Of a stretch of DNA of 64,000 nt, positions 1-64,000 are shown in pieces. How positions within the stretch are numbered: position 1 is the first letter of the stretch; each line of letters starts with the position of its first letter. The DNA comes from Octopus sinensis (taxonomy: Eukaryota). The stretch spans positions 372,001 to 436,000 of the forward strand of contig NW_021835988.1 of assembly GCF_006345805.1 (NCBI RefSeq). The letters run 5' to 3'. The translations under genes were made by a program, and so were the position numbers. The notes beneath the pieces were generated by a model. It searched no databases. It was given only the letters and a program-made list of their open reading frames with translations, and was not told the DNA's origin.

Positions 1-266
1 AAACGATGAGGGCGAAGGAAAGAAATTATGAAGCGCTGCGAGATCGATTCGTGTTCTGTCCGATTGTGGTCGAGACAACTGGAGGAATAAGTGGGAAATC
101 GCTTCGCTTCCTAAAGAAGCTTGGACGCTTAGCCACATTAAAAAGCCACGACACACGTGAGACCCGGTGGCTTCTCCAGTTGATCTCCGTTGCTATCGTG
201 AGAGGCAACGCAACGTCAATTATGTTGGCGGGGTTCACTTCGGACCGGTTAAATTTTCTTAATTAA
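1..266 (+). mobile_element. 3' end of CRE-clade non-LTR retrotransposon (restriction-like endonuclease C-terminus)
   Basis: ORF 6..266 reads FCPIVVETTGG...WLLQLISVAIVRGNA, the same motif as the C-terminus of the intact element at 24489..27425. Confidence 0.8.
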
Positions 267-400
267 TTCCATAAATTAACTTCTGTATCTGTAATAAAAA
301 TGTTTATAGTAAAATTAATACTATTCTCGATTTTCATAGTATTTAATTAGCAGCAGAGGATAAGATGGAATGGCAATTTCTTGTGAGATACGTTATTATA

Positions 401-2476
401 TGTGACCGGTTGAATACGAGCCCAGGTTGAATACGAGCCGTTAAAAAAATCGTCAATATTTTTTTAATGAAAAAATTAATCAATTAATTAATTTATACCT
501 TTATAATGATTTGTAATTTTAACAATTCTAAATTTTTCACAAATTTTTGTTTTCTTAACGGTTTACGTCAGATAGAATAGTAATAGATTTTTCCTCACGT
601 TAGTTTTTTTTTGTTATGAAGGTTGTCCGTTTCAATCTGCTACAAAAGCAAGAAATTATAACCTATCTGAAATATCAAATTATACCATCCAATTTGCTAA
701 AGGAGAAGCGAAATTTTATAAGAACTACATCCTTATTCAGATTAATAGACTCCTCGCCGGATCAATTATTTTTTATCAAAACAAGTGGAATTCTTTTGCA
801 TGTGTTCGTTGTGGAAGAGGATGAACAGCAGAGGATATTTATTGAAAATGTTCACCTCAAAAATGGACATCCTGGTCGTGATAGACTTCTTTCTCTTTTA
901 AAGAATTTAGTCTATGGATCTTGCAGAGATGAAGTTATGCTTGTTCTCAGGTCTTGTCCACAATGTCTTGCAAGACGACTTATGAACACTCGACCAAGTA
1001 TAACACCTATCAGAGCATATACAGTCAGAGAAAGGTAGTAGTTATCTACTCTAATATCAGATATATTTTTGATTTAGTTGATCTACGGCATTATTCAAAT
1101 GCCAATGACAATTTTTGCTGGCTTTTGGTTGGGTTGGATTCTTTTTCTAAATTTTGTTGGACAAGACCTCTAAAGACTAAATCGGCCATGGAGGTGTCAA
1201 GTGCAATAAAAAGTATAATTCTGATGTTTGGAAAACCAACCATTTTGCACACAGACAATGGCAAGGAATTCGTAAACGAAAAAATGTTCGATTTATGCTC
1301 AACATATCGTATAAAACACGTCAGAGGGCGTCCTAGGTGTACATGGGTGCAGGGACAAGTAGAGCGGCTGAATCAGACATTGAAGTTCATGATTTCTTCT
1401 ACGTGCTTTTCAAAGAATTTGAATTTCAGATGGATCGATATCATCGAAGAAATTACAAGTTCGTATAATTCTGTCCAGCATTCGACCACTTTGCACGCTC
1501 CATTCGAATTGATGTTTGGAGCTTCTGCCGATGACACCGTTAATAATCACTACTCAGAAAACGAAATGAATGAAATATTCCACCAAATTTATTCGGGGAA
1601 TAAAGAAACACAAAGTGAAGCAACTGAATATCTTGCATGGTTTTGGTCATCGAATGAAACCACGAGAACGAAAGCAATTTCGAATTCAGACCATGCCGAA
1701 AGAAAAATGTTAGGAAAAAGAACCTGGAAGAATGATATTTCCATTTTTAACATCGGCGATCGAGTTGTCAGGAGGGTGTATCTTGACAATAATAAAAAAA
1801 CACGGAAAAGTGCCTTAAATGAGCACATTGATACATTCACATATTATGTTAGAGGAGTATCTGCCACAGGAATTGTTGGTACTGTGAGCAGAAGATGGTA
1901 CTGTGATTCAAGAAAATAGCAGAGACTTAGCGAGGCTAGAATAGCTTAATCGAAATTTAAAGATTTTCTTACAAATTAATTTAAATAAGATTATTTAAGT
2001 GATAACAGGAACAAAGATCTTCTTAAATTATTCCCGAATATGATCAAGAAAAGTTGTTCAGCAATTTTTTTCTGTTTAATCAAAATTCAATCAATTCTTT
2101 TGTCAGATGGCTCGGATCGCTGATCTGTGTACATGAAGGACACTCGCAAGACCCAATGGCTGTTTCAGCGTCTCTCATTGGGGGCTGCGTGGCCTCTTTC
2201 CTTCTCCTTTTTATACATACTTTCCGCCTATCAATGAAATGTATATTATCAAAAATTAAAATGATGTAAATTATAATTTGCTAATGTTGTGAATAATTTG
2301 ACTAATTTAAAGCAAACTTGGTTTAGATATAAAACTTCATTTTTTAAAAGATTAAAGGTTCAATCATTAGTACGCGCTGTAAGCCATTTTGTCAATTGGC
2401 TTTTTTTATCGGTATATTGACTATCGATTTTTTTAACGGCTCGTATTCAACCGTATCTCATTTTCGACCGGTCACA
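401..2476 (+). mobile_element. Ginger2/TDD-like integrase DNA transposon, complete with TIRs
   Basis: TGT...ACA termini; ~60 bp imperfect TIRs (TGTGACCGGT...GGTTGAATACGAGCCGTTAAAAAAATCG); 5 bp TSD TTATA at 396-400 and 2477-2481. Confidence 0.88.
616..1919 (+). CDS. Integrase-type transposase (H2C2 zinc finger + rve core), 2 exons 616-1034 and 1061-1919, 425 aa; extreme C-terminus frameshifted
   Basis: HLKNGH...CPQC finger; DLVD, HTDNG and GQVERLN DDE motifs. Removing the 26 nt GT-AG intron 1035-1060 joins the two ORFs as TVRERYIFDLVD. Confidence 0.85.
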
Positions 2477-3029
2477 TTATATAATAAAAAATGACGAAAA
2501 ATGCGCAAATTCAACATTTGGTCAAAGAATCGCAAGAAGTAGGTAGCGAACAATTTCAAGGCTTTGACAAGAAAGATTTTGATTCATTTGGATTAGAATG
2601 ATTCATCCAAGGACTGTTTTATCAAAGGAACTGGTATTTATATATACCAGTCACTAAAGCAAAAAAGTAAAAGAATTGGTTTTTCACATATTTTACATTT
2701 GTTTTTGAATGATTTTCTAATGTAACATGATAAATCTGTATAAAAATGTAAAAATGTAACGTGAATCAATTAGGTTTTTTTTCAAATAAAATTACTTATT
2801 TAAAATTTAAAAAGCACTTTTGAAGGGTATGTTGGTTTTGTGAGCAATGATAAAATCAGAAACAGCTTAAGAAATTATTTAAACATGGTCTAATTTATTA
2901 TATAACTATTTTCAGGATAAAATAAAACGATTTATACAATTTTTTTCTGTGGTCCTTCCAAAAACCGGGTCCGCTCTAAAACCGTTGACATTTTATAAAG
3001 CTCTTCCATGTAAAAGCATGTAATGGGTA

Positions 3030-3690
3030 GGGCCATACGTGTCGCCCACCCATATGAGCCGACCATGACATATTAAAGTAGTTTCTTTGAAAAATTATCG
3101 ATTTTATCATCTAATTTGCCAACAAAATTGAAAGGCCCAAAAATAGCCAATTTGAGAGGGTTGAGTGTATTAAAAAATCAGAATAATAGAATAGGATCAG
3201 AATAATAGAATAGGATCAGAATAATAGAATAGGATCAGAATAATGGAATAGGATCAGAATAATAGAATAGGATCAGAATAATAGAATAGGATCAGAATAA
3301 TAAAAAGATCAAAATAATAAAAAAATCAAAATAATAAAAAAATCAAAATAAACAATAGAATACTAGAGAGAAATAAATTTAAAAAAGTCTGTATGAATGC
3401 ATATTAATTAATTGATAAAATGAATACAAATTCACTTGTAAAATATACTTTATGCAAGATATTTTACCAGTAATCAATTTAATTAATAGTCAAACAAATA
3501 AAAAAACAAAAAAATTATAAAATAAAAACATTAAAGCACGAAAAAATAAAATAAGAATTAACTACAGACATGCACAACAAAAGAAAATAATATAACGTGC
3601 GTGATAATTTATTGTAGTTAATTCGATAAATTAAAAACATTTAAAAAATAAAATAAATAACATTTAATGTCATCAATCAACGTTGGCCTG
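3030..3690. repeat. Dispersed AT-rich repeat family, probably a non-autonomous element, containing a 19 bp minisatellite (ATCAGAATAATAGAATAGG, ~3177-3300)
   Basis: Related copies at ~19185-19865, 24040-24448, 35580-36050 and inverted at 44655-44770. Confidence 0.75.
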
Positions 3691-3849
3691 ATCGAATCGA
3701 GTGAGTACAATAAAATAGACCTTGTTGTCAGAAGAGTACTCCGAAAGAATCACGTCCACGTTTTGGCAAGCAATAAAGAGAAGTTATACTTAATTATTAT
3801 TATAACACATTCCGTTGGAACATGAACGAAGTTATAATCCCACACGTGT

Positions 3850-4990
3850 CCCAAGCGAAACAATCTTCTTGACCATCCTTGTCTATGCCCCTCTGTTGCG
3901 GGCGAGATCCCGCAAAGATTCTAGGTCGTCCCAGTTTTTAAAACTTTTGCCATGAAGTTTGAGATCCCTCTCCAGAACTGCCGGAAGAGTGGATCTAGGA
4001 CCTAAATTTCTTTCCGGTAGTGAAATATCTGCTGAAGACATTTTATACCATGCACAAGTTCGATGGCTATCACAAGGTGAAACAGCATGTCGTGTGTTCG
4101 ATTTACGAAAAGAAATATCAATCTTTTACTCATCAAAGCAAAAAGAGTGTCCTTTGGATAAAAAAATTTCTTAATTGACTTAGCATTTCTGGTTGATGTA
4201 CTCACATATATTAATAATTTGAATATATCTTTGCAAGGTAAAGACCAAACAAAGATCCTGGCCGTCGTTAGAATAACTTGTATAATACATTTCTTTTAAT
4301 TAATTTTCCTTCTTTCTTATCTTTTGTCCATGAAATAATTATTTATTTTAATAATATGATGTCCCTGATGAACGAGAGCATTTCCTGTCTAAGAACTCAT
4401 TCGGTTTCGATTACAATGGGCAACCTATGCGGTCACTTTTAATAATTAAAAAAATTACTATATTAATATCGAAAAAATAATGCAGAAAATGTGCGGCCGT
4501 GGAAGAGAAGGAAAACAAAATGCTATGCGGCCGCAAACCCAAAAAGCTTGCGCACCCCTGATCTAGGTCTTCCACGATATTTGTCTCCATGTTCGGAGAA
4601 ATAATCGTCCATTGCCCGATTGGCCGGAGCTCTGGGGTCCATTCGCAAAATATGGCCAAATAATTTCCACCGGCCTCCAACGATTTCTTGAGACAATGGC
4701 GTAGCATCGTAGTGTTTATACAGAGATAGATTGCTAATTTTTGATGGCCAGTGTATTCCGTGTAAGAGACGTAGTTTTTTACGGTGAAAAGAGTCTATAG
4801 TCTTCAGTTCAGTGTCCGAGATCCCCCATGTTGACGAGTTGTATAGTAGAACAGGCTTTACGAATGCATTATAAAGCCTTGATCTGAGAGCCCGATTTAT
4901 CGGCCAAGCTTGGAGCCATTTTTTACGTATTCTGCTCAGAGCCGCGGTAGCAAGCATCTTTCTACGAGAAATGTCTTCACTATCTCAAAG
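3850..4990 (-). mobile_element. RTE-clade LINE 3' end split by a hAT remnant
   Basis: ORF 4523..4957 (RLYNAFVKPVLLYNSSTW...GRWKLFGHILR) breaks after GRPRS and resumes at ~3998 as TLPAVLERDL. Confidence 0.78.
3999..4560 (+). mobile_element. Buster-type hAT remnant; right TIR retained, left end deleted
   Basis: LYHAQVRWLSQG motif; terminal TTGCGCACCCCTG; flanks ATCTAGGA/ATCTAGGT resemble an 8 bp TSD. Confidence 0.7.
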
Positions 4991-5149
4991 TAGGGAGCCG
5001 AGTTTGTTGGCATTCCTCCATGTTTCGCCAATTCTGGTGTCCATTCGTTTTATCTCTGTCAATTCAGTTTTGGAAGTGTTAATTATCAGGAACCATCTGT
5101 TAAGCATTCGTCGAGAATTGTTTGAAAATGTCTATTGCACAATGTCTGA

Positions 5150-5830
5150 TATAACACAAGCAAAACAATCATACGAACTATCTATTATGTCTTTCAATGT
5201 AAGAGGCCTTAAATCGACATGGAAACAACATGTGAGGACATGAAGAAATACAGGATCTCGGTTGGATGTCTACAAGAAACCAAAGTGAAACTCGGGGATG
5301 AGCAAGTCTATGGGGACTATCGCCTTATTCTGCTGCCCTCTGAATGCGGACACTTGTGGCACACAAACACCTATCTACTTGTATTCATCGCTGCAGGAGA
5401 GTCATCGATCGAATATCTGTACTACAAATAAGTACCGGACACAAAACCGGAATGCTTTCTATCATTAATGTTTATGCCCCTCAAAATGGCAGGATTGCCA
5501 AGAATCTCGACGAACTAGACTTTTTTACGAGGAGCTAGCTAGGACACTCACAAGTCTGGAGGATTCGTCCATTCTATTCATCGCGGGGGATTGGAATGCC
5601 AAGGCCGATAAGGCTGCCTTATTTGACTCCCGATCATATGGAGGATCTCGAGTTGACAGTGATCATAAAATGGTCGTTGGACGTTTCTACATCAAGAAAC
5701 ACCATGCGCCCCTCAACGCGCGAAGACGCCCATCTGGTTCAAGGAAAAGATATCTCACGGAAAAACTTTTGTACTCCTCCCTCACTCGGGAAAACTATCA
5801 AAAATCATTGGAGAGCTATATCTCTCGTAT
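5150..5830 (+). mobile_element. RTE-type apurinic endonuclease fragment (decayed)
   Basis: SFNVRGL, GCLQETK, INVYAP, IAGDWNAK and DSDHKMV motifs; a longer copy lies at 21330-22504. Confidence 0.78.
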
Positions 5831-6267
5831 AAGAACTTCAAAAGCGTTGGACTTTGAAAATTACTCAGCTAATTAGTTTCTTTTTATTACAATAATGTGT
5901 GCCGTGAATTATTTTTCAAAAAGCTCTAATTTAGACCGTGAATAAAACAGATAACATTTTCTTTTATGCTTTTAATGAATGACTTCAAATTGACCTCGGA
6001 AGAATTAGAAACGACCGCCGCAAGCTCAATCGGCTTTTTGAGCGTGTCTAAATATACGATCTTAGGTGAAACAGTTTTTCAATTCTATCCAGTCGATCAT
6101 CAGACACACAAGAATAAGTGTATTTTCCATTTTAGATACGTACAATCAGCCAAGAATATGATGATGGCAATACTATATCTGATCATGCGTGAGGATCAAA
6201 AGACGGAGGTGACTGAAGAGCTTAACCGGCCTCAGGTTTCCCGACCATTAGGAATCCTCTAGAACAG

Positions 6268-6560
6268 GTGTTCTCAACCGGGGGCGAAAATTTTGTACAA
6301 GGGGGCGATAATTTTGTACAGGGGGGCGATAATATATTTAATAAAAAATAAAATTTATATTTATTAAAAATTGTTTAATTAGAATATTTTTAATGGCAAG
6401 CCTAATAATTTAGAGCACGCTATACACCAGCGGTTCTCAACCGTGGTCCCCAGAAAATTTTTAGTGGTCCCCAGGAATTTTCGAAAAATAAAAATATATT
6501 AAAGTTAAAACTAATTGTACAATTAAGTATAAATCAAAAACATTGAAATTAATCAAGCGG
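6268..6560 (+). mobile_element. Cluster of orphan hAT terminal fragments
   Basis: CAGGTGTTCTCAACC at ~6266, CAGCGGTTCTCAACC at 6428 and GCGGTTCTCAA at ~6557; no matching partner ends. Confidence 0.55.
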
Positions 6561-7189
6561 TTCTCAAGGGGGAAAATCCTTTAGGTGGCTTTCAAGGGGG
6601 AAAATCCTTTCGAGAATTTGTGAACTTTCCCCTGCGATCTCTTTGTTTTTGCGTGATAATATGCAGCATGATTGGGCCGATCAATTCGATGATTTTACTG
6701 GCTTTTTCAACGCATATCAATAGCCATCTTGCGTGGGAATTGCCATTCCATCTTATCCTCTGCTGCTAATTAAATACTAAATAACAGATTCAAATATGAT
6801 AATTTCGTTTTTAAAAAAAATATATGTAAAAAAAAAATTTTAATAAAAAATTATAAATTTCTTTTAAGATGCCAATCTGTAGGAAAGACAGATTTTTGTT
6901 ACGACGATTTATCAAATTGAAAAGCAAAAAAGATATTAATAATATATTAATTAATTTCTTCAAAAAACAATTTTTTTGGGTTTTAGTGGTGCATGAATAG
7001 GCTTGAATGGCCACTTAATAGTCCAAGAAAGTTTGCCCTCAAATGCGAAAAAAGTTTTTTGATATACGAGTAATCCCCCGAGTACTGCCCCCTTATCAAC
7101 GGAACATGTATAGTCCTCCCAATTAGTCGACAGTCGGTGACGAATTTGCCCATAAATATTCCCGTCTTGTACGTACATTCAAATACCAG

Positions 7190-8100
7190 GGAGGAACATT
7201 GGTAACACGTGACTATTTACAAAATTCTAAGTTATTCAATACATTTTTGTTCGAATGGGATATCAGGTTGGCTGAAGAAAAAAACAAAATACTACTCGTA
7301 ATTGACCAATGTCCATCTCACAAGATTTTTACAAATTTACAGCAAATTGAAATAATGTTTTTGCCGGCAAATGCTACGTGTTTATTACAGCCGATGGACC
7401 AAGGAGTCATTAAGACATTCAAGACGCTATTCAATAAATTCAAATTTCTTGAAATTATTGAAAAAAATGAACTCGGAAAATCGTCATCTGAGGAATGTAA
7501 AGAAATAAACCTTAAGGATGCTTTTTTTTTAATTAGTCTATAAAAATATTCAAATTTGTCTCTCGAATCCGCCAAACTCTCGAATCCGCCGTAATTTCCC
7601 AGGTCCCAAATTTGGCGGATTCGAGAGGTTTTACTGTACCAAAATTTTACTCTTTGTGGTTTCATTAATAAAATGAAATTAACTGCCCATAGGTATCGCG
7701 TGGCCCATGTGACAAAATAATCGCATATGTGGGAGAAGCATGAAGTCGAGTAACAACAACAACAATTGTCAATTGTTGGATGAAAATAAACGAACAGAGA
7801 ACATGTTTTCCTGAAACTAATTCAAAAAAAGAATCTGAATTAATTGATAAGCATGTTTTAGCTTTAATGGATCTTGAAATAAACGGAATTGAGGATAATG
7901 ATACTTTGTATAATGGAAATGATGAAATTGAAGGGTCCGACTTAAAAGATTCAATGAGAATAATCAATGATCTTGAAACTTCCTTATTCAACACTTGCCC
8001 TGAAGGACTCAAAGAATACTATGAATTCAAGATAAAAATGTCGAAGATTCTAAGAAATAAATATAATACTGGATTCAAAATAACTGATTATTTTTCATAG
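7190..8100 (+). mobile_element. pogo/Tigger (DDE_1) transposase remnants
   Basis: LVIDQCPSH...FLPANATCLLQPMDQGVIKTFK; TIR-like TCGAGAGGTTTTACTG followed by TA at ~7621-7639; C-terminal KITDYF. Confidence 0.8.
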
Positions 8101-8208
8101 AATAAATTAATTCCTCTTTTTTAATACGAAAAAACATATTTTATTATTAAAAAATACAAATATTTGCGTTTGAAATATAAAAATTATATATACCTCTATC
8201 TTAGGGGC

Positions 8209-8828
8209 AATGGGAGAAATCAATTAAAATGTTTCAGTCATTATTAATAATGTTTATTTAAAAATACATGATTCTTCAAACCAATAATTAATTATAGAAA
8301 TTAAAGGATCAAGGAACCAATAAACATAGAAATAATGAAAAAAACCATAAATAACAAGTAAAAACTATTCATCGCAGAAAAATATAAAATAAATATTTTT
8401 TAGATATAGAAAATGTATAAAAATGGGAGAAATCAATTAAAATGCTTCAGTCATTATTAATAATGTTTATAGAATGATTAAAAATACATGATTCTTCAAA
8501 CCAATAATTAATTATAAAATTAAAGGATCAAGGAACCAATAAACATAGAAATAATGAAAAAAACCATAAATAACAAGTAAAAACTATTCATCGCAGAAAA
8601 ATATAAAATAAATATTTTTTAGATATAGAAAATGTATAAAAATGGGAGAAATCAATTAAAATGTTTCAGTCATTATTAATAATGTTTATAGAATGATTAA
8701 AAATACATGATTCTTCAAACCAATAATTAATTATAAAATTAAAGGATCAAGGAACCAATAAACATAGAAATAATGAAAAAAACCATAAATAACAAGTAAA
8801 AACAATTCATCACAGAAAAATATAAATA
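8209..8828. repeat. Tandem repeat, ~2.8 copies of a 213-219 bp AT-rich unit
   Basis: AATGGGAGAAATCAATTAAAATG recurs at 8209, 8422 and 8641. Confidence 0.9.
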
Positions 8829-9379
8829 CATCAACCACAAAAAGTAATGACAAACTACACGTCATATAATACGTTATTTTAGGAATTAAATAAAATCTTG
8901 AAATTTAAAAAAAATAAAATTATAATTTTAGTTATTTGTATTTAAATTACACTGTTTCAAATTATTTGTTATTGTCTCCTCATTATAATAAACTTTGGAA
9001 AAAAATCAGATAGATAGTGTGCTTCTATACTGAAAACTTCAATTCTCATTCTGATTAACGAGGTTACTTGATTATCTTTTAGCAGTTGTACGAGGACAAT
9101 GTTGCCAGATAAGCTATTTAAATTAAACGTGTTTATTTTATTTTTTGATTATTGATTTTTTTTCGAATTGGCTCTAAAATTTTTATTTACCAAAAATGGC
9201 CAATTTGCAAGGGTTCACTGTATCGATATTTTTCATCCCTATCAAAAAATCTATTTTTGTGTATAAAGAATCAACATTGATCCCAGACTTTATGAAGTTT
9301 ATCTCTAATCCAGAATTTAAATATGAGGTACAGAAAAGTCTGCGAGCTAACTTGAGTTATCAAACATGCTCCAATTATT

Positions 9380-10571
9380 CTCATACGATATTTGACCGCA
9401 CTATACAATGCAAACTAGAGACTTGGGTACGTACCGGACTCTTGGAAAAAGTATGACGTATGATTCCAAAGCCTAGAAAAATTAAGGACCATGAAGAGAA
9501 CTATCGGTCAATAAGCCTAATATGCTCCGTCTTTAAAATTATAAAACGGATTGTCTTCACAAGGCTTTCGAACTTCGTAGAGGAATCAGGTACACTTGCA
9601 GCGGAGCAGTGGGGATTCCGACGAAAAAGATCCTACGGGAATTGTTCTATATGGCTACATACAAGTCCTCATCTATATGGCTTGGAAATGGAAATAACTC
9701 ACCGCGCAATGAAGGATTGGCATGTTTTCTTCAGGATCTGAATATTTTCTTTTTCAGCGAAGAACTGGTCTCAAGGTGCCCTCATTGTAAAGCGGCGAAG
9801 AAAACAGTGGATCATCTGGCCACTAGATGTGAACGTATGCTGTATCTTGACTACACGAGACGTCATAATGAAGGTGTACGCTGTTTACATCTCCATTTTT
9901 GTCGTCTTTATGGATTGAAGAATCAGAAAAGGTTGAAGACACATTCAGTGCAGGAGGTTATATCGAATGAAAGAGTTGAGGTACGGGTGGACACTCGAAT
10001 CGAGACTGATTCTACCGTTCGTTATAACAAACCTGATTTATTGGTATATGATAAAAAAGAGAACGTAATTTGGATTGTGGAAGTGGGAGTTACTTCTCAA
10101 GATAATTTACAGCGAGTAGAACTTGAAAAGTTAAGAAAATATGATTTGCTCGCTAATGAATTATCCCTGATTCACAAGGCCAAAGTGAATATAATTCCTG
10201 TTGTCCTTGCATGGGATGGCATTGTGTCTAAATATTTTAAAAAATATTTGGACTCGATCAGAGTGAGGGAACATCTGATTGCTTATATGCAATCAATCGC
10301 GCTTAAGCGTACGATGGAGAGCACTGTGCTGGACTTTCGGAGTGGTCTTTCGCAAATGGATTATGAAGCCCGGGTTGAGGAGGTACTCTCAAAATACGAG
10401 GAAGCTAACGGGATCGGTGACCAAGAGATCGCGGTGCGTCGACTCGTCGAGGATGCCTACCATGTTCCTTTTCTGGATGGTTCGAAACGAGTTAAAATTG
10501 ACGAAAGTGTGAACCCTGGGATGATAGATCGGGAAGATAGTGGAGCTCGTAGAGTGGACTCCGAAGGCTGA
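9380..10571 (+). mobile_element. Chimeric remnant: Jockey-like RT fragment (~9380-9640) joined to an R2/R4-type RLE non-LTR 3' region
   Basis: NYRSISLICSVFKI...QWGFRR, then CPHC...HLATRC zinc knuckle, RHN, KPDL and IVEVG..EK PD-(D/E)xK motifs. Confidence 0.8.
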
Positions 10572-10689
10572 AAGGTCTTTTAAGTAATTATTTGTTAACA
10601 TTTGTTTTGTTTCAATCGTGTCTATACATCAATATTAACAATTAGTTAAATATTTTAGAGAAATATTCTACTTTTTAATTTATAAAAAA

Positions 10690-11360
10690 GCGTGGAACTA
10701 TGCGTATTGTGAAGCTCAGCAAAGAAATTCTTGAAAAAATCAAAAAAATCAGAGAAAACCAAGAAGAAAACACAATAGACGACAGTCCCAACAGAAAACA
10801 ACGATTAAGACTAAAGCAGCTTGCGAAAAACATATGCTTTGAAAATGGAAATGTATTCTTTATTAAGAATTCAACCAAATTGTGATTTTTCGCAGAGGAT
10901 GACATGACATTGAGTTGAAGCGTAAATGTATTGAGGTATTGGATTAATTAACATAAGTCGAAATCTGCGGTAGAAATACCTAACCTATTCCAAAATATTT
11001 TTTATTACATCGGACCACCAATCATCCTCCAAACAGACAATGAGAAAGAATTCTGTAATTCGTTAATTGACGAAGTCTGTGAAAAATATTCGATCAAGCA
11101 TGTGCGTGGTAGGGCACGAGCGCCCTGGATACAAGGGCAAGTAGAGAGGTTGCCTGATGGTTTTAATTTTTTAAGGTTCAACCAAAGCATAAAACGTTGG
11201 ATATCTTCACCAAGTGCCTCTCGTGGATATTTTGGGCGATATTGTACCATAATCAAAGACATTGTTTATGATTACAATAACACAATACACTCCACAACCG
11301 GAAAAGACCTGTTCTACTTGTTTATGGGTGCTCAAAATCCAATAACGGAGTCGAAAATTG
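10690..11360 (+). mobile_element. Ginger-like integrase fragment with a 27 nt intron (11149-11175)
   Basis: ILQTDNEKEF and HVRGRARAPWIQGQVER|FNQSIKRW; internal deletions. Confidence 0.75.
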
Positions 11361-11409
11361 AACAATTATTATCGGGAGATGTCGACAGTGAAATTGTAAA
11401 TTTCACGTT

Positions 11410-12132
11410 GAATTTTAAAAAATTTAATCTTTTTCATGTTAATTGCGTCACCCATATTTTGCATAATTGTTCAATGGAGCTCAGAAAATCTTATCCAGAA
11501 GTTGATGATGTGATAGCTAGCGTGCAAGCTTCTGTCAGGAAGAACCACAAGCGAAAATTGTTGTTTTACGAAATTGGAATTCCTCCGAAAGTTGTGTTGA
11601 CGAGATGGGGGCACCTGGTTAAAGGCTGCATCTTTTTATTCAAGAAATTTAATCTCAGTGATTAACATTTTTGATTTGATTGAGGACGAAGGAATACTAA
11701 TGACTGCCACCAAAAATGCATTGAAAATTGAAAAACTAGTAAAAAGCTTATGTGCAATTTCGCATAACTATTCACATATTCCAGGTTTTTCATATAGTAA
11801 TTAATCTCATAGAGAAAATATTACAACTTGAAAGTAACGAATGTACAATAGAATTTGCATATTCGACGTTAAGTACACTTGACTTCGGAAAGGATGAAGC
11901 AGGGATCAAAAAATATTTAGAGAAGAGAATTTTAGAGAGCGATATGACTAAAATTATTAATATGGATAATAAAAATAATTCTCCAGAAGATTATTCGTTA
12001 CTTCAAAACTGTCAACCATCCTCGGCATCTATCGAACGATGCTTTTCGCAATTTAGGAGTTTTATGAGGTCAAACAGAAACTTTGCTACACAAAATTTGG
12101 AAAATTATGTTATGTCCATTTTCAATAAATAG
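11410..12132 (+). mobile_element. hAT-like transposase C-terminal remnant (non-Buster type)
   Basis: CVTHILHN (CxxH), TRWG and SSASIERCFS motifs; frameshifted. Confidence 0.6.
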
Positions 12133-13518
12133 TCTTTAAAGTATTTTATTGTTTCTTATTTATACTTTACAGGTTTAACCTGAGAATAAATAAAGTTAAA
12201 TTTTTTTAATTTTAAGGTTAAAAATTTTGGTTTATAGGTTAATAAATTAACTTTTTAAGGTTAAATTTTTCAATTTTTAAGGTATGAACTGGTTAAATTC
12301 GTATGTTTTTTTGAAGGCAAAGAATTAATATTAAATGGTATTCACTGTAGATAAATAAATCTTTTAAGGCCTATCAAATATAAATATGAGAAATGTTTTG
12401 CTAGCAATTAAAGATGCTTGGATGAATGTTACTAAAGAAACTTACATATACAAGACATGAGTACAACCGATTCTCACTTACGAGTTTGAGGGCTGGTATG
12501 ACACAGGTGAGAGGGTTTGTCTAATCAACAAACTCGAGAAAACGAGGCGCTACGCAATTAAGTTGCCTACGGTCTCGATCTCAACCTAGGTCGCGGGGGT
12601 AGTTTGCGACATATATACAATGCTCAGATATCGAGTTGTTATTTTTGCCCAAAAATACAACAAAATGGGAATAAATAATTGAGATTTTTGAAAATTATTA
12701 TTACTAGTTGAGTTGTTGTGCGTTCAAAATGATGAAAATAAATTTAAGAAAGGGCCAGGTACCAATTAAAATCTTAATAAACATGAAAATACGAAAAAAT
12801 AGGGTTTTGGAAAATATCCAAAAAGTATTAAATCGTTAGCATTAAAAAGATTAAATTATTGTCAAAATAAAACCAATTATATTACAGAATATCGAATACT
12901 ATAAGGAATTCTGTAAGTCAACAATATATTTAATCGATTTTAATACATACATTAACCATTAATATACAAGAATAAAAAGTGATAAATAAAAGTGATAAAG
13001 CACAACTACAAAAAAATAAAATTATTAAGAAAACAAAATTTGTTGAATCCACAACAAAAGCATTGTAAGTTGCAACGTGGTTATCTAATTACAATAAAAG
13101 TTATTTATAAACAAATAATTAAATATATAAATAATAAGTTTGGGAAATTTGTAAAAGTGTCGAACCCTCATTTGAATTCTTTCAATTTTTATCTGAACGT
13201 GTTAGTTAATGGTTAAGACGGTGATTTTGTTTGGCTTAAATAATAATAATCTCATTAAAATGAACAATCCGTTTTTAAAAAATATTTTTAAAAAATAAGA
13301 AAAGAACAAGCATTGAGGTGACCAAAAAGGAGACAGAAACAGAAACTTCTTACGTCAGCTTTAGTACTAAGGGAATCACGGAAAACGATTGATTATCTAC
13401 AGAACTGGAGGGCGAGTGACTGCGATCAGTCGACAACCATGCACGTGTGCTTTTTCGTAAAAGCAGGGACAGATTTTCATCAAGACCTATGACCATCTGG
13501 CTATTCCGACGAATTTTA

Positions 13519-14838
13519 TGTCACAGGCTGGATAATGCCCTGGGTTGGATAATACCCCCTTAAAATTTTTTTTAAAATCAAACGAAAATAACCTGATAAT
13601 TAATTAAAAATAACTTGATAATGGAATTAAGTCGATTTATTCAATTTTTTCTCAATTTTTTGATTGAAAGAATTTTTCAAAGAGTCGGCAAAAACCGGCA
13701 TCACCAATTTTTCCGAATCAATAACGTATTTTATTATAATTATACAATTTTTTAGGTCTACCATTTAAAAATAAATATTAAAAATTCATGAATTTTTATT
13801 ATATAAAAATTTTTTATAAGAGTCATATTTTTTTTATACGACTTTTGTGTACATATTTTGATGATTCGTCATTAAGATCTTTAAGTACGCACTGGTCTTT
13901 ATCAACCTCCGATATTTCATATATAGTGGAATCAATCTGATCGTATAGGGGGTATTTTCGGTTATTTGGATTCGCATCAATATCATGTCTCAGTAGGACA
14001 TTATCTCCTACTGCTAAATCTTCATCAAATTTCCATTTCCGCCTCCTTTTCATTTTTTCTCCGGCGAGAACATGGCTTTCATACACACTTTGTTGATTCA
14101 AACAATCGTCCTCGTTTTCCAAATAATCGGATCCAATTATCTCCGATTGACTTGATTCAACCGCTTCATTTCCATCAAATGACAACAACGCCGATCTAAT
14201 TTCCTTCGAGATTAAATGATTTCCTCGCATAAAAATTTCGAAAAGTGTCCTCTTGGTCGTTTCATGCTTCGACATGTTATATTTATAAACAATTTCTTGA
14301 TAGAAGTCTTTATAGCTTCCAAAAGACCCATTTGAGGCACTAGTTGAGCTAATCCACCTTTTGATCGATTGATTGAATCTAAAGATAAATTTACAAATAA
14401 CTTGCCTTTTTACTTGACCCTGAATCCATGGTGCTCTAGGGCGTCCACTTATATGTATGATTTTCAGATCATTACACATTGTTTCCATACATTTGTTCTT
14501 AAATTCTTTCCCATTATCCGTCTGTAGAATAAATGGGGGACCAATCATGTAAAAAATGTTCTCTAATTTTCTAGTAATTTCCTCCGCTGATTTCCGCCTG
14601 GCAAGTTTTACAACTGCGAATTTAGAAAATGAGTCTATAACCACAACCAACTACAATTTATACAAAAAAATACCCATCCATTATCGCTATTAAGGCTAGC
14701 ATACCTTCTTAAATCCACTAAATCTGCAATATAGAACATTAAAAAATCTAATCAAAATTAATTTGAAAAAATATTTATTTTTTTAAAATAATGTTGAGAG
14801 GGCATTATCCAACCCAGGGCATTATCCAGCCGGTGACA
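13519..14838 (-). mobile_element. Internally deleted Ginger-like element with intact TIRs
   Basis: TIR TGTCAC(A/C)GGCTGGATAATGCCCTGGGTTGGATAAT at both ends; 5 bp TSD TTTTA; rve core ORF 13823..14650 with introns 14651-14673 and 14379-14405. Confidence 0.88.
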
Positions 14839-15019
14839 TTTTATTTACGATTTTTTGAAGAAATTATAAGTCAATTTTTTTTAAATATTAATATACTAGA
14901 AAATATAAAAATACTAATCACAAATTAATTTAATTTTAAAAGAGATAAACGTTTAAAAAGCAACAAACATAGTCTTACGTAACACACTTTATTAACAAAA
15001 AACCAGAGATAAAATAGTT

Positions 15020-15350
15020 AACTAAACTAATCCGACGACCCGTCCGCATCTGAAGTCTGGAGACCAGCCTCTTCTGCTTCTGGTCGAAGGAATAGCTCTG
15101 TGAGAGCATTTTCCAGCCGACAATTCTGCCCATGTGGCATTAGGGGGCTGGATCTGCGTGCATCAACAGATGCACTCTCTAGAGTTCTCTTCAGGACAGT
15201 GGACTGCATATAGGCCTGAATGTACCTATCGACTCCCAACTGCCTGAGATAACCCTTGTGGTACTTAGATACAATTCCTTCCCATGTCATCACAAAAGGA
15301 ATGATAAGGACCTTGCATCTGTGCATCAGCCCAAGCTCGTTTGCAAGAAG
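15020..15350 (-). mobile_element. R2/R4-type RLE retrotransposon 3' fragment
   Basis: YDLLANELG.MHRCKVLIIPFVMTWEGIVSKY, homologous to the 9609..10571 ORF. Confidence 0.75.
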
Positions 15351-15769
15351 GTCATATTATATATTCTATAAGAAGGTCTATATATTTATAAACGAGATTA
15401 AATATTATAAATTTAGCTATGGTAAGGAATATGAATGTAATCATATTGGATTTATATTCATAATTGCCCAAGAATAATCAAATATTGGTGATAATTTAAT
15501 CACCTAAAGAATAGGAAATTAGTATTAGAACAGAGATAAGTAGATTACTAGTCCATTTATATAAGAATATTTTTTGGATGTAAAATCAACATTCTTGATT
15601 CAAAGAAAACTAAAAAATCTTTGTTTATTTGAATATTTTGATTTATGTTAGAAAATTTAATAATAAATTCATAAAATATTGAGTTTAGTTTTCAGGTAGA
15701 CTTGTTGAATGATTAATTTTTGAATTTTAAAAATCATTGTTTTATTTGATTTATAGTTTACTAGTACTC

Positions 15770-16343
15770 ACAAATGCCGGTGTGGGGCCACCGTCGATTG
15801 TTATGGACACCATGCTCTCTCTTGTCGAAGAAGTGCAGGACGATTTCCAAGACACAAGGCGATCAACGAAATTGTCAAGCGAGCCCTGGAGTCTGCAGGA
15901 TACCCGGCCGTACTTGAACCGGTCGGGCTTGACCGAGGAGATGGAAAACGTCCTGATTAGATCACAATTTTCCCATTTGAAGAGGGGAAACCCCTAGTCT
16001 AGGACGCAACCTGTGTGGACACTCACTGCCCGTCCAACATTGCCGGGAGCGCAGTGGACAGACTGTATGCCGCAAAAAAAACGATGAGGGCGAAGGAGAG
16101 AAAATATGAAGCGCTGCGGATCGATTCGTGTTCTGTCCGATTGTGGTCGAGACAACTGGAGGAATAAGTGGGAAATCGCTTCGCTTCCTAAAGAAGCTTG
16201 GACGCTTAGCCACATTAAAAAGCCACGATACACGTGAGACCCGGTGGCTTCTCCAGTTGATCTCCGTTCCTATCGTGAGAGGCAACGCAACGTCAATTAT
16301 GTTGGCGGGGTTCACTTCGGACCGGTTAAATTTTCTTAATTAA
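15770..16343 (+). mobile_element. CRE-clade 3' fragment (decayed)
   Basis: Remnants of [14 protein letters not shown] and WDATCVD, plus the VVETTGG tail. Confidence 0.8.
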
Positions 16344-19300
16344 TTCCATAAATTAACTTCTATATCTGTAATAAAAATGTTTATAGTAAAATTAATACTA
16401 TTCTCGATTTTCATAGTATTTAATTAGCAGCAGAGGATAAGATGGAATGGCAATTTCTTGTGAGATACGTTATTATAAGTGACCGGTTGAATACGAGCCC
16501 AGGTTGAATACGAGCCGTTAAAAAAATCGTCAATATTTTTTTAATGAAAAAATTAATCAATTAATTAATACCTTTATAATGATTTGTAATTTTAATAATT
16601 CTAAATTTTTCACAAATGTTTGTTTTCTTAACGGTTTACGTCAGATAGAATAGTAATAGATTTTTCCTCACGTTAGTTTTTTTTTGTTATGAAGGTTGTC
16701 CGTTTTAATCTGCTACAAAAGCAATAAATTATAACCTATCTGAAATATCAAATTATACCATCCAATTTGCTAAAGGAGAAGCGAAATTTTATAAGAACTA
16801 CATCCTTATTCAGATTAATAGACTCCCCGCCGGATCAATTATTTTTTTTCAAAACAAGTGGAATTCTTTTGCATGTGTTCGCTGTGGAAGAGGATGAACA
16901 GCAGAGGATATTTATTGAAAATGTTCACCTCAAAAATGGACATCATGGTCGTGATAGACTTCTTTCTCTTTTAAAGAATTTAGTCTATGGATCTTGCAGA
17001 GATGAAGTTATGCTTGTTCTCAGGTCTTGTCCACAATGTCTTGCAAGACGACTTATGAACACTCGACCAAGTATAACACCTATCAGAGCATATACAGTCA
17101 GAGAAAGGTAGTAGTTATCTACTCTAATATCAGATATATTTTTGATTTAGTTGATCTACGGCATTATTCAAATGCCAATGACAATTTTTGCTGGCTTTTG
17201 GTTGGGTTGGATTCTTTTTCTAAATTTTGTTGGACAAGACCTCTAAAGACTAAATCGGCCATGGAGGTGTCAAGTGCAATAAAAAGTATAATTCTGATGT
17301 TTGGAAAACCAACCATTTTGCACACAGACAATGACAAGGAATTCGTAAACGAAAAATGTTCGATTTATGCTCAACATATCGTATAAAACACGTCAGAGGG
17401 CGTCCTAGGTGTACATGGGTGCAGGGACAAGTAGAGCGGCTGAATCAGACATTGAAGTTCATGATTTCTTCTACGTGCTTTTCAAAGAATTTGAATTTCA
17501 GATGGATCGATATCATCGAAGAAATTACAAGTTCGTATAATTCTGTCCAGCATTCGACCACTTTACACGCTCCATTCGAATTGATGTTTGGAGCTTCTGC
17601 CGATGACACCGTTAATAATCACTACTCAGAAAACGAAATGAATGAAATATTCCACCAAATTGATTCGGGGAATAAAGAAACACAAAGTGAAGCAACTGAA
17701 TATCTTGCATGGTTTTGGTCATCGAATGAAACCACGAGAACGAAAGCAATTTCGAATTCAGACCATGCCGAAAGAAAAATGTTAGGAAAAAGAACCTGGA
17801 AGAATGATATTTCCATTTTTAACATCGGCGATCGAGTTGTCAGGAGGGTGTATCTTGACAATAATAAAAAAACACGGAAAATTGCCTTAAATGAGCACAT
17901 TGATACATCCACATATTATGTTAGAGGAGTATCTGCCACAGGAATTGTTGATCTCGAAGCAGAAGATGGTACTGTGATTCAAGAAAATAGCAGAGACTTA
18001 GCGAGGCTAGAATAGCTTAATCGAAATTTAATTCAATAAAATTTATATTTTCAAAAATAAAAATGATGTAGGGAATAATTTGACTAGTTTAAAGCAAACT
18101 TGTACACCAGTTTATGTACTAAGATTTTCTTACAAATTAATTTAAATAAGATTATTTAAGTGATAACAGGAACAAAGATCTTCTTAAATTATTTCCGAAT
18201 ATGATCAAGAAAAGTTGTTCAGCAATTTTTTTCTGTTTAATCAAAATTCAATCAATTCTTTTGTCAGATGGCTCGGATCGCTGATCTGTGTACATGAAGG
18301 ACACTCGCAAGACCCAATGGCTGTTTCAGCGTCTCTCATTGGGGGCTGCGTGGCCTCTTTCCTTCTCCTTTTTATACATACTTTCCGCCTATCAATGAAA
18401 TGTATATTATCAAAAATTAAAATGATGTAAATTATAATTTGCTAATGTTGTGAATAATTTGACTAATTTAAAGCAAACTTGGTTTAGATATAAAACTTCA
18501 TTTTTTAAAAGATTAAAGGTTCAATCATTAGTACGCGCTGTTAACCATTTTGTCAATTGGCTTTTTTTATCGGTATATTGACTATCGATTTTTTTAACGG
18601 CTCGTATTCAACCGTATCTCATTTTCGACCTGTCACATTATATAATAAAAAATGACGAAAAAAGCGCAAATTTAACATTTGGTCAAAGAATCGCAAGAAG
18701 TAGGCACCGAACAATTTCAAGGCTTTGACAAGAAAGATTTTGATTCATTTGGATTGGAATGATTCATCCAAGGACTGTTTTATCAAAGGAACTGGTATTT
18801 ATATATACCAGTCACTAAAGCAAAAAAGTAAAAGAATTGGTTTTTCACATATTTTACATTTGTTTTTGAATTATTTTCTAATGTAACATGATAAATCTGT
18901 ATAAAAATGTAACGTGAATCAATTAGGTTTTTTTTCAAATAAAATTACTTATTTAAAATTTAAAAAGCACTTTTGAAGGGTATGTTGGTTTTGTGAGCAA
19001 TGATAAAATCAGAAACAGCTTAAGAAATTATTTAAACATGGTCTAATTTATTATATAACTATTTTCAGGATAAAATAAAACGATTTATACAATTTTTTTC
19101 TGTGGTCCTTCCAAAAACCGGGTCCGCTCTAAAACCGTTGACATTTTATAAAGCTCTTCCATGTAAAAGCATGTAATGGGTAGGGCCATACGTGTCGCCC
19201 ACCCATATGAGCCGACCATGACATATTAAAGTAGTTTCTTTGAAAAATTATCGATTTTATCATCTAATTATCATCTAATTGACCAACAAAATTGAAAGAC

Positions 19301-22235
19301 CCAAAAATAGCCAATTTGAGAGGGTTGAGTGTATTAAAAAATCAGAATAATAGAATAGAATCAGAATAATAGAATAGGATCAGAATAATAGAATAGGATC
19401 AGAATAATAGAATAGGATCAGAATAATAGAATAGGATCAGAATAACAAAAAGATCAAAATAACAAAAAGATCAAAATAATAAAAAGATCAAAATAATAAA
19501 AAAATCAAAATAATAAAAAAATCAAAATAAACAATAGAATACTAGAGAGAAATAAATTTAAAAAAGTCTGTATGAATGCATGTTAATTAATTGATAAAAT
19601 GAATACAAATTCACTTGTAAAATATACTTTATGCAAGATATTTTACCAGTAATCAATTTAATTAATAGTCAAACAAATAAAAAAACAAAAAAATTATAAA
19701 ATAAAAACATAAAAGCACGAAAAAATAAAATAAGAATTAACTGCATACATGCACAACAAAAGAAAATAATATAACGTGCGTGATAATTTATTGTAGTTAA
19801 TTCGATAAATTAAAAACATTTAAAAAATAAAATAAATAACATTTAATGTCATCAATCAACGTTGGCCTGATCGAATCGAGTGAGTACAATAAAATAGACC
19901 TTGTTGTCAGAAGAGTACTCCGAAAGAATCACGTCCACGTTTTGGCAAGCAATAAAGAGAAGTTATACTTAATTATTATTATAACACATTCCGTTGGAAC
20001 ATGAACGAAGTTATAATCCCACACGTGTCCCAAGCGAAACAATCTTCTTGACCATCCTTGTCTATGCCCCTCTGTTGCGGGCGAGATCCCGCAAAGATTC
20101 TAGGTCGTCCCAGTTTTTGAAACTTTTGCCATGAAGTTTGAGATCCCTCCCCAGAACTGCCGGAAGAGTGGATCTAGGACCTAGATTTCTTTCCGGTAGT
20201 GAAATATCTGCTGAAGACATTTTATACCATGCACAGTTCGATGGCTATCACAAGGTGAAACAGCATGTCGTGTGTTCGATTTACGAAAAGAAATATCAAT
20301 CTTTTACTCATCAAAGCAAAAAGAGTGTCCTTTGGATAAAAAAATTTCTTAATTGACTTAGCATTTCTGGTTGATGTACTCACATATATTAATAATTTGA
20401 ATATATCTTTGCAAGGTAAAGACCAAACAAAAATCCTGGCCGTCGTTAGAATAACTTGTATAATACATTTCTTTTAATTAATTTTCCTTCTTTCTTATCT
20501 TTTGTCCATGAAATAATTATTTATTTTAATAATATGATGTCCCTGATGAACGAGAGCATTTCCTGTCTAAGAACTCATTCGGTTTCGATTACAATGGGCA
20601 ACCTATGCGCTCACTTTTAATAATTAAAAAAATTACTATATTAATATCGAAAAAATAATGCAGAAAATGTGCGGCCGTGGAAGAGAAGGAAAACAAAATG
20701 CTATGCGGCCGCAAACCCAAAAAGCTTGCGCACCCCTGATCTAGGTCTTCCACGATATTTGTCTCCATGTTCGGAGAAATAATCGTCCATTGCCCGATTG
20801 GCCGGAGCTCTGGGGTCCATTCGCAAAATATGGCCAAATAATTTCCACCGGCCTCCAACGATTTCTTGAGACAACGGCGTGGCATGGTAATGTTTATACA
20901 GAGATAGATTGTTAATTTTTGATGGCCAGTGTATTCCGTGTAAGAGACGTAGTTTTTTACGGTGAAAAGAGTCTATAGTCTTCAGTTCAGTGTCCGAGAT
21001 CCCCCATGTTGACGAGTTGTATAGTAGAACAGGCTTTACGAATGCATTATAAAGCCTTGATCTGAGAGCCCGATTTATCGGCCAAGCTTGGAGCCATTTT
21101 TTACGTATTCTGCTCAGAGCCGCGGTAGCAAGCATCTTTCTACGAGAAATGTCTTCACTATCTCAAAGTAGGGAGCCGAGTTTGTTGGCATTCCTCCATG
21201 TTTCGCCAATTCTGGTGTCCATTCGTTTTATCTCTGTCAATTCAGTTTTGGAAGTGTTAATTATCAGGAACCATCTGTTAAGCATCCGTCGAGAATTGTT
21301 TGAAAATGTCTATTGCACAATGTCTGATATAACACAAGCAAAACAATCATACGAACTATCTATTATGTCTTTCAATGTAAGAGGCCTTAAATCGACTTGG
21401 AAACAACATGTGAGGACATGAAGAAATACAGGATCTTGGTTGGATGTCTACAAGAAACCAAAGTGAAACTCGGGGATGAGCAAGTCTATGGGGACTATCG
21501 CCTTATTCTGCTGCCCTCTGAATGCGGACACTATGGCCAAGGCTTTGTGGCACACAAACACTTATCTACTTGTATTCATCGCTGCTGGAGAGTCATCGAT
21601 CGAATATCTGTACTACAAATAAGTACCGGACACAAATCCGGAATGCTTTCTATCATTAATGTTTATGCCCCTCAAAGTGGCAGGATTGCCAAGAATCTCG
21701 ACGAACTAGACTCCTTTTACGAGGAGCTAGCTAGGACACTCACAAGTCTGGAGGATTCGTACAGTCTATTCATCGCGGGAGATTGGAATGCCAAAGTTGG
21801 CATCCGCTCTGGGGACGAGCAGTTTATTGGCAGATATGGCCGTGGGCACTTTTCTGGCCCATTTCTGTGAGACCTTCTCACTATTTTTGTGTTACACGGC
21901 TTTCTGCCACGCTGCACGACATCGGACCACATGGACTGGAAGTAGAACAAATGGGGCTGGTGAACCTACATCAATCTACAACCAAATCGATTATATTCTT
22001 TGTCGACAGGCCGATAAGGCTGCCTTATTTGACTCCCGATCATATGGAGGATCTCGGGTTGACAGTGATCATAAAATGGTCGTTGGACGTTTCTGCATCA
22101 AGAAACGCCACGCGCCCCTCAACGCGCGAGGACGTCCATCTGGTACAAGGAAAAGATATCTCACGGAAAAACTGTTGTACTCCTCCCTCACTCGGGAAAA
22201 CTATCAAAAATCATTGGAGAGCTATATCTCTTGTA
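16078..22235 (+). repeat. Segmental duplication copy B
   Basis: Collinear with 1..5830; retains ~100 bp near 18030-18120 and ~215 bp near 21795-22010 that are absent from copy A. Confidence 0.93.
16478..18637 (+). pseudogene. Inactivated copy of the 401..2476 Ginger-like transposon
   Basis: Same TSD TTATA; left end TGT>AGT; premature TAA at codon 13; DNG>DND; 1 bp frameshift near 17355. Confidence 0.85.
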
Positions 22236-22504
22236 TAGGAACAGGTCTCTCCTCGAAGAACACATGGGATTCCATTATGAATGGTATCCATACGGCAGCT
22301 GACGAGCACATCGGCAAGCAACCAAATAATAATCAGTCTGGGAGATGCTGCCACCCAAATGTTCGGGCGATAATCGTTGAGCAAAAGGATCTAAAGCTCA
22401 GAATCGAAAACAAGAACGATCATAATAACAAACAGGCACTGAAGAGGGAACGTGCCAGAATACAACGACTCATTAAGAAACTAAACCGTCAGCACACTCT
22501 AGAC
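21330..22504 (+). mobile_element. RTE-type endonuclease region (decayed ORF)
   Basis: LQETK, INVYAPQ, IAGDWNAKVG, NQIDYIL and DSDHKMV motifs. Confidence 0.8.
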
Positions 22505-23382
22505 CAGAGGTTTCCAAATGGGGAGGCGCGCCTCCCTAGGGAGGCGTTGACTCGTGTCAAGGGAGGCGCGAAAAGTATTTCAGAAACATTTTTTAGAAAA
22601 TTATATTGAATAATGTCAAATTTGCCTATTTAGTTGACATTTTTGGGAAATTGAGTATATTGAATAAATCAATGCAGGGACCACAACTACATTTATTCTC
22701 TCAAAAGGACAAAATAAAAGCATTTATGAAAAAATTGGTATTATGGAAATCAAATATACAAAAAAATATCTATGACATGTTTCCACTTTTAAACACCTTT
22801 TGCGCCATAGTGAACATTGAAGCAAACAAAGACATATTTGCTGAACATTTGGATTGTTTGTTGAAGCATTTTGCTCACTATTTTAAAGATCTCGACTGTA
22901 AAATGTTCGAATGGATACAGAATCCATTTATTGATGAAGAAGATAATCAATTTGCATTGACAACTTTTGAAAAAGAAATTGATAGAATTGTCATGCGATA
23001 CATTATTGAAACAAAAATTTGAGAGAGAACCGCTAATTTCTTTTTGGTTGAATGTAAGAACGGAATATGAAATTTTGTCGAATAAAGCAATGAAAGTTTC
23101 TAGAGTCTAGACACTCTGGAAACCCTCCTAAACGAAATATAAGTAAAATTATTCTGAACAAACAAGATCAGAAATCTCACTAAATTACTATTAAATTTTC
23201 TGTTATTTTCATAATGTTCATGTTATTTTTATAATAAATATTCGAACATGTCTAAACCTGGCCCTGACGAGGCCAAAAATTGTGCGCTAATACCAAAAAA
23301 TGTTTATTTTATTTAAGGTGGTCCCCACAAAATTTTATAGTGCAAAAGTGATCCCCAGTCTAAAAAAGGTTGAGAACCGCTG
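22505..23382 (+). mobile_element. hAT remnants (left TIR CAGAGGTTTCCAAA, transposase fragment, unrelated right TIR)
   Basis: AYLVDIFGKLSILNKSMQG motif; GGTTGAGAACCGCTG end at 23382. Confidence 0.7.
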
Positions 23383-23587
23383 ATTTAGTTTGTTGTCGTT
23401 TTTATGTTTTTCTATATTGGTTTATTTCAATTGATTATGAAGGAATAATTCTTATGAACTTTAATTTTGTCATTATACAGTTTTAAATTTCATCGTTTTA
23501 TATTTTATTTCGATTTATTCCTTTCAAGTCAATTTCTATTAAAATTTTTTAATATTTGCCCCTTTATACTTTCTTAAGGATGGTGAA

Positions 23588-23840
23588 ATGCCAGATGAAG
23601 TGATTCAGAATCAGAATGAGTCAAATTTTAGGAGAACGGCATCGTTATTTAGATTGTCGGACTCCAAAAATTACATTTTTTACTTCAAAACTTCGGGAAT
23701 CTTACTACGTACCTTTGCTCTCAAGGAAGTAGAAGAAAAGAAACTTTTTATTGAAAATCTCTATTTAAAAAATGGACATCCAGGTCGAGACAAGCTGCTT
23801 TTTCTCCTTAAAGATACTGTCTATGGGTCTTGTCGGAATT
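23588..23840 (+). mobile_element. Diverged N-terminal fragment of the 616-type Ginger transposase
   Basis: NFRRTASLFRL...KNGHPGRDKLL matches the 616..1038 ORF. Confidence 0.75.
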
Positions 23841-24448
23841 CCTATTCGCAGATTTGGATTCATCCAAGATGGATTAAAAAGATGACGTCGATCATCAGAC
23901 ACACAAGAATAAATGTATTTTTTATTTTAGATACGTACAAACGGGCACTCTCTTCGAAAAGTGCTTGCACTGATCATCATGAACTGAATAAAAGAGACTG
24001 TCGACAAATACCTCTCTGCCAGGAGAAGTTTAATTAATTAAAAATAATAGAAGATCAAAATATTAGAAAAAATCAGAATAGTAGAAAAGATCCGAATATT
24101 ATAAAAAAAATCAGAATAAACAATAAAATGTTAGAAAGAAATAAATTTAAAAAAGTCTGTATAAATGCATATTAATTAATTGATAAAATGAATACAAATT
24201 CACTCGCAAAATATACTTTATACAAGATATTTTACCAGTAATCAATTTAATTAATAGTCAAACAAATAAAAAAACGAAAATATTGTAAAAATTAAACATA
24301 AAAGCAAGAAAGAATAAAATAAGAATTAACTGCAAACATGCACAACAAAAGAAAATAATATAACGTGCGTAATAATTTATCGTAGTTAATTCATAAATTA
24401 AAAAAAATTTAAAAATAAAAAAAATAAAATAAATAACATTTAATGTCA

Positions 24449-27400
24449 AATTCTGTTTTAATTTATTAAAAAAATATGGAAAGCCAAATTAATCAGAAAT
24501 TAATCGGCCAGCAAGCCGGATGGAACAGCTGTTCCCACGCACAACGGCCAACAGGATCCTTTGGATTAGGAAAGTAAATTCCCTAGGATCCTTGGAGCGT
24601 AAAGAACAGAGGTGGCCAAGTTTCTTTAGATGATCAACTGTCTTTGTGCCAAAGACGCACGAAGTCTCAACAACAATTGGCCAAAACCAAAAGCCGTCTA
24701 ACAAGCCCCGGTATTTTTCGGATTTTGTATGTTCAGCCCTATTAGCACGGGACCCGGGCAGAGAGGCGGATTCGTTGATGGCCGACTTGGAGAAGGAATC
24801 AACACACGTGGCATCCCAAACTAGTGGTTTACCAGCGTCGAAAGCGAACAACGTCGAGCCATCAGGCCTTTTTCCATCACCACGGTCAAGACCAATTGGC
24901 TCAAGGACAGAAGGATACCCTGCCTTTTCGAGGGCATGGAGAATGATCTTGTTAAGAGCCGAATGACGAGGTATGCGACCTGCGCTTTTCTTGCAGGAAA
25001 GGGCATGGAGCCCGTATGTGTCCATCGTTGATCCACACCGGCAGGGGTGGGGATTACAAATCGGTAATCCCAGACGAAGGCATATTCCAAAACGGAGGGC
25101 ATCAGAGTCGAGGCAGGTATCCAAATGGGTCGTGGGAAGGCAGTTAAGCCAGGAGCCAGAATACGGTTGGCGACTGGCACGGAAGCAAGCTAGTCTGTGC
25201 TGGTCCAAGAGACGCTCCAACGAGTCAACGTAATATTCACAAATAATTTTGTCCCATTCACGTTGGAGAGATCGTTCTGACGGTAAGACAAAATGCTTTT
25301 CCTTCCAAAGCAAGAGTGCAGAATTGATATCAGAGTCCAAAGTTGATTCGGGTGATTTTTCAAGAATCTTATGGACAAGAAGATACAATCCTGAAGAAGA
25401 TGAAAGGAAAGCGGGAAGAGAAAGGTCGAGCGCGGAGCGAAGCCCCAGACCGCCAGAGGATACAGGAAGTTTGGCCTGACACCAACCAACGTCATCAAAC
25501 TTGACATTAAAAATCTTCTCAGCGGAAGAACGCACCAGAGCGTCGAAAGAATCCAAGGCAATAGGAATAGAAAAGCAGCGGGAACTCCTTAGGACATAAT
25601 TGATTTTCGGGATCAGAAGATAATTTTTGAGAATGAAATAAGCAGGGTGGGGATCAATATCTGCAAGTTTATCACAAAGGGAAGAAAGGGCATTCCTCTT
25701 GGAATTAAGAATACGAATGGCGGATTGGTCGTAGATCGGAGCACCCAAGATTTCGAGATCAGCAGTGGAAGTATGTCTCAGATCGGGCAAAAGGCCTCGA
25801 AACTGAGAAAAAATGTTTTGAAAACTAACACAATCGATGTTAACATTTACAATTTCAGATTTGAGAGAATTAATTTCGAGACCAATGGATGACAAAGCTG
25901 GGATTAGAGATTCCAAGTCCTTTATCAAAATATCGGGCGGACCACCAATAGTACAATCATCCAAATACCAAATATTCAGAGGCGACAAATTCTTACGGGC
26001 AATAAAATCCACGGAAAGGGCAAATAATAACGGGCCCAAAGGATCGCCTTGCTGTACACCACAAGAAGAGGAAATAAAGGAATCACCTGCAGCCAAAAGG
26101 CTCGGGTATCCATATGAAAGAAAAACAAATGGCAGCAATGAAGGAATTCTGTCTTTACAAACCTCAAGTAGATGCTCTCTGTTGAGAGAATTGAACGCAT
26201 TTTTAACATCCAATTTTAGCAGTAGCCGGGGCTTTTCAGAGAGGTGAGTCGAATCAATAAAACACCGGGATGCGTGGACCGCGGCCTCGCAACCGCCAGG
26301 CACGCCAACGCCCAACTGAATGGGCTGGAGTTCGTCACTAATAGACGGAATTACCAGTTTGCACCCGACTTTTGCAAACAAACGGCGGAAAACATTTCCG
26401 ACGGCAATAGGCCTAATGCCGCCGTCTTTTTTCTCCAATGCTGTCAGGTTCGCAGAGAAGAAAAGCAATCTAGCATGTTCAGATATATCCCCGCAGAGGA
26501 ATAAGTTACATAGCTTGGTGATAGAATGTGAAAGACAGTTTCCGGCCTCGGCAGTATCGGAAATGAGATCGATTAAGTGAATGGGACGGAGACCGTCAAC
26601 ACCACCACTACTATTGCCTCTGAAAGATTTCAAGGCAAACAAAAGTTGCTGGACAGACGAAGAAGCTATCGAGACCCCCTCTGGAGTTTGGGCACAAAAA
26701 TTAGGCACATTGCCAGTCGGGTGCTTTGAGCTGAGAATTTTGACTACATCCGGAGTAATGGTGCGGACGGAATCGGAAGATGAAAGAATGCGGACCGCAG
26801 AACCGACGTCGTGCGCCATTAAGCAGGAGTTGATACGTTTGCGTAACCGAATGGGGTTGTTTTTAGGAATGGATGAAGTTGTTTTATTGGACTTGCCCGT
26901 AAGAGAAGGCAGACTGAAAGATTCTTTCATGAACTTATTTATATTTTCTTTGATGGAAGAGGAAAGGGATTTGTTCGAGCATGAACCTTGAGCTGGGGAA
27001 GCGAGGGCAAATACTGCAAAGCAGAACAGTCGGTTCCAATTCGGAATGGTCTGGTCACAAATGACCGACTCTATTAAAGCCGACAAGGCCTTCGCCGCAG
27101 AAAAGCGGGCAGATCTGGGAATTCTAATAGGGATACGATAAGAAGCTCGATAATTTCGAACGAGTCTTAAGACTGATTCTGGATTAAGCAGGAAGGGGTC
27201 CACGAAGCGGGAAGGACGAATGGGAACAGAGGACCCAGAACTGATGACACGAGGAATGTATGAGGGAGGGAAAGAGGAACAAGCAGAACAGACCCAACGA
27301 GTAAGAGATGAAGCAGACTTCTTGGACAACTTGATACAAGAACGATGGAAACTGGCGTCACAGGAGTCGCAACGGATGGTTTTCTTCCTTTTGTTACAAG

Positions 27401-27534
27401 TGTTACAAACGGAACAGAGAGTCATCGATAAGGAAAATTAGATTGATAAGATAATACAACGAAGAACAACAATGAATGTGACAAAATTACAATAAAATTG
27501 AATAAATTGAAAAAAATTACACCACAACAACAAC
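24449..27534 (-). mobile_element. Apparently full-length CRE-clade non-LTR retrotransposon
   Basis: Single uninterrupted ORF; ~110 nt upstream and ~40 nt downstream of non-coding sequence before unrelated repeats; no TSD seen. Confidence 0.82.
24489..27425 (-). CDS. 978 aa retrotransposase: PHD finger + reverse transcriptase + CCHC + restriction-like endonuclease
   Basis: C4HC3 pattern at aa 4-49; GGIRPIAVG, LDVKNAFN, GVQQGDPLGP and YLDD; CRC...HALSC, RHS, KRPDG, WDATCVD and VETS. Confidence 0.92.
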   Translation of the reverse strand: MTLCSVCNTCNKRKKTIRCDSCDASFHRSCIKLSKKSASSLTRWVCSACSSFPPSYIPRVISSGSSVPIRPSRFVDPFLLNPESVLRLVRNYRASYRIPIRIPRSARFSAAKALSALIESVICDQTIPNWNRLFCFAVFALASPAQGSCSNKSLSSSIKENINKFMKESFSLPSLTGKSNKTTSSIPKNNPIRLRKRINSCLMAHDVGSAVRILSSSDSVRTITPDVVKILSSKHPTGNVPNFCAQTPEGVSIASSSVQQLLFALKSFRGNSSGGVDGLRPIHLIDLISDTAEAGNCLSHSITKLCNLFLCGDISEHARLLFFSANLTALEKKDGGIRPIAVGNVFRRLFAKVGCKLVIPSISDELQPIQLGVGVPGGCEAAVHASRCFIDSTHLSEKPRLLLKLDVKNAFNSLNREHLLEVCKDRIPSLLPFVFLSYGYPSLLAAGDSFISSSCGVQQGDPLGPLLFALSVDFIARKNLSPLNIWYLDDCTIGGPPDILIKDLESLIPALSSIGLEINSLKSEIVNVNIDCVSFQNIFSQFRGLLPDLRHTSTADLEILGAPIYDQSAIRILNSKRNALSSLCDKLADIDPHPAYFILKNYLLIPKINYVLRSSRCFSIPIALDSFDALVRSSAEKIFNVKFDDVGWCQAKLPVSSGGLGLRSALDLSLPAFLSSSSGLYLLVHKILEKSPESTLDSDINSALLLWKEKHFVLPSERSLQREWDKIICEYYVDSLERLLDQHRLACFRASRQPYSGSWLNCLPTTHLDTCLDSDALRFGICLRLGLPICNPHPCRCGSTMDTYGLHALSCKKSAGRIPRHSALNKIILHALEKAGYPSVLEPIGLDRGDGKRPDGSTLFAFDAGKPLVWDATCVDSFSKSAINESASLPGSRANRAEHTKSEKYRGLLDGFWFWPIVVETSCVFGTKTVDHLKKLGHLCSLRSKDPREFTFLIQRILLAVVRGNSCSIRLAGRLISD

Positions 27535-27829
27535 CTCTTATTGCACTCATGCTGAAAATATGATTTCGAAAATACCATTATCGAATGATACTGTTCATCG
27601 ACGAATTTCTGAAATGTCAGAAAATATTAAGTGTAAGTGTTTTAATTCTTCTCGAAACGTAAATTCAGAACACTATAAGATATGTCGCGTGGCTTACCTA
27701 CGACGTTGTGGCATTGCACAATACATGTGAAAAAGAGTCGCAAACCCCCTATCCCTTCTTCATGGAGACGTGGATGGTGTCGTGCATTTCTACTTATTTC
27801 TGGCGATGTCAAACCAAATCCAGGACTCT

Positions 27830-28450
27830 CTCTGATTATTGCCTAAGTCAACTCAATGGAATTCAAACAAAGATTATGAGACTTAGACGATTTCTTCTCC
27901 AACTCAGTGGATATTGCTTTAATTCAGGAGTCAAAGCTTACATAGAAAGATTCAACCCCAACTTTCCCTGGATATTCCGTGTTCCGTAAACTTGGAAAAG
28001 GTAGAGGCCTCCTAACCTTTATCCGCAATCAGATTAATGTTATGGACCTATCAAACAAGATATCGGCCATTATGGACATGGATTATCCTTTAGAACAAAC
28101 CACAGTGAAAATAAGTTTGAGATCCTTCCGGATGACGATATATATACCTCCTGCGTCTTCATGTTATAAAGGATATCGTCCTAAACTTGAAGATTTTATA
28201 AGATTAGAAAATATTAATTTGCGGGGATTAGAATGCAAAAAGCCCCCTATGGTATAAAAACCAACTATTGGACCAAAAAGGATCTATAATATTGGACAGA
28301 TTGACAACTTGTTAATTCTGAATGACCGGAACAAACATACAAGAACTCCTTCCAGAAATGGTGACTCCCGAACGTCACCTGATATAACTCTAGCTGCCCT
28401 ATCCATTCCCCAAACAATCACGTGGGACGTTATTTATGACAGCACATCTT
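27830..28450 (+). mobile_element. Jockey/I-type endonuclease fragment
   Basis: QLNGIQ, DIALIQESKL, IYIPP, LILND and TSPDITL motifs across frameshifts. Confidence 0.7.
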
Positions 28451-28949
28451 CTTAACGATGGCAAGATTTACTGGAGGTCCCCTTGAAGAGAGTATCTTGC
28501 CTATAAGAAGTGTTTTAGAAAATTTGAAAAAACCATTCCCTTTGGACATTGATTAAGAATTCGAGATAAAAAGGGATAAAAAGAGACGAACTGACACCGG
28601 GATCACTTAATTAGACGATTACTATTCTTCTTTTCTGTGTTCCAGGGGTTAAATAATAATATAAAAATGGGTTTCGTTTCACTTTCAAAAGCAAATCTTC
28701 AAAAAATTTAAAAAATCAGAGTTTAGGGATCTTTAAGTGATTGAAATGAGAGAAAAGCATAGATTGAAAATTCATCCAAAAAATTTTGAATTCTCTGACA
28801 AAAAGGAATTTATTCAAAAAAACAATTGCTTGCTCAGATTTTTTTGTATAGAAGAGGAAAAAGTAAAATTTACTGTTTTACTCGAAATGAGATTGAAAAT
28901 GTTATTAAAAACTGTGTTTTTTGTTATCTTTACTTATGTCGTATGCATG

Positions 28950-29240
28950 GATTAAACGAAGCAGTAAATTAATGTCGACCCAAAATGTCGAAATCAGAGT
29001 TGACACGTCAATTATAACTGAAACGAAAGTCCAATTCAATAAACCTGATATTGCGCGGAAACTGCCTGTCTTTTTGCTCGTCCTCTCAATCCAAGAATTA
29101 ACGTAGATCATTTGATTATTATTATTACTGTTAAAAAATAAATAAAATAAATAAACCTGATATTTTCGTTTATGACAATATGAAAAAGGAAATTGATTTA
29201 ATTGAAGTGAGAATTAGCTCGCAAGACCGTTTAAAGAATT
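28950..29240 (+). mobile_element. R2/R4-type RLE fragment, interrupted
   Basis: NVEIRVDTSIITETKVQFNKPDI...KPDIFVYD..KKEIDLIEV. Confidence 0.65.
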
Positions 29241-29298
29241 AAAAGCATGACACACAATATGTTAGTGACAAAAAATGATTCAAAAATATTATTTAAAC

Positions 29299-31711
29299 CA
29301 GTGGTTCTCAACCTGGGGTCCGCGAGATTTTTCTTAAACTTTATTCAAATGTTTATATTTAATGATAACAATTTTAAGTTAATATATAATAGAATTAAAT
29401 AATAATTAATAATATCTCTTTTAGATATATTATAAATTAATAAATTTTAATATTCAATAATACTGAGGGGGCTAAATAAATTAATATATTTTAATATTCA
29501 ATAATACTGAAGAGGCTAAATTACTTTAAAGCTGAATGTAACGCAAGCAATCCGTTCGGCTGGGTTAATTTAGTTAACTAACAATTGTTTTGTTATTCAA
29601 ATAAAAAACCTAATAAAGAAAAAAAAATGTAACTCAATTATTTATAAAATCGTATATATATATTTTTTAGTAAAAGTTAATAAAATTTTTAAGCATTCTA
29701 TTGATATGAATTCCTCGAATGTTATTAAGATACGCAAATATAATCCTGATTATATAAAATATGGGTTTATTTGTATTGATAAAGATGGATTTGAAAGCCC
29801 AAAATGTGTTGTGTGCATGAAAATTCTGTCACACAATAGCATGAAACCAACAACTCTTGTGAGACACTTGCGCACATGTCATCCCCATCTAATCCACAAA
29901 AATAAAGATTATTTTATTTCTTTGCGTAAAACGATGAAAAATCAAGTATTGACTCGTTTGATACAAACTTTGCCTTCTGATAATTCGATGCTATTAGCAT
30001 CTTACATGATTTCATTACGTATAGCGAAAAAAAAGAAACCTCATAATATTGCCGAAAAACTGATTCTTCCTTGTAGTAAAGACATAGTACGTACTCTTAT
30101 TGCACTCATGCTGAAAATATGATTTCGAAAATACCATTATCGAATGATACTGTTCATCGACGAATTTCTGAAATGTCAGAAAATATTAAGTGTCAGGTTA
30201 TTGATATTATATTATTTATTTTAACAGGTGGTAAAACAAATAAAAACTTCATGCCATCAAAATTTCGCTATACAAGTTGATGAATCCACCGATGTAGCGA
30301 ACTGTGCTCAATTAATAATATTTGCTCGTTATGTATATGACGAAGATTTTAAAGAGGAATTTTTATTTTCCTATTCGCTTGAATCGACCACTAAAGGAGA
30401 GGATATTTTTCAAGCAATTTCTATGTTTTTTGACAGTGTTGGGTTATCTTGGAATAATGTATGTTGTTGCACAACCGATGGAGCTCCAGCAATGCTTGGC
30501 TTTCATTCTGGCTTTAGAGGCCAAGTTAGACTTGCTAACCAGGAAACGAAACATATGCATTGTATGCTACATCGATATGCACTTGCTGCAAAAACATTAC
30601 CTTCAGATTTAAGATATGTTCTCGATGATGTCGTACATATCATAAATTATATTAAAAAGAGTGGTTTAAATTCGCGGATTTTCAGACTTATCTGCGAAGA
30701 ATTTGAAAAGAATGGAAAGGCTTTGTTATTCCACACTGAGGTGAGATGGCTATCTCGGGGAAACATTCTTGCCAGAGTTTTTTCTTTGAGGAATGAATTA
30801 TCTGAATATTTTATTCGCGAAAACAATTCCAAATCATCGGAATTTATTTCGAAATTAATGGATAGTTCATGGCTATCTAAACTTGCTTACTTGAGAGATG
30901 TCTTCTCTCGTATAAATTCACTCAACAAATCGCTTCAGGGAAGACGTGAAACAATAATTGATTTTTGGATAAAATTAACTTTGGTAACTGTTTCATATTA
31001 ATTATTAGTGCTTGTTTGATGAAGTTAACACTGTGGAAAGAAAAAGTAAAACTAAATAATTTTACTATGTTTGAATCTTTTGAAGAACAATCTGTAAATA
31101 TAGATGCATTTGAAATCAAAAAAATAACCGAACTTATTTATGCACATTTAACATATCTTCAACAAGAAGTAAATAAATACTTTCCAGAATTGAACGAAAT
31201 TGATTTGAAATTCATTCGTACACCATTCAGTGTTGATCCACATTTGGTCGATGAAAATATCAAAGAGGCTTTTATTGACATGATCAATAATTCAAACGCA
31301 AAAGATTTGTATGAAAAACTTGCTTTATCAAGATTTTGGTGCGAAATGTGTCAGCATTATCCTTCCGTAAGCGCAAATGCATTAAATTTGTTGCTTATAT
31401 TCCCGACAACATATTTATGCGAACATGGCTTCTCAGCACTTCTCAATATAAAAAATAATCATCGCGCAAGACTGAATATTGAGGATGACATCAAGATTTG
31501 CTTGTCGACAACCGAGCCTCTTATTGAAAAAATTGCCTCGAAAGAACAATATCAACCTTCTCACTAATTTTCTCTATTGATTTAATAGTAAATTTTGTTT
31601 TTAGATAAGTAAAATTTTTTTGACAAAAAACTTAATAAATATGTAGGGGGTCCGCGAAATTTTTCATTTACTCACAAAGGGTCCGCGGACAAAAAAGGTT
31701 GAGAACCACTG
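29299..31711 (+). mobile_element. Buster/ZBED5-type hAT transposon, near full length, frameshifted transposase
   Basis: TIRs CAGTGGTTCTCAACC / GGTTGAGAACCACTG; BED finger, DESTD, TTDGAPAM, HCMLHR, LFHTEVRWLSRG and TTYLCEHGFS; 31 nt intron 30197-30227 and a probable one at 30984-31008; flanks differ (ATTTAAAC vs TACTAGAG). Confidence 0.9.
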
Positions 31712-32101
31712 TACTAGAGGATGGCACGTTGCCCCGGATGTCAGTATGCATGTTGTTGATGATCCTATCCGTGGGGACCTTATCGAGTTGGTTGATGTAG
31801 ATTATTATGTCGACTTGCCAACACTCTGTTGTAATCTAAGACGGCTAATCCAAAGTTGACCGGGGGAGTCTTGCCCGAAGGTGAGGGTTTCTACTTCTTT
31901 GATGAGTCGAGCCACCTTGTAACAAAAATCAATGGTTGCTCAACATACCGTCATCGAATTTATGACTTCTCACATGACTATTTTGTCGTTAAGAATACGA
32001 AAGGGTGGTTTAATTGGATCCTCTCTTGGTTCGTCAACATTTATACGGTCGTCCGTATAGATGTAGTTAACAATGATGATTACCACCAAGTAGTTTTTCT
32101 T
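31712..32101 (+). other. Endogenous viral element: nodavirus-like protein A methyltransferase/guanylyltransferase fragment, frameshifted
   Basis: Frame 1 TRGWHVAPDVSMHVVDDPIRGDLIELVDVDYYVDL; frame 2 PKLTGG...INGCSTYRHRIYDFSHDYFVV...YTVVRID...DYHQVVFL. These match the remembered Nodaviridae DVDYY and GG.Y.H.lWDy..D motifs; GC-richer than the flanks. Confidence 0.78.
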
Positions 32102-32280
32102 AAAAAAAAGAAAAAATAAATAAAAACAAAAATATAAAGATAAAAAAATTACAAATTTAAAAAAGTTTAAAAAAAAACAAATAAAAATTAAAAAAGAAAT
32201 TACAAATTTTGAAAAATTAAAAACACCAAAAAAACAAAAATAATTCAATAAATAAATTTAAAAAATAAAACAAAAAAATT

Positions 32281-32342
32281 TTGATGAAACAGGCCCTCCG
32301 CAGGAGCTAGGTCGCGGTGAGCGAAGCGAGCTGCCGAGCTAG
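32281..32342 (+). mobile_element. Helitron 3' terminus
   Basis: Identical to the reverse complement of 59797-59858; GC-rich subterminal segment ending CTAG followed by T. Confidence 0.8.
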
Positions 32343-32519
32343 TTTAAAATAAACCATTTTTGAACAAAAAAACATTGAAAAAAAATTTGGAAATAACGAA
32401 AAGATTTCTAACCATATTTGAGGATGAATTAAAAAGTACAATTTTTCGGATGAATGCGTTTTTCACGTGATTCCAAACAAAACAAGAAAAATAGTTGATA
32501 GGAAAAGCGGTGAACAATT

Positions 32520-33036
32520 TAAGTCAAAAAATATTTCATCTGTCTTACGCCTCCCCCAGCAGTCTCTTGTTTGCCGACAATGTTATTATGTCCGAAACTG
32601 GTATTCAACAAGGCGACCCTCTTGGGCCTCTTTTATTCTCACTCGGTGCTGATCACATTGCCCGTCAATTGTCCTCTGAGGTCAACATTTGGTACCTCGA
32701 TGATGTTACTCTTGGTGGGGCTTTGGAGATCGTCAAGAATGATGTAGAAAAAATTATTTCTGGTTTTGCTTCCATTGGACTCGCTTTGAATGGATCCAAT
32801 TCTGAGCTGATATGTTTGTCTGCGAGCCCTTCAGAATTCAAACTTATTTTTTCCACCTTATCTCACCATATTGAAGACCTGTGCATCACCCAGCTTGATG
32901 ACCTTATCATTCTGGGTTCTCCAATCAATAGCAAGTCTACTAGGAAGGCTTTATGTAACAGGCTCGAAGAATTGGAAACTCTATTCTCCCGCATTTCCAA
33001 ACTTGAATCCCATTTAGGCCTTTTCTTGCTCAAGAT
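32520..33036 (+). mobile_element. CRE-clade RT fragment (second subfamily)
   Basis: GIQQGDPLGPLLF and IWYLDDVTLGG. Confidence 0.85.
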
Positions 33037-33085
33037 GCATTAAAACTCCTGATGAATTAAAGAACATTATGAACTATATTGAATA

Positions 33086-34885
33086 TGTCGCGAGCGCGAC
33101 GCGCACGCGAGCCGCACATATCGACTTTTTTAAAAGCTATTAAATGGAACAAAAAATATCAAATAACGTTAGTACCATTGAGATAATATTCCAATATATA
33201 TAATATATAAAATCTATCTAATATAATTTATACGGCGTACCAGAATCATACAACATTTTTAATACCGTTGCACGCTTAGTTTCGTTTTGTTGTAACAATG
33301 TCACAATCGAACCAAAGATGCTTTATTCAAGATCAATTTGAATATCAGGAATTAAAGAAAGTCCTGTCTGGGGAGATTCCACAGACAGATGACAGATTCC
33401 GGAGACGAAGGCTTATTAAGAAAGCCGAATCTTTTGTGTTTATTCAGGGACACCTTTATCTGAAAGATGGAAACATTAACAAATTAGTGATTTCGTTGGA
33501 CGATACTAAACAAATGAGAATGCTTGCCGAACAGTTACATAAAATCAATCATTGTGGGCATAACGCATTGGAGAACCTATGCAAAGAACGATTTTTCATA
33601 ATCAAAAGAGATATCATTCGTGAAGTTGTTTCGAACTGTGACGTTTGCCGCTTTTCCACACCCCTTAAACAATCGGATTCTGAATTTCATGTTATTGCAG
33701 ACAGACCCAACAGAAGATTTCAAATGGACTTAATAGATCTTAAAAGGCATTCATTTTAATGAAGTTATTTAATAGATTTAAGAATAATAATGACTCATAT
33801 ACGTGGCTATTAACAGTCATTGATGTATATAGCAAATATGCTATTACACGCAATTTAAAAAACAAATCAGGTGTAGAAGTAGCGAAAAATCTTGAAGAAA
33901 TTTTTATGGACTACGGACCTTGTGAATTTTTTCAGTCCGACAATGGAAAGGAATTTAAAAATTCCCACATTTCGAATCTTTTTGCGGAATATAACGTTAA
34001 ACAAATCCATGGACGACCTAATCACCCTAAAAGTCAGGGGATTATAGGTTTAGTCAGACGATTTCGAGATTTTTAGAACGGTTTAATCAGACAATTTCGA
34101 GATCTTTGTCAAAAATGATGTTTGAAGACCAGAACAAAACTTGGATTAAGCATATCAGGAAAGCGGTTTATGTGTATAATCTGACAAAACATTCTTCGAC
34201 AGGTGCTATAAATAAAAACTATAATATAGATGAAACACCATTTATGCGATATCGTGGAATACCTGGTTTTAATCCAATTGTCTATGATGCACAAGTTGAT
34301 GACAACAGAGACGATAGTTTAATTCAAAAAAAATTTTTTTAGATTTTATAACTACTAATGATGAACCAGAAGTCGGCACAATGATTTTAAAAACGCATTC
34401 TTCGACAGGTGCTATAAATAAAAACTATAATATAGATGTGCGATATCATGGAATATTTGGTTTTAATCCGGTTGTCCATGATGCTCAAGTTGATGACAAC
34501 GAAGACGATAGTTTGATTCAAGATAGAAAATATTTTTAGATGTTGTAACTACTAATGAAGAGCCAGAAAAATCATTCGATTTTAATTTTGTTCCGGTTAA
34601 TTTGGACTCGCGTTATTTCAAACGAATGAACAAAAGAATGGGTGTTCATCGTTCTAAGTACGATTTGAAAGCAGGAGATACTGTATACGTTATTTTTTGT
34701 TATTTCAAAGGCAAGAATTCAAAAAGATTATGGGACAAATCCATCTCTCAGATTAGAAAAATTTGAGAGCCCATATTCTTCACCTGTAAAAATCATTGAA
34801 AAGTTATCTAATAATTTTGTCATGATATGCACCAGGGAAGGAATGCATAAAAAGATACACTCAAAAAGACTTAAAAAGATTATAT
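33086..34885 (+). mobile_element. Ginger-like integrase element with 3 micro-introns; right TIR not found
   Basis: TGT start at 33086; HKINHCGH...CDVC, FQSDNG and II|ERFNQ; introns 33747-33775, 34048-34076 and 34203-34229; ~200 bp internal tandem duplication 34190-34575. Confidence 0.82.
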
Positions 34886-34917
34886 GATTTTTTTGTTGGC
34901 TAAAAATTTTTTTGCAA

Positions 34918-35560
34918 GATGCATTAAAACTCCTGATGAATTAAAGAACATTATGAACTATATTGAATATAATCAGTATCCTGATGACTTCACTGAAAAT
35001 CGAAAGCGGACGTTACGCAGAAGATGTAAGAATCTACAACTAGTAAATGGAGAATTATTTTTTGCACATAATGGAAATTTCCGTACTGTTGTCTGCTCTT
35101 TTCAAGAAGCTAGAATTAACTCAATTTTAACTAAAGAACACTCTATCGGACATCCAGGTGTTACCAAAATGTGCCATTTAATTTCCCAAAAATATATTGG
35201 TATCAGTCAAAAAGTTATTCGCCATTTTATATCGACTTGTGAATCCTGCAATCATTTCAACAGCCTAAAGACATGTGAAGATATTCGAATGATCACCGTC
35301 TCCCGTAAATTCGAAAGATTTATGGCGGATTGTGTTGATCTTAGGAGATATTCTGATCACAATAATGAATATAAATGGATTCTTAATGTGATCGATTGCT
35401 ATTCAAAATTTGCATGGTCATTTCCTCTCATAAATAAGACATCACAAAATATAAGAAATTCATTTAAAGATTAGTTTTACTCAGTTGGGCCATCAGAAAG
35501 TCTACACACAGATAATGGAAAAGAGTTTTGCAACTCACAAGTGTCAACATTATTACGTGA
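34918..35560 (+). mobile_element. Ginger-like integrase fragment (another lineage)
   Basis: HSIGHPG...CESC, ERFMADCVDL and LHTDNGKEF; in-frame stop near 35474. Confidence 0.8.
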
Positions 35561-36237
35561 TTGGGTAATAAAGGCAATCTCGCCACGATTTGGTCGGTCC
35601 CAAAAAATGGCGAGATTTAGAGATTTGACTGTAACCAAAAATGCCCAATTTGAAACGTTTGAGTGTATTAAAAAAATGAGAATAGTAGAAAAGAATCAAA
35701 ATAGTAAAAAAATCAAAATAAACAATAAAATACTAGAAAGAAATAAATTTAAAAAAATCTGTATGAATGCATATTAATCAATTGATAAAATGAATACAAA
35801 TTCACTTGCAAAATATACTTTATGCAATATATTTTACCAGTAATCAATTTAATTAATACTCAAATAAATAAAAAAACAAAAAATTATAAAATTAAAACAT
35901 AAAAGCACGAAAAAATAAAATAAGAATTAACTGCATACATGCACAACAAAATAAAATAATATAACGTGCGTAATAATTTATTGTAGTTAATTCAATAAAT
36001 TAAAAACATTTAAAAAATAAAATAAATAACATTTAATATCATCAATTTTTATTATTTCAGCTCGTCAATTGTAAGGGCAAAAAGAAATTCTTCAACAAGG
36101 ATCCTTTTCTGTAAACCTACCACTAAAATACGATTTTGTCTTCAAAAAACAAGTTCGTTGAGCCATAGGAAAATGCCGGAATTTCCACATCCTTAGATAC
36201 AAAATTGATGTCGTCAGCCCAAAATGATTATTTAAGT

Positions 36238-36745
36238 CAGGGTTTCTCAACATTTTTAGCTCAAGGGCCAAATCGATAATTAAGATTAGCTTCGCGGGCC
36301 GCACAAAAAATATTTTATATATTTTTATATTTTCCATTTTACTAAATATTGATTCGCATAAAAATGTAGATTTATATATGCATTGTGTGTTATATTTTTG
36401 AATTTGTCATGAGGAATTAATTCGTAAAAATTAATAATGGACGCATTTTTGAACAATGCCGCCAGTTCTATATCATGTTGTAAATTAATGAGTTCTAGTT
36501 GAAACTTAGCAGGCGCATCCTTAATTTCCACGCTGAATGGAGTTGCGAATATTTTCATTAAAGGAAGGAATTCTTTAAAATTCTAAAAATTAAATTTATA
36601 TAAATGTACCCCAAAACGTGCTTCAAATTGATTAATTAAATCACTAATTATGGATATGTTTAACCTTAAGAATGAATAATTAAATTTAAACATTATTAAA
36701 AAATTAAAAAAGTTACTCTAGAGGGGCCGCATTTGAGAACCGCTG
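36238..36745 (-). mobile_element. 508 bp non-autonomous hAT deletion derivative
   Basis: TIRs CAGGGTTTCTCAA / TTGAGAACCGCTG; perfect 8 bp TSD ATTTAAGT; remnant FATPFSVEIKDAPAKFQLELINLQ. Confidence 0.88.
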
Positions 36746-36759
36746 ATTTAAGTGATGCA

Positions 36760-36960
36760 ATTCTTTTCTAAAGTTCTTGACGCGGCTTTTAAATAGATTG
36801 CAAGGAGAACTGTTGAAAGAGAGTTTTCTTAAGGAGTATTAATCCTGGTGGAAAATTTATCCGAATAGTGTCTCCTCATTTCCACTACGAGACTCGTATC
36901 AGCTAGCAGAAAACGCACAATTCTCAAAGAGTTTTGTACTTCTGAAATATGGCCGTTAGC
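36760..36960 (-). mobile_element. Decayed RTE RT fragment
   Basis: SLRIVRFLLADTSLVV...INTP*ENSLS...IYLKAASR aligns by eye to the 46093 ORF. Confidence 0.6.
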
Positions 36961-37317
36961 CACCGATAACTCCATACTATACTATGTCAGCGGTTGATCA
37001 TATTTGTGGATAATAGTAAATTTTATTTAAAAATCACAATAGCACTTAAATGACAAAAGGGAGAAGAGCGGCATAATTGGGGCCGAGTGGAAAAGGATTC
37101 TTCTGGTCATTGAAAAGCTGAAAAAAACTAATGACAACCAGGAAACCAGCATCTTGAGAGGTAACTCGTTTGCTATTTGCAGTGCGGCCAATGGAGAATC
37201 CTAACTTCCTAATATGTATTCACTCCCAAATAATTTACTGTCAAAAAAACAAAAACGGGTTAAACGTAGATAACAAAGGTAAGAATTTTAAGCAGTTTCA
37301 ATCAATAGAAGAAAAAA

Positions 37318-37388
37318 TGCGCCTGCCGGGAATCGAACCCGGGTCGCTCGCATGGCAAGCGAACATGATACCTCTACACCACAGGCGC
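37318..37388 (-). tRNA. tRNA-Gly (GCC)
   Basis: 71 nt cloverleaf GCGCCTG...CAGGCGC-A; anticodon arm TTCGC-TTGCCAT-GCGAG; GGTTCGATTCC T-loop; T6 Pol III terminator immediately downstream. Confidence 0.95.
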
Positions 37389-38089
37389 TGTTTGGATAAA
37401 TCGTCGGTTGTTTGGTATTTTACGATCTTGATCATTCTTAACTATGCTCAGCTTTCCAAACTTTAAAGGATTATTCAATTTTAGTTTTGATGCAGTGGTT
37501 AAAAAATATTTTGCAAAAATCAAGAATTAAGAAAAGTCTTTAAAAAATCTTTTTCTATTATTTAAATAATACCACTTTTCACAACTCTTATAAATATTTA
37601 AATTTCATTTTGTCTTATTTACTACAAATATAACGCTGATAATTCATAGACTATTATAGCGTCATAAAATTCTTTACATTTTGTTATTCGAATTATTTAA
37701 TAAATTATACTTTCAATCTCATAAAATGTAAAAAAAACATTTCATTTCTGAAAGTTATTGGAGTCATTTGTAGACGAGAAAGTTTCGTGAAGAACATACT
37801 ATAATAAATTGTTGAGGCAAAATAAATAAAAAAAAGAAATGATTTGGCCCCTTTTGAACATAAACTGAAATTTAGTTCCCACTTAAAATTAAAACAATCA
37901 GCTTGTATTGCTAAAGTCAAAGTTTTTTTGACAAAGAAAACTCACAAAAGAAATGAGTTGGGCAACGCAAAACGTGAGAATGATAAAATATTGTATTGTG
38001 AAATTAAAACCCGAAGGTTGGGGAAATTAAAGGCCATACTGCTGATCTTTTTCTAGACAACGAAAATATCTTATTCACAAAGAACATTA

Positions 38090-38300
38090 AAAGTACCGAT
38101 TGGACTAATCAAATCGATATTTGGCGGACTAAAGAAACCGTTTCCGGCTCTTGGCACTCTCTACAAACAATTTATCGTACCAACAATTGGCTATGCCTTC
38201 GCCGCATGGGGTATTAATCTGTCATGGTCTAACCGCCTTAAAATTGAGACTACACTATGTCGAGCCGCGGCTAGCATAACGCAAATTTCCAATTTGAACA
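38090..38300 (+). mobile_element. LINE RT C-terminal fragment
   Basis: LYKQFIVPTIGYAFAAW...KIETTLCRAA. Confidence 0.55.
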
Positions 38301-39314
38301 ACATTATTCCAAGTCCCCTTGATCACCTAATTAAGAAAGATGGAAAAGGCTTCTTAGCCATCCAACAGGACCACACGTCAAAAGACCAAGACCTTAGCAA
38401 CCAGAAGCACATCACCCCGATTCGATTCCTCACAAAAACTGCTCCCCACCCGACAAATTGAATAATGCAGATGACATTTGAAGTTTGTAATTGACTAATT
38501 GAATTATGCAGATTTCATTTGAAGTTTATAATTAACAAATTGATTTGAAATGGTATAGATGACCATCTACCATCACTCCTTCATCCTCTGTTTCCAGATC
38601 ATTTAGGGTTTTTTTCTTCATTTTCAATATTTTCTTTACAAGAATGGCTTGGTTTATTATGAGGCTACCGGATGAATTAATCTCTTTTCAGTGATTTAAA
38701 TTATATGCTTGAGCCAGATTATCATAGTAGCTATTGTTTTCTTTAACACGAGTGTCTGTATGAAAGTCCAAGTTCCTTCTTCAATAGACAAATTTTCAAA
38801 TAAAGCGGAGCAAAAAAATCATGGAAAGCTTCCATATTTTGATTAGATTAATAATAATCTTCTAAAATAATATTAAATGTCATCGTCTGACCCGCCATTT
38901 GCCAGACCACATTTCCAATTTCATAATTTTTCCCAAAAAACTACATTTTTTTAAGTCCGAAGTTATTCAATGAAAATTTACAATTTTGTTAAAATTACAG
39001 CTAATCAATCACTTCAAAGAAAACTAGTCATAAAAAAATACTCTAATTATTTTGGTGTTGTGGATTATTTTCAGTTCACTGGCAGGAAGTTTTACTTATG
39101 GACCTTTTCCACCTCAACTTGCTTCAGGTCTTTTTGAGAGGTGATCCCAATTTAAGCATGATTTGTTTCTCATTTTATTGAGTACAAAGTTGTTCTGACT
39201 TTCGTATCCTTTTATTAATTTTGTTTTCGAAAATAAAAAATATATATTTTATAAAATTATTTAAATTGTAATTGACTTTCTGTAGCTACTAATGTGCATG
39301 TTTAGTTGATAAAA

Positions 39315-41247
39315 ATGGATTTAATTGAAGGAGCAAAATTTTACATAGATTTAATGCTTGAAGACGCCGGTCCCGGAATGAAGGCAATGCTATTCGATGC
39401 CAATACAGTAACAATATAAAACATAATTAAATTAGGCAAAAATAGTAAGCTACATATATTCCCCAACGGAACTATTATACAAACAAGTATTTTTATTCGA
39501 CCAATTAAAAAACCAAACTTGCGAGTCTCTATCTTTCGTAGTGGCCATAATTTTTGTGCAGCCGACCAATTCCAATTATAATTTAATCCTCAAAGAACTG
39601 TCAACCCCCCGATTTACACATTATGCAATATGTCCCCAATATTTAAATATTTTAGATTTCTCAAGTTACTGTCCAACTGACTTTATCGAAGGGATTGCCA
39701 TGGCAGATAACGACGAGAGAGTCCTGGCCCTCAGAGTATTCTTATCTGGGTTACTCCCTTAAGGAAATTTGCTTAGACTACTATGCCCATGGTCCTTGTC
39801 TCTTTACATTCAACATTGAGACATGTCATACGGTTGTAATTTAATTAATATTTAAAAATAGAATAATGGAGGTTGGAAAGGTGATTCATTTGAGCTTGTT
39901 TGTGGGGGATTAATGTCAGTGATCAATTCGTTGGGGCAAAACCCCGAGATCCGTCATCAAGGCTCGTCCCCTCATTGTGCCAAAATATGCTATGAACTAA
40001 AAAATATGTTGGACATGCAGAACGAATCTTCTAAGGACTATGATTCGCTGCTAGTCATAGTAGATCGGAATATAGACCCAGTGATCCCTGTCATCAATTC
40101 GGTCTCTTTAACCGAGTTCACTAGCATAGTGGACTTATGAGGCTATGATACACGAATTGGTAGGAATACACGACAATACGGTAAAATTGACACCGAAAGG
40201 CTCAAAGCAGATTGTAATAACATTAAATTCGGCGAATACATTTTTTAAACAGGTTTTCTGGACGATATTGAACCACGTGTATAGAATCGGTTGCTTTTTT
40301 ACGATGAAATTGTGTCCAACGTGTCCAGTTGTATAGAAAAGATCAAAGGATTTAGCCAAGGCTTAACGGGGACTGAGTCATTGTCATATATGAAGGTTTT
40401 TTGGTTCAGCATGTTCAGGGATTTGTGGAAAAGTACACCAAACAGAGGAAGTGGGTGGAAATGGTGACACAACACTCCGACCTTGTAGGCGAACTAACGA
40501 GAATAGCCACAGAAAACAGTCTGTTCGAGACTTCGCTTCTGGAACAGGACATTATTGCATCAAAATTAGATTTCTCTCAAGTTATGCAAGTATTTTTAGT
40601 TTTTTTACAATTTCTATGGCAGAAAGTTGGCAATTTGTTTGCCGATTGCCCGAATGTGACTGCCTTGGACACAATTCGACTGTCCTTGTTGTGTTTGATT
40701 AGATTTCCTGAGGCTGCCAACTATAAACTTGACATATTCAACAAACATTTGCTCAAGCTGAACGTCTCTCCTCAAATGTATCAAATTCCGCAGTCATTTC
40801 AACGTTTTTTGAGCAAAAAGTCGAGTAATCGGACTGATGGGACTATTTTGCGGTGGAGGGAGGCTTTGAAGAAGGCCTCCAAGTCTTATCAAAGTGACCC
40901 TGTCAATTTGTACCGACGCTACCGACCATATTTGGCTACCCTGCTTTCCGAGATTGCCGAAAACAGTCTATCACTAACTGACTTTCCAAGCTCTTTGCAA
41001 TATAACCCGTTTTTTGGAAAGGATGTGAAGAAGGGAGCCCAAACTAAAGGGGGTTACTCAAAAGTTGTCGTATTTATTGTTGGAGGAGTCACCTATGCTG
41101 AGGCTGGAGTCCTGGAATCAGAAAATTGGCCTTTTCAGGTTATTTTGGGAGGAACTCGAATTCACAATTTTGACACGTGAGTTGAGGGGTGTTATTTTAT
41201 TTAGTTATTCCAAGGAGATAGTCAACATTCTTAGTTCGTCTGGATGA
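39315..41247 (+). CDS. VPS45: Sec1/Munc18-family vacuolar protein sorting protein 45; 10 exons, 559 aa
   Basis: Exons 39315-39407, 39436-39631, 39656-39735, 39764-39832, 39862-40101, 40130-40252, 40285-40395, 40419-40589, 40623-41176, 41205-41247 sum to 1680 nt. Motifs EDAGPGMK, DRNIDPVIPVINSWTYEAMIHEL and VFIVGGVTYAE...VILGGTRIHN. Confidence 0.93.
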
Positions 41248-41381
41248 TTGAGCTTATTTATTTAATTGATTATTTAATCATTTTTAAAAATATTTTACCA
41301 CTTAAATTTATTCATGCAAAAATCAACCTTAAAAATATACAAAAATGAATTGTAATCACTAAATATTTTAAAACAATTATT

Positions 41382-42485
41382 TTAAACAAATTTTGAATTA
41401 TAAATTCCTCTGAGGTCACTTAGAATATTTTCGAGTTGATTAAAAAACTCACATGACCCCTCATTTGATGAATAGCAGGCAGCCTTGTAAGTGTTTGATA
41501 TTTGACTGCTAATGAATGTGATCATATCCTCAATCATGTTGAAGACATTTTTAAAGTCAAGGCTTTCATTGTGATGGGCCAAAACCGATTTCATATTGCA
41601 CATCATTGAATTAAAATTTGCAAATTGTGCGATAATTTTTTTATGTCCTTGTTTTATTGATTTTTTCTTTTGTTTTGTGAGTTTTTTGATTTCCGTGTCC
41701 ATATTTTTTAAGATTTGTGAGATCAAGACGTCATTTTTAGCGAAGGACCTTTTTCTTCTCACAACGAACTCTTGACTGAGATTAGAAGACAGTAGCGGAA
41801 TCTCCTGCATTTTTTCAATATTTTTTTGAAGTGCCGTGTACTGTTTTTTAAACTCAATTCGTATTTTATCAACAATCCTTGCTTCATTTTCTCCAAATAG
41901 AGCGAGATCTTCGGTTATTTGGACAGTTTCGAGCAGATTTTGAAGGTCGGTGGTTATCTTTTTGAAGCATTCTGTGTTTTTGATGTTAATTTTGAACAAT
42001 TGTGAAGTTTCCGAACCCCATTTCTTCATGGTCAGCATACTTGAAGTTTTTGTTAACATTTTTCTAGTTTCAGTAAGTTTTTTCTCGATTGAAGATAAAT
42101 ATTTTTTATTTTTTTGTGCGCTTAATGAAGCTTCTGGAATGATTTTGATAATATTTTCAAGCGATCGAATTATTTTGTCGACAATTTTTGAAAATTCAAA
42201 TAAAAAATCATTTACTTCTGGTCGTTCGTCGAAATATTTAGCAAGTCCAGTATTTATTATCAAAATTATTTTTATGAAATCATCCATCGCACTCCGAATA
42301 TTTAGTTTTGTCTCTTTTGGAATCAAATTTTGATTAGGGGCCGTTTCCTCGACCAATGTGTCGTATACGGTGTTGCACATGTCGTACAGTCCGTCATATA
42401 TTCCGTCGTAGATTGGCTCGTTCTCTCCGTCTTCGAACATATTTAATCTCACCATTTTTAATTTGTTTTCCAATTCTTCATCCAT
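41382..42485 (-). CDS. Hypothetical 367 aa helical/coiled-coil protein with an N-terminal tyrosine cluster
   Basis: Uninterrupted 1.1 kb ATG-TAA ORF in AT-rich DNA; convergent with VPS45; no TE motifs recognised. Confidence 0.75.
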   Translation of the reverse strand: MDEELENKLKMVRLNMFEDGENEPIYDGIYDGLYDMCNTVYDTLVEETAPNQNLIPKETKLNIRSAMDDFIKIILIINTGLAKYFDERPEVNDFLFEFSKIVDKIIRSLENIIKIIPEASLSAQKNKKYLSSIEKKLTETRKMLTKTSSMLTMKKWGSETSQLFKINIKNTECFKKITTDLQNLLETVQITEDLALFGENEARIVDKIRIEFKKQYTALQKNIEKMQEIPLLSSNLSQEFVVRRKRSFAKNDVLISQILKNMDTEIKKLTKQKKKSIKQGHKKIIAQFANFNSMMCNMKSVLAHHNESLDFKNVFNMIEDMITFISSQISNTYKAACYSSNEGSCEFFNQLENILSDLRGIYNSKFV

Positions 42486-42639
42486 TGCGTAGCGCTGTGA
42501 GATGGATTTACTTACTTATAATATTAATTATAAGCTCGTAGGCAATTTAAGACATTCTAGTTACGAAAAATATTCATTTACCTTTTGGGAAAATAATTAT
42601 TTTTTAGTTAACTACTATTTACAAATAAAATTATTAGCT

Positions 42640-43050
42640 TTCAGTCGGATCCCTTCTTTTAAGGATTTTGACGAAGGGGCCGAGGTTGTCTACTTTATGT
42701 GGTTTTTATTTTCAAGTTACTGGATCTTAAAAGTGGGACCTGAATGAAGTCGTTAGGGCAAAGAATGAGGTAGAAGAGTCTATTCTTGTTTACAAGAAGA
42801 AACTCTCAACCTGTTTGAGTTTAATCGCAGGATGTTTTATCGTCGTTTACACGATGATGGGGTGAAGGAGGGTAGCCAGCAAGACTCGGAGATGTTAGCC
42901 ACATGGGGGAGTATGTGGAAAGTCCGACCTCGCAAGGGAAAAGTGGACTTTAGCCTAGAGTCCACCAGACCCTTGATGACCGAGTCTTGCGGTGTCTTTG
43001 ACATTCGCAAGAAGTTCGATTTTAATAAACTGTCTTTTCTAGTTTTTCTG
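42640..43050 (+). mobile_element. R2/R4-type retrotransposon fragment upstream of the RT domain
   Basis: FEFNRRMFYRRL...WGSMW segment typical of this ORF region; recognised from memory. Confidence 0.5.
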
Positions 43051-44879
43051 AGTAAAATTATTAAAAGGAGTGACACTATATTATCACGTGTCTAGGAAGG
43101 GACATCTGTGGATGTGTCGGTGATAGTAAAAGTTACTTTTTGACAAATCAAATATTTTTTTAATATTTTTATGACATTAGTCAGGATCATTCAAAGATTT
43201 AGTCGTCGCTAATAATTCAAGAGAAACTTTGAATGCTTTAGGACTTGGTGAAATAGGAAATAGATCGCTTCTACTTTGAATCCTCATGACTCTTATTTTC
43301 TGAGGGATTTAAATGATCAAAAAAGAATTCCAAAGGAATATTAAACTATTGCTTATATTTTAAATATTCACACCGAGTGAAAAAAATCATAAAATGCTAT
43401 GACAAATTTTAATTTTTTCTCATTTTGAATTCGTAGTTAAACCGAAAAAAGCTTTTCAACAAATTGGATTTTGTGATTAGCGCAAGTATCAAAAAAATAT
43501 TAATTACATCTTAATTTAACGTTAACTGAATTTATTAGACAAAAACAATTTTCTTGACCAAGTAAATCCGGAAGCCACTCAAATCATATCATGAATTCAA
43601 GTGTTCCCTTGTAGCTTATCAACTAGCAAATGGATAAATCTGCGAATATTCTTGTTTAAATGATTATTTACAACAGTAATCAAATAAACATTTGATTTCA
43701 TCAAATGAGTCAATGATAGCAAGCTTTTGATATTTACCAGTCAATTTACAATTTGATTCTACAAACAAATCGGCCAAATACTGAAATAATTAATTATTAT
43801 AAAAAAACATTATAAAAATTTTTTAAACAATCGATGATTATTTCTCTTTTCTCAAAGAACTCTCACATTCGATATTATCAAAAATTAAATCACTAAAAAT
43901 TTCAAATACAGATAGAATAAAGAAATGAATTCCAATTTAAACTGTTTGGCGAATTCAAATGAGATTTGAAATTTATTTTATTTCATGAATTGCGACAAAC
44001 TTAAAGAAATTTCGATCGAATGACTTTTTTGTTCTAAAAAATTATTAATCATTGAAAAACTAAACAAAATTTAAATATTCGAGATAATCACCATCATAAG
44101 GCAACATATTAAAATAACTTTAGTTTCAAAACCATATAAACTGAACAATTTATTTGACTTACATCTGAAATATCTGAAATCATAGATATCAAAGACACAA
44201 AATTTCGCACAAATATCACGCATTCGTCAACGATTGTGATTTTGTTCCAAAATTCACAAAAATTCATTAATTATAAATCAAAAATATTACTATTTTTTTA
44301 TATCTTGATATGAGAGCAAAATCCGCAAAATGTGAATGCAGAAAATTTAGGAACAAAAAGCAAAGTGTTTTTTTTCAAATTTTCGATAAAATTGTAAAAA
44401 TTGATTGTTCAGAACAATCTAAAAGATTCCGATAATTTTTTAAATCGGGTTTTTTGAATTCCGAAATCTAGAGGTAATTGGCGTTAATCCCAACCTTGAG
44501 ATTACTGTACACGATATGGAAAGATGTTTTTAATCACGAAAACTGATTATAGTGTGAATTGTAAGTCCGACAAATAAAAGAGAGAATATCAAAACAAAAG
44601 TCAATGTCCTCACACATATTTTCATTTAAGAATAGTAATTCCAGCTTAAACATAGTAAAATAGATTCAATACACTCAACCCTCTCAAATTTGTGATTCCT
44701 TCAATTTTGTTGGCCAATTAGAGAATAAAATCGATCATTTTTCAAAGAAACTACTTTAATGTGTCTTCAGTTAGCATATTTTTTAATTAAAAAAATTAAA
44801 AAAATCTTAATTTTATTAAAGTAAAATTCAATTCCCATTTATTTTTTTTAGATATAATTATATTTTCTTTGTAACGTCT

Positions 44880-45510
44880 TATGTAGATTAGATTAGTAAG
44901 ACATCATGCTCGTTTTCAATGTTTTTTAATAAATCTTTTTCAATTGTCAATAACCTGACCACAATGTCATTTTTGTTAATTTCTCCCTCATCATTTATAT
45001 TTTCATCATTTTCATCTTCAATGTTTCCGCAATGTTCCATCTCTTCTATTGTATCATTTTCTGCATATTCATATGCAAGAAATTCTTCAATATCCAACGG
45101 ATAAAAATATCTGTCCTTTCTATTGGTATACTATCTTCTGATTTATTTTTCACGTTATCATTATTTAGAATTCCGAAACAATTTGAAATGGTTTGTTGCG
45201 ATACATCTTCCCATGCCATTTTAACAAATATCACAACATTCTTTAATGTAAGGTTTTTGCAGGTTTGTGCTTATTGAAAAGCGTTTTAGAATTTTTTATG
45301 ATTCCCAGGTCCATTGGCCGGACCAAGACTGTACTATTTCGCAATATAAACATGATTTCAATATTAGACAAATTATTAGGTATGCAATGGGAAGGACAAT
45401 TATCCCGAATAAGTAAAATTTGTTTTTTCTGTATTTTAGATTCAAATCAAAGTTTATTAGCCAATCTATGAAGATTTTCCTAGTCATCCAAGCACGCTGG
45501 GAGCTATAAT
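44880..45510 (-). mobile_element. pogo/Tigger remnant
   Basis: WMTRKIFIDWL..FD, PMDLGII and MAWEDVSQQTISNCF. Confidence 0.75.
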
Positions 45511-46179
45511 ATAAAATAAATGAATCGTAATATAAAATAAATGAATCGTAATTGCCTCAAATGATTTTGAATCCATGAAACTGCATTGTGAAAGGATAGT
45601 CGAGGAACAAAAGAATCAAAAGACTATTCACCGTTTTTGGTTATCTACATTACATTACATCGAGAACGAATAGATTTGGATTTCTGAATTTTTTTCTATC
45701 TAGTTGTTTATTGAGGACTTGAGGAAGAATACTGGATTAAAAGTTTTTTTAATCGCTGGTGATTCAAACCGTAAACTTGATTCTTGTTATAACTCTTTAA
45801 ATACAAATAGTGATATTTTTTTTAAATATGAGGCAAAACTGACAGTGTCTTCATTGGAAAGTTGTAAAAATTTAAAATAATAAAATTAAAGTTGATCCCG
45901 TGTACAATTTAGCTTATTAATCTAAAAACCGATTTCTAAATGTAAATTCGGATTTATAAAATGGACGTTAATTCAGAAAATAACGAACGATAGGTTAATA
46001 AAGTGTAATGCTAGACCTACATTTTGCTAACTTATTACAAAATAATTATGATCACTTCTTGGAAATTTTATTATTATTAAATAATTTTATTTATGTTTCA
46101 AAAAACTATAAAAATAATAAATAAATTGATTTGGATCATTTCATACATACTCTCATACTCTACTCTAATCATACTCTTG

Positions 46180-47400
46180 AACACAATAAGGAAAATCTTC
46201 TCGCTCGTAACACTGGAACGTATTAAGGACCCTGTTAATGAATATCTGTCGGCTAGCCAAAGTGGATTCAGGCCTGGGCGATCAACTGCAGATGTAGTAT
46301 GGGGACATAGATGGATCTGTGCCATATCTCAGAAATTTAAAATGGCGACCACAATATTGGGCATTGATATGAGCAGGGCATTTGATACAATCCGCAGAGA
46401 CAAGCTAATGGAGATCCTCAAAACTATTCTTGACAATGACTCGATCAGAATGGTTCGAGCACTACTTATAGACACCGAGTTAACGGTGAAGATCGGACCC
46501 GTACAATCAAGATCTTTCAAAACAAGCATTGGAACGCCCCAAGGTGATTCAATATCACCTGTACTATTCATTGTCTATCTTGAAGCGGCACTAAGAGATC
46601 TGAGAAAACTAGTGAAGTCTACTTCAATAACTGAAGTGATATATGCCGACGATTCGACTCTCGAAGAACTGCTGAACATTGCTCCTCAGGCACTGGAAAA
46701 ATGGTTCTTAAAAGTGAACATAGAAAAAACCGAATATGTAACAATCAACCGGGAGGCAAATAGAACAGACGAAAAATGGCGAAACTCGAAAAAAGTTGGA
46801 ACTCTTTTAGGAGATAGTGAAGACATTATGAGGAGAAAGATGCTATCGACTGTTGCACTTAACAAACTGCGGACCACTTGGCTACGAAACCGCGAGGTTG
46901 GAACGGCCTTACGTGCCAAATTATACAATGCTTTTATTAAACCCATACTTTTGTACAACGGAGGAACATGGGGAATATCTGAGTCTGAATCAAAATCTCT
47001 TGATGCATTCCATAGAAGACAGTTAAGAATTCTTATTGGCATCAACTGGCCAAAGAAAATCAAGAACTCCACCCTATACAATATCTGCAACAGCAGACCC
47101 GTCAGTGTGGACATTACCGAAGCACGTTGGCGCCTATTGGGCCACATTCTAAGACTCGACCAGGATGTTTATGCTAACTGGGCAATGGAATCATATTACG
47201 CAAAGGACGAAAGATCTGCGTCCCGAGGACGCCCACGAAATACATTACCTATTGTAATCTCAAAAGAACTACAACGCGTTAAAAGACAACTGAAAAATGG
47301 AGACGACCTAGATACTCTCAGGAGTATAGCATACAACCGCACATCATGGAAAATTATGACCGAAAAGATAGTCTCATATGTGGCACATGTGGGAACTTAA
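46180..47400 (+). mobile_element. 5'-truncated RTE-clade LINE (RT and C-terminus in an open frame)
   Basis: QSGFRPGRST, IDMSRAFD, GTPQGDSISP, YADD and RWRLLGHILR; ends TAA 47400. Confidence 0.88.
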
Positions 47401-47769
47401 TTAGTTTAAATTACATTATGTTCCTATGACAGTGCTAATAATAATAATCATTTCTTTCCTATGTTTTGTCGTGTTGTATAGTCTGCTTAATTTAGCTTAA
47501 AACTATTATCATTTATCATAGCAAATGGTATAGAGTTATTTATAACATTTATTGTTGATTTGTTATACTACATTAATGCATCACTGGTCACCACTGATGA
47601 CTTAATTGCTACTTTGATAAAATGATAATTTTTTCACGCTCTGAGGTGATAAATAATGTAAATAAGATTAATCCACATTATATTTATCTTTAATGCAGTA
47701 TTAGGCCGGGGAGATACCTATACATTGCGCATAGGAACAATTTAGTCAAATTGTTCCTCATACTGACTT

Positions 47770-48450
47770 TTGTCCGACGTGAAAATCGCTTGCTCATCTC
47801 CTTGCGAGTACTACACCAACTTGGAGTTGGAGTCAAAGGAGCTTGCGAAGCAGTTGCACATGGAGTTTGACAATGGTTTTTAAAAATCCAGTGGAACTTG
47901 TCTTAATTTTGAAACTATATGTTCTGAGTGCTTTTAATAGCACTAGACATGATCATCTTCTAAATATGCGTATATTCACTGTACGGACGCCATTTGTAGC
48001 TAGTATGAACACGCCTAACCTTCTTTTCTTCAGGTCATTTAATCTATTGCTCCCCTTATTGTTCTCATCTGGAGTTGATCACATCGCCCGTAATTTATCT
48101 TCCAAACTGAACATTTGGTATTTCGATGACATCATTCTGAGTGGTATACTCGACGTGATCACGTTCTCGTCCTTGGTAAAAAAAGAATCTCATTTTTCTG
48201 ATCAAAGTTGGGATAAGATCTGCCCAAAGACTCCTTCAAGTGGAGAAGGAGAAGCTCAGAAAATATAATCTCCTATCTAAAGAGTTGGAGCTGATAGATA
48301 AAGCAAAAATGAAGATTATAGTTAAGTGGGATTCACCTGTGACTTCAAAGTTTATGAAGTACGAAAGATCATTATATAGGAATGACAGATTTTTGCATAT
48401 ATTTAGTCGTTGACTATAAAAAAACTAGAATGTATGATTGTCTTTTGTTG
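47770..48450 (+). mobile_element. Highly decayed CRE fragment followed by an RLE fragment
   Basis: QLGVGV..ACEAVAH and HIARNLSSKLNIWYFDD remnants, then EKLRKYNLLSKEL. Confidence 0.55.
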
Positions 48451-50149
48451 ATACAAAATTGAGTCATGGAAAAGGAATAGAGTCGTATAGTAGATTTATT
48501 TGTTCATATAAATTTATTTAAACAGTAAACAATGATTTTATTTTCTATGTTTGAATGTACGAATTGTATAAGAACCATGGAAAAGGACCGAAATGTGAGT
48601 TCTATCTTTTTGAATAAAACGAAGAAAATTTTGTGATCTGTGCAGCTTATAGACTTAAAGGCCACTTTCTAAGATTATAATTTCTTCAATTTAAAAGAGT
48701 TTGTAAAAAATAATTAAAATCAAATACGGTTATTGCGAGGAATTGGATTATATGATTTCATAATACCAACGATTTTCTGATCAAAGTTGGGATAATAATC
48801 AATATTAATTCTGATCAACAATATTTCCAATCTTGACAGATTATAAAATACATTTTGACATTATTTATTGATAAAAATATGTAATGAATACTAATGTAGG
48901 CTCTCTATGAAGCAAAATTGAAGATTATTCCCGTAGTCTTGACATGGGATAGATTTTTCACAGTTCTTTAAAAGCCATATGGATAAGTTATCTATTAAGA
49001 AGGAACGAGGACATAAATTAAGTCGGTTGTGCGAAATAAGACGCTGGACAAAAAGTACGCCTCTACTGCCAATCAACTTGCGGAGCTGGCATACTGCTGG
49101 CATCAGCTGAACAAAAAACCTATATGAATACTAACATCAGTAGCAATGAATTTTTTAACAAAAGTAATTAATTAGTTTTAAAAAAAAGGCTAGTTGAGGA
49201 AGCCTGCTCGAAAATGAGATTTTTTGAGAAGCCAATCAATGCTAAAATCTGAAGGAACGTCTAAAAAAATTTATGTTAATAAAAACACCTTTTTTGACAT
49301 TTCTTAAATGTCCATCTAACAGAAATGTAAAATTACTTTTAAAAACCATTCAAATTTGGAATTACGTTATAAATTCGTTTTTCTTCTAATATTAGCGTAT
49401 TTAATAAATAAGCTGTGTATGTTCGAGATTTACCAAGAACATCTAAATAAAATTATCTTCAAATGAATCAAACAAAAATGTGGTAGTCCGGATCGCTGAA
49501 ATATTCGTTTCGCATTACGCACTAATTATTCCTCTGAAAATCCCAATCACTTTGAAAGTGTTGCTCACTTCGATTAAATCCACTGCGATTCCACTCTCCA
49601 AAGTAAGACTGCCGAGAATCATTTCCCAAATCTTGTTGGGTACTGAAATAGCTGTGCATGTTGCTCTGTTTGTACATATCTGCTACTTATTTTACTGTTT
49701 GGATCTCATACCTGAATTATCTTCGATTTGGCATTTACATGGAATTCTCATACAATCACATTTGGTTAACTTCTGCCATTTGTGTACGTCAAAATCTAAA
49801 TAATATCGGCAGTATTTATACTCGGAATGGGGCTTTTCGACTTAAAGTCAGCATTTCAAACAAAGTCTAGAATTTTCTTATCCTAAATGAAAATCAAAGG
49901 AAAAAAACAAGCATTGACGGGTAACTTAATTTTATTGTAAGAAAATATCATTTTAAATAATTTATTTTTAAAAGAAGCTATATATCTAATATTATTTGAT
50001 TTTAGTGAGAAAACTTGTGAATAAATAAACAAAAAATTAAATTTTAGACTAAACTGATATAATCATTAAAGATTTTATAAAAAGATAATAAATCTGATAC
50101 TCTTACATCGCGTGATTCTAAGTCTATGTCTACGAGACTAAAAAATTGC

Positions 50150-50893
50150 AATCTGTGCAACTTTAGCTCTCTTGGCAAGGCCATTGGTTTCTTCTCGAAG
50201 ATCATTCTGGAAGCAATGGCTATTCCTAAACGTCCACCTCACGCTGCTTGTAGTCGAAGGATATCCGGTCTGGCTAAGGAGAGAAATCGCCTCAAAAAGT
50301 CAAACCGAATGTCTTTCGACATAATTACCCGCATCAGATATTTAAACAAGGAATTGAAGACCAGTGAACACAGGCACACCTATCTGAAATGGAATCGCAT
50401 TCTTACTACCGTGAACCGTAATCGTTCAACGGGTGAAGTGTGGAAAGCCATTTGGCACGTGGCCAGGGGGGACGCCCCCGAACCATTCGAAGATTTCGAT
50501 AAAAAAAGACGTAAACAACCTCATAAATTTCTATGCGAAGAATGCACACAAGGAGCACAGGAAATCCGATTCACTTCCCTCCAACAGAAGCCTAAAAAAC
50601 GGGCGGAACCTCTCCTCCTCTCGATAAAAAAAGTGGAAGATGTTTTGCACTCTACAAAATCATCGTATTCTCACGGCCCGGATAAAATCCCGGTCATCCT
50701 ATTAAAAAACCTTGGTGTCGAAGGAGTCAGGTTCCTAACATCTATCTTTAACTATTCAATCAACAAAAATGTGATTCCGTCAATATGGAAACAGGCCCTA
50801 ATAAGGCCGATACTGAAGCCTGGAAGACCAACAGGGGACCCGACATCCCTGTTATGTTCGATGTCAAAAATCGTGGAAAGACTGGTTCCATAA
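50150..50893 (+). mobile_element. Jockey/I-type LINE fragment
   Basis: SHGPDKIP...IFNYSI...IWKQALIRPILKPG. Confidence 0.8.
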
Positions 50894-50973
50894 CAGAAAA
50901 ATTTTAGAAGGCTAAAGTTACAAAGGTTTTGATATCACTTGCATCGAAAACTTCTCAATTTTATTGTTTTCAG

Positions 50974-52163
50974 ACATACGAAAGATGTTCGAGGTTTAGG
51001 AAAATGAATTCATGTAAAATGAGCTGTATAAATCCAGATTTATGGTATGAAATAAAGCAGTAATAAAGATAAAATTATATTAGGGCATATAACAGTAAAT
51101 TGATAACGAGAAAAATATTTAAATTATTTATATTTCTAAGAATACAGTCATAATTTTATTGGAATTTTGTTCGTGACACATTTATGTTTGACTTTAGCGT
51201 GAAAAAAGAAATGATATGTCTCTATTTCTTATTAGGAGCGTTAGCATTTCAAACACTTGGTAATTTTAAATTTAATGTGAAATCTATGCATAGGCTATCC
51301 ATGGGAATTGAAAATTTTTTTCGAAGACATCTCTGTTTGCTTTATAATTAATAACTATAGAGAAACGATGTTTTAACGACAAAACAAGTAATAATTTTAG
51401 CTATATAATAGGCTCTCTCTGATGTAATTGAAATAATCGAACTTGATAGGAAGTCAAATGAATTAAATCACTTGGTTATCAAAATAGAGTTCGTGTTATT
51501 ACTTTTAATCTTTCAAAGTAAAGACAACAAAATTATGGATAAAATATACACTGAGGATGAGAGTAAAGTAATATACGTAAAATACTACAATAAAAATGTA
51601 TTTAAAATTAAATTTATATAGAAAATTCATGGAGCAATTTTATATAATATATTAAACTTTTTTGGTTTGCCTGATTCAAACAATACAAATAGTATTATGA
51701 ATAATACTTTGTGGTAATTCTATATCATTTTTATTTAAGTAATCGACTATTGTCAAAAAAAGAGTTAAATTATCTTCGAAATATGAATCACCTTATAAAT
51801 GACAGTAATCAAAAATTTATTTTTCCAGCAACTTTATCGCATCTATTAAAAAGTCGAATAACACCAACAGAAAAGCCATTAGACAGCACACATCCTACTT
51901 CAAAATGTATATATTTATTATTATTTTGCAAATCGTGTTATTCCTGTTAAAAATAATTTAAATTTGAAACCAATAAATGTGAAAAAATTTGAAATGCTTT
52001 ATCTCATACCCATTTTCGTTGCACTTCTGATTATTTCGCTTATTGCCGTCATTATAGTAAGAAAAAAGAGAAAATCGGCAAAATATGATAATTTAGAAGA
52101 GTAATTTTAAATTCAAATTTTATTAATAGAAATCCATATTACCAGGAGCCCCTAGTAAATTAA
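50974..52163 (+). CDS. Micro-intron-rich type I membrane protein (5' end unknown; possibly a pseudogene)
   Basis: Introns such as 51489-51518, 51598-51621, 51714-51739, 51805-51828 and 52101-52129 restore one frame. It ends in an S/T/P stalk, TM LYLIPIFVALLIISLIAVIIV, RKKRK and tail ENPYYQEPLVN*. One donor reads AT (51214) and one acceptor reads AA (51931). Confidence 0.68.
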
Positions 52164-52632
52164 AACAATAATAATAAATTATTAATATTAACAAAGATTT
52201 TTTGGTTTTATGATTTTCATTTATTCTATAATCTTAGAAACTTAGTTTATAATTGAAAATTACGATTAATTTCAAAATAAATTAGATTCTATTCACAATA
52301 AAAATTAAACTCAGAGGAAAACTATAGATAAAACATGCTGCAATTGCCATAGTTTTGAGAAAGTCTCTAACAAATTTGAAAATAACGTTCTAAAGTTCGT
52401 ATCCATTAAATTCATACATTTTTTTCGATACATTTTTTCAGTTCTCAAATATCACAAGTCTAGTAGAAAAATTCAAATCATAGAAACCCAAAATAGAGTT
52501 ATCTCTGAATCAACCAAAAAACAATTTTTCATTGAACATTGCATAGAGATTTGAGAAAGTTTTTGTTTTGCAGGTTATTTATTTATTTATTAACTCCAAG
52601 ATCACCGAGAAAGATAGGTCAGAACTAACTAA

Positions 52633-54850
52633 TTAGGTGATCCCTGCCTCCAACCACAGCCGTACTTTCCTTACATGATCTTCTGATGACCCGACCGTAA
52701 TCCGGAAAAGCCTTCTCTTCCTTCTGCAGAGGAACTCAATTGGAGTGCATTTCTTTATAACCGACCGAAATTCCTCTGCATGTGCCACCTTTTCCTTGAG
52801 TGGGTTTCCCAGTTCCTTGCAGAAACGTAGGAAACCCTGTCCATTCTTCTGCGTCGCCTCCTCGGAAGCAAGACTGCCAACTGAGGTGTCAGTGTGGAGC
52901 ATAATCTTCCTTCTGAGTGAGTTCAAACGTTCCGCTTTCGAACAAGCAATAGCAAACCTCCAGGCTGAGCAGGCATACTCAACCGTCGGGGCAATCACTT
53001 GTTGGTAGACTTTGCTGACACAATCTTTCAGGGGGAAGGGACTCTTCTTTAACAGAGCTTTCAAGACGTTCCACTTCCGCAGACCTTTAGCTAGGGCCTC
53101 CTCTACGTGACTTGAGAACGTCATTAAGGAGTCGAAAACCACGCCAAGGATCTTCTGGGTACGCGAAGAGGGAATAGGTTTGTCTCCAATGAATAGTTCC
53201 AGCCCATTCTTGAATCTTCTGTCAGTAGTAAAGAGGGTGAATTGGGATTTGGATGCAGACACACACAACATGTTTGCAGATAGCCAATCACATACACGGT
53301 TGAGGTGTGACTGGACCATTGCGACAGCCACAGAAGGAGATTTATCTCTTGCAGCGATAATCAGGTCGTCCGCATAGGATAAGAACATTATGTCTGGGTC
53401 ATTAGTAGTGGGTAGGTCATGTAGAAATAGGTTAAAAAGGAGAGGAGATAAAGGGGAGCCTTGTGGGACACCATTGGGCAGTAGTCTTGATCTTGAAGTA
53501 GTATTGTCGATACGGACCCTTCCGCGTCGGCCAGTTAAGAAATTTTCCAACCACAGTTTGATGTTCGGATGTAAGTTCGAATCAAATATCTTCCGCGTTA
53601 GGAGTTTCCTCGGGACAGAATCAAAAGCCTTTTGTATATCAATAGATACTAAGGCCGTCCGTAGGTGTGTTCCCATGTTAAAACCCTCAGTGATAAACTG
53701 GGAGACAGAACACAAGTGGGTCGTTGTGGAACGGTCTGGTCTAAAACCGTGCTGGAATTCTGGCAGTTGTAGGACAGGAGAGATTCGCATTAATACGAGC
53801 TTTTCCAGTACTTTCGATAAGATACAAGTTATTGAGATTGGGCGGTATGAAGAGGGGGCATCCTTTGGTTTCCCAGGCTTTAGGATTGGCGTAATTAGGG
53901 AGTTTTTCCATATATTAGGTATCGTACGTAAGTTGATGGAGTCGTTATATAGTCTTGATAGTACGGTCCGTGCCCGGGGTCCCAGGTGTTTGAAGTGAAT
54001 AGCACAAATCCCGTCGGGGCCACAAGAACGGGTGGGACGTAGGGATTTAATAGCCTTGTCAACATCATCTGGTGTGAAGAAGGTGGAATACGGTTCTGGT
54101 CGTGGTCCGTGCCGTTCAGTATGTGGAGTGCGAGAGAAGTTTTTATGGCTGATCGATACATAATACTTCATAATCTTGTTTGCAAGTTTGCGAGCGGGTT
54201 CCGAGGAATTGTGGGCAACAGCCTCAGATTCTCTGTCCTCCTCGGCGATAAGGCAATTGATCCTTCTTAGCGTTTTCCAAAAGGTGGCGCAGGAATTTCT
54301 GTGACATAAACGTCCAACGAGACGACTCCACTTGAGTCCGTGATTAGTGCGGATCAGTTCAGAAATTTTGATATTCAAAGGACGTATGATATGGTATGAG
54401 TCATTGGACTTGCTTTTCTTGAGGGCGTCCCGTTCTTTGATAAGTGATAGGATTTCTGAGGATAGTCTTGGATTGAACTTCTTATATGAAGCGACAGGTA
54501 TAAATAATTTATCGGCTTGCAGAATGATAGTAGACAGGATCTTGGCCGTCCTTTCCACCGTGCAATTTTCCATAGAGAGGTCGAGCAGGCAGTCGTCCAC
54601 ATACAGCCCGAAACCATGCCAGTTAGCTTTCGAGTAATTTTTGAACTTCGTAGGGCGGCGCGTTGGACAGAAAGGCCTTCTAAGTGTCAGTACAATGGGG
54701 TTATGGTCGCTCGAGGAGCCATAACGAACATTCCACGAGATATATCCAGCCAAGGATGGAGTGCAAAGAGACAGGTCCGGGGATGTTGGGCTGTTTCTTC
54801 TACGGGTTGGTGTCCTTGTATGAGCGTATGGATCGTTTAGGATAGTCAAC
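52633..54850 (-). mobile_element. Jockey/I-group LINE, 5'-truncated, long open frame (EN C-terminus + RT)
   Basis: TSPDLSL...SSDHNPI, SYRPISIT, QHGFR, IDIQKAFD, GVPQGSPLSP and YADD. Confidence 0.9.
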
Positions 54851-55225
54851 TTATTGAGTACGGAAAGGATATATTCGTTTTGCAGGTTAATTTTTCTCAA
54901 CAAGGGAGTATCTTCAAATTCATTTTAATAACTAAAAATATTCATAATTCCAGTATTAAAACAATTTTTTTAACATTAAAAGTAACTTTGAAGCTTCATT
55001 TTTGTATCTAAAGAAACTTGTTCATAAACAGACAAGAAATGCCTACATTAGCAAATAACTTTCAAAACTTCATAAATTCTTTTTGATCGTTACAATTAAG
55101 AAATGATTCATTGAAAAACACGATAGAATATTCGAAGGATTTTCAAAATTGAACTTGGAAAAGACAACAGTATCAAGTTTTTTAATCAAGAGAAAACAAG
55201 GACCAGTTATGTTCATTTTGTAAAT

Positions 55226-57244
55226 CAGCGGTTCCCAACCAGGGGTGCCAGCAAAAATTTAGGGGGTGAAGATTTTAAAGATTTATAGTTAATTTTTAAA
55301 GAGCAAATATTTTTTCAAATCTGAAATCTATTATTTTTAGATTATATTCGAAAAAATATATTATTATATCTAAGTTTTCAGATTGTCACGTTTATTATTT
55401 GTTGTTATGAAAAAGAGAAAGTAGAATGATGATTATGTCCGTTTTGGATTTACATATACTAAAATCGATGATCTCCAAAGGCCCAAATGTTTCTTATGTG
55501 AGGCTACATTCTCTAACCGGAATATGAAACCTTCCAAACTGGAACAGAACTTTATACATAAACGTGGTGGAACTAATAGTAGCGGCAATGATTTCAAATC
55601 TCTAAAAATAAAGAGAACTCGATATGATTCGTAAGTGACTCTTTAACTTTGTATATCTTGACAAACCGATTTTGCTGGCTTCTTATAAAGTTGCCAATAA
55701 CATCGCAAAGTCTAAAAATCCACATACAGTCGGAGAAGATTTGATTAAAACATTTCATTGGAAATGGTCTCATTAATACTCGGAACAGAGTCAAGACAAA
55801 GGATTGAAACAGTCCCGCTATCCAATAATATAATTCACAGTCGGATATGTGAGTTAAGAAATGATATTTGTCCCAAATTATTACAGAGATCAAATCAAGT
55901 CCTTTCCTTATATCTCTTCAGTTGGACGAATCAACTGATGTCTCTAGTTAACATTGTTAAAGATTTTTTTATGAAACATGATTTGGATACCCAGACAATA
56001 GGGTCTATTTGTACAGACGGTGCTCCAGCAATGCTGAGAAATATGTCCGGTTTTGGTGGGCTATTAAAGAATGAAATTCCGAACATAAGGACTACGCATT
56101 GTTTTCTTCATCGCTATGTATTAGCTGTTAAAACTCTCCCCCCATTGTTGAAAAATGTACTTGGCACCACTTTAAAAATTATTAACTGGATAAGAGGTCG
56201 TGCTATGAACCATCGAATTTTTAAAACAATTTGCAGTGATCTTGGCAACAATCATTCTATTTTATTATTTCATACCGAAATTCGCTGGCTCTCACGAGGT
56301 CAAGTTTTAACCCGCATCTTTGAGTTAAGAGAAGAAGTAAAATTATTTCTTCATAAATATAATCATGATTTATTGCTATATTTGGAATCCCATGAATTTA
56401 TCCAGATGCTGTCTTATTTTACATTTTTACTCACATGAATAATTTGACTTTATCTCTTCAAGGTACAGATGTTAACATACTCAAATGACATGAAAAAATG
56501 GCTGCATTCAAAAATAAATTATCTCTTTGGCGTCGGCGAATAGAAACATACAATGTCACGAATTTCCCAACCTTAGAAAAGGTGGTCGACAATTCAATGA
56601 ATCCTACTTTTCGTAAAGAAATTATATCTCATTTAGAAGTATTGTCCACGTCTTTTGAAGGATATTTCGGAAAGGATCTAAATATTACGGATGAATGGAT
56701 TTTGAGTCCATTTTCGTATAATCTGAAAATTATGTCAGATGATCATGAACTCAAAGAAGGTCTAATTGATCTTCGAACAAAACAAAGCACTTATAATTCA
56801 GTTTCACAATTGTACATTGGAACAGTTTAGGAGTTCAGTAGTGAAAATGTATCCAAAATTATCTCAAAAGGCTTTGTATGAAATTATTCCATTTGCAACG
56901 ACATACTTATGCGAGTCAGGATTCAGCTCTCTTTTGGCAATTAAAACTAAATACAGAAATCGCCTGAATCCTGAACATGACATTCGTATTGCGATTAGCA
57001 AAAAAATGCCAAGATTTGACAAAATCATTGAAAATAAACAAGAACAAAGAAACCATTAATTGTTTACTTTTGTTCTTGTGTGACTGTATACTTTAATTAA
57101 TTTAAACTTTATTGTGTTTAATGTTAAATTTTTAATTTTTTCGATTAACAAACTTCTGGTTAAATAATAATATGTTCTGGGCGTGCGAGAGTTTGTACAA
57201 AAATATTTAGGGGTGCGAGCTCTAAAAATGGTTGGGAACCTCTG
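55226..57244 (+). mobile_element. Buster-type hAT, internally deleted and decayed
   Basis: TIRs CAGCGGTTCCCAACC / GGTTGGGAACCTCTG; TSD TTGTAAAT/TTGCAAAT (7/8); TDGAPAM, HCFLHR, RWLSRG and TYLCESGFS. Confidence 0.9.
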
Positions 57245-57419
57245 TTGCAAATAGTAATAAGAGGATGACCGATGTGTGGTATCTGATACAAAGAATTGAA
57301 TATTCTAAAAGTAAGGGAATTCACTTTTCTATTGAATTAAAAAATGAAAATACAAAATGAAACTTTGACTTTTATACCAATGTGAAGACTCATCTTCAAC
57401 TGAAACAACCTTAAATCCA

Positions 57420-58390
57420 ATCTCCCGCATTTCCAAACTTGAATCCCATTTGGGACTTTTCTTGCTCAAAAACTATCTCTTTATACCGAAGCTAACTTAT
57501 CTCATGCACTCATCGCCCTGCTTTCTCGAACAAAATCATTTGTCTCGTCTCGACAACATGGTCTCCAAAGCTCTTGAGCTTCTCGTAAATATTAAATTCA
57601 AACCTTCAGACATGCGACGGGTTAATTTATTTATTCGCTACGGGGGCATCGGCATTCGTTCTTGTGTTGATTTATCCCTCCCATGTTACCTTTCCTCGTT
57701 GTCTGCTTCTGCTAGTTCCTTCAACTCTGTTCTTTTCCCCTCCCCTGAACAGCCCGAGTTGTTTAAATATACGGCGGGTGTCAACATGTGGATTTCTCGT
57801 GGGCTTAAAATCCCGGACGTCCCCTCAGTTCAAAAGAAATGGGATGATATACATTGTTCCCATGTACTTAAAGATATCCGCCTACGTGCTGACCAGTTTC
57901 AGTTGGCAAGCATTAATTGTGCCTGTCAACCCCACTCGGCCGATTGGCTTGACGCTTTGCCGATTTCCTCTGCTGGAATGTTGCTGGACGACGAATCTGT
58001 CCGCATCGGAATCTGTTTACGGCTTGGCATAGAGATTTGCCAGCCACATCAGTCCAGATGCGGAAAGGACATTGACAGGAGAGGGCTACACCCCCTCTCT
58101 TGTCGCCGGCCGTATACCCAGACATGCCGCCTTGAATGATATTGTCAAGCGCGCGCTCTACGCCGCTGGATTCCCTTCGGTCCTGGAGCCGGTTGGGTTA
58201 GACCGTGGCGACGGAAAACGTCCCGATGGGTCCACGCTTTTCCCGTTCAAGGGGGGACTCGCTCTCGTTTGGGACGTCACCTGTGTCGACTCGTTTTCCT
58301 TGTCATCTCTCATGGACTCTGCCTCCCGCCCTGACTCTCAGCCTCCGCACATGCCGAAACGAAAAAAATCACAAAGTACGCCTCACTGGT
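57420..58390 (+). mobile_element. CRE-clade fragment (RT C-terminus + RLE)
   Basis: [25 protein letters not shown] and RGDGKRPDG. Confidence 0.85.
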
Positions 58391-58819
58391 TGTTTCTGTC
58401 TCTTCAAATGCTTTACCAGCATCGTACAAAGTTTCTTACAGGATTGGAAAATGTAAAAAACCAAACAATATCGGAGAAACTCTAGTTTTGCCAGCAGGTA
58501 TCGATATGGTTGAAGTAATGTTTAGCGAATCCTGTGTGAAGATATGGATTCAAAATATACATCGCATTTATACTATTGTGAGGTGACTGGCTATCTTGTG
58601 CAAAAGCGATTCGAAGAATGTTTGAACTCGAAGACTGCCTGTCTATTCGCTCGTCCTCTCAATCCAAGAATTAACGTGGATCATTTCATCAAGCAATAAT
58701 TAAATTGTCATATTCTTTCTTTTCACTTTAAAAAAAAATTCGGATTTATAAAATGGACGTTAGTTCAAAAAATAACGAATGATAAGTTAATAAAGTGTAA
58801 TGCTAGACCTACATTTTGC

Positions 58820-59240
58820 TAGTTAGTTAGTTAGTTAATGCACGTCCGCGTTGCCAGTAAACAAAGTTTATGATTTCGCTTGTGCCATGTTTTTAACTAT
58901 TCTTGTCGTTAGCCCCTTCCATTCCTTCCGTCGTCTTGCCCTCTTTCCGATTTCGTCTAGATCGTCTGCATCCATCAATCGGCCTCCGATCATAGCATAT
59001 TCCTTCGTAAGTATTCCCGGAAGACAGTCCCTTGGACGTCCTCTATAATTAGAGTATTTAGTATGGCCGAAAAATTCTTCCATGGCCATATTGCAAGGTG
59101 TTTCTTCATTCGTAAGATATGTCCAAACAGGCGCCAGCGGGTTTCAAGTACATTTAGACTTATAGCCCCACAGTTGCTAACTCTTGCGATAGTACGCTCT
59201 AATTCTTTCTCAATCGCGTCGGCTTCCCGTCCATGAAGCT
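58820..59240 (-). mobile_element. RTE 3' end with a (TAAC)n tail
   Basis: RWRLFGHILR and RGRPR; plus-strand GTTAGTTAGTTAGTTA at ~58823. Confidence 0.75.
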
Positions 59241-60859
59241 TTCGAATACTTTACCGAATTCTTTTTTTCGTAATAAGCAACATATTATTTAAAAAAAATT
59301 TTATATTTCGAAGAATAAAGTCATAATTTTATTGGAATTTTCGCATGACACATTTATATTTGACTTTAGCGTGAAAAAAGAAATGGTATGTCTCTATTTA
59401 TTATTAGGAGCGTTAGTTTTTCAAACAATTGGTAATTTTAAATTTAATGTGAAATCTATCCATAGGCTATCCATGGAAATTGAAAATTTTTTTTGATAAC
59501 ATCCCTGTTTGCTTTATAATTAATAACTATAGAGAAACGATGTTCTAACGGCAAAACAAGTGATAATTTTTAGCTATATAATAGGCTCTCTCTGATGCAA
59601 TTGAAATAACCGAAGTTGATAGGTCAAATAAATTAAATCACTTGGTTATCAAAATAGAGTTCGTTTTATTATTTTTAATCTTTCAAAGTGAAGAAAACAA
59701 AATTATGGATAAAATATACACCGAGGATGAGAGTAAAGTAATATACGTAAAATACCACAATAAAAATGTAATTAAAATTAAATTTATATAATAATACTAG
59801 CTCGGCAGCTCGCTTCGCTCACCGCGACCTAGCTCCTGCGGAGGGCCTGTTTCATCAAACAACTATAAGTTTATGTAGATGTATAAAACTACCTGGTTTA
59901 ATGTAACCCTATTCTATCGCCTGTTGATAAACGATGTTTGTCGTCCGTCCTTCCTTGGCATATATGAATAAATTTTCTCTTCTGCCTACCCTCGAGCATC
60001 CCACATACAGCTGTCCATGTGAAAAGCACTCACTCTCTAAAAATAACCCAACTACCTTTAATGACTGTCCCTGGGCCTTGTTTATTGTCATTGCAAACTT
60101 TTTTTTCATTTTTGTGGTCTATTTTTTTATATTTAATTTTTTCATTTTTCCTTTGTAATTTCCTTTTTTTTCTTTTTTTATTTTTTTGTTTTTTACTGGC
60201 GGAAATGGGGCAGGGGGAGATGCGGCAGGCAAGAAAGCGACACACAAAAAAGATTTAATTAATTACCTTATTAAGCTGACCGTTTTTTCTTCAGCTTCGT
60301 TTTTCCTCCTTCGGTTATCTATTTAAAAAATTATTTTTGAATAATAAAAAAGTTTAGGAAAAGAGGCATACCGAAAATAAATTCTATCTTTACGAAAAAC
60401 TCAAGTAAATAGTTAATATTTTTACGCAAATTCTTCTGATTGCGCTGTCAATTGGTGGTAAATTGTGTTAATGGTTGTGCTAATGTGGTTTCAACTATCA
60501 AAGTGTTTTTCAAAATCTGTTAATTGCACACTCTATTCAAGGTCGTGCGTCAATTGGTGGTAAATTGTGTTAATGATTGTGCTAATGTGGTTTCAACTAT
60601 CAAAGTGGTTTTTCAAAATCTGTTAATTGCACACTCTATTCAAAGTCGTGCAATCTGTGATTGCACATTCTGTCAAAGTCAAATATGATAATAGCTTTAA
60701 TTTTGATTCATGGTCGATAATGATATATGCATTAATTTTAAAGAGAAAAACATAGGATGAATTGAATTTCTTTATCGCGAATAATTGGGAGTTCATCATT
60801 GTTAATATTCTCGCTGTCGTTTTCATCAAGGATATTCTTAATACGTGAGATTTTTGCCT

Positions 60860-62312
60860 TGAAGGTTTTAATGGACCTCATCATGAATGTCGAGGACATT
60901 CGCGTTGTTCATTTTAATCAAAATGCAGAAAATAATTTTTTGATTTTTTGGGGGAAGGTTTTAAGGACTTCATCATGTAAGTCGAGGACATTGTAGTTGT
61001 TCATTTTAACCAAAATGCAGAAAATTTTTTTTTAATTTTTTTTGGGAGGGAAGGTTTTAAGGACTTCATCATGTAAGTCGAGGACATTGTAGTTGTTCAT
61101 TTTAACCAAAATGCAGAAAATTTTTTTTTAATTTTTTTGGGGGGGAAGGTTTTAAGGACTTCATCATGTAAGTCGAGGACATTGTAGTTGTTCATTTTAA
61201 CCAAAATGCAGAAAATTTTTTTTTAATTTTTTGGGGGGGAAGGTTTTAAGGACTTCATCATGTAAGTCGAGGACATTGTAGTTGTTCATTTTAACCAAAA
61301 TGCAGAAAATTTTTTTTTAATTTTTTTGGGGGGGAAGGTTTTAAGGACTTCATCATGTAAGTCGAGGACATTGTAGTTGTTCATTTTAACCAAAATGCAG
61401 AAAATTTTTTTTAATTTTTTTTGGGGGGGAAGGTTTTAAGGACTTCATCATGTAAGTCGAGGACATTGTAGTTGTTCATTTTAACCAAAATGCAGAAAAT
61501 TTTTTTTTAATTTTTTTTGGGGGGAAGGTTTTAAGGACTTCATCATGTAAGTCGAGGACATTGTAGTTGTTCATTTTAACCAAAATGCAGAAAATTTTTT
61601 TTTAATTTTTTTTGGGGGGGAAGGTTTTAAGGACTTCATCATGTAAGTCGAGGACATTGTAGTTGTTCATTTTAACCAAAATGCAGAAAATTTTTTTTTA
61701 ATTTTTTTGGGGGGGAAGGTTTTAAGGACTTCATCATGTAAGTCGAGGACATTGTAGTTGTTCATTTTAACCAAAATGCAGAAATTTTTTTTAATTTTTT
61801 TGGGGGGGAAGGTTTTAAGGACTTCATCATGTAAGTCGAGGACATTGTAGTTGTTCATTTTAACCAAAATGCAGAAAATTTTTTTTAATTTTTTTGGGGG
61901 GGAAGGTTTTAAGGACTTCATCATGTAAGTCGAGGACATTGTAGTTGTTCATTTTAACCAAAATGCAGAAAATTTTTTTTTAATTTTTTTGGGGGGAAGG
62001 TTTTAAGGACTTCATCATGTAAGTCGAGGACATTGTAGTTGTTCATTTTAACCAAAATGCAGAAAATTTTTTTTTAATTTTTTGGGGGGGGAAGGTTTTA
62101 AGGACTTCATCATGTAAGTCGAGGACATTGTAGTTGTTCATTTTAACCAAAATGCAGAAAATTTTTTTTTAATTTTTTTGGGGGGGAAGGTTTTAAGGAC
62201 TTCATCATGTAAGTCGAGGACATTGTAGTTGTTCATTTTAACCAAAATGCAGAAAATTTTTTTTTTATTTTTTTGGGGGAAGGTTTTAAGGACCTCATCA
62301 TGTAAGTCGAGG
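60860..62312. repeat. Tandem satellite array, ~15 units of ~94 bp, inside the Helitron
   Basis: Core GGACTTCATCATGTAAGTCGAGGACATTGTAGTTGTTCATTTTAACCAAAATGCAG is almost invariant; variation is mainly in T- and G-run length. Confidence 0.95.
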
Positions 62313-62342
62313 ACATCGTATTGCCAATTTGAAGTTGGTGTG

Positions 62343-62411
62343 CACACACAGACAGACAGACAGACAGACACACAGACAGACACACAGACAGACAGACAGA
62401 CAGACACACAC
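62343..62411. repeat. (CAGA/CACA)n microsatellite near the Helitron 5' end
   Basis: Direct reading; GTCT-type microsatellites near the 5' end are typical of non-autonomous Helitron/DINE-like elements. Confidence 0.9.
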
Positions 62412-63249
62412 CATACCATTTTATTATTAAGATATTACACTTGTTTGGTTTGTTTGATTCAAACAATACAAATAGTATTATGAATAATACTTTGTGGTAA
62501 TTCTAAATCATTCTTATTTAAGTAATCGAATATTGTTAGAAAAAGAGTTAAATTATCTTCGAAATATGAACCATCTTATAAATGACAGTAATCAAAAATT
62601 TATTTTTTCAGCAACTTTATCACTTCTTTTGAAAAGTAGAATAACACCAACAGAAAAGCCAACAACAGTGTCCATGAAAAGTAGAATAACATCAACAGAA
62701 AAGCCATCAACAGTGTCCTTTAAAAGTCGAATAACACCAACAGAAAAGCCATTAGATAGCACACGTCCTACTTCAAAATGTATATATTTATTATTATTTT
62801 GCAAATCGTGTTATTCCTGTTAAAAATAATTTAAATTTGAAACCAATAAATGTGAAAAAATTTGAAATGCTGTATCTCATACCTATTTTCGTTGCACTTC
62901 TGATTATTTTGTTTATTGCCGTCATTATAGTAAGAAAAAAGAGAAAATCGGTTAAATGGAATAATTTAGAGGAGTAATTTTAAATTCAAATTTTATTAAT
63001 AGAAATCCATATCATCAGGAGCCCCAAATAAATTAAAAATATAATAATAAATTATTGATATTAACAAAGATTCTTTGGTTCTATGATTTTCATTTATTCT
63101 ATAATCTTAGAAACTTAGTTTATAATTGAAAATTACGATTAATTTCAAAATAAATTAGATTCTATTCACAATAAAAATTAAATTCAGAGGAAAACTATGG
63201 ATAAAACATGCTGCAATTGCAATAGTTTTGAGAAATTTTTAGATTAGAT

Positions 63250-64000
63250 CAGGGGTCGGCAAATACTTTTGGAGAAGAGCCAATTTTGAACATTTTTGGA
63301 AATTTCGAAAAATTGAAGAGCCACCTTTTACCACTTGTCAAAAATTTAAATTCATAAAATTAAATAGACATTAATTTAAAAAATAATTAAGAATTCATTT
63401 TAAAAAATTAAATTAATCAGACGCATTAATGAGAAATGTGATTCCTCATTTCTTTGATGAGTTGGTTAATGTCTGGGTCGTAAGTCGTTAATTTTAATCT
63501 GAGGTTAGATTCCAAATTCGAATCTGTAATTTTGTTCCTTAATTTAGATTTTATATAATTCATATAAGAAAAACTTTGTTCACACATATAAGTGGACCCG
63601 AATATTGTCAAAATTCCGTATGCAAATTTTTTTAATTCATAATAAGAATCTGGAAGAGAATTCAAGTTTCGAAAATCACATCTTCAAGTTTCTTTTGTAT
63701 AACATTAATATCATTTTTAATTTTACCAGACAATGTTTCTGTTTCAAGGTTTCAAGTAATTCTGAAAGGCGAATAAATTTTGATGCCCATAATTCCTTGC
63801 ATGTCAAGTCCAATAGCTGCATTTCGAACTCAGCTGCGTTGATTTCAAAGTTCTTCAGAGGTTTTAATGAAACATGCCTTTATAAATTCGCCATCGGTAA
63901 ATGGTTTTCCCCTTTTTGCGATCTCGTGGCTTGTCAAAAAACTGGCAATATTTGCAGTCCTGGCATTGTGATACCAATATTTAAAAGCGGAATTCTCAAT
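63250..64000 (-). mobile_element. hAT (GTF2IRD2/Buster-like) 3' portion; runs off the window
   Basis: TIR CAGGGGTCGGCAA at 63250; FGSTYMCEQSFSYMNYIKSKLRN. Confidence 0.85.

What the first reader, a model, noticed from the sequence alone, without database searches (positions are those of the whole stretch)
31712..32101. Endogenised nodavirus-like RNA virus fragment
Seen: a ~390 bp GC-richer island that translates in two frames to ...DDPIRGDLIELVDVDYYVDL... and PKLTGG...NGCSTYRHRIYDFSHD...YTVVRID...HQVVFL. Established: Nodaviridae protein A carries an N-terminal capping domain with DVDYY followed by a GG.Y.H..WD motif, and nodaviruses have no DNA stage. Inference: viral RNA was reverse-transcribed, probably by one of the abundant LINE RTs, and fixed in the germline. 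It would record a noda-like virus infecting this little-studied parasite lineage. A small deletion near 31848 removes the expected P.llYT segment, so the copy is non-coding.
Basis: partly seen in the sequence, partly recalled or inferred. Interest (0 to 1): 0.85.

Follow-up and report, generated by a model that had tools for sequence, protein, structure and literature searches.

The report
Noda-like RNA virus fossil fragment
A 390-base broken piece of a nodavirus-like replicase gene (its RNA-capping domain) sits in the DNA of a transposon-rich eukaryotic genome, so it is a genuine but ordinary viral fossil of a rarely endogenised virus group.

Summary
Window 31712-32100 (+) translates in two reading frames. 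Each piece independently matches Pfam PF19222 (Nodavirus Vmethyltransferase), in order along the profile.

A scan of 1.84 billion proteins returns one genuine relative, a 977-aa noda-like replicase. A profile of 13 such replicases hits only these two pieces among all six-frame pieces of the 64 kb window. The same profile hits flock house virus protein A in the PDB.

The copy cannot code. It is truncated at both ends, has one frameshift, lacks the catalytic His/Arg part of the domain and has no polymerase part. It is single-copy in the window.

- **Left edge:** the terminal inverted repeat of a hAT transposon that has no target-site duplication.
- **Right edge:** a 180-nt A-rich tract, then a 64-nt Helitron-like 3' end.

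The region is a mosaic of transposon fragments about 7.4 kb from a host Vps45-like gene.

Reverse transcription by a host retroelement is inferred, and which class did it is unresolved. The host and the "parasite" claim could not be checked. Noda-like endogenous elements are already known (Bursaphelenchus, PMC5177903), so this is a new member of a known kind.

The parts
31712..32100 (+). Endogenous noda-like replicase fragment. It covers the back two-thirds of the capping domain plus about 35 codons beyond it. It is broken: truncated at the 5' and 3' ends, with one frameshift and no in-frame stop inside either piece.
   Evidence: Pfam PF19222 hits on both pieces, together covering profile positions 52-147 of 148 in order. 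Best library hit is P0001, a 977-aa noda-like replicase. Profile of 13 relatives gives E 2.8e-8 and 6e-6. 15 of 20 family-invariant columns are kept. Some relatives align to the last codons before the A-rich tract. Single copy in the window.
29299..31711 (+). hAT-type DNA transposon whose right inverted repeat forms the left edge of the viral fragment. The flanks are not a target-site duplication.
   Evidence: Perfect 16-nt terminal inverted repeats. ORFs with the hAT dimerisation domain PF05699. Flanks atttaaac and tactagag do not match, whereas a second hAT-like element at 55226-57244 has a 7/8 duplication.
32101..32279 (+). A-rich low-complexity tract starting directly after the last viral codon.
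   Evidence: G+C 12.5%, strong A excess. Degenerate short-period arrays. Weakly similar to other A-rich tracts at 3201-3425, 19351-19600 and 60051-60200(-).
32280..32343 (+). 64-nt Helitron-like 3' terminus ending CTAG, followed by T.
   Evidence: 100% identical to 59796-59859(-). That copy follows a Pif1-like helicase C-terminal ORF at 59909-60109(-). The hairpin is not significant, z -1.36.
32540..33040 (+). 5'-truncated non-LTR reverse transcriptase fragment, a neighbour in the mosaic.
   Evidence: 42% identical to residues 436-602 of the 978-aa RT ORF. RVT_1 hit.
24489..27425 (-). Uninterrupted 978-aa PHD + reverse transcriptase ORF. It is an example of a possibly active RT source in this genome and is not part of the fragment.
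   Evidence: PF00078 E 1.1e-14 and PF00628 E 6.6e-7.

Best explanation
A stretch of the plus-sense replicase RNA of a nodavirus-like virus (order-level relative of Nodaviridae) was copied into DNA by a host retroelement's reverse transcriptase. It was then joined into a transposon-rich region of a eukaryotic genome.

What survives is 389 bp in sense orientation. It covers the rear part of the capping (methyltransferase-guanylyltransferase) domain.

- **5' side:** lost at a junction with the end of a hAT transposon. That hAT lacks a target-site duplication, so a rearrangement or adjacent deletion took place there.
- **3' side:** ends abruptly at an A-rich tract, which is followed by a Helitron-like terminus.

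The copy has one frameshift, no start of the gene, no catalytic His/Arg region and no polymerase domain, so it cannot make a working protein. It is most likely an inert molecular fossil. At most it could serve as a template for small RNAs if the surrounding mosaic is transcribed.

**Shown:** viral origin, anatomy, boundaries and broken state. **Inferred:** reverse transcription by a host retroelement, germline residence and lack of function.
For: **Viral origin**
- Two ordered PF19222 hits.
- One genuine relative in 1.84 billion proteins. It carries Noda_Vmethyltr plus an RdRp match.
- Both pieces align collinearly to it and to 12 further relatives.
- The profile of the 13 relatives hits flock house virus protein A (PDB 8fm9) at E 1.5e-75, including its capping domain.
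- 15 of 20 invariant columns are kept. These include the column equivalent to FHV D141 and the column equivalent to FHV W215, where the fragment has Tyr like all 13 relatives (PMC6165433).

**Not a replicating virus**
- One frameshift.
- Only about 130 of roughly 980 codons are present, and nothing else of the replicase occurs in 64 kb.

**Embedded in host DNA**
- It abuts a complete hAT inverted repeat.
- It lies about 7.4 kb from a Vps45-like gene with introns and about 5 kb from a tRNA-Gly on the same sequence.

**RT sources**
- Long uninterrupted RT ORFs occur in the window.
[quoted passage not shown] A host RT is therefore needed.

**Relatives look exogenous**
- Their replicase ORFs start 20-155 nt from the ends of 3.1-4.6 kb contigs.
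Against: - No reads were available, so neither junction is verified independently of the assembly.
- Each Pfam hit alone (24.0 and 24.7 bits) is below the family's 30-bit gathering score. Significance rests on the ordered pair and on the independent searches.
- The closest relative is only about 40% identical over 60 residues, so the donor lineage is unsampled and placement inside Nodaviridae proper is not established.
- No target-site duplication, and no clean poly(A) tail, ties the insertion to any one reverse transcriptase.
- The host is unidentified.
Confidence: 0.82

Rival explanations
1. The viral cDNA was made and inserted as a chimera with an LTR retrotransposon, by template switching during its reverse transcription. 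This is the case described for the Bursaphelenchus noda-like element. It was not made by LINE target-primed reverse transcription.
For: In the published precedent the noda-like element lies inside a Bel/Pao LTR element (PMC5177903). Integrase zinc-finger fragments lie 1.2-3.4 kb downstream on the same strand. Integrase core domains occur elsewhere in the window.
Against: No LTR pair brackets the fragment. The nearest RT fragment is of non-LTR type and begins 440 nt away, with no homology in between. An A-rich tract follows the fragment directly.
Confidence: 0.2
2. The fragment is a passenger inside a non-autonomous Helitron-like element whose 3' terminus lies 180 nt downstream. It would have been captured after endogenisation, could have been copied to other places in the genome, and later received the hAT insertion.
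For: A 64-nt terminus ends CTAG before T and is 100% identical to the end of a Pif1-like helicase-bearing fragment elsewhere in the window. The A-rich tract upstream of both termini is weakly similar.
Against: No 5' end could be defined, and the hairpin is not significant. The fragment is single-copy in the window. The hAT flanks give no duplication that would link the sequence left of the hAT to the fragment. The 64 nt may simply be a truncated Helitron piece inserted into an A-rich tract, since the sequence beyond it is again A-rich.
Confidence: 0.12
3. This is an assembly chimera or contamination: viral cDNA or reads wrongly joined to genomic repeats.
For: Both junctions lie in repeats (a transposon end and a low-complexity tract), where assemblers err. 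No read evidence was available.
Against: A replicating virus would not carry a frameshift in its replicase. Only about 13% of the gene is present, and the join to the hAT is exact to the last base of its inverted repeat. No near-identical virus exists in 15 billion proteins, IMG/VR or JGI metagenomes.
Confidence: 0.05
4. This is chance similarity, or a cellular or transposon domain that merely resembles the viral capping domain.
For: Each Pfam hit alone is below the gathering score. Three non-viral proteins scored E about 1e-5 in the large search.
Against: Those three are internally repetitive proteins whose scores are sums of 3-8 weak repeats of at most 13 bits each. The viral hit is one 43-bit stretch. 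Two adjacent pieces hit the same family in order, and the other frames hit nothing.
Confidence: 0.02

Closest known systems
eBxnv-1, the endogenous nodavirus-like element of Bursaphelenchus xylophilus (Cotton et al. 2016, PMC5177903)
   Same: Both are replicase-derived sequences of a noda-like plus-strand RNA virus. Both sit in animal genomic DNA among retroelements and are distant from sampled viruses.
   Different: eBxnv-1 is a 570-aa open, expressed gene model covering the polymerase motifs, and it lies inside a Bel/Pao LTR element. The window copy is about 130 codons of the capping domain only. It is frameshifted, has no polymerase part, lies between a hAT end and an A-rich tract, and its expression is unknown.
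Flock house virus protein A capping domain (PDB 8fm9; mutational study PMC6165433)
   Same: The family of 13 relatives matches FHV protein A residues 65-222 and 473-863. The window fragment covers the columns equivalent to D141 and W215.
   Different: The pieces themselves give no direct hit to the FHV chain. The H93/R100 part is absent. The relatives sit on 3.1-4.6 kb contigs, so some may not share the classical two-segment layout. I left the sequence beyond the replicase gene unexamined on purpose.
Non-retroviral RNA-virus EVEs of arthropods embedded in repetitive, transposon-rich regions (e.g. Aedes aegypti, bioRxiv 10.1101/127498, abstract seen)
   Same: It is a short, degraded viral fragment lying in a mosaic of transposon fragments.
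   Different: No small-RNA data are available, the host is unknown, and membership of a piRNA cluster is untested.
LINE-made processed retrocopies
   Same: Sense-oriented copy of an RNA with an A-rich tract at its 3' end, truncated at the 5' side.
   Different: The tract is impure and resembles other A-rich tracts in the window. The target-site duplication cannot be read. The viral RNA end is internal to the gene, so the tail cannot be the RNA's own.

Membership tests
Nodavirus-type replicase capping domain (Pfam PF19222 Noda_Vmethyltr) | Significant match to the family profile | tested here: met
   Two ordered hits at 24.0 and 24.7 bits, E 3.5e-5 and 2.1e-5. Each is below the 30-bit cut-off alone; together they cover profile positions 52-147 of 148. 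Supported by E 2.8e-8 and 6e-6 against a profile of 13 replicases.
Nodavirus-type replicase capping domain (Pfam PF19222 Noda_Vmethyltr) | Conserved residues shown by mutation to matter in FHV (H93, R100, D141, W215; PMC6165433) | tested here: inconclusive
   The D141-equivalent Asp is kept (12 of 12 relatives). The W215-equivalent column is Tyr, as in all 13 relatives. The H93 and R100 columns lie in the part that is missing from the window.
Nodavirus-type replicase (protein A) | RNA-dependent RNA polymerase domain downstream of the capping domain | tested here: not met
   No piece of the window other than the two at 31712-32100 matches the 960-position replicase profile. The fragment is a remnant, not a gene.
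Nodaviridae in the strict sense | Phylogenetic placement within the family; two-segment genome of the donor | not testable with these tools
   About 130 codons at about 40% identity to the nearest relative is too short for a reliable tree, and the donor virus is unsampled.
Endogenous viral element of a non-retroviral RNA virus | Virus-derived sequence contiguous with host DNA | tested here: met
   In this sequence it is flanked by a hAT end and other transposon pieces. It shares the contig with a Vps45-like gene and a tRNA-Gly. Reads to confirm the joins were not available.
Endogenous viral element of a non-retroviral RNA virus | Germline inheritance (same locus in other individuals or species) | not testable with these tools
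   The host genome is not in any collection searched.
LINE-mediated retrocopy | 3' poly(A) tail | tested here: inconclusive
   A 180-nt A-rich but impure tract starts right after the last viral codon. Similar tracts occur elsewhere in the window.
LINE-mediated retrocopy | Target-site duplication flanking the copy | not testable with these tools
   The 5' flank is replaced by the hAT element, whose own flanks do not match.
Helitron (for the 64-nt neighbour and a possible capture) | 3' end CTRR inserted before T, with a subterminal hairpin; 5' TC end | tested here: inconclusive
   CTAG before T at both copies. Hairpin z -1.36, not significant. No 5' end found. The helicase fragment scores below the Pfam cut-offs.
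hAT transposon (left neighbour) | Terminal inverted repeats, hAT dimerisation domain, 8-bp target-site duplication | tested here: not met
   Inverted repeats and domain are present but there is no duplication. This is a hAT element whose flank was rearranged.

The most novel reading that the evidence does not exclude
The fragment lies inside a Helitron-like non-autonomous element, or a transcribed transposon mosaic. That element would have captured DNA derived from an RNA virus and spread or expressed it. It would then act as a heritable small-RNA template against a still-circulating, unsampled noda-like virus, in a very divergent animal lineage with no recorded viruses.
Probability: 0.08. Interest if true: 0.65.

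Novelty: new member of a known kind. Interest (0 to 1): 0.38.

Why it matters
Endogenised pieces of plus-strand RNA viruses are much rarer in the literature than those of minus-strand viruses, and noda-like ones were first reported only in 2016 (PMC5177903).

This copy records past contact between an unidentified, strongly divergent, transposon-rich eukaryote and a noda-like virus lineage. That lineage has no close relative among about 15 billion public proteins: the best match is about 40% identical over 60 residues.

If the host proves to be a poorly studied lineage, this would be a cheap first pointer to its virome. It would also give a probe for looking for a living relative in its RNA data. 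In itself it is a short, broken, probably inert fossil and adds no new mechanism.

Tried and rejected
**Searches with the viral pieces**
- The word-indexed protein search with the downstream piece found no candidates.
- Direct PDB searches with either piece gave only noise or nothing.
- Scans of IMG/VR and JGI metagenomes for close relatives of the downstream piece gave pattern matches only, none confirmed.
- The three non-viral hits of the large search were rejected as repeat-driven.

**Searches for more of the element**
- I looked for the missing 5' part of the fragment to the left of the hAT. There is no viral homology there and no matching 8-bp flank.
- I looked for further replicase or capsid-like remnants anywhere in the window and found none.

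**Models tested and not supported**
- One LINE split by nested insertions, with an endonuclease remnant at about 27.7-28.5 kb and the RT fragment at 32.5-33.0 kb. The two match different RT families, and 32344-32539 shows no RT homology.
- A Helitron hairpin test was not significant.

**Host identification (failed)**
- Exact look-ups of 12 window ORFs.
- A homologue search with the Sec1-family exon. My threshold of 1e-10 was too strict, and this used the last search of that kind.
- A literature search for the two sequencing-run accessions that hold the nearest relative.

**Nucleotide comparison**
- Comparison with the nearest relative's gene showed no similarity.

Full report
**1. The observation**

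Two + strand reading frames carry the quoted peptides. The segment has 42.4% G+C against 34.1% for the window. Neither frame piece contains a stop, which is rare for shuffled sequence of the same composition: 5.8% of shuffles for the upstream piece and 0.2% for the downstream piece. The segment is single-copy within the 64 kb.

**2. Is it viral?**

I searched the two pieces apart and never joined them. Several independent lines agree.

- **Pfam.** Each piece hits PF19222, 'Nodavirus Vmethyltransferase', and nothing else, with E 3.5e-5 and 2.1e-5. The two hits follow each other along the profile and together cover positions 52-147 of 148. Each score alone (24.0 and 24.7 bits) is under the 30-bit gathering score.
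- **Large protein library.** A filter-only HMMER scan of 1.84 billion representative proteins with the downstream piece gave four hits. The best, P0001, is a 977-aa protein with a full Noda_Vmethyltr domain and an RdRp match. Both window pieces align to its capping domain in the right order.
- **The other three hits are spurious.** They are internally repetitive proteins whose scores are sums of weak repeats of at most 13 bits.
- **Relatives.** P0001 has 12 relatives, all with PF19222. Both pieces align to all of them at matching positions, and 15 of the 20 family-invariant columns covered are kept.
- **Whole-window check.** A profile of the 13 replicases, run against all 1929 six-frame pieces of the window, finds only these two pieces (E 2.8e-8 and 6e-6) and no other part of a replicase.
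- **Link to a named virus.** The same profile hits flock house virus protein A in the PDB (8fm9) at E 1.5e-75, including its capping domain. This ties the family to nodaviruses through a named hit rather than from memory.
- **No competing reading.** The four other frames of the segment hit nothing in Pfam at E<=1.

The viral origin is therefore solid.

**3. What is kept and what is broken**

Using as a bridge to the residues mutated in PMC6165433, the fragment covers two of the four tested columns.

| FHV residue | State in the window fragment |
|---|---|
| D141 equivalent | Asp kept |
| W215 equivalent | Tyr, as in all 13 relatives |
| H93 and R100 | In the part that is absent |

Breaks in this one gene are as follows:
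- Truncation at the 5' end.
- Truncation at the 3' end.
- One frameshift with a small net loss of codons relative to the relatives.
- No in-frame stop within either piece.

About 130 of roughly 980 codons survive. The polymerase part is absent from the whole window. The copy cannot encode a working protein.

Some relatives align up to the last codons before the A-rich tract, so the viral part fills the whole of 31712-32100.

**4. Boundaries and surroundings**

- **Left edge.** The fragment starts at the base after the right inverted repeat of a hAT element at 29299-31711. That element has perfect 16-nt inverted repeats and a hAT dimerisation domain. Its two flanks do not form the 8-bp duplication that another hAT-like element in the window shows. 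There is no viral homology left of it. So the hAT end marks a rearrangement, adjacent deletion or recombination that removed the 5' part.
- **Right edge.** The last viral codon runs into a 180-nt A-rich, impure tract at 32101-32279.
- **Helitron-like piece.** Next come 64 nt that are 100% identical to 59796-59859(-). They end in CTAG before T, and in the second copy they follow a Pif1-like helicase C-terminal ORF. This is a Helitron-like 3' end, although the hairpin is not significant.
- **Further right.** A 5'-truncated non-LTR RT fragment lies at 32540-33040, followed by integrase zinc-finger fragments.
- **Wider context.** The window holds long uninterrupted RT ORFs, a Vps45-like Sec1-family gene with short introns at about 39.5-41.2 kb and a tRNA-Gly.

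The fragment therefore sits in a mosaic of transposon pieces in a eukaryotic chromosome.

**5. How it got there and what it does**

[quoted passage not shown] A host reverse transcriptase must therefore have made the copy. This is inference.

The sense orientation followed directly by an A-rich tract fits priming on an A-rich RNA end with a template switch into viral RNA. It also fits retroposition of a tailed RNA fragment. However, the tract resembles other A-rich tracts in the window, and no target-site duplication can be read.

An LTR-element chimera, as in Bursaphelenchus, and later capture by a Helitron-like element remain open.

My estimates are as follows:
- **Genuine endogenised noda-like fragment:** 0.82.
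- **Class of the reverse transcriptase:** LINE somewhat more likely than LTR, but unresolved.
- **Present role:** most likely none. A small-RNA template role is possible but untested.

**6. Relatives elsewhere**

The nearest relatives are unnamed proteins from run assemblies and JGI samples. Their replicase ORFs begin 20-155 nt from the ends of 3.1-4.6 kb contigs, as expected of free viruses. I fetched only the gene (flank 0) and did not read the rest of those contigs.

The best identity to the fragment is about 40% over 60 residues. No closer relative exists in the 50%-clustered library of 15 billion proteins, in IMG/VR or in JGI metagenomes. There is no nucleotide similarity to the nearest relative's gene.

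**7. Host**

The host was not identified. Exact look-ups of 12 ORFs failed. The Sec1-family exon has no hit at 1e-10 and matches Vps45 in the PDB only at E 4.5e-7. This points to a very divergent lineage absent from the collections. The 'parasite' statement cannot be judged.

**8. Comparison and novelty**

The closest known case is eBxnv-1 of Bursaphelenchus xylophilus (PMC5177903). That element is larger, open, expressed, covers the polymerase and lies inside an LTR element. The present fragment is a capping-domain remnant beside a hAT end. This is a new member of a known kind.

All of these bracket the frameshift. The consensus line printed by the alignment tool was not used.

Noticed in passing
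window 29299-31711: hAT element with perfect 16-nt inverted repeats and transposase ORFs (257 aa and 200 aa) but no target-site duplication. A 103-nt internal piece (30094-30196) is 99% identical to 27535-27637.
   Followed up: partly
window 55226-57244: Second hAT-like element of a related family, with a 7/8 target-site duplication (ttgtaaat / ttgcaaat).
   Followed up: partly
window 59796-60109 (-) and 32280-32343 (+): Helitron-like 3' end: a Pif1-like helicase C-terminal ORF, then a terminus ending CTAG before T. The last 64 nt are shared at 100% between the two loci, and both are preceded by an A-rich block.
   Followed up: partly
window 24489-27425 (-), 52633-54903 (-), 46093-47400 (+): Long uninterrupted reverse transcriptase ORFs (978 aa with an N-terminal PHD finger, 756 aa, 435 aa). 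Retroelements in this genome may be recently active.
   Followed up: partly
window about 39541-41180 (+): Host gene of the Sec1 family, nearest to Vps45, with several short introns. It is very divergent: PDB Vps45 matches only at E 4.5e-7, and there is no hit at 1e-10 among 5.8 billion proteins.
   Followed up: partly
window 37318-37388 (-): tRNA-Gly (GCC), Rfam 61.8 bits.
   Followed up: no
window 1-5602 and 16079-21794: A 5.6-kb direct duplicate at about 98% identity, 16 kb apart, containing integrase and RT-related ORFs.
   Followed up: no
window 60861-62323: Tandem satellite of about 94-nt units, roughly 15 copies at 95-97% identity. It translates into repeated peptide ORFs on the minus strand.
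   Followed up: no
window about 27700-28460 (+): Degraded non-LTR endonuclease remnant with stops, preceded by a 2A-like peptide motif in the translation. Its C-terminal part (28285-28449) is related to the N-terminus of the 756-aa RT ORF.
   Followed up: partly
window 41382-42485 (-): Intact 367-aa ORF next to the Sec1-family gene with no convincing Pfam family. It is possibly a host gene of unknown function.
   Followed up: no
window 51127-51620 and 59300-59790; 51846-52362 and 62719-63235: Two further dispersed repeat pairs at 93-95% identity. The first abuts the Helitron-like terminus at 59796.
   Followed up: no
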